A stretch of DNA of 29,403 nucleotides from a virus (lineage: Duplodnaviria; Caudoviricetes), in the IMG/VR virus record IMGVR_UViG_3300032373_000083, positions 1 through 29,403 of that record; one strand, 5' to 3'. A program made the position numbers and the translations under genes. The notes beneath the pieces are model-generated. The model had not been told where the DNA came from, searched no databases, and worked only from the letters and a program-made list of their open reading frames with translations. Position 1 is the first letter of the stretch; each line of letters begins with the position of its first letter. This document shows positions 1 to 29,403 of this stretch, one piece after another.

Positions 1-88
1 CGGCTTCATGGGCTTCTACCGCCGCCAAGATCATCTCTGGCGTGGCCCCTGCCCCGACAAGCGCACGTATGATGGGGGTGAGGCTCAC
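1..88 (-). CDS. 5' part of a gene running off the window (MSLTPIIRALVGAGATPEMILAAVEAHEA...), probably a phage replication initiator-type protein
   Basis: Translated by hand. The GTG at 88-86 overlaps the HNH stop (GTGA). The N-terminus resembles my recollection of alphaproteobacterial phage replication proteins, and the position fits. The product call is inference. Confidence 0.55.
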   Translation of the reverse strand, partial: MSLTPIIRALVGAGATPEMILAAVEAHEA

Positions 89-630
89 TCGCCTTCCTCC
101 GCGCGTTTAATCTTGTTCCAGCAAATACCGCAGAAATACGAGAACGCCTTGGGTTTTGAATAAAACCGGTGCGCCGCAATATCCATCGCCTCGCGAACTT
201 CAAACACGTCCAGCTTGCGCAAAAATGTCTTTATCGACGTGAGGCGCGCGGTCGTTATTGAGTCGTCTGCAAAGCGGTCCATGAATATCTCTGCGACCGT
301 CCATAGGTCGTCTTCCTCGCGCTCCCGCTTGGCCTCCATGACCTCATAATAGGCCCGCAACTGGTCTTCGCGTTCTTGTGTTGCCGCCGCCTTGTCTTCC
401 AGGCTCTGCGGGACCGTGCTAAGCAAGCGAGCGCCCTTCCCTCGGTTACAATCGACACAAGCCGTGACAAGGTTATCCATCTCGTTTGTGCCGCCTTCAG
501 CGACCGGATGAATATGATCGGCCTCCAACAAAACATCAGGCGGGCTTGCTCCGCAGTACGCGCAAGCGAAACCGTCGCGCTTGAAAACTTCGAACCGCGT
601 CGTCTTGCTAATTGCCTTGCGTCCGCTCAT
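85..630 (-). CDS. HNH endonuclease family protein
   Basis: RFEVFKRDGFACAYCG...LEADHIHPVAEGGTNEMDNLVTACVDCNRGK is a classic zinc-bound HNH motif. Confidence 0.9.
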   Translation of the reverse strand: MSGRKAISKTTRFEVFKRDGFACAYCGASPPDVLLEADHIHPVAEGGTNEMDNLVTACVDCNRGKGARLLSTVPQSLEDKAAATQEREDQLRAYYEVMEAKREREEDDLWTVAEIFMDRFADDSITTARLTSIKTFLRKLDVFEVREAMDIAAHRFYSKPKAFSYFCGICWNKIKRAEEGE

Positions 631-941
631 TGGCTGGCCCCCATGCGTTTCTGGTGGGCTTTAATGCCGTGAATGACCGTTGTGTGGTCTTTGCGCCCTG
701 CGGCTCGTGCAATCTGCGTCAAGGACCAGCGGCCAGCCTGGTGTGCGCGATGAAAGAAATCGTGGCGCGTTTCGGACAATTCTTTCAAGCGAAGCGGGCT
801 TTTGGCATCGTAAATGCTCACCCCATGATCCGCGCAGGCGTCTTGCAGCAGGTCGCTTAGTTTCGACTTACGGACAAGTGAAACGCTCAAAGCGCCGTAT
901 GTCTGATCAACAGAGCAGTCAAAACGATAAGCGATTATCAT
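627..941 (-). CDS. DnaA C-terminal (domain IV-like) helix-turn-helix protein
   Basis: SLTQIARAAGRKDHTTVIHGIK matches the DnaA signature SLxxIGxxFGxRDHTTVxH. ATGA-coupled at both ends. Confidence 0.8.
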   Translation of the reverse strand: MIIAYRFDCSVDQTYGALSVSLVRKSKLSDLLQDACADHGVSIYDAKSPLRLKELSETRHDFFHRAHQAGRWSLTQIARAAGRKDHTTVIHGIKAHQKRMGASQ

Positions 942-1330
942 GACGCCACCCGATAATCACGAGGCAGGCCGTTCACCATGTCCGTCTTGACGGCATAAAT
1001 CAGGGTTGAATCATTGTCGTCAGCCTTGGCGTCTGTCTTCACAACCGAGCAGCGCACCGAATAACCCTGATCTGCCCAAAACATTTCGAGTCTGTGTTTC
1101 AGTTTTTCAGCACCAAACCGGCTTAGGTGATTGTCAGGCTTTCGCTTGCTTCCGCGTTTACCGCCCTGCTTGACAGGAATGTCTTTGCAGAACCGACGCG
1201 ATCCGCCAGAGACAGCACCGCGCGTCAAATCCATGACTCGCGCAATTTCTTCGTGTGTGTATCCTGACGCCTTCAATTCACGCAGCGTATCAATGCGGCG
1301 TTCGTCCCAATCGGTTTCCTGCCTTGGCAT
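938..1330 (-). CDS. GcrA-like N-terminal HTH protein with a different C-terminal domain
   Basis: DWDERRIDTLRELKASGYTHEEIARVMDLTRGAVSG resembles the GcrA N-terminus (WTDERVExLKxLWxxGxSASQIAxxLGxxTRNAVIG). Confidence 0.7.
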   Translation of the reverse strand: MPRQETDWDERRIDTLRELKASGYTHEEIARVMDLTRGAVSGGSRRFCKDIPVKQGGKRGSKRKPDNHLSRFGAEKLKHRLEMFWADQGYSVRCSVVKTDAKADDNDSTLIYAVKTDMVNGLPRDYRVAS

Positions 1331-1333
1331 GTG

Positions 1334-1687
1334 TTACCCTTCCTCTATGTCTACAAGTACAGCACCACCCTTGACGGGCTCGCCAATGGTGTGTTCGCCG
1401 TAATCAAACTTGGAATCATCAATCCCCGTGACCGCCGCGATGGCGTCAATCAGGTACTTGCAGGAGTGTACGCAATTATCCTTGTCAGGCAGATTCCGCG
1501 TCTTTGGGCGAAACTCAAACGTCAGTTTCAATCGCGCGGCGTCGAGCGGACCCAGCCCCTGATCCTTGGAAAGAAACCCGCAGTCGCTCTTGTATTTTTT
1601 TGCCGCGCGATGGTGAGCAAACCTGTTACCGAAACCGCCGTTGGCTTTCAGTTCTTTGGGCCACCAGGGGAGCGTCAATCTAATCAT
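1334..1687 (-). CDS. rusA: RusA-like Holliday junction resolvase
   Basis: PDKDNCVHSCKYLIDAIAAVTGIDDSKF matches the RusA D-x-D-N...K...D...DD pattern. Size 117 aa. Confidence 0.8.
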   Translation of the reverse strand: MIRLTLPWWPKELKANGGFGNRFAHHRAAKKYKSDCGFLSKDQGLGPLDAARLKLTFEFRPKTRNLPDKDNCVHSCKYLIDAIAAVTGIDDSKFDYGEHTIGEPVKGGAVLVDIEEG

Positions 1688-2088
1688 TGGTCGCGCTTCT
1701 CCCAGGAACCGAAAGGCTTGGCCTTCGTCGGCAGCTTTTGCTTGTGTGTCTTATTGAAGCCCCGCGATTGAATAGGCTTGTGCTTACCCTTTTGTTTAGC
1801 TTTCATCCGGCGTGAATGTTGACCAACGCGCCCGCCCATCTTGTCAGCCTTTAAAGCCATTTTGGCTTCGAGTTTGCCCTTCTCGGCATTGCATGGCCCA
1901 CACAGATGACGGCAATTCTTCAGCGTCGACGTGCCGCCAAAGGCCACCGGAATGATGTGATCAAAATGTTCAGCGTCGGCCTCACACTCTGGCAGTTCAC
2001 ACACGCCGCCTGACCGTTCAGATACAGTGCGCCGAACAGCAACAGGGAATGCCTTGCGGGCTGGGATATGGCTTGGCTTACGGCTCAT
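1684..2088 (-). CDS. HNH endonuclease family protein with basic C-terminal tail
   Basis: CELPEC...DHIIPVAFGGTSTLKNCRHLCGPCNAEK. Start placed at ATG 2088 (MSRKP), which overlaps the upstream stop. Confidence 0.85.
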   Translation of the reverse strand: MSRKPSHIPARKAFPVAVRRTVSERSGGVCELPECEADAEHFDHIIPVAFGGTSTLKNCRHLCGPCNAEKGKLEAKMALKADKMGGRVGQHSRRMKAKQKGKHKPIQSRGFNKTHKQKLPTKAKPFGSWEKRDQ

Positions 2089-2261
2089 GTCGTCGCCGGT
2101 CGGTGTTGGAAGCAATACCAGCTTCCCAACGAAAAGCGCCCTACATTGAATCCGTAGTTTGCTGGCTTGGCGCACACCTCGCACACGTAAACAACACCCG
2201 CCTTATGGGGGCTGTCCGCCTGAACGCGGCGCGCCACTCTAAGTCGCTTCGGCTTGCGCAT
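2085..2261 (-). CDS. Small zinc-finger-like hypothetical protein (58 aa)
   Basis: GGAGG SD before ATG 2261; CxxC...WYCxxH; coupled to the downstream HNH. Confidence 0.65.
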   Translation of the reverse strand: MRKPKRLRVARRVQADSPHKAGVVYVCEVCAKPANYGFNVGRFSLGSWYCFQHRPATT

Positions 2262-2565
2262 AAGCACCCTCCGCCGCGCTCGTAGCGTCCGCCAGCAAGT
2301 TCGCAAAAACCGGCTTGTCGTGATGCTCGTACTCACCCAAGCGTCGGCCCATTGACGCCAACACAGCACGGCGCACGATTTCCCATCGCGCAGGCGCAGA
2401 AACTCCGCATAGGGCGCGGTCCATAAATACGACCTCGCTTGCGGCCCTTATCCGCGCTCCAAACTCGTCACAGCGCGCAACAACATCGTCCATCTGCCTG
2501 TCTGTCAGACGAATTGAGGTGCCTGTGAGTAAGTGATCGACTAGCTCTTTGGGTTCTCTCATCAC
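2239..2565 (-). CDS. Hypothetical protein
   Basis: ORF tiled between its neighbours with a GTGA overlap. Confidence 0.65.
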   Translation of the reverse strand: MMREPKELVDHLLTGTSIRLTDRQMDDVVARCDEFGARIRAASEVVFMDRALCGVSAPARWEIVRRAVLASMGRRLGEYEHHDKPVFANLLADATSAAEGAYAQAEAT

Positions 2566-2714
2566 ACCAACGCCCCCGTTTCAGCCTTCAGGGCGTCCGT
2601 GGTGGCGTCCCGTAGTTTCTCCCATGCGGCATGTCGTTTGCCCTTGGGCGCTGCAATCCAGCGTTTGCGGGCAAGTGCGCGCTTGGACTCGGTGAGTGTT
2701 TTGGTATCGGTCAT
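2562..2714 (-). CDS. Hypothetical protein (50 aa, MTDTKTL...)
   Basis: Strong SD GGAGG upstream of ATG 2714; first gene after the post-cro hairpin. Confidence 0.65.
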   Translation of the reverse strand: MTDTKTLTESKRALARKRWIAAPKGKRHAAWEKLRDATTDALKAETGALV

Positions 2715-2724
2715 TACGTCCTCC

Positions 2725-2773
2725 AAAAGAATAAGGCCCGACTCGTCGCGGGGGAAGCGCGCCAAGCCGGGCC
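2725..2773 (-). terminator. tR1-like stem-loop/terminator downstream of cro
   Basis: Minus strand GGCCCGGCUUGGCGCG-CUUCCCC-CGCGACGAGUCGGGCC forms a 16-position stem with 2 GU pairs and 1 mismatch, followed by UUAUUCUUUU. Confidence 0.6.
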
Positions 2774-2805
2774 ATGCGCGGCGGGAAAGGGAAACCGCCC
2801 ACGCA

Positions 2806-3006
2806 TCAGGTGGCAACATCAGGGTCAGAAGGGATAAACCCAACCTTGCCGTCCGTTGCTTTCCATATCTTAAACGCCGTCCGTCCAGTAGGCCAGTGAT
2901 GGCCGTGACGAAGGCGGCTCACGGATACAGGCGTTAGCCCTGTCCGCTCAGCAAAAGACCTGTTCGTTTCAGGAGTCTCCCGCAAATATGTGTCAAGTGT
3001 CATCAT
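2806..3006 (-). CDS. cro: Cro-like XRE/HTH regulator
   Basis: 66 aa; NRSFAERTGLTPVSVSRLRHG HTH plus the IWKATDGKV motif typical of Cro/YdaS; first gene of the operon. Confidence 0.8.
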   Translation of the reverse strand: MMTLDTYLRETPETNRSFAERTGLTPVSVSRLRHGHHWPTGRTAFKIWKATDGKVGFIPSDPDVAT

Positions 3007-3012
3007 GCGCGC

Positions 3013-3042
3013 AGCCTATAACGCACGTTGATACCTTGGCAA
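3013..3042 (-). promoter_or_regulatory. Leftward sigma70-type promoter (PR-like), probably giving a leaderless cro mRNA
   Basis: TTGCCA (3042-3037), 18 nt, TAGGCT (3018-3013), then 6 nt to ATG 3006; no SD. Confidence 0.55.
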
Positions 3043-3121
3043 GCCCTTATTTTTACTGAACTGCTGTTTTTTGTATACCGGCGCGTTATTTTTTTCTTGC
3101 AATGGTAAATCGGGCTGTTAT
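3018..3121. promoter_or_regulatory. Three 17-bp operator-like sites (3018-3034, 3073-3089, 3105-3121), consensus GTAW-N8-GTTAT
   Basis: GTATCAACGTGCGTTAT (reverse complement), GTATACCGGCGCGTTAT, GTAAATCGGGCTGTTAT. Sites 1 and 3 occupy the spacers of the two divergent promoters. Confidence 0.55.
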
Positions 3122-3124
3122 GGT
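3097..3124 (+). promoter_or_regulatory. Rightward early promoter (PL-like)
   Basis: TTGCAA, 16 nt, TATGGT with an extended TGn and upstream T-tracts; SD AGGAG before ATG 3150. Confidence 0.55.
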
Positions 3125-3149
3125 GAGGTATCGAAACAGGAGAAACACA

Positions 3150-3530
3150 ATGTCCAAGACTGAAATCTCAAACGAAACACTCATTGCTCTGGTAGAGCGC
3201 GCTACGGGTCAAAAAATCGAGGTGCGCAAGGTCAACGTTGAAACCGAAGACTCGCCCGTCATTGGTCAGCTTTGCGTTGTTCGCACCTATTCTGCGGGTG
3301 TCCATATCGGGACCATCATTGCCAAGAATGGCACTAATGTTCTGCTTGAAGATTCGGTCCGCCTTTGGAAATGGACCGAAGCCTTCACGCTTTCAGAGGT
3401 CGCCACAAAGGGTGTTGGCAAGCAGAGCCGTATCTCGGCGCGGGTTCCCTTGGTCGAACTTTGTCAGGCCATTGAAATTATTCCGACTAGCACGGTTGCA
3501 GCCAAGACCTTTGAGCCACGCAATGCCTAA
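3150..3530 (+). CDS. DUF6948-like phage protein
   Basis: IGQLCVVRTYSAGVHIG...VLLEDSVRLWKW...TLSEVATKGV...AIEIIP matches my recollection of this family. SD AGGAG. Confidence 0.75.
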   Translation: MSKTEISNETLIALVERATGQKIEVRKVNVETEDSPVIGQLCVVRTYSAGVHIGTIIAKNGTNVLLEDSVRLWKWTEAFTLSEVATKGVGKQSRISARVPLVELCQAIEIIPTSTVAAKTFEPRNA

Positions 3531-3735
3531 TCTCTGGACTCACGGCAACGGCGACGGCGACGGCAACGGCGACGGCGACGGCTACGGCTACGGCAGCGGC
3601 GACGGCGACGGCTACGGCTACGGCTACGGCTACGGCAGCGGCGACGGCGACGGCTACGGCTACGGCTACGGCAGCGGCTACGGCTACGGCTACGGCAGCG
3701 GCGACGGCTACGGCTACGGCAGCGGCGACGGCTAA
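3523..3735 (+). CDS. Gly-X repeat protein (70 aa; MPNLWTH followed by (GX)31G, X = Y, D, S or N)
   Basis: ATG overlaps the end of the upstream gene; the TAA is followed by an SD for the next gene. Confidence 0.7.
   Translation: MPNLWTHGNGDGDGNGDGDGYGYGSGDGDGYGYGYGYGSGDGDGYGYGYGSGYGYGYGSGDGYGYGSGDG
3544..3732 (+). repeat. Hexamer tandem repeat GGC-(TAC/GAC/AGC/AAC) x31 plus a final GGC
   Basis: Directly visible in the sequence. Confidence 0.97.
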
Positions 3736-3746
3736 GGGAGACAAAC

Positions 3747-4010
3747 ATGACTTTCACAGACTCACAACGGGACGCGGTTTATCAGGCGCTTCAGTTCTTG
3801 GACCGCGCGCAGGACAGCACAGAACCGCTTGAATGCGGGCGGCTCCCCGATGGCGGCTGGACCCTCATGATGGCCGATACTGACGGCGGCGAAACGCTTG
3901 AGTTCACGTCTTCCGACCTGATCAACCTTCGCGCCGCGCTTGACCGTATCGACCGCGTAAACAGCGATGCCGCTTTGGTAGCTTCGCGCAGCAAGAGGGA
4001 GCCAGTATGA
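3747..4010 (+). CDS. Hypothetical protein
   Basis: SD GGGAG; ATGA overlap with the next gene. Confidence 0.7.
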   Translation: MTFTDSQRDAVYQALQFLDRAQDSTEPLECGRLPDGGWTLMMADTDGGETLEFTSSDLINLRAALDRIDRVNSDAALVASRSKREPV

Positions 4011-4243
4011 TGCAGGATGACAGCAAAATCTTCAGCGAGATTGCCTCAACCGCAAAGGTACACCTGCTGCTTGCCGCTGGTGACATTCTCACCCACGCAA
4101 GCCCTGCCGCATGGACCGATTACGCGCAAGGCGTACACCGCGAACAAATCAAGAGGGCCGTCAAAGATGCCCGCGAAGCCCTGAACAAGATTGAAGGGAT
4201 GTTGGAAAGCCTGTCTGAAACGGAGAACGCCGATGACCGCTGA
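4007..4243 (+). CDS. Hypothetical protein
   Basis: SD GGGAG; coupled to its neighbours. Confidence 0.7.
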   Translation: MMQDDSKIFSEIASTAKVHLLLAAGDILTHASPAAWTDYAQGVHREQIKRAVKDAREALNKIEGMLESLSETENADDR

Positions 4244-4406
4244 CCGCAACAAAGCCGAGCCTGTCGCTCGCACTGACTTCTGTTCCGATGATTACCGGAC
4301 GCAAGAGGAGGCCGAGGCACTGGCAAGGACGCCACACGATGAGCGCGTCAAAGCCCGTCTGGATGCAAGAGACGCCGCGAAGGCAAAGCAGGAGGACAAC
4401 TCATGA
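4233..4406 (+). CDS. Hypothetical protein (MTADRNK...)
   Basis: SD GGAG before ATG 4233; ATGA overlap downstream. Confidence 0.65.
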   Translation: MTADRNKAEPVARTDFCSDDYRTQEEAEALARTPHDERVKARLDARDAAKAKQEDNS

Positions 4407-4588
4407 GCGTCCCTGACGACATTACGCGCGAGTTTGACGCAATCGTTGAACAGCACAAGGAAACGGGCCGGATGCTCACCGCAATGGCTAACCGCTTAGC
4501 GGAAACACGCCAGCGCCCTGCCTTCAAAATTGTTCGCTCTGACAATCTCAAAATGCCGGATGATCCCGGTCCGAAGGGGGCAGCATAA
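4403..4588 (+). CDS. Hypothetical protein
   Basis: SD GGAGG; TAATG overlap downstream. Confidence 0.65.
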   Translation: MSVPDDITREFDAIVEQHKETGRMLTAMANRLAETRQRPAFKIVRSDNLKMPDDPGPKGAA

Positions 4589-4686
4589 TGCGAAACCAAT
4601 CATTCATCGAACAGCTAACCCGCGCGGTCATCTTAACCGCGTTCGTTTGGGGTGGCGTATGGTTCATCTTTGCGGTGTCGCCATGA
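4588..4686 (+). CDS. 32-aa single-TM peptide (MRNQSFIEQLTRAVILTAFVWGGVWFIFAVSP), not in the ORF track
   Basis: Translated by hand; TAATG overlap upstream and ATGA overlap downstream. Confidence 0.6.
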   Translation: MRNQSFIEQLTRAVILTAFVWGGVWFIFAVSP

Positions 4687-4814
4687 GCCGTCTTGTCATC
4701 ATGTCGGGCCGATTGGCTACCGACTTCGGCGCGGGCTTGACTGTTGGCCTGCTTGCCGGAACCGCCGTGGGCGCAACGCTCGCAGCATTCTTGTTTTTCT
4801 TAGGAGCAAATTGA
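4683..4814 (+). CDS. 43-aa membrane peptide (MSRLVIMSG...FLFFLGAN)
   Basis: ATGA-coupled; hydrophobic Gly-rich helix; carries the SD for erf. Confidence 0.55.
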   Translation: MSRLVIMSGRLATDFGAGLTVGLLAGTAVGATLAAFLFFLGAN

Positions 4815-4815
4815 A

Positions 4816-5454
4816 ATGAACCGTTCTGAAACAATCGCAACGCTCGCCGCTTCGCTTTGTGCAGCGCAAGCCGAAATGGCGGGCGCGAGCAAGGACAAAA
4901 CCAACCCACACTTCAAGTCAAAATATGCTGACTTGGGGTCTGCGTGGGAGGCCTGCCGTGGCCCGCTTACCAAAAACGGGCTGAGCGTCATTCAGCTTCC
5001 ATCATCGCAAGACGGCTGTGTGCGGATCGAAACCATCCTGTTGCACAAGTCAGGCGAGTTTATCAGTGATACGCTGGCGTTGCCTGTCACAAAACAGGAC
5101 GCGCAAGGCTACGGCTCTGCGATGACTTACGCCCGCCGATATTCGTTGATGGCTGTTGTTGGCATCGCGCCGGAGGATGATGACGCCAATGACTCTATTT
5201 CAGGGGCAACACCCGCCAGTGCCAACGCGCCCGCAAACCCACGCAAGTCAAGCGCCGGCGCAAAGCGCGACGGGGACTATGAGGCCATCAAGGCCGAGAT
5301 TAAAGGCTGCACAAACCCCGACGAATTGAAGGAATGGGGGAAAGCCAACCGCGAGCGTATCAACGCGCTTCCCAAGGCGTTTGAGGACCCCATCCGAGAC
5401 GCATACCAAAACCACATGGAAGACCTGACAATCAAACTTGGAGCAGCAGCATGA
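4816..5454 (+). CDS. erf: ERF-family single-strand annealing recombinase
   Basis: KDKTNPHFKSKYADL...GLSVIQ...LLHKSGE...QGYGSAMTYARRYSLMAVVGIAPEDDD are hallmark ERF motifs. Confidence 0.92.
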   Translation: MNRSETIATLAASLCAAQAEMAGASKDKTNPHFKSKYADLGSAWEACRGPLTKNGLSVIQLPSSQDGCVRIETILLHKSGEFISDTLALPVTKQDAQGYGSAMTYARRYSLMAVVGIAPEDDDANDSISGATPASANAPANPRKSSAGAKRDGDYEAIKAEIKGCTNPDELKEWGKANRERINALPKAFEDPIRDAYQNHMEDLTIKLGAAA

Positions 5455-6107
5455 GTTATAACCACAACAACCCCGCGCCATCGCCTGACGACTTCGCCCA
5501 TGAAGTCGGCGCACTGGAAATGGACGCCGCCAATTTTGAAGGCGTGACCATCACATCCGAAAACGCCGGGGCTTTGCGCGACATTGTAGCGCGCGGCAAT
5601 GACATCAAAAAACGCATGGAAGCAGCCCGCAAGGATGCCAAGCAGCCTCACCTTGACGCTGGCAAGGCGGTTGATGCGGCGTTCAAACCGCCAATCGAAA
5701 ACACAACAGGTATTGTCACAACGGCCAAGTCTCGACTTCAAGCGTATTTGATTGCCGAACAAGAGCGCGAGCGCGCAGAGGCCGAAGCCGCCCGAAAGGC
5801 GGCGGAAGCCCTAAAAGACGACGCAATAATTGGCCAGCGGGTGACAGAGATTGCCGATGCCAAAGCCAAGCAGGCGGAGCAAGCAGGACGTGTCGCCTCC
5901 CAAGACGGCATTGCCAAGGTGGCAAGCCTTCGCACATATCGTTTTGCACAGGTCGATGATGCGACAGCACTGGTCGCTCACTACGCCTCAAACCCTGACA
6001 TGATCGCCCTCGCCGAGAAGCTGGCCAACGCGGACATTCGCGCGGCCAAGGGCGCTGAAATCACCATCCCCGGCGTCACCGTCGCAGAAGAAAAGCGAGT
6101 AGCATAA
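5451..6107 (+). CDS. Coiled-coil phage protein of the recombination module (possibly Gp157/Gam-like)
   Basis: [24 protein letters not shown] and C-terminal IPGV motifs; lies between erf and ssb. Function is inference. Confidence 0.6.
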
Positions 6108-6550
6108 TGGGCAGCGTCAATAAAGTCATCTTGGTGGGCCACCTTGGGGCTGACCCTGAAATCCGCCGCCTCAACTCCGGTGATCCGGTTGTCAATCTCC
6201 GCATTGCCACATCTGAAAGCTGGAAAGACAAGCAATCCGGCGAGCGCAAGGAAAAGACGGAATGGCACAGCGTTGTGATTTTCAATGACCACATCGCCAA
6301 GGTCGCTGAAAACTATCTGCGCAAGGGTTCAAAGGTCTATGTCGAGGGTTCTTTGCAAACCCGCAAATGGCAGGACCAAAACGGCAACGACAAATACTCA
6401 ACCGAGATTGTCTTGCAGAAGTTTCGGGGCGAATTGCAGATGCTCGACAGCAAGGGCGGTGGCGAACAACCCCGCGCACGTCTTGATGATGTGCCTGGCG
6501 GGACAACGCCAAGCAATGATGATCTCGATGATATAATCCCTTTTAATTAA
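6107..6550 (+). CDS. ssb: Single-stranded DNA-binding protein
   Basis: [16 protein letters not shown]...TEWHSVV...[12 protein letters not shown]...DDIIPF. Confidence 0.97.
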
Positions 6551-6559
6551 ATCCCCCTG

Positions 6560-6581
6560 TGATAGACTCGCCGCTCTATCA
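6560..6581 (+). promoter_or_regulatory. Inverted repeat TGATAGA-N8-TCTATCA overlapping an extended -10 (TGA-TAGACT) upstream of the HNH gene
   Basis: The repeat is visible in the sequence; its function is inferred. Confidence 0.4.
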
Positions 6582-6599
6582 GTCCTTGGGATAAAAAAT

Positions 6600-7058
6600 A
6601 TGAAGGAACATGCGACAAAAACGTGCTTTAAGTGCGGGCGGGCGAAGGTCTTGGCCGAGTTTTATAAGCACAAACAGATGAAAGACGGTCGGCTCAATAA
6701 GTGCAAGTGTTGTACGAAAAACGATGTGCGCAAGCACCGAGAGCAAAACATTGAAAGGATCAGGGAATACGATAGAGCGCGCGGGAACCGTCAGTCGCGC
6801 GCCTATCACGAAGACTACAGAAAGCGGTTTCCCGCCAAGTACCGCGCCAGCACTCTAGTAGGCAACAGTATTAGGGACGGACGCTTGGTCAGGGAGAATT
6901 GCGAAGTTTGCGGGGCGGTAAAAACCCACGCCCACCACGACGATTACGCAAAACCCCTTGATGTTCGATGGCTTTGCCCGGTTCATCACAGACAGTGGCA
7001 CATGAAAAACGGGCCGGGTCGCAATGGCTGTCTAAACGAACACACAACAGGAAAGTAA
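6600..7058 (+). CDS. HNH-like putative homing endonuclease with N-terminal Zn-binding domain
   Basis: KTCFKCG...EFY...CKCC and CEVCG...HAHHDDYAKPLDVRWLCPVHH. Confidence 0.75.
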   Translation: MKEHATKTCFKCGRAKVLAEFYKHKQMKDGRLNKCKCCTKNDVRKHREQNIERIREYDRARGNRQSRAYHEDYRKRFPAKYRASTLVGNSIRDGRLVRENCEVCGAVKTHAHHDDYAKPLDVRWLCPVHHRQWHMKNGPGRNGCLNEHTTGK

Positions 7059-7060
7059 AA

Positions 7061-7480
7061 ATGCGCTCTTGGTCAATCCATCTTGATACGCCGAAAGCCG
7101 CAATCTTAGCCAAGGCTGCGGTGGACCGAGCCCTTGCGCGCGGCGGCATGAAGGCCACTTTTGCCGAGCAAAACCGTACCGACGAACAGAATAAGCGCAT
7201 GTGGGCGCTACTGGACATCATCACCGAAGAACGGCCCGTCTGGAATCACTTTCCGATGAACTCGCGCCGCTGGAAAGGCACATTTATGGATGCGCTGGGC
7301 ATGGAGACGGACGCCACGCCAAGCATGGAGGGCGGGAGGGTTATACCGCTAGGCCATAGCACAAGAGAGTTATCAAAGGGCCAGTTTTCGGACCTGTTTG
7401 AAGTTATACACGCATTTGCAGCCCGCGAGGGCATTGACCTGAAAGAACCAACGGAAGGGAAGCACAATGACACCGAATGA
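7061..7480 (+). CDS. ninB: NinB/Orf-family recombination mediator
   Basis: RTDEQNKRMWALLDII...LGHSTRELSKGQFSDLFEVIHAFAA matches NinB. Start at ATG 7061. Confidence 0.85.
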   Translation: MRSWSIHLDTPKAAILAKAAVDRALARGGMKATFAEQNRTDEQNKRMWALLDIITEERPVWNHFPMNSRRWKGTFMDALGMETDATPSMEGGRVIPLGHSTRELSKGQFSDLFEVIHAFAAREGIDLKEPTEGKHNDTE

Positions 7481-7658
7481 AACACATCAACACATCGACC
7501 AGCTTGAGGCTCATATCGACGCAGGCGGAAAGCCGGGGACACATGTCGTTACCGACCTGATCGCCATTATGCGTGATCTGCTTGAGCAACATTCCGACCT
7601 TGAACGGCGTTTCCGTAATTCACGGCTAGCACTTCGCAGGAGTAAACCCAATGACTGA
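7467..7658 (+). CDS. Hypothetical protein
   Basis: Overlaps both neighbours; has an SD. Confidence 0.65.
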   Translation: MTPNETHQHIDQLEAHIDAGGKPGTHVVTDLIAIMRDLLEQHSDLERRFRNSRLALRRSKPND

Positions 7659-8160
7659 TACACCAATGACAGCCGATGAGGTGAGGAAGATTATATTTGC
7701 CTTCACCTCAGTTGACGCCGGGGAAATCCACACTCCACACGGGTCCATCGACCTAAGAGATATGTGCAAAAGATTGGCGAGCTTGGCCGACCTTCTGGAG
7801 CGTAAGGCTCCCGATTATTTGCGCTTGATAATTGACGGCGTGATCTGTGACGCGGTTGAGCGCGGACATTCAACGGGGTCTGACACAGACCGCATCCTTG
7901 CTCTTATCCAGCCAGCCGTGAAGGTGAAGGCGCTGGAGTGGAGGGACGGGCGGGCAGTCACGCCACTTGGCATATACAGCACTGACGAAGCGGACGGGGA
8001 CCGCCGGTGGGTTTGTTTTGATGGTCGTGTCATCGACTCCGACAGCTTCGCCACCCTAGAAACCGCCAAAGCCGCAGCACAGGCCCACTATGACGCGGCA
8101 ATCCGTGAAGCCTTGGAGCCCAGCGCCATGCTCTCCGCCGCCCCTACAGGAGGTGAGTGA
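7651..8160 (+). CDS. Modular accessory protein A1 (Ea/Eaa-like mosaic)
   Basis: Shares the blocks MTxxPMTxDE, TDRILA/IQPAVKVK, TLExAKAAAQxHYDxAIREALEP and AMLSAAPTGGE with 9009-9929. Confidence 0.75.
   Translation: MTDTPMTADEVRKIIFAFTSVDAGEIHTPHGSIDLRDMCKRLASLADLLERKAPDYLRLIIDGVICDAVERGHSTGSDTDRILALIQPAVKVKALEWRDGRAVTPLGIYSTDEADGDRRWVCFDGRVIDSDSFATLETAKAAAQAHYDAAIREALEPSAMLSAAPTGGE
7884..7929 (+). repeat. Junction J1 (copies at 9395-9434 and 9529-9560)
   Basis: 7898-7929 is identical to 9529-9560 (32 bp); 7884-7903 is identical to 9395-9414 (20 bp). Confidence 0.95.
8052..8120 (+). repeat. Junction J2 (copy at 9701-9769)
   Basis: 61/69 identical by manual alignment. Confidence 0.95.
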
Positions 8161-8162
8161 TG
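8123..8162 (+). repeat. Junction J3 (copy at 9892-9931)
   Basis: 40-bp perfect direct repeat GCGCCATGCTCTCCGCCGCCCCTACAGGAGGTGAGTGATG, containing SD, stop and start. Confidence 0.97.
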
Positions 8163-8510
8163 GCCTGTCTTTCAGAACACCACAAACCAAAAGCAGGCGT
8201 CGTGGGGAAATGCTCTGTTCCAATGTGGTGCGGCGGGTTGCCTGCTGGGTTTTGCGACCAGTCCGCTTACGGCGAACAGCGCGCGGAACGCTATCGCGGC
8301 GAAAATCTATCTTACGCATCGGGTTATTGCTGCGCAGGTCACGGTGGTCCGCGAGAGAATGATGTTCGCTTTATGCGTGACGGCGATATGTGGATGGCCT
8401 TCAACCCCGGCTTTGTAAACTTGCAAGAAAGTCCCGCTGGCTTCGGTGAAACGCGAGCAAAAGCGTTGGCCGAATTGAGCGCGCCCCACCCCACCACAGG
8501 AGAAGAATGA
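8160..8510 (+). CDS. Accessory protein B1 (Cys-rich N-domain plus NLQESPAGFG domain)
   Basis: Starts inside J3 (TGATG) and ends inside J4. Confidence 0.75.
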   Translation: MACLSEHHKPKAGVVGKCSVPMWCGGLPAGFCDQSAYGEQRAERYRGENLSYASGYCCAGHGGPRENDVRFMRDGDMWMAFNPGFVNLQESPAGFGETRAKALAELSAPHPTTGEE

Positions 8511-8541
8511 TGAATAAATCAGATGAGCCCGTAACCGGGTC
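8486..8541 (+). repeat. Junction J4 (copy at 10225-10280)
   Basis: 51/56 identical; the last 27 bp, TAAATCAGATGAGCCCGTAACCGGGTC, are identical. Confidence 0.95.
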
Positions 8542-8827
8542 TTCGATGATAGGTCGCCGCATCCGCGTCCAAAAATACACGATGGGCCATCCAACGCATC
8601 AGGAAGACTACATGGTTGAGGAGTTTCGGCACTGCCCCGGGATATTTTTGTCTGAAGCGCATCGTAAGGCAAACGTCTTCACGCCTCTGTGCGAGCTATA
8701 CGATCCCGCACCGGCTGCCGAGAAGGGCTACATTCCAAACTTTGGTGAATACTACGCCGATTGGGTGCAGTCATGGATGGATATTCCGACACCAACCCAC
8801 CCCGAGCAAAGCGAGGAACAACAATGA
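8507..8827 (+). CDS. Accessory protein C1 (MMNKSDEPVTGS...EQSEEQQ)
   Basis: Both termini match 10249-10488; the interior is unrelated. Confidence 0.75.
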   Translation: MMNKSDEPVTGSSMIGRRIRVQKYTMGHPTHQEDYMVEEFRHCPGIFLSEAHRKANVFTPLCELYDPAPAAEKGYIPNFGEYYADWVQSWMDIPTPTHPEQSEEQQ

Positions 8828-8831
8828 CCCT
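8797..8831 (+). repeat. Junction J5 (copy at 10458-10492; partial copy at 10726-10738)
   Basis: 32/35 identical; core GCGAGGAACAACAATGACCCT. Confidence 0.95.
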
Positions 8832-9012
8832 GTATGTCATTTCCTCCGGTTCGTTTTCTGATCGCGAAGTCGAGGCGCGCAACGCAAATGCCGCCCGCTA
8901 TGCGGACTTCAAAGCATTGCGTGAAGCCGGTTATTTCCAAGAGCGAGACGGCTTCCATCGTTACCTGACAGCCGAAAGCCCACGCGCCATGCTGAAAGCG
9001 AGAGACCAATGA
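8824..9012 (+). CDS. Accessory protein D1 (MTLYVISS...RAMLKARDQ)
   Basis: SD GAGGA inside J5; ATGA overlaps at both ends. Confidence 0.7.
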   Translation: MTLYVISSGSFSDREVEARNANAARYADFKALREAGYFQERDGFHRYLTAESPRAMLKARDQ

Positions 9013-9929
9013 CTGAACCAATGACAACCGATGAAGCCACGGGAGACGTCTATTTTGTCCGCAAGAATGGGTATTATTATCGTCCTAACTCGCGCGGATA
9101 CACATCCTCCCCCTGGGAAGCCGGTCGATACTCCAAAGAAGATGCCGAAACTCACATCGACGAACGCGCTGGCGTCTCTATCGTGCGGGCAAGCGAAGTT
9201 ATGCCCGACATGCTGGATAGCCAATCAGAAGACGCTTGGGACAAACTGCGCGATGAAATTGTAGGCGCATTTATTGCCGGAGCAAAAGGCACCCATGACG
9301 CTTTGCGCGAAGACCCCGATAATCTGACCGACCCTGATCCTAATTTTAAAGAGGCAGCGTATGACTATTTTGCTGCGCTCGAAGTAAACGGTCGCACAGA
9401 CCGCATCCTTGCTCGTATCCAACAGCCAGCCGTGGATAGAGAGGCTGTGAAGCGCCATCTTGAGCGCATGGCATCCACCGGCAACACCGGCAGCTTGGAG
9501 GAGTGGGGCGAGTTTTCGAACGCCATCATTGCTCTTATCCAGCCAGCCGTGAAGGTGAAGCCTTTGCGTTGGCATGATAGGCCGAGCGAGTCTGTTAGCC
9601 ACCATTCAAGCGGCCTCTTTGAGGAATACAAAATTGATTGGCATGGCCCCGACGAATTTTACCTCTCGTACAGACACGTTGGCTTTGATACCACATTCCT
9701 CACCCTAGAAGCCGCCAAAGCCGCAGCACAGCGTCACTACGACAACGCAATCCGTGAAGCCTTGGAGCCTGTTTCTGACGGCATGGTGATGGTTTCGCGT
9801 GAACCGACTGACACCCAACTTGATCGCGCACTTCATTCGTTAGGTTCGCCCAACCCCAAGGAAAGCAAGGTTTGGCTCCGCGCATTCTACCGCGCCATGC
9901 TCTCCGCCGCCCCTACAGGAGGTGAGTGA
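9009..9929 (+). CDS. Modular accessory protein A2 (Ea/Eaa-like mosaic, 306 aa)
   Basis: Same conserved blocks as A1 with different and additional modules, including a VSDGMVMVSREPT...YRAMLSAAP module. Confidence 0.8.
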   Translation: MTEPMTTDEATGDVYFVRKNGYYYRPNSRGYTSSPWEAGRYSKEDAETHIDERAGVSIVRASEVMPDMLDSQSEDAWDKLRDEIVGAFIAGAKGTHDALREDPDNLTDPDPNFKEAAYDYFAALEVNGRTDRILARIQQPAVDREAVKRHLERMASTGNTGSLEEWGEFSNAIIALIQPAVKVKPLRWHDRPSESVSHHSSGLFEEYKIDWHGPDEFYLSYRHVGFDTTFLTLEAAKAAAQRHYDNAIREALEPVSDGMVMVSREPTDTQLDRALHSLGSPNPKESKVWLRAFYRAMLSAAPTGGE

Positions 9930-10252
9930 TGTGGGATTTTTGCACACACTCAACGCCGGTAGCACGAAAACCGCATGTTTGTGGAGATTGCCGCAAGCCC
10001 ATCGCCGTTGGCGAGAAGTACCACCGCGTTTCCGGCGTTTGGGAGGGCGCAATGACCTCTTACAAGAGCCACCTAGATTGCGCGTTTTGCTGCGAGGAAA
10101 TCCGCAAGGTCAATCATTTGGATGATGGGGATGATTACCCGCACCCTGACAACTTTGAAATCGAAGATTGGGAGTGGCTTGTCAAAACCCACCCAAAACG
10201 CAGCGCCCGATTGATGACCGCATACCATCCCACCACAGGAGCAGAGAGATGA
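9929..10252 (+). CDS. Accessory protein B2 (Zn-binding ARKxHxCxxC...HxxC type)
   Basis: Starts inside the J3 copy and ends inside the J4 copy. Confidence 0.75.
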   Translation: MWDFCTHSTPVARKPHVCGDCRKPIAVGEKYHRVSGVWEGAMTSYKSHLDCAFCCEEIRKVNHLDDGDDYPHPDNFEIEDWEWLVKTHPKRSARLMTAYHPTTGAER

Positions 10253-10488
10253 GTAAATCAGATGAGCCCGTAACCGGGTCCGTGTCCTCGGCTTCGCCTG
10301 CGGGCCAGTTGTTGCGTAGGGCGACAGCCTTGCGCGTCTCGCTAGGGCAACGCACGCCGATCCGGGCCGGTTTAACCTATGAGGTGATCACGGTCGATAT
10401 TGGAGAGGTCTTGGCTTTAGCGCGCCTACTAGAGGACACGCTTGTCTTGTTGGCTGACCACACAGAGCAACGCGAGGAACAACAATGA
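10249..10488 (+). CDS. Accessory protein C2 (MSKSDEPVTGS...EQREEQQ)
   Basis: Termini are J4 and J5. Confidence 0.7.
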   Translation: MSKSDEPVTGSVSSASPAGQLLRRATALRVSLGQRTPIRAGLTYEVITVDIGEVLALARLLEDTLVLLADHTEQREEQQ

Positions 10489-10733
10489 CCCTTATACAAA
10501 CATATGTCTTAGCATCTTCAATCTCTGGAGCGATGCTTACCCCACTTGTGCTGTTCTCTGGCGAAAAGGAAGAACTTGCGCGGCTAAGCCCGTTTCATAT
10601 CGGCTTGGGGTTCGTGGGGTTTTCGGGGCTCGGTTTTGCGCTTGGAATGATACTAACCCCCGCCATCATTGGGTACTGGCTATGCAAGATTATCGGGTTG
10701 GCGATCCTTGCTATTCGAGGGGTGAAACAATGA
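10485..10733 (+). CDS. Accessory membrane protein D2 (2-3 hydrophobic segments)
   Basis: Starts inside the J5 copy; highly hydrophobic. Confidence 0.7.
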   Translation: MTLIQTYVLASSISGAMLTPLVLFSGEKEELARLSPFHIGLGFVGFSGLGFALGMILTPAIIGYWLCKIIGLAILAIRGVKQ

Positions 10734-10947
10734 CCCTGAAGCCGTATATGCTGGCCTTGTTTATTCCGTCATCCACGAGACAGGCGGGCGCATATTCTCA
10801 CGCCATGTCATCGCCCAAAGCTGGGAACAGGCAGAGGAACAATGCGGTCCCGGTGAAACCGTTGACGGGCAGATTGAAGCCATACTCCCCGATGACGGGG
10901 CAGCAGAACAATTCAAGCGCAACCTGAAGGGCAAGGAGATAGGGTGA
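10726..10947 (+). pseudogene. Probable frameshifted gene: start-less frame NNDPEAVYAGLVYSVIHETGG...KGKEIG* lies at -1 relative to ATG 10730
   Basis: Translated by hand. The frame looks protein-like and its TGA overlaps the next ATG (TGATG). The frame opened by ATG 10730 stops at 10927. Confidence 0.5.
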
Positions 10948-11162
10948 TGGAGCAGGCACAGGTTAATGCCGAAGCCGCCGCATGGGCTCGCGTCAAAGCC
11001 GCCGAGCGCAGATGGCTCGACATGCTTGGCAGACCCGTAGATCACCTGTGCGACGAGTGCTTAGACCGCCACACTAGGGCGACCCACGCGCTTCATCTCG
11101 CTGCACAGGCCGAGCGGCGGAAATATGACGCTTGGGGCAGAACCCTTAACGAACAAAAGTGA
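10947..11162 (+). CDS. Hypothetical protein, last gene of the rightward operon
   Basis: SD AAGGAG; MEQAQVNAE... Confidence 0.6.
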   Translation: MEQAQVNAEAAAWARVKAAERRWLDMLGRPVDHLCDECLDRHTRATHALHLAAQAERRKYDAWGRTLNEQK

Positions 11163-11174
11163 CAGGGATAGAGC

Positions 11175-11333
11175 CTAACCAATCATGCTGACATTGCACG
11201 TTGTACGGTACACTTCGCCATGACCTAGCGCCGCAGCCGCCTTGCGCAAACTGCCGTGTTCAATCCATGCCTGAATCTTCTCTGTCTGCTTTTCAGTGGT
11301 GCAGAAATCCAACAATCGGGGATCGGGGACCAT
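11175..11333 (-). pseudogene. 52-aa ORF MVPDPRLLDFCTTEKQTEKIQAWIEHGSLRKAAAALG|HGEVYRTTCNVSMIG, a likely internally deleted remnant
   Basis: Translated by hand. The HTH start (HGSLRKAAAALG) breaks off mid-motif. The two ends recall the termini of phage HTH-metallophosphoesterase proteins (recollection, unverified). Confidence 0.45.
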
Positions 11334-11336
11334 ACG

Positions 11337-11681
11337 CTAGCCTTCAATCCGCTCTAATTCTTCACGCAGCATCGCAAGGACGCGCTCGTTGTCTTCACGG
11401 TCAGGGTCATCAAAGGCCATCGCCTCTAGCCGCTTTTCCGTGGTCGTGATCTGAAACTCTAGCGCGGACGCCCTATCGCGCCGGTCAAGCCTTTCATCAA
11501 TGATAAGCGTGGCGAGGGATTCAACCCGTTCATCCAGCACATCGACGGTGACGTATTCAGGGAAGGCCCAAAAGCCAGCGAGATTGGAAATCACACCGCC
11601 CGTTGCCGTAAGCAACGCCGCGATTGCCCCAATCAGGACCGCCCATTGGTTAGGGCTATTCGGGGGCTTCAGTGTTGGCAT
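11337..11681 (-). CDS. Membrane-anchored coiled-coil protein at the end of the lysis cassette
   Basis: Start MPTLKPP with SD GGAG; TM segment WAVLIGAIAALLTATGGVI. Confidence 0.65.
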   Translation of the reverse strand: MPTLKPPNSPNQWAVLIGAIAALLTATGGVISNLAGFWAFPEYVTVDVLDERVESLATLIIDERLDRRDRASALEFQITTTEKRLEAMAFDDPDREDNERVLAMLREELERIEG

Positions 11682-11919
11682 CGGCCCACTCCCTGATCCT
11701 GTCCAAGCGACCGGCGCAAATATCCAGCGCCTCAATCAAATCGGTGCGGTGTTCCACCAGGTCGCGCGTTGTCTCTATAGACCGCACAGGGCGCTCACAG
11801 GGGAGCGTCAGCGCCTTGGGGGGCGTCACCCTCACTGTCTCCGTTCTCGTCAACAGGCGAGGGGTTGAGCAGCCCGCGCAAAGCATCAGGCACAGGCTCG
11901 TCGAGATAATCCGCAACAT
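11656..11919 (-). CDS. o-spanin (Rz1-like lipoprotein)
   Basis: Signal peptide with lipobox CAGC, Pro-rich PPKALTLPCERP and a second Cys; overlaps the i-spanin out of frame. Confidence 0.8.
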   Translation of the reverse strand: MLRIISTSLCLMLCAGCSTPRLLTRTETVRVTPPKALTLPCERPVRSIETTRDLVEHRTDLIEALDICAGRLDRIREWADANTEAPE

Positions 11920-12226
11920 CGTCATTGTTCCTAGCTGCATCGTCTATATCCGCTCGCCGTGTGTTGGCTTGTGAACGAATGGCCCGCTCGCGTTCGAGGG
12001 CATCGACAAGCAGTCTATCCAGCGTGTCGGCTTCCTGTTGGAGTTTGGCGATGGCTTCCTGATTGGCGTCGTTGGCTTCAACCGCGATTGCGAGATCCGC
12101 TCGTGTCTCTGACAGGCGTTCCGAAGCAGAAGACCACAGAAGAAAAAATGCGCCCGCAAGGGCAAATGCGCTCCCCGTCGCAATGATGAGGATTTTGCCC
12201 CATAAGCTAGACAGGATGTTCAACAT
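11795..12226 (-). CDS. i-spanin (Rz-like)
   Basis: N-terminal TM, long coiled coil and a YLDEPVPDALRGLL tail; overlaps the lipoprotein gene. Confidence 0.8.
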   Translation of the reverse strand: MLNILSSLWGKILIIATGSAFALAGAFFLLWSSASERLSETRADLAIAVEANDANQEAIAKLQQEADTLDRLLVDALERERAIRSQANTRRADIDDAARNNDDVADYLDEPVPDALRGLLNPSPVDENGDSEGDAPQGADAPL

Positions 12227-12227
12227 G

Positions 12228-12671
12228 TCACCACCATTTAGTTAGCATTAGAACGCCAAACGCGATGAAGCCGGACGCAATAATCGCTCCGACCGCGACA
12301 TTTAATTCGCGGCGCGAGAAGCCTTCCTGCACCATCATGGATGCTCGAATGTGGCCGTAAGCCGCCATCACGACCATGATTTCACGCGATGGAATGTTGG
12401 CGACGACGCCCCATGAAATCAGCGCGTTTGTGAAGGGCCAGCCATAAAAGTGTGCCAGCCACGCCACGCCCCAATATGCGCCGTCTAGTAACTCACCGAG
12501 AAAGCCGATGAAGATACCGCCCGCGATCCAATCGCGCGGCTGTGCCTTGGAAAACTGACCGGTGAAGACATAAGAAAAAGTGCCATGATACCGGGACAGC
12601 ACCCACCCGCAGAAGATTAGCGCGGGGAGGGTGAGGCCAATGGATAGAGCCTCAAGAACTTCGCGCAGCAT
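12228..12671 (-). CDS. Multi-pass (about 4 TM) membrane protein in the lysis cassette
   Basis: Four hydrophobic segments; lies between the holin candidate and the spanins. Confidence 0.65.
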   Translation of the reverse strand: MLREVLEALSIGLTLPALIFCGWVLSRYHGTFSYVFTGQFSKAQPRDWIAGGIFIGFLGELLDGAYWGVAWLAHFYGWPFTNALISWGVVANIPSREIMVVMAAYGHIRASMMVQEGFSRRELNVAVGAIIASGFIAFGVLMLTKWW

Positions 12672-12837
12672 TGCCAACACCTTCTAGCAGGGCATCCAGA
12701 AGGCGCGCGGTTTGTTGTTTCTCGTTGGCCTTTTTCATCACTTCGCCTTTCAACTCGTTCAACTGGCCCGCAAGGCTGCGTATCTCGTCGCGGTAGGCGT
12801 CGTGTTTGTCGGTTTTGCGTTTTCCGTTAAGCGGCAT
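12652..12837 (-). CDS. Small coiled-coil hypothetical protein
   Basis: Overlaps both neighbours. Confidence 0.6.
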   Translation of the reverse strand: MPLNGKRKTDKHDAYRDEIRSLAGQLNELKGEVMKKANEKQQTARLLDALLEGVGNAARSS

Positions 12838-13015
12838 CGACTTGCCCCTTCAGGTCTTTCCAAAGGTCAATCTGTGCCTTCAGGTTTTCAAGGTACTCCC
12901 GCTCCGCTTCCCGCCGCCCATCGACCTCCTTGCGCCATAGCCAGAAGAACAGGCCAGCCAGCGCGAAGCCGGGGCCATTTTCGAGGGCGTATGAAACGAC
13001 TTGAGCGTCCATCAT
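12827..13015 (-). CDS. Putative single-TM holin-like protein
   Basis: GPGFALAGLFFWLW followed by a charged coiled coil (BhlA-like layout); ATGA-coupled to the endolysin. Confidence 0.55.
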   Translation of the reverse strand: MMDAQVVSYALENGPGFALAGLFFWLWRKEVDGRREAEREYLENLKAQIDLWKDLKGQVDAA

Positions 13016-13425
13016 GAATACTGCCAAAAAGCTGGACGCTTACCCGACCGCGCGTAGTCGTGGTTATCGTCAAGGTGAATGAAAGAGGGTTTGTTCACGC
13101 CAATGCCAAGGAAGCGGAACTCAAAGGCCAGAGAGATCAGCCCGTACCAATCGCCGTTAGCCGGTGCGATGTCAGCCGCCCAGCCGCCCGAATGATTGCC
13201 CTTGCCGCCAATCGAGCGATCATGTTCCGGTGTGCGATACCAAGAATTGACGCGGATTGGTGAGCCGAAGTCCCGGCGCAATTCGTCGAGGCGAAGCCCA
13301 AACGGCTTGTGCAGAACAATGGACCCGTCACGACTGTCTGACACTTCCTCTGGTGAGAAGAATGTCAGGGGCCATTGGTCTGGGGCAACATCGCGCCAGT
13401 GTCGGAATCGCAGAACGTCAGGCAT
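13012..13425 (-). CDS. Endolysin, peptidase M15 family zinc peptidase
   Basis: SWYRTPEHD..IGG..NH..GWAADI...FIHLD Zn-binding motifs. Confidence 0.88.
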   Translation of the reverse strand: MPDVLRFRHWRDVAPDQWPLTFFSPEEVSDSRDGSIVLHKPFGLRLDELRRDFGSPIRVNSWYRTPEHDRSIGGKGNHSGGWAADIAPANGDWYGLISLAFEFRFLGIGVNKPSFIHLDDNHDYARSGKRPAFWQYS

Positions 13426-13428
13426 GGA

Positions 13429-15363
13429 CTAACCCCCGCCTTCGAGGGCATCAAGCCGCTCACTTAGCTTATTGATTGCCGCAACAAACATGCCCTGCAT
13501 TTCCAAAGGTCGCAGAAAATGCCGGTCCTCGCCCTTGTCGTATTGGTAAACCGCAAAGTCCTCGATACCCGCTTCCGTCATCGCCGCCTTGACTTGCTGG
13601 GCAAACAAACCGGCGTGTGGCCTGCCGTGTGAAACGACACCCTCTGGAACATCGACTAGATATTTTTCCTCGTACTCAACCTCTCGCTCAACCGGAATAT
13701 ATTTCTCTGGATTGCCGGGGTCTGGCTCCATCGTCGTTTCGGTTCGCGTCGCTTTGCGGATAGCCTCTTTCGTGTGCGCCGGAATGACCGTATCTTTGAA
13801 CGAATACCAGTGCGCATCCAGCGCGCCGATGAAGCTCAACGCCTGATCCCCGTCAATCAAGCCAAGGTCATCTTTTCTGCGCTCGTCGGAAACCGTGACA
13901 GCGTTCTGAACGTAAAGGTTGTCCCATTCCAAACTTGTCGAACCCAAGTCCAACGACTCTGTTGCGGACGGAAGAAAATCTAACCCGGCCTTTATGTCCG
14001 TGGTCGAAATCATCAAGTCGTTTGCTGTGCCGACACCAAACCGCAGATCGACATTGTTTTGCGATTCGAACAAAACGTGCGCCCCACTCGCCGCTGTGCC
14101 AACCTTAAGGGCGCTAGACCCAACATGCTGAACCTCCCACGCCGTATCGCCAATGGCAGCCATCTTTGTAATGTACCAAGGGGATGCGCCGCGCGGCACA
14201 TGGACGGCGTTCTGAATCACTCGGTTCGTGGTATTCGTGGAATTGTCTGTGACGGTCGCAGCGGTCGCATTTTGCGCCCAGATCGTGTTATTTGTCGCGC
14301 TTGCACCAAATGTTATCGCCGTAACCGCATATTGCGCGCGAACCTCACAGCGAGTCGTGCTTGCGGCCAGAACAATTGACGTGGCGCTAAAATCGCCGCG
14401 CAGAACGTGCCCGCTGCCCGAAATTGTCAGCGCAGAAGGGTTAGATATCCGGCTGCCCTCGTCGATGTAGCAATAAATACTGTCTGCGTGGAAATCTATG
14501 CCCTGCGCCGAGCATCCAATGATGGACGTGACGCGAGCCGCATTGAGTTCCATTATCTTGTGACCGCCCGCGTGCAGCCCGATAAAGCGCCGTATGCCGT
14601 TGGTAGACAACTCCGTTGCAGGGCCAGAAATTGCGGGGTCAGTCGTCGTGGTGCAGCCAAACTCGCCACCAATCCAAGCGAAGTTAGTCCCGCCCGTTGC
14701 GCCTGCCCCGTCATCCTTGAAGTCCACGCACGGGCCGGCGCAATTGACGATCTCAAAATCTATAAACCGTTGGTTGTTCTTACCAACCGGGACGTTGACG
14801 CCGTTTCCGGTGTAGGTCGAGCCGTCGCCATTCATCTTGCCATTCATCAGTACCGCGTCGGTCCCGATGTCGAACATGTCACCGTTGAAGCCCTTGGTAA
14901 TTGTGCGCCCGGCAAAGTCTAAAGTGAACTCGTTGGGAATCGTTACCTTGTTCGCCAGCGTGAAATTGCGGGTTAGTCGAACATAAGCAGCCCCCGCCGC
15001 AATAGCAGATTCAAGCCTTTCAGTGTCGTTAGCTCCCGCGTACTGATCCAGTGATCCGATAACATCCGTCGATGACGTGTAATCGTTTACAGTCCATACC
15101 GTCGCGCCGTCCGCATCCTTGAGAACAAGGGTCAGCAATGCGCCTGACCAAAACACGTTTGAGACAATGCCGGAGCCATTTGCAAAGAAGCCCTGCGTAT
15201 TTGCGACAAGCGGATTCGGGAGTGCTGTAGAAAGCCCCGTATCGCTGTATATCGCCACCTCGGTTGTGGTTCCGTTTGCGTAAAAATACAGGCTCGCATT
15301 CGGGACAACATTGCCGTTAAGGTCAATCGCTTGAAGCGTTGGATTCTTGAATGATGCACTCAT
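13429..15363 (-). CDS. Tailspike/tail fibre: virion-anchoring N-domain, beta-helix and C-terminal intramolecular chaperone (peptidase S74)
   Basis: NGNVVPNASLYFYANGTTT...NPLVAN anchor; GANDTERLESAI beta-helix start; SDERRK cleavage motif, GLFAQQV and a terminal coiled coil. Confidence 0.85.
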   Translation of the reverse strand: MSASFKNPTLQAIDLNGNVVPNASLYFYANGTTTEVAIYSDTGLSTALPNPLVANTQGFFANGSGIVSNVFWSGALLTLVLKDADGATVWTVNDYTSSTDVIGSLDQYAGANDTERLESAIAAGAAYVRLTRNFTLANKVTIPNEFTLDFAGRTITKGFNGDMFDIGTDAVLMNGKMNGDGSTYTGNGVNVPVGKNNQRFIDFEIVNCAGPCVDFKDDGAGATGGTNFAWIGGEFGCTTTTDPAISGPATELSTNGIRRFIGLHAGGHKIMELNAARVTSIIGCSAQGIDFHADSIYCYIDEGSRISNPSALTISGSGHVLRGDFSATSIVLAASTTRCEVRAQYAVTAITFGASATNNTIWAQNATAATVTDNSTNTTNRVIQNAVHVPRGASPWYITKMAAIGDTAWEVQHVGSSALKVGTAASGAHVLFESQNNVDLRFGVGTANDLMISTTDIKAGLDFLPSATESLDLGSTSLEWDNLYVQNAVTVSDERRKDDLGLIDGDQALSFIGALDAHWYSFKDTVIPAHTKEAIRKATRTETTMEPDPGNPEKYIPVEREVEYEEKYLVDVPEGVVSHGRPHAGLFAQQVKAAMTEAGIEDFAVYQYDKGEDRHFLRPLEMQGMFVAAINKLSERLDALEGGG

Positions 15364-17996
15364 GGTACAGCCCTCAAAGCGTTAGGATTGGAAAGGATGG
15401 ACGGCTCTGGCACATCAATAAGACCGCCCTCAATAAATGAGGCCAGATCGGCGCTCTCTTCCTGAGAAAACGCCACATCGTCAGCCAACCGGCCCATAAA
15501 ATTGATGCCGCGCAGCGTTGATTGCGGAACTCGCACCCCTGAACCAATCAAAAGATTGCGGCCAGCATTGGAAGTCAAAATGCGCCCAATCCACATGGTA
15601 GGCAAAAGGGCAAGGGCATCCCCGATTCCCCGTATGCTCGAAACCGATGTTGTACCTGACATAGCGCCGCCAATATCAGTCGTTGACTGCGATATAATCG
15701 AGTTGACCAACTCGACATTATTCAGCAGTGCCATATCTGCATCTGTAAGCAGGTCCGTCACACCGCGTGCGCGTGCGTTACTGATGGCCCGCGTCAAGCG
15801 TGCTTGATTTACGGCTTGTCCACGCGCGTTTGTGTCAACCACCCCGTTGATAATTGATTCAATCGCGGACGCCCGAACAGCTCTGCCCGGCGATGTTTCC
15901 GCCCAACTGTCAACACCTCGACGGTTGGCAAGGTCTGTAAGGCTATCAATAATTGCAGCCGTGCGCCGAGATGGGATGCTGCCTCGCAACAAGCCTTGTA
16001 TGAATGCGTCTGCGCTCTCCTGTGCGGCGGCAATTTGAGGAATATCCGTTTGCCTCAAACGCTCAATGGACCTTGCCGTGCGATTCACTGCATCCATCTC
16101 ATTGCGCGTAAGCATCATGCCAAGTGTGGACTCATTGCGGCCCTGATACTGTGCCAACCGCTCCGGCAGATTCATAACGTCCCTGAGAAGGTCCGCCTTG
16201 AAACCGTTTGTAATTTCTTGCCAAGCAGCAGCGCCTTGCTCCCCGCTGGAATCCAGAATGCGGCGAAGGTCGCGCACTTGGTCAACATTGCCCGGCTGCA
16301 AAAACCGCTCTGCCATTTGGTAAGGACGGTCGCTGCGAGCGATTTCAACAATCGTGCTTTGGTCAAGGTTGGAAAACCGCTGCGCCGCCGCCTCTTGTGC
16401 AGACCTCCAAGCGCGCAAAGCATCCGGCCCAACAGGATATGTGACACCATCAGCGCCAATTTGCGCTATCGGGCTGTCCATTGCCTCACCTAGAGCAGCA
16501 CGAAGCTGGTTTGCGGTCGCGGCAGGAAGGCGGACGCCCTCGACGCCCGGTTGTGACATATCGTGCAAAGCGCCGCGAAGCCTGAGCAAATCTTCAACGC
16601 CCATTTCGGCATGGTCAATCTCTCGCCAAGCAGCAATAAACCGTCTAAGGGGGGCCGTCCCTTCGGGGTCAACCTGAACCGGACTCCCGTCCCTCCCCGG
16701 CAAGGGGCGCAGTTGGTTTTGTTCGATGCGGTCGATAGCCTTATTAACCGCAGCCACATTAAAGCGGAAGTCCCCACCAGCGCGTGCAGCAGTATAGAGA
16801 GCGTCAACCGCCTCGCGTGATGTTGCTTCGTAGACCTCACGTCCAGCACGGATCGCCGCGCCGACTTCCTCCACAGGAATGTCCGTGACACCCAAAGATG
16901 CGCGCAAATCCCCCGCAAACGCCTGGTTCAATTCTTGCGTAGCGTCCATCAATTCCTGTCGCGCCGTTCCCGCCGTCGCGGGGTCGCTAATGCTTTCCAG
17001 TGCGTTGACAAGAACTTCGTTTTGTCGCTGCGCATAATTGTTGATGCGCGGCCAAATGCGAGAAGCAACAGACGATATACGCTTGATAATTTCGGCTGGA
17101 CCTTGGCGGACGACCTGTTGCGGCATAAGGCCGACACGCTCAGTTGACGCACCCAACCATGCAGGCGTGCGCGGAGCGCCCGGCAAATCTGCCAGCTCCC
17201 TCATTGCCTCAGCCGCTTCCATGCCCTGTTCCGAAACGCCCATTGGACCAGTTTGAACCATTCGGCCAATAATGGATTCCAGACCGAAGCCCGCTGCGCC
17301 GCCGAGACCGCCTGCAATGCCGCTGCCGACAACTTGTTGCGCTTGGCCTCCGATGTCTTGCGCCTGAACACCCTGAACGCTTTGCACGCCCTGTCGAACA
17401 GCCTCACCACCCGCACCGCCAACAGCACCAGCACCGACATACCTAAGCAGCTTTAGAACACCCGACAGTACTGCGCTGCCTCCCCTTGTGGCGATCAATG
17501 CCGCACTCTCTGCAGCAAGTTGTTCCGCCCCCGGCGCAAGAATGTTCGCTGCGCGGTTTCCCAACTCAAGCGTGCCTGCAGCGACCGTGTTTGGAATCAT
17601 CATAGCGCCATCAGATTCCTCCATTGGCTCAGCGAGGGTTTCAGCCATTGTCGGGCTGACAAAAGACACCGGATCATCCGGCGACCTGCGCCACGTTGGG
17701 CGACCTTCTGTCATAACGGACGCGGGATAATACTCGGCTTCTGGATACTCTCGACGAAGGCGCATTTGGCGCTCTGCATCATTGTCGGCGCGCGCCATGC
17801 TGATGCGAGAGGCATCCCCGCCATACTGAGGCAGGTAATCACGCGCAATGTTTTCTGCGGGGCGCTGGTTGCTTCCAGACAGCCCTTCAAGTATGCGCTC
17901 TGTCATTGCAGCCGCATCGCCCGTGTCTTCAGAAGCACTTTGCTGCTCCAAGATGCGGCGTGTCATTTCATCGGCGGATTGGTCCTGCACTGGCAT
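15360..17996 (-). CDS. Large internal virion/DNA ejection protein (gp16 position)
   Basis: 878 aa, Ala/Gly-rich and helical; last of the ejection cluster. Call is by position. Confidence 0.65.
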   Translation of the reverse strand: MPVQDQSADEMTRRILEQQSASEDTGDAAAMTERILEGLSGSNQRPAENIARDYLPQYGGDASRISMARADNDAERQMRLRREYPEAEYYPASVMTEGRPTWRRSPDDPVSFVSPTMAETLAEPMEESDGAMMIPNTVAAGTLELGNRAANILAPGAEQLAAESAALIATRGGSAVLSGVLKLLRYVGAGAVGGAGGEAVRQGVQSVQGVQAQDIGGQAQQVVGSGIAGGLGGAAGFGLESIIGRMVQTGPMGVSEQGMEAAEAMRELADLPGAPRTPAWLGASTERVGLMPQQVVRQGPAEIIKRISSVASRIWPRINNYAQRQNEVLVNALESISDPATAGTARQELMDATQELNQAFAGDLRASLGVTDIPVEEVGAAIRAGREVYEATSREAVDALYTAARAGGDFRFNVAAVNKAIDRIEQNQLRPLPGRDGSPVQVDPEGTAPLRRFIAAWREIDHAEMGVEDLLRLRGALHDMSQPGVEGVRLPAATANQLRAALGEAMDSPIAQIGADGVTYPVGPDALRAWRSAQEAAAQRFSNLDQSTIVEIARSDRPYQMAERFLQPGNVDQVRDLRRILDSSGEQGAAAWQEITNGFKADLLRDVMNLPERLAQYQGRNESTLGMMLTRNEMDAVNRTARSIERLRQTDIPQIAAAQESADAFIQGLLRGSIPSRRTAAIIDSLTDLANRRGVDSWAETSPGRAVRASAIESIINGVVDTNARGQAVNQARLTRAISNARARGVTDLLTDADMALLNNVELVNSIISQSTTDIGGAMSGTTSVSSIRGIGDALALLPTMWIGRILTSNAGRNLLIGSGVRVPQSTLRGINFMGRLADDVAFSQEESADLASFIEGGLIDVPEPSILSNPNALRAVP

Positions 17997-19351
17997 TATT
18001 CGGCCTCCGCAGCGCCAGCCATTTGAGCGCGTGTGATCTGCAAAGCAACTCTGATAGCCTCGGTAATTTGCTCTTCGCTAAAACCTGCCGCGCTCATTGG
18101 GCCGGTAATTCGCTCAGTAACAACTGTCGCATCAACTCCCCCATCTGCATTTATAAACGGATAGGGCATCGTCCCGCGAGAAAGCAACGCTTGACGGTTT
18201 GCGGTTGTAATTGCCAATGGATAAGACATGGCGAGCCCCTCCATAGCGCGCGTGCGAGTGGAAAGGTTTTCTGTGACGCCCACTATTTCGGCGGCAATCG
18301 CGCGCTCTTCTGCGGTAATCCGCCCCGACTCTTCCCCTGTGAACAAGGCAACAGACTGCGCCACATTAACCTGCGTTATGGCGCGCAACGCCGCTAAGTC
18401 GTCGGCTGTAGCGCCCGAAATAACCTGAGCGACATTTGACCCAGCATCCCGCCCCAAAACTTGCTCGACAACGCCCGCCGCTCCTCCGGCCAAACCGCCT
18501 AACCAACCAAAAGCACCCGTTGGTGAATTTGACACAGCGTCAGCGGCAAGCAAAATTGTCGATGCTTGGTCCTCGGCTGCGGCTCGCGCCTCAACCGCTC
18601 TGTCCCTAGCGCCCCGCCCCTCCATCGCTTGCCCGCCTGCAACCGCAGCGGCCAGATTGCTTACACCCCGCCCAAGAGCGCCAAGGCCGCTATCACTAAG
18701 CGGGGCTGTATTCCCGACCGGCGTTACCTGACCATTTGCCAGATTTACCTGATACGTTCCCCGTCCACCAGCAGGATAGCGCGGATCACCTCGCTCGATG
18801 CGCTCGTATCGTGCGGGCGTCTCTGTAGTCGCTGCGAACTGGCCCAACCGCTCTTGTGCCTCTTCAACAGAAATGTTCAAACGGCTTGCAACACCTTGCG
18901 CCACTATCCCAGCGTCCCGACCGGATGCAACCGCCTGCGCGCCATTCTGAAAGATTGTGTTCTCACGCTCTTGCTGAGCCTGTGTTTGACGTTGGCGCGC
19001 ATCAATAAAGCGAAAGGCGTTCGCCTGCTCTTCACGAGGAAGCTGCGCAGCCAACGATACCTGCTCTTCGTATGAGAGGGGCCGTGGAGCCGCTGGGGCT
19101 TCCTGTGCTGGCGGGATAGCACCGCCAACCCACCCACCGTCAAACGACGCCTGAAAGGGTTCTGATTGCTCGCTTTGAGGCCCTGTGCCGCCAACAAGCA
19201 GGTTCATAATCTCACCAGTACGGCGTGCCTGTGCCTGTGCAGCCGCTTGCTCCATTTGAGCCGCTTGCTGCGCCAAACGCCGATCCGAAGCATCGTTGAA
19301 CGCGCCGATAAAGGCGGGTCCAGGCTGTGCCATGATGGAAATACGAGACAT
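17996..19351 (-). CDS. Internal virion/DNA ejection protein (gp20 position)
   Basis: Start MSRISIM by TAATG overlap; Ala/Gln-rich. Confidence 0.65.
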   Translation of the reverse strand: MSRISIMAQPGPAFIGAFNDASDRRLAQQAAQMEQAAAQAQARRTGEIMNLLVGGTGPQSEQSEPFQASFDGGWVGGAIPPAQEAPAAPRPLSYEEQVSLAAQLPREEQANAFRFIDARQRQTQAQQERENTIFQNGAQAVASGRDAGIVAQGVASRLNISVEEAQERLGQFAATTETPARYERIERGDPRYPAGGRGTYQVNLANGQVTPVGNTAPLSDSGLGALGRGVSNLAAAVAGGQAMEGRGARDRAVEARAAAEDQASTILLAADAVSNSPTGAFGWLGGLAGGAAGVVEQVLGRDAGSNVAQVISGATADDLAALRAITQVNVAQSVALFTGEESGRITAEERAIAAEIVGVTENLSTRTRAMEGLAMSYPLAITTANRQALLSRGTMPYPFINADGGVDATVVTERITGPMSAAGFSEEQITEAIRVALQITRAQMAGAAEAE

Positions 19352-20073
19352 TAACCGAACATCTTCCCTAGCGAATTGCCAAGCCCACCCCAAGGGATAC
19401 CACCCAAGGCGTTGCCCCAAATCGAACCCTGCGCGTTAGCGCCTGCGCCGCTGATATTGCCGAGGTTAGCCGTCAAATCACCGCGCGCACCCATAAGCTG
19501 CCCCATCGTTCCAGCGCCCATTCCGGCAAATCCGCCGAAGTCTGTTGGCTGTGACAGGCCCGCGATACCAGCCATGCGATTGTAATAGTTGCCGTATTCA
19601 CCAGCCGCCAAGCCCTGTCCGTATTGCGTGATGTCGCGCAACTGGTTGCCAGACATAAGCATTCCGCGTGACGCTGCCGAGGAATCAAGGTTTCGAATGC
19701 CCTCATTCAAACGGAACTGGTAATCAGGCGATGTGAAGAAACGGTCAAACGCTTCCCGCTGCCGGTCATCGGTGAAGTTATAGCCCGGCCCGCCCATGCC
19801 ATTCGGGGTCATGTGTTCAGGAGGTTGACCGCCGCCCGTTTGAGGTTCGATACCCGGTTGCTGCGTTATTCCTTCGCCGCCGCCCGGTGTGCCGCCCGTC
19901 TGCACGTTGACACCCGGAGGAACACCCGTTTGCCCCGGTGGCTGCGTGCCGCCCGTTACAGGAGGATTTGTAGGCGTGCCGGTATAGCCGCCGCCAAACC
20001 TGTTGATGTTGGGGTCAATCTGGTCATACGGGCCTTCGCCGCGACCGCCGCGATAGTTTTCAAGATAGGGCAT
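19351..20073 (-). CDS. P22 gp7-like DNA transfer protein, C-terminal half
   Basis: SPDYQFRLNEG...SAASRGMLMSGNQLRDITQYGQGLA.GEYGNYYNR motif. Confidence 0.75.
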   Translation of the reverse strand: MPYLENYRGGRGEGPYDQIDPNINRFGGGYTGTPTNPPVTGGTQPPGQTGVPPGVNVQTGGTPGGGEGITQQPGIEPQTGGGQPPEHMTPNGMGGPGYNFTDDRQREAFDRFFTSPDYQFRLNEGIRNLDSSAASRGMLMSGNQLRDITQYGQGLAAGEYGNYYNRMAGIAGLSQPTDFGGFAGMGAGTMGQLMGARGDLTANLGNISGAGANAQGSIWGNALGGIPWGGLGNSLGKMFG

Positions 20074-20552
20074 TAGTATATCTGCCTCATAAGTCCGCCG
20101 TCAGGATTTCTTGGCCCAGCCCCCATATGCGGGTCAGCGTTTGCGTAAAAGCCGCCCGGTGGAACATAATTGGCAAGGAAGTTCGTGATATTATTGTTCC
20201 CGCCCGGCTGCGCGATACCTTGCGCGCCCGGTATATTGGTCGCAGGGTAGAAGTCAGCAGGCCCGCCCAAGCTGTCCGGTGTCGGGGCCGCGTAAATATC
20301 GCCAAGCCCGTACAAATCCGTGATCTGCTGCAAAGCCGAGTTCGAACCGCGTTGACGAGGGTAATTCGCCATCGCCATATTGTTCATCATCTCACGCTGG
20401 AAATCGAGATTCTGATTGGCAATACGCTCTTGAGCGGCATAGCCCTCACGCGAGATATTTGCTTGGTCGCGGGACGCGCTCTTCTGACTGTTGGACTGAA
20501 ACAATCCACCAAGAACAGAGCCCGCAATCGGGGCAAGAAGGTTCCAAATCAT
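20073..20552 (-). CDS. P22 gp7-like DNA transfer protein, N-terminal half
   Basis: IAGSVLGGLF.SNSQKSASRDQ...FQREM...P....GSNSALQQI..LYGL. Confidence 0.65.
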   Translation of the reverse strand: MIWNLLAPIAGSVLGGLFQSNSQKSASRDQANISREGYAAQERIANQNLDFQREMMNNMAMANYPRQRGSNSALQQITDLYGLGDIYAAPTPDSLGGPADFYPATNIPGAQGIAQPGGNNNITNFLANYVPPGGFYANADPHMGAGPRNPDGGLMRQIY

Positions 20553-21925
20553 TAGTAATCAACCTCGTTTATGCGCAACCCATCAAGCCTGAATAGTGTC
20601 GGGTCAGTAAAGCGAACTCGGAACACACGGCCCGGTGGGCGCAATGTGCCAAGTCTCGTCGTGAACATTCGTGTAGAAAACTCACCAACTCTGCCGGGAT
20701 AGAGGTTTCGGGCGTTGGTGTAGGACTTGCCGCCGTCATCACTCCAATCCAACAAGATGATTGGGTTTTCGCCTTGGCCTGCAATTAGGCCCGCGCCTCT
20801 GGCACCGTCCAAAACCACTGTATCACAAGAAATAGCACTTTGTGAAGGGACGAATACTGAAGCCTCCCTCGCAAGTATATTTCCATCTTCTGTGTAGACA
20901 GTTTTGCTTTGCGTATAGATGTTGCCATTATACCGAGAAGCTGCATAATGATTGCCCCCGCGAAACACATAGGCGTAGGGGATATAACCGTCAGTGTTGC
21001 GTGATCGGCGTTCGTGCCACTCACCTGTGCTGGTGTCAAAGACATAGGCGCTGTCAGGCTGGCTCACCAATACAAATTGATGACCGTCCTCAATGTAGAA
21101 GGACATGCGCGTATCTGCCGAGCCCATTTTCTCTGAAATCGCGGGCGTTGAGATTGGTGTTGCTTGGTATCCGTCAAGCCGATAGACTACTCGGTCCGCT
21201 CCGGTCCACACGATAGCCTGATTGACCAGCACAGCGGCTCTCGGCCCAATGCACCCCTTTTCGATAATTCCGCGCGTATCCCTTTGGAATGGCGCGTTGG
21301 CGTCTCCTGTCGAAACCCACACTTCCGTTGTGTTTGTTCCGAACAAGACGATTGCATTGCGCTGGGAAACCAGAGCGACCAGATCATCACCGCTGAACTC
21401 TGCCGTAGCAAAATTGAGCGAATCAAATGTTGTCGTCAGCACGTTCGACCAATAAAACCGCGACGAGTCATTTGGGACAACCACAAAGCGGCCATCAATG
21501 TACGCCGCCGAAACAAAATTAAGCGCCGCGTCAACCGTTTCCGTTGCGAATGTTGTCCCGTCATAGGAATAGACATTCCCGCCCGCGACCAGAATCATCT
21601 CGTCAATGGTAGAAAAGGCCGCAGACACCGCTTCAGTACCAGCAACCGACGCTGACACCGCCGTCACCACGCCAGCCTCGTTGATGCGTGACAGATTGGC
21701 ATCATGCACCACGAAAATGTCATTCCCGAACACGCCCTGCTGATAGAAGATACCCCGAATAGTTCCCGAAAGAGACTGGTAGGCTGTCAGGCCCGGTGTG
21801 GGGTTCAGCGTGTATTGGCGGTCTTTTTGGTTCGGTGCGGCTTCCGCGTACAGGTTCACAAGCCCCAGCGGCGGTGCGCCAAAGGTGGTGCGGACGTAGA
21901 AACCTGGGCCAAACCCAACGTACAT
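20552..21925 (-). CDS. P22 gp10-like head-closure/tail hub (packaged DNA stabilization) protein
   Basis: VNLYAE...TPGL, FATAEFSGDDLVA, FGTNTTEVW, IEKGC and WSDDGGKSY motifs. Confidence 0.88.
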   Translation of the reverse strand: MYVGFGPGFYVRTTFGAPPLGLVNLYAEAAPNQKDRQYTLNPTPGLTAYQSLSGTIRGIFYQQGVFGNDIFVVHDANLSRINEAGVVTAVSASVAGTEAVSAAFSTIDEMILVAGGNVYSYDGTTFATETVDAALNFVSAAYIDGRFVVVPNDSSRFYWSNVLTTTFDSLNFATAEFSGDDLVALVSQRNAIVLFGTNTTEVWVSTGDANAPFQRDTRGIIEKGCIGPRAAVLVNQAIVWTGADRVVYRLDGYQATPISTPAISEKMGSADTRMSFYIEDGHQFVLVSQPDSAYVFDTSTGEWHERRSRNTDGYIPYAYVFRGGNHYAASRYNGNIYTQSKTVYTEDGNILAREASVFVPSQSAISCDTVVLDGARGAGLIAGQGENPIILLDWSDDGGKSYTNARNLYPGRVGEFSTRMFTTRLGTLRPPGRVFRVRFTDPTLFRLDGLRINEVDY

Positions 21926-21926
21926 T

Positions 21927-22268
21927 TTAAGCGCCTGCCGGTTGAACGCGACGAGTCATGCTGACATAATAACGTGCGGCATCGACCGTACTGGCTTCAA
22001 GATACAATGTATCGCCCGCCTGCAAGGTGTGGTTAGACAGAGAGGGGGTGATATTGTCCGAGGCGGGAAGAACCAACGGCCCGAACAAAACATCATCAGC
22101 CGTGCTTCCGCCGACATAGACATTGACCTCACTGACCGAAGTGGTCGTCAGGTTGTTAATTGATACCTTGTTGACGCGCGCCACCCATCCTGTCGGGATC
22201 GTGGTGATGAGAACCGGCGTGGTAACACCAAGTTTCCCAGTGAATCGTTCGTCTCGAATGTTACTCAT
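21927..22268 (-). CDS. Small beta-rich virion-associated protein
   Basis: SD GGAG; lies in the neck module. Confidence 0.65.
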   Translation of the reverse strand: MSNIRDERFTGKLGVTTPVLITTIPTGWVARVNKVSINNLTTTSVSEVNVYVGGSTADDVLFGPLVLPASDNITPSLSNHTLQAGDTLYLEASTVDAARYYVSMTRRVQPAGA

Positions 22269-22277
22269 GTTTCGCTC

Positions 22278-23378
22278 CTAAGATGCTAACCGCGCCGTGA
22301 ATGTTGTGTCTGCGCTAAGGCTTACACCATCTGCTCCTGTTGGGGCCGATGTGATGTCAAGACACAATGCAAGTGTGACATTTTCTCCGTCAAACGTGCT
22401 TGCGTCTGTCCCAAAGTAATACCGTGCCGCTGTCGATGAATCAGCGCGGGCCGATTGCAGGTCGTTGGCGTTCTGTGTGACGATACCGCCCCCACCGGAT
22501 GAAAACGTGAGTCCCGCCGTTGCCCCCTGCCAAATCTGCACTCGCGCCGTTCCTGCCGAACTAGCGTCCGACTTGATGGCAATGTTGTCGCTCGCAGAAA
22601 CAATCGCATAAATAGACCATTGCGCCTGAACGGCGGCATCCGTCGCCGCAGCGTCTGAATCGGTATATTCGGTTTCCAGAATGAGAAATAAAGCCTCATC
22701 TGATAGGGACACTGACGGGAAATACACCTTGGCGACTACAGCGGGGTACGTGTCATCATACGTGTCGGCAGTAGCGTTCCCAGCCAAAACCTCTGTGTTT
22801 GTACGCCTTACGACCGTGCCGTTGTCATACCATTGTGTGCCGTTGTCAGAATCGACGTAAAACCGCTCCCTCGTTGGCGTAGGAGCGCCCGAATCCGTCT
22901 CAATAAGTGCAAACCCACCCGCAACAAGCTGCCGGTTGACCTCATCTTGAAACGCCAGGTTCCCCGTTCCGCCAATCGGCGCAAACTCTTCCCCACCAAC
23001 AAGAGAACCAAATGTTCCCAACTGGTCGCGGACCTCCGCAATCTGCGCGTCAACATTCGACAGCGAAGCCGTCTGCGTGGATTGCAGCGCGTTTATACGG
23101 CGGCGAAGGTCTTCCAGTTCAGCCAGTGAACCATCATCAGCGCCAAGGGACGCAATCAGCGCCTCAAGAGCATCGGCAACCGATTCAATGCGCGCCTCAA
23201 TGCTCGATATGCTGGCCGAGTCGTCAAAGCCTTCATCATTGTATTTGCCGGTGCGACTCCACACCCCGTCAAAAAACTCTCCCCAAGCGGTCGAAGGAAA
23301 GACAGGCTTCCCGTCAACATGGCCTAGCGGTTCATTGGCTAGAGGTATGGTGACATTGCGAGGGCGTACATTCGTCAT
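22278..23378 (-). CDS. Putative tail needle/fibre-like protein (gp26-like N-terminus, coiled coil, C-terminal beta domain)
   Basis: STAWGEFFDGVWSRTG followed by a heptad region. Function is inference. Confidence 0.55.
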   Translation of the reverse strand: MTNVRPRNVTIPLANEPLGHVDGKPVFPSTAWGEFFDGVWSRTGKYNDEGFDDSASISSIEARIESVADALEALIASLGADDGSLAELEDLRRRINALQSTQTASLSNVDAQIAEVRDQLGTFGSLVGGEEFAPIGGTGNLAFQDEVNRQLVAGGFALIETDSGAPTPTRERFYVDSDNGTQWYDNGTVVRRTNTEVLAGNATADTYDDTYPAVVAKVYFPSVSLSDEALFLILETEYTDSDAAATDAAVQAQWSIYAIVSASDNIAIKSDASSAGTARVQIWQGATAGLTFSSGGGGIVTQNANDLQSARADSSTAARYYFGTDASTFDGENVTLALCLDITSAPTGADGVSLSADTTFTARLAS

Positions 23379-24097
23379 CGACGCCCCCTGCGAGACGGCC
23401 TGATAAACGTGCTGACAGGCTCCACATCAAACGCAAGCGCGTCCTGAAGGGTCTGACGTGCCGTGGCCTGCAAACGCTGAATGGTGGTCACGTCCTGCGA
23501 ACGATAGGACGGGATAAGGCGCGCAGCCAAATTATACAAAAGCGGCTCATACCATTCCTGCGGGAAATCAGGCGTGTTCGAATTAACGTCGAAGTCCTCG
23601 ACCGTCCGCGTATAGGTGTATTTGACACTCCCGCCCGCGTCATCTTCCATCAAGGGCCATATCTGCAAATTGCCGGTCGCAAGCTGCGGATCGTAATAGA
23701 ACAGCGTCGGTGACGATTTTGTCGTCTTGTTCGGCAGTTCGTCATATTCTTCACGGCTGATCTGCGTCATCGTGCGCTCATTGCCTGTGCTGTCCACATA
23801 GCGCATATTCATAAACCGCAAGGGCCGATAGGTTTTGTCGCCGCCTGCGCCAAACGTATAGGGATTTGTGTCGTCGCCCTGATTGTTTACAAGTGTCAAC
23901 GAGCCGCGCGTCACCATCCACAGATTATGCCCCGACACCTGCCAGTGCTTAATCATCGAATTGAGAGCGCGAAGAGCCTGTGCCTGCATATCGGGCTGAA
24001 TCTGCTCGTCCGGCGCAATAACGGCGCACTCAATCAGGGCGTCCTTGATAAGAGTGCCTGCGGTAACGCTGTAATCTGTTGTGCCTGAAGTCGTCAT
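23375..24097 (-). CDS. Head-tail adaptor (P22 gp4-like)
   Basis: MTTSGTT...LIKDAL...ALRALNSMIKHWQ...DFPQEWYEPLLYNLAARL. Confidence 0.8.
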   Translation of the reverse strand: MTTSGTTDYSVTAGTLIKDALIECAVIAPDEQIQPDMQAQALRALNSMIKHWQVSGHNLWMVTRGSLTLVNNQGDDTNPYTFGAGGDKTYRPLRFMNMRYVDSTGNERTMTQISREEYDELPNKTTKSSPTLFYYDPQLATGNLQIWPLMEDDAGGSVKYTYTRTVEDFDVNSNTPDFPQEWYEPLLYNLAARLIPSYRSQDVTTIQRLQATARQTLQDALAFDVEPVSTFIRPSRRGRR

Positions 24098-24690
24098 GTC
24101 GAAGCATCCCCGCCGCGAAGGTTCATTGTCACTTCCCACGTCGCCTCGGTCGATGTGACACCAAAGTCAGCAACCAGGCGCACGCGCGTTGCGTTGTGGC
24201 CTATAGGTACGCTTGTTTCACTCCCCGACACAAATGCCTGAACAGTCAAGTTCATCAGCGGGTCGTTAAGCCGTGTCCATGTCACGCCATCATCTGACCG
24301 CTCAACATAGAGATTATTGCGGATTGCGCTTGCCGTGGTCAGCGTGAAATTGAGATACGAAACGTACTTCTCTGCCGCGAGCGTGACAGTACCTAGCACA
24401 ATAAGCGCATCTGTGTCTGTCGTCTCACCAACCGAAGTCGAACCCAATAAAACAGAGTCAGGCGCTTCCGGCCTTGCCTCCCTCACGCCAAAGTCATCGA
24501 CAACACCGCGAACAAACTCTTGCGGATTGCGCTCGTCAAATTGCTCTTTCCAGACAAGCAGGCCATCCCATTGTTTGCGCACATCGCCCGACAGAATGCG
24601 CAAACCCGTATTGTCACACCGGACATAATGCTCATGCGTGATGTTCTTGGGTATCTTACCGCGTCTGCGTGCTGAACGAATCCGGGCCAT
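24094..24690 (-). CDS. Phage morphogenesis-module protein (CDxxG...WDGLLV...PQEFVRG...RPE) with C-terminal extension
   Basis: Motif I recall from genes upstream of adaptors in podoviruses; ATGA overlap. Confidence 0.65.
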   Translation of the reverse strand: MARIRSARRRGKIPKNITHEHYVRCDNTGLRILSGDVRKQWDGLLVWKEQFDERNPQEFVRGVVDDFGVREARPEAPDSVLLGSTSVGETTDTDALIVLGTVTLAAEKYVSYLNFTLTTASAIRNNLYVERSDDGVTWTRLNDPLMNLTVQAFVSGSETSVPIGHNATRVRLVADFGVTSTEATWEVTMNLRGGDAST

Positions 24691-24692
24691 GA

Positions 24693-25244
24693 TTAGCCTT
24701 TCTGTTCTTCTGTCGCTATCAGGCCAGCATTGCCCAACGCTTCGCGGGCTTCCGCCTCATCTGCAAAGACCATGAACGCCGTCTCGCGCCATTGCAATTC
24801 GCCGCCGACAACCTCACCGTTTTCGTCAATCTCTCCGCCAACCATTACCGGCGAGTCACCCGCCCATGTGTTGAAAGGCGTTACAGGTTCAGGCTTTGCC
24901 TTGTGTTTGGCGAGGTTCTTTTCCAAATCCTTCACCGCGTCGTCGTGCTGTTTCTTCACGGCCTTGCGAAGATCAGTGCGGGTTTTGCGCTTGCCGACCA
25001 GTGGCTTTTCCTTAAAGTCAGAGTCAGGCCGCTTGTCAAAGTCATCCAGATACTTGCGGGCCTTTTCTTCCGCCTTGACCAACCGCTTATCAAAAGCCTT
25101 CTGGTCAGTGACTGCGATATTGACGTGATAGCCTTCGACGTATCCCGTAACAGGGCGATATTCATGGCCCTCGGTATCTGTGACAGGCTCGCCATAGATG
25201 GGGATTGGAACGTGAACGGCAGAAGGTCCGATGAAGTTGGTCAT
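24693..25244 (-). CDS. Hypothetical protein downstream of the fibre gene (possible fibre assembly factor)
   Basis: GYHVN...PVTP..WAG motif with a Lys-rich insert; ATGA-coupled to the fibre gene. Confidence 0.6.
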   Translation of the reverse strand: MTNFIGPSAVHVPIPIYGEPVTDTEGHEYRPVTGYVEGYHVNIAVTDQKAFDKRLVKAEEKARKYLDDFDKRPDSDFKEKPLVGKRKTRTDLRKAVKKQHDDAVKDLEKNLAKHKAKPEPVTPFNTWAGDSPVMVGGEIDENGEVVGGELQWRETAFMVFADEAEAREALGNAGLIATEEQKG

Positions 25245-27601
25245 GTTGACATCGCCTGAAGTTGTGCGTCTGTCAGCGTACCTTCACCAATGGCAATGCG
25301 GTAGATATAGCCACGACAGGGCGCACTGCCGTTCGCGGAACCGACCGACAATGTTGTCAGCGTCGGCAAATCAACGGCGCTATCCGAACCTACAGCCGCG
25401 CCATTTACTGAAACCTGTAGGTCGTCCGTCGCCAAAGAGAGCGCCGTTTTGAACGGCAAGCCTGTGTCTGTTTTACCGGCTACCAGCCCAGTATCGCCAG
25501 CCGCCGTTTCTGAATATACCGCACCGATATTGGCAGAGAGATTGTAAACTTGCAGCCGCTCACCCGCCGCTCCGTATAATTGCAATACGATTTGGCCGCC
25601 TGAAGAAACGGCTGCGCCATCTCTATATTCAGCATCCACCAACACCCAAAACCCCTGCGACGGGTCAAGATTGCCGACATTCGTCCAGCGGGACGCGGTG
25701 GTGCTTGTCGTTGGGATGTAGTCTTGAGCCGTTGCGCCGGTTTGTAGCTGGGCCCGCGCGATGAATACCCCATCACCATCGGCTGCGGACGACACCGTAC
25801 CGTAGCTCGCGCTCGAACTGTCTACCAAATACAAGTAGAATGTCTGGTTCGTGGTAGCAAAGCCCGTAAAAGTGACGATGCAGCGGTAATAACCATCGCC
25901 CAGAGCCGTTACTGACCCCGTTGCTTTTGTGCCAGACGTGCCGACCGAGCCATCAGTCAGATCGAAATTGCAAAACCCCTGCCCGTCGACACTTTGAAGG
26001 ATTTGCACGTAATCCACACCGTCAGCCTTCACATCCCAATAAATCGTGAACGGGTCAGCGCCGGGAGTAGCAGCTCTTCCGAAGCGTTTCACTGTGGCGG
26101 TCCCGGTGTTAGACCGTAAAGCGCCGTCAGCGTATGTCGTGTTTAACTTAGCCCAAGCCGCATTATCGAACTCCTCCGAATACGTCAGGAGATTAGTAAC
26201 CAACCCCAGATCAACAGAAGCCGTGTCCGCGCCCGCAGAGGCGCTTGCGCTTGTGGTGGGAATGTAAGGCGTGGCGACAGAGCCGGTTTCGAGTTGTGCG
26301 CCCCACACCACCGTGGCTAATCCATCGACCCCAGCCGGGCCAGACGTCATTGCAGGATAAACATACAGAGAGTGATTGCCCGTGGAGACAATCGTCACCG
26401 TCACCGCTACTCGATACCACCCGCCTGCCAGCGCCTCCACATTCGTTGTGCCAGCACCAGCGGTGATCGACAAAACCGGCACCCCGGCGGTCCACGTCGC
26501 ATTGACCAGCGCAACCCACGCAAACGGGCTATCAAACGCGATAGCAAACGACATTTCCGTGGCGGTATCTTCTTTGATGTGAAGCGAATAAGTCACCACG
26601 TCCGATGCCGTAAATGAAACCGAATATCCGCTTGTAGCAAACGAGGCATTACTAACCGCCGTTGTCGGGTTCCAGATAGCCAACTGCCCGCCCGCCGGAT
26701 CAGTCCGATACTCTAAGCCCGCCGATTTAGCGCCCCAGTCTGGCGTCGAAAAACTGTCCGACTGGCGCACCAAATTAGTCGCACCCGCATCGACGGCCAA
26801 GCCTTTGTCTGTACGCCGCGGAAGCTGTGTCGTTATCGCGCTGGATGTCGTGGCAACATAGGTGTCTTGGGTGGTGACTTTGCGAATTTGAGCGCCCCAA
26901 AGGTAGACGCCAGACGTGCCATCACCAGTGTAAGACACAGTTGTGCCAGTACTCACAAGCCTTACTTGTGCGTTGTAAGACGTGGTAGCTGTCGTAAATG
27001 TGATAGCGCAGCGATACCAGCCGTTGCCCGCGTCAGAAATCGAGGCCGATCCTAACGCAGTGTTAGTAACTGAACCGGCGTCAATATCAAACGTGGCGCT
27101 TCCTACACCCGCTAAAATTAGGTTGATAAGTGTGCGACCGTTTGGCTTGGCATAGACTGAAAAGGTGTATGCCGTCGCATTTGTAACCGTGACGCCATCA
27201 TAAACAATGTGTTCGCTTGTCCCCGTGTCTTCAATAAGCGCATCTGCTGTCGTTGTGCCGTCGGGCGCGGTGCTGGCGTCCGCTGAAATCGAAGACCCGC
27301 TTTTATTCCAAGCCGCGTTGCTGAAATCTTCCGAATACGTAAGCAGGTTTTCTTCCGTAAACGGAATGAGCGTTCCATCTTCTTTGTCAGAATACCGCGT
27401 ACCCGTCCGGCTGGCAGTCCAGCCGGGAATATCATCAAGGCTGGATACAGTTTTCTTGTTCACCCAATAGCGGTTCTTGGTGAAGTCGTAATCCACACCC
27501 GGTTGAGTGCGGACATAAGGGTTCACCTGCCCGTTAGGCGCACTTCGAAATGTTGCGGGCCTTACAGAAAGCCGCGACTTGTAGCGAGGGCCGTAACGCA
27601 T
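25241..27601 (-). CDS. Head spike/fibre-like protein with three tandem carbohydrate-binding-like repeats and a ConA-like C-terminus
   Basis: Three NLLxxSExF..W...GxYRxxxT...xAQLxxG..AxxYxPTT units; adjacent to the capsid genes. Confidence 0.75.
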   Translation of the reverse strand: MRYGPRYKSRLSVRPATFRSAPNGQVNPYVRTQPGVDYDFTKNRYWVNKKTVSSLDDIPGWTASRTGTRYSDKEDGTLIPFTEENLLTYSEDFSNAAWNKSGSSISADASTAPDGTTTADALIEDTGTSEHIVYDGVTVTNATAYTFSVYAKPNGRTLINLILAGVGSATFDIDAGSVTNTALGSASISDAGNGWYRCAITFTTATTSYNAQVRLVSTGTTVSYTGDGTSGVYLWGAQIRKVTTQDTYVATTSSAITTQLPRRTDKGLAVDAGATNLVRQSDSFSTPDWGAKSAGLEYRTDPAGGQLAIWNPTTAVSNASFATSGYSVSFTASDVVTYSLHIKEDTATEMSFAIAFDSPFAWVALVNATWTAGVPVLSITAGAGTTNVEALAGGWYRVAVTVTIVSTGNHSLYVYPAMTSGPAGVDGLATVVWGAQLETGSVATPYIPTTSASASAGADTASVDLGLVTNLLTYSEEFDNAAWAKLNTTYADGALRSNTGTATVKRFGRAATPGADPFTIYWDVKADGVDYVQILQSVDGQGFCNFDLTDGSVGTSGTKATGSVTALGDGYYRCIVTFTGFATTNQTFYLYLVDSSSASYGTVSSAADGDGVFIARAQLQTGATAQDYIPTTSTTASRWTNVGNLDPSQGFWVLVDAEYRDGAAVSSGGQIVLQLYGAAGERLQVYNLSANIGAVYSETAAGDTGLVAGKTDTGLPFKTALSLATDDLQVSVNGAAVGSDSAVDLPTLTTLSVGSANGSAPCRGYIYRIAIGEGTLTDAQLQAMST

Positions 27602-27999
27602 TACTGCGCCCTATAGTAGACAGTCATGTCATAGGCAGCGCCGTCAATCGCGCCATCCGTTGTGAAAACCACATCGCCTGTTCCGCCCGCGCCAGGATCA
27701 TTAAAGCCACCAAAGGACGTGAAATCCATCACGCCACTACCAAGAGGCAGCACCGCAATCGTTACATCTGACGCGCGGTCCCAATAAATGTGGACATAGT
27801 TAAAGCCATTGATTGCGTACTCAATGCGCTCAATCTGAACCTTGGTCGCAGCTCTGCCAGCCGGGTTAAGCAGAGCCGACACGTCAATCTTGGCAACCGC
27901 GCTTTCCCCCGTACCGTCTGACTGGTTGGTGAACCGTGTTATGTAATCACCACGCGCTTTGCCGTTCCACGCGGTTACAGTAGATACAGTATCAGCCAT
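27601..27999 (-). CDS. Virion structural protein (possible spike base)
   Basis: SD GGAGG; TAATG-coupled to the fibre gene. Confidence 0.65.
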   Translation of the reverse strand: MADTVSTVTAWNGKARGDYITRFTNQSDGTGESAVAKIDVSALLNPAGRAATKVQIERIEYAINGFNYVHIYWDRASDVTIAVLPLGSGVMDFTSFGGFNDPGAGGTGDVVFTTDGAIDGAAYDMTVYYRAQ

Positions 28000-28013
28000 T
28001 TATGGCCTCCATG

Positions 28014-28036
28014 AAAACGGGGGCTCGAAGCCCCCG
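28014..28036 (-). terminator. Intrinsic terminator
   Basis: CGGGGGCT-TCG-AGCCCCCG followed by TTTT. Confidence 0.75.
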
Positions 28037-28040
28037 CCAG

Positions 28041-28337
28041 TTAGCTAGAAGCTGTGACTTGCGCAGCCTGTATCGCGGTATTGACCGCGTTCAGCGTGGT
28101 CTGCAATTCCTTGAGTTGGAGATTCAAATCAAGAATCGCAGCGTTGACCGCCGCATTGACAGCCGCATCAGTGTAGGTGTCACTCGTTGACAGAGCAATG
28201 TCAGCCACGTCAGCAAGCGTCCCATCCACAGTGCCGGTCAGTGTGCCAGCAAGGTTCGCAACAGCCGCCACCTGTGCGTCTGAGGAATTAACCAGCGGGC
28301 CTTTAATCCCATTGGGAAAATTAGTTGGTTTGACCAT
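28041..28337 (-). CDS. Small capsid-associated protein (head fibre/decoration-like)
   Basis: TNFPNGI N-terminus and C-terminal coiled coil; SD GGAGG; follows the major capsid gene. Confidence 0.65.
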   Translation of the reverse strand: MVKPTNFPNGIKGPLVNSSDAQVAAVANLAGTLTGTVDGTLADVADIALSTSDTYTDAAVNAAVNAAILDLNLQLKELQTTLNAVNTAIQAAQVTASS

Positions 28338-28360
28338 ATTGGCCTCCGTTTAAGCGGGAG

Positions 28361-28388
28361 AAAAGGGCGGAGCCGTTAAGCCCCGCCC
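28361..28388 (-). terminator. Intrinsic terminator after the major capsid gene
   Basis: GGGCGGGGC-TTAACG-GCTCCGCCC followed by TTTT. Confidence 0.8.
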
Positions 28389-28402
28389 ATAATTCACCTG
28401 AC

Positions 28403-29326
28403 TTATGCAGCACCTTCAGTGCCGTACACGCCACGCCAATCCGCCCAGTCGAACTTGTACCGCTCGACGGCTTTCGCCTTCGCATTCTCGGTATCAAAGT
28501 CCTTGTCGCGGGTGAAGGCCAACTTCATACGCTCTTGATAGAGCATACCAGTACCATCAGGAATGTCGGTGCGAATGTAGAACGCATCGGTGTCTTCCAG
28601 ATAGTTGTTGACCACATACCCACCAGGCAGAACGCCCATCGACCGCATCGCGTTGGTTGCGTTGTTGGCCGTGTCGTTTTGCAGATTGGATTTCATAATC
28701 CGCTCGGCGTTGAACTGGTTGCCGTTTGCAATGATGAGTTTTTGACCCTTCAGTGCAATGCGCAGACCAGCCGCGTCTTTCGCGTTGCCAATCTGGACGA
28801 GCAAGTCTTCCAGAGCGACTTCGGAAAGGTCAGCAGCCACAGCCAGCGTGTTCGACTGATTGCCGGTTGGCGTCGGGTGTGCCGTGCTGAGCAGGGAAAC
28901 GCCGTCACCGCCAAGATATGAACCGCTGGTGCTTCGGTCATAAACCAGAGCGCCATTGATTTCCTTGGTGATGCGCATAGAGCGGGCAAGGCGAGCAGCG
29001 CGAGAACGTGACTGTTCAAGATACTGATTGTCTGCCAACTCTTCCATCGTCACGATATAGCCAAGGGCCATTGTGACGTTTGCAGTCTTGCGCTCGTAGC
29101 CTTGCTGATCCGCGTCATAGCGAACAGCGCCGCCTTGAGGCTTGACTTGTGCGAGGCCCATGCCGATTGACTCGACACGCTCTTCATACGACTTGTCGGA
29201 ACGAACAGTGTCAAACAAATCCTTGCATTGCAAAGGATACTGATTGTACTGCACGCCAAACCACTTCGCGACCCCCGGCCAAAGAGCCTTGGGGTGGTTG
29301 GAAGTGGAGATGATTGATCCAGCCAT
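28403..29326 (-). CDS. Major capsid protein (Mu gpT-like/LUZ24-PaP3-like type)
   Basis: HPKALWPGV..WFG, SDKSYEE, ALGYIVT.E, GGDGVSL.S.AHP, DFDTENAK.K..ERY.F.W.DWRG..G; SD AAGGAG; downstream terminator. Confidence 0.9.
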   Translation of the reverse strand: MAGSIISTSNHPKALWPGVAKWFGVQYNQYPLQCKDLFDTVRSDKSYEERVESIGMGLAQVKPQGGAVRYDADQQGYERKTANVTMALGYIVTMEELADNQYLEQSRSRAARLARSMRITKEINGALVYDRSTSGSYLGGDGVSLLSTAHPTPTGNQSNTLAVAADLSEVALEDLLVQIGNAKDAAGLRIALKGQKLIIANGNQFNAERIMKSNLQNDTANNATNAMRSMGVLPGGYVVNNYLEDTDAFYIRTDIPDGTGMLYQERMKLAFTRDKDFDTENAKAKAVERYKFDWADWRGVYGTEGAA

Positions 29327-29337
29327 CTATTTGCTCC

Positions 29338-29403
29338 TTAGATCGAGGTGACAGGACCGCCAGGACGAAGCGCGTGATTTACAATCATGCACTCCCACAC
29401 AGC
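29338..29403 (-). CDS. 3' end of the gene upstream of the capsid gene (...AVWECMIVNHALRPGGPVTSI), probably a capsid-associated protein
   Basis: Open frame to the window edge; its stop abuts the capsid SD. Confidence 0.55.
   Translation of the reverse strand, partial: AVWECMIVNHALRPGGPVTSI

Follow-up and report, generated by a model that had tools for sequence, protein, structure and literature searches.

Two consecutive sets of genes in a phage genome are framed by the same short blocks of DNA in the same order and filled with different sequence. Are these sets the decayed copies of a duplication, the slots of a cassette system, or the outcome of recombination between phages? The window analysed here is the whole 29,403-nucleotide stretch of the IMG/VR record IMGVR_UViG_3300032373_000083, in which an earlier note had described units A1-B1-C1-D1 and A2-B2-C2-D2 sharing six junctions (J0 to J5). 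We conclude that the blocks are conserved linkers of a mosaic early gene region, and it is quite probable, judging from sequence comparison, that they act as homology handles for single-strand-annealing recombination between co-occurring phages.

Genes and linkers of the array

The array comprises the following parts (relatives are given L numbers):

7467..7658, + strand: gene Z, 63 aa, next upstream of the array; in L003 and L009, too, it stands before A
7651..8160, + strand: A1, mosaic gene (J0-JK-J1-domain-J2-J3)
8160..8510, + strand: B1, Cys-rich
8507..8827, + strand: C1; L009 holds the same cargo after a fused J3/J4 (113/113 nt of the interior)
8824..9012, + strand: D1, 62 aa, without family match
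9009..9929, + strand: A2, mosaic gene; its Jm-J3 segment is 85-86% like L009 and L019
9929..10252, + strand: B2, two CxxC pairs; phrog_7314 (unknown function)
10249..10488, + strand: C2; same cargo in L003 (97% over 161 nt)
10485..10733, + strand: D2, 82 aa, hydrophobic, without family match
10726..10947, + strand: J5-like stub of 12-13 nt, then a gene body with a conserved frame and no start; the ATG of the stub lies in another frame

Linker repeats were mapped by BLASTN and by an exact-match listing of the window against itself:

J0, 7648-7679 and 9006-9034, + strand: 28/32, 3-nt gap; overlap of stop and start, then the first codons of A
JK, 7786-7823, + strand: linker inside A1, single in the window; DNA copies in L004, L008, L010 and L019
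J1, 7884..7941 and 9524..9560, + strand: 37 nt at 97%, with an exact core of 32 nt (7898/9529; 7898-7929 in copy 1); start of a portable domain
Partial J1, 9395-9434, + strand: extra copy inside A2
J2, 8052..8120 and 9701..9769, + strand: 61/69; copy 1 codes the C-terminal helix of the J1-J2 domain
Jm, 9768-9811, + strand: linker inside A2, single in the window; common to relatives
J3, 8123..8162 and 9892..9931, + strand: 40/40; end of A, RBS-like purine run, stop/start
J4, 8486..8541 and 10225..10280, + strand: 51/56, exact over 27; end of B, RBS-like run, first codons of C; the likeness of copy 2 to L003, L004 and L019 extends to ~10291-10309
J5, 8797..8831 and 10458..10492, + strand: 32/35, exact over 21; end of C, RBS-like run, start of D

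The six blocks were thus recovered at the identities first reported and in the same order in both units, but the six-junction scaffold had missed the partial J1, the JK and Jm linkers and the J5 stub. Every junction is coding sequence or a stop/RBS/start overlap. J0 to J3 all fall within gene A, giving five or six linkers inside a single gene. Linker edges are ragged and many linkers lie mid-gene. Across the arrays, linkers also fuse, skip and double, with J3/J4 and J3/J5 found fused and J1, J2 and J4 found doubled.

The interiors were said to be unrelated, and at the sequence level the two units bear this out (B1/B2 z = -0.1; C1/C2, 0.0; D1/D2, -0.1; the J1-J2 parts of A1/A2, -0.4; 200 shuffles), but the J1-J2 interiors turn out to be a single domain (see below). 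D2, set against a soluble D1, is a putative membrane protein on the ground of its hydrophobic sequence. Uniform decay of a tandem duplication fits poorly, as had been argued: at 60-70% identity, 4e-5 to 5e-3 perfect runs of at least 32 nt are expected per 1360 bp, and at 80% identity 0.2 are expected, yet interiors at 80% would align.

Probable exchange of segments between phages

At least three of the linkers occur in 10 of 13 other fetched records, with their order kept nearly always and the DNA between them different; one record (L017/L019) was gained by additional searching, and later searches by DNA pattern gave no new ones. These microbial-mat phages, otherwise unrelated, hold common short DNA stretches at the points where pieces of accessory genes differ. 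The earlier note predicted that a given junction pair would enclose varying cargo in other phages, and this holds for the J4-J5 slot: its six copies hold four unrelated interiors (2/15 pairs related), namely C1 (window, L009), C2 (window, L003), a Cys-rich ORF (L004) and a hydrophobic ORF (L019). Gene number is variable in the B slot, which has no gene in L009 and L019, one in L010 and in each window unit, two in L003 and three in L004. The C-terminal half of B1 resembles the D-position gene of L003 (z = 8.9; 0/200 shuffles).

Only 12 of 196 pairs of inter-junction segments are related, at 76-100% identity, and the closest partner differs from segment to segment. The J0-JK segment of A2 is 98% identical to L008, the JK-J1 segment of L008 96% to L019, the J1-J2 segment of L004 95% to L006 and the Jm-J3 segment of L009 96% to L019. 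Similarity breakpoints fall at linkers, and contigs from four mat runs either join successive linkers through other sequence or depart from the window at linker edges. The complete 45-kb record L004 matches neither window positions 11000-29403 nor the window capsid protein; it nonetheless keeps J3 (32/32) and J4 (52/54). Linker-mediated exchange, read here from similarity patterns in assembled contigs, is the likely source of these patterns.

The two-unit layout might instead be a chimera, produced when assembly fused two one-unit phage strains at the repeats. None of 10 relatives has two units, several of these being cut short; the whole array is spanned by no contig; and a contig of run X3 joins 7897 to 9529 through J1, a one-unit form (protein P0002). 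However, single contigs span the D1-A2 border in 4/4 runs, 9187-9558 continues to J1 copy 2 in X1 and X2, and whole A1 and whole A2 stand on three and four contigs, respectively, of JGI and ENA. A chimera is therefore very unlikely, and even if real would leave the sharing of linkers between phages intact. The X3 contig was not accepted as an excision product because the 32-nt J1 core through which it passes is about the word size of these mat assemblies, which we take to be 31, and because B1 to the start of A2 is present in X3 at like depth. The excision joint 8162-9932 proposed earlier was absent among the joints shown in contigs. No RNA data set with the sequence was listed.

Codon-level conservation and the J1-J2 domain

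Alternatively, the array could be an old tandem duplication or paralogue family whose blocks survived only because their protein motifs and translation signals were under selection, while the interiors diverged in place. The in-frame position of all blocks, in coding sequence or overlapping RBS/start signals, agrees with this. Synonymous sites, however, are far from saturation: in the motifs of A genes, identical residues use the same codon in 754 of 930 cases (81% vs 33% expected), a count in which pairs are not independent and which omits L005, L012 and the Tb gene, three of the 12 A-type genes, because the motif patterns mostly missed them. Same-codon counts are 32/35 for A1-A2 and 37/44 for A1-L004, codon-level identity at J3 is 96% (175/182), and diverged NinB/annealing-type controls share 34-58% of codons. 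Because the excess extends to L004, with which the window has no virion-module DNA in common, protein selection alone fails to account for it. DNA conservation beyond protein need is uninformative for the close relatives L003 and L009, whose backbone comes close to the linkers in likeness (SSB, 106/134 same codons; Z, 37/49 and 40/54), so that common descent explains those pairs. Brucella phage Tb matches J2 at 36/40 nt; at this linker, then, high DNA identity can result from a protein motif combined with codon taste.

The J1-J2 slot lends divergence in place some support:

7885..8121, + strand: J1-J2 domain, beta strands and a C-terminal helix, unnamed, widespread (AlphaFold2 pLDDT 82)

Its interiors measure 37-50 aa, share an invariant Tyr, are in some pairs weakly alike (z 4-5) and fold as one domain. 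The domain occurs in 858 proteins at E<=0.001, and its motifs reach distant Alphaproteobacteria. Searches gave no PDB match at E<=0.001, a best E of 0.003 in the viral library (uncharacterised or unnamed) and unnamed Atlas matches under 0.9; the full-length A2 model (pLDDT 48.5) was too poor for use. DUF551 is present in some proteins with the domain (P0120, PF04448; P0080, by name). Neither DUF551 nor Ead_Ea22 (presumably PF13935) was found in A1 or A2 at E<=0.05 (Pfam), and neither was found in 11 J1-J2 domains. The locus exposes an unnamed domain of ~70 residues in hundreds of mosaic phage-type proteins.

The earlier note named as evidence against itself diverged paralogous interiors between junctions conserved only as protein. 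Since what lies between J1 and J2 are divergent versions of a single domain, the first half of this description applies to that slot; the second, given the codon counts, does not. Elsewhere the paralogue reading must also face interiors with 95-100% identical partners in other phages, different for each segment, and C interiors of unlike kinds (soluble, Cys-rich, hydrophobic) that range from 166 to 326 nt. It is largely refuted for J3-J5 by the codon counts and segment partners and may contribute at J1 and J2; as an account of the whole it is quite unlikely.

Recombination genes and comparison with known systems

Four recombination genes stand upstream of the array in the window:

4816..5454, + strand: Erf single-strand annealing protein, candidate recombinase (Pfam ERF 3e-24; phrog_2324 6e-42)
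5451..6107, + strand: exonuclease (phrog_10477 4e-23)
6107..6550, + strand: SSB (Pfam SSB 1e-37)
7061..7480, + strand: NinB/Orf recombination mediator (Pfam NinB 5e-15)

Rad52-family genes are present in L003 and L009. The mechanism suggested by the earlier note, boundary sequences plus relaxed single-strand annealing, fits best. Protein motifs and stop/RBS/start overlaps would keep linkers usable, a crossover between like linkers would stay in frame and be translated, and repeated exchange would keep linker DNA alike. Candidates for carrying out the exchange, whether during mixed infection or with a prophage, are the Erf, exonuclease and NinB encoded next to the array or, in relatives, proteins of the Rad52 type. 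Where unlike linkers have a core in common, as J3, J4 and J5 do, crossing over between them might delete or double slots. The two units may have formed when a second array was joined behind D1 at J0, and not through a tandem copy that decayed. Such exchange would call for no dedicated site-specific enzyme. Random recombination could also contribute to the pattern if its in-frame products survived. On DNA of 78% identity, the Erf protein of phage D3 performed as well as lambda Red (PMC3945230), and minimal homology is ~30 bp (PMC2327257); several linkers have exact identity below 30 nt.

The earlier note also proposed an integron-like slot system, free of an integrase. A true integron-like or other site-specific system would make each linker the recognition site of a dedicated enzyme. 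Order is indeed kept in most loci, J3 is nearly invariant, and a tyrosine-integrase-family gene lies ~0.5-2 kb from the array in L004, L008 and L019; PF00589 has no match in the window record, an absence that proves nothing because the record is 45% complete. Against this, there are eight unlike linkers instead of one repeated site, the linkers give no hairpin folding signal (z -0.7 to +1.5), 7400-11200 holds no attC-type pattern (RYYYAAC...GTTRRRY), breakpoints are ragged, junctions fuse and double, and the two-unit form is missing from the relatives. The integrase genes probably occupy the position expected of a prophage int. We consider a site-specific system highly improbable and return to linker-mediated annealing.

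Proteins and the J3 pattern both gave zero relatives among GTDB genomes, so no host was found; an exact J3 24-mer gave none in IMG/VR, and Rfam gave no match. In GenBank, 43 phage records match 7400-11200, at about J2 length in all 30 matches listed. The phages carrying the linkers are likely alphaproteobacterial. A more ambitious reading, which we regard as unlikely, is that unrelated phages of one host group, selected for exchange itself, maintain at least eight ordered linkers that cut accessory genes into interchangeable parts of 60-330 bp. A hypervariable binding domain would be among these parts, from which annealing proteins would assemble new host-interaction proteins piecewise.

The best reading is that the linkers are boundary (linker) sequences of the lambdoid type, on which the primary papers are reportedly those of Susskind and Botstein and of Clark et al. 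2001. As in that type, short border DNA is found in different phages and similarity breaks at the linker. Boundary sequences, according to PMC3029335, are short stretches of conserved DNA where modules meet; they have been proposed to be sites of homologous crossover and are absent from most mosaic borders. The linkers share with them the early-region position behind an annealing gene and the occurrence in several phages, but differ in that at least eight form an ordered series and in that the mat phages carrying them have unrelated virion modules. In the exo-xis region, Ead/Ea22-like genes (PMC10834534) are likewise early accessory genes with patchwise blocks between recombination genes and int/xis; the array is placed similarly, behind Erf-exo-SSB-NinB in the window and beside an integrase gene in L004, L008 and L019. 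A1 and A2 may work like these genes, although by Pfam they are not members.

PeSL cassettes of T4-type phages (PMC2839356) likewise place short repeats between non-essential genes and have modules inserted, deleted and replaced, but PeSLs are one non-coding promoter-terminator repeat, whereas the linkers are coding and mutually unlike; promoter and terminator matches in the array, scored as sigma70 promoters and terminator stem-loops, are at chance level (3 vs 2.5 and 5 vs 5.0 in shuffles). Rad52-like relaxed recombination (PMC3945230 and PMC2327257) has its counterpart in the Erf, exonuclease and Orf/NinB genes directly upstream, although the published flanking shoulders are longer and less alike (median 200 bp, ~64-68% identity) than the linkers (20-70 bp, 85-100%). 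Integron cassettes likewise line up small, unrelated genes that all point the same way, but here there is no attC, hairpin or single repeated site, and junctions lie inside genes.

The available portions of PMC8022706 and PMC9836094 hold nothing on linkers, and a literature search, whose coverage mostly excludes subscription papers, found nothing on this gene family in alphaproteobacterial phages. What appears new is another gene family, likely alphaproteobacterial phages and eight ordered linkers. The array is an unusually clear case of known phage mosaicism and not a new cassette machine. It bears on an old question, whether mosaic borders form at conserved linkers or are what selection leaves after random joining, and offers a dense case outside enterobacteria, with eight linkers, single-segment partners at 95-100% identity and a candidate recombinase adjoining.

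Linkers in the window and its relatives

The window is the whole of a 29.4-kb virus record (completeness 45%, CheckV), and the runs that hold it best are labelled microbial mat metagenome. Its genes lie in two groups:

minus-strand arm: capsid, head-closure, DNA-ejection, tail and lysis genes
plus strand: operon in the order Erf, exonuclease, SSB, HNH-type endonuclease, NinB, small gene Z, then the array

Because the named relatives of the array's domain in a profile search come from Brucella, Agrobacterium, Xanthobacter, Afipia and Falsigemmobacter, the host is likely an alphaproteobacterium.

The array comprises two units, A1-B1-C1-D1 and A2-B2-C2-D2, in which J0-J3 lie within gene A, J3-J4 bounds the B slot and J4-J5 the C slot. 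The six blocks J0-J5 were all found at the identities reported in the earlier note. As also claimed there, unit 1 and unit 2 interiors give no protein alignment (z -0.4 to 0.0 against 200 shuffles), and the computed expectation indicates that uniform decay of a tandem duplication is unable to yield this pattern. We additionally found that A2 contains a second, partial J1 and that a J5 stub lies at 10726; two further linkers, JK and Jm, come to light only when relatives are compared. All blocks are in frame within coding sequence. A stop/start overlap is included in J0, J3, J4 and J5, a purine-rich, RBS-like run in J3, J4 and J5, and J3 and J4 share a common core. An 11-nt match to this J3 core at 8983-8993 (D1 end, just upstream of the second J0) may be either chance or a remnant.

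Searches for relatives, made with A2, the junction patterns and an aligned set of nine A proteins, yielded 13 different records besides the window, 10 of which carry at least three linkers as DNA (L001 has none at threshold, L002, Brucella phage Tb, has one, and L007 two weak ones). Linker order is conserved except in L006 (Jm after J3), L003 (part of J2 doubled) and L004 (J4 doubled). No second unit was seen in these 10 relatives; for five of them the contig runs out within A or C or shortly beyond (L005, L008, L009, L012 and, after ~0.8 kb, L010).

Ordered linkers and segment-wise mosaicism

The arrays share ordered linkers and are mosaic segment by segment. The proposal that one junction pair frames varied cargo holds for J4-J5, with four kinds of interior: C1 (window and L009), C2 (window and L003), an ORF rich in Cys in L004 and a hydrophobic one in L019. 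Only 2 of 15 pairs of these interiors are related, at 100% and 97%. The stretch from J3 to the C start varies in gene number: L009 and L019 have none, their J3 being fused to J4; each window unit has one, L003 two, L004 three. In L010 a single gene separates J3 from a 5' half of J4, after which comes the first gene of L003's B slot. J3 is joined directly to J5 at the end of protein P0003 and on one contig from metagenome run X1. The C-terminal half of B1 (8160-8510) is homologous to a gene in L003's D position (L003:9324-9557); cargo families are therefore not tied to a single slot.

Overall, 12 of 196 pairs of inter-linker segments are related, and the partner changes from one segment of A to the next: A2 pairs with L008 in J0-JK (98%), L008 with L019 in JK-J1 (96%) and L004 with L006 in J1-J2 (95%), while the partners in Jm-J3 are A2, L009, L019 and L001. 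Across the integrase region L008 and L019 are 96% identical; they differ where segments delimited by J0, JK and J1 were swapped or lost.

J1-J2 does not bear out the idea of a slot for unrelated cargo, its interior consisting of versions of one domain. The 79-residue stretch has a predicted fold of strands plus a helix (pLDDT 82), the helix being J2, and an invariant Tyr lies within the interior in 11 sequences. Its profile matched 858 proteins of greater length, and some of these contain the domain twice. J1-J2 is a portable, highly variable, unnamed domain with exchanged versions. ORF44 of Brucella phage Tb (L002:3694-4452) bears it.

Joints were examined on assembled contigs from four runs. 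Among those listed, contigs in all four go from linker to next linker via other sequence, or depart from the window at linker edges. The D1-A2 border is contig-spanned in 4/4 runs, and none of the listed joints is the excision joint 8162-9932 that had been proposed. One X3 contig links 7897 to 9529 via J1, which could reflect either a one-unit variant or an artefact of the assembly graph. Contig depth at 8133-9216 (B1-C1-D1-A2 start) exceeds the flanks in X1 and X2 (10.3 versus about 6; 29-36 versus about 23-28), as would be seen if another phage had that stretch too.

Elsewhere, a hexanucleotide repeat at 3530-3740 lies behind a DUF6948 gene and encodes (GD/GY/GS)n; it also occurs in L003 at varying length. 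The tail gene region (24732-27427) has short patches, internal repeats included, 79-90% identical to the otherwise unrelated L019.

Conservation as DNA and a proposed recombination route

Identical residues in five A-gene motifs use the same codon in 754 of 930 pairs (81%; counted in 9 of 12 genes, with non-independent pairs), where the codon use of the window predicts 33%; A1 versus A2 gives 32/35, and the figure for six control pairs of diverged homologues is 34-58%. Common descent explains the linker likeness to the close relatives L003 and L009, since their backbone genes also reach 74-79%. The telling records for DNA-level conservation are those like L004, with an unmatched virion module yet like linkers: this complete record has no DNA match to 11000-29403 and no capsid match, and its linkers agree with the window's at 32/32 (J3) and 52/54 (J4). 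J2 calls for caution, being 36/40 nt identical in Brucella phage Tb.

The earlier note had interpreted the array as an integron-like slot system. Its differing cargo and linkers kept as DNA stand; the integron-like system probably does not, as we found no attC pattern or folding signal in the linkers, and their edges are ragged. The linkers are mutually dissimilar, and promoters and terminators are no commoner in them than expected by chance. Integrase genes adjoin the arrays of three relatives, where they would fit the usual prophage position.

We favor lambdoid-type boundary sequences, likely recombined by the adjacent Erf, exonuclease and NinB. Erf and its exonuclease are described as recombining diverged DNA as lambda Red does, with Orf aiding the Red pathway (PMC3945230), and minimal homology is put at about 30 bp (PMC2327257). 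A crossover in like linkers would replace a segment in frame, and one in unlike linkers would delete or double slots; the window's two units would be two arrays joined at J0. The J5 stub at 10726 is off-frame and resembles what a failed joining of this sort would leave behind. The gene body at 10726-10947, homologous to L003:10239-10469 (score 250 over 64 aa), has a conserved frame without a start, the ATG at 10730 sitting in the J5-like stub in another frame; it is likely a broken gene. In close relatives a Rad52-family annealing gene (L003:5361-6038, L009:54-779) takes the place of the window's Erf (4816-5454), and the recombinase gene itself has therefore been swapped.

Mosaicism of this kind is already known: boundary sequences are one proposed source of mosaic joints (PMC3029335), and Ea22 genes are described as mosaic (PMC10834534). 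What is new here is the gene family, the likely group of hosts, how many linkers stand in order and how clearly the partners switch.
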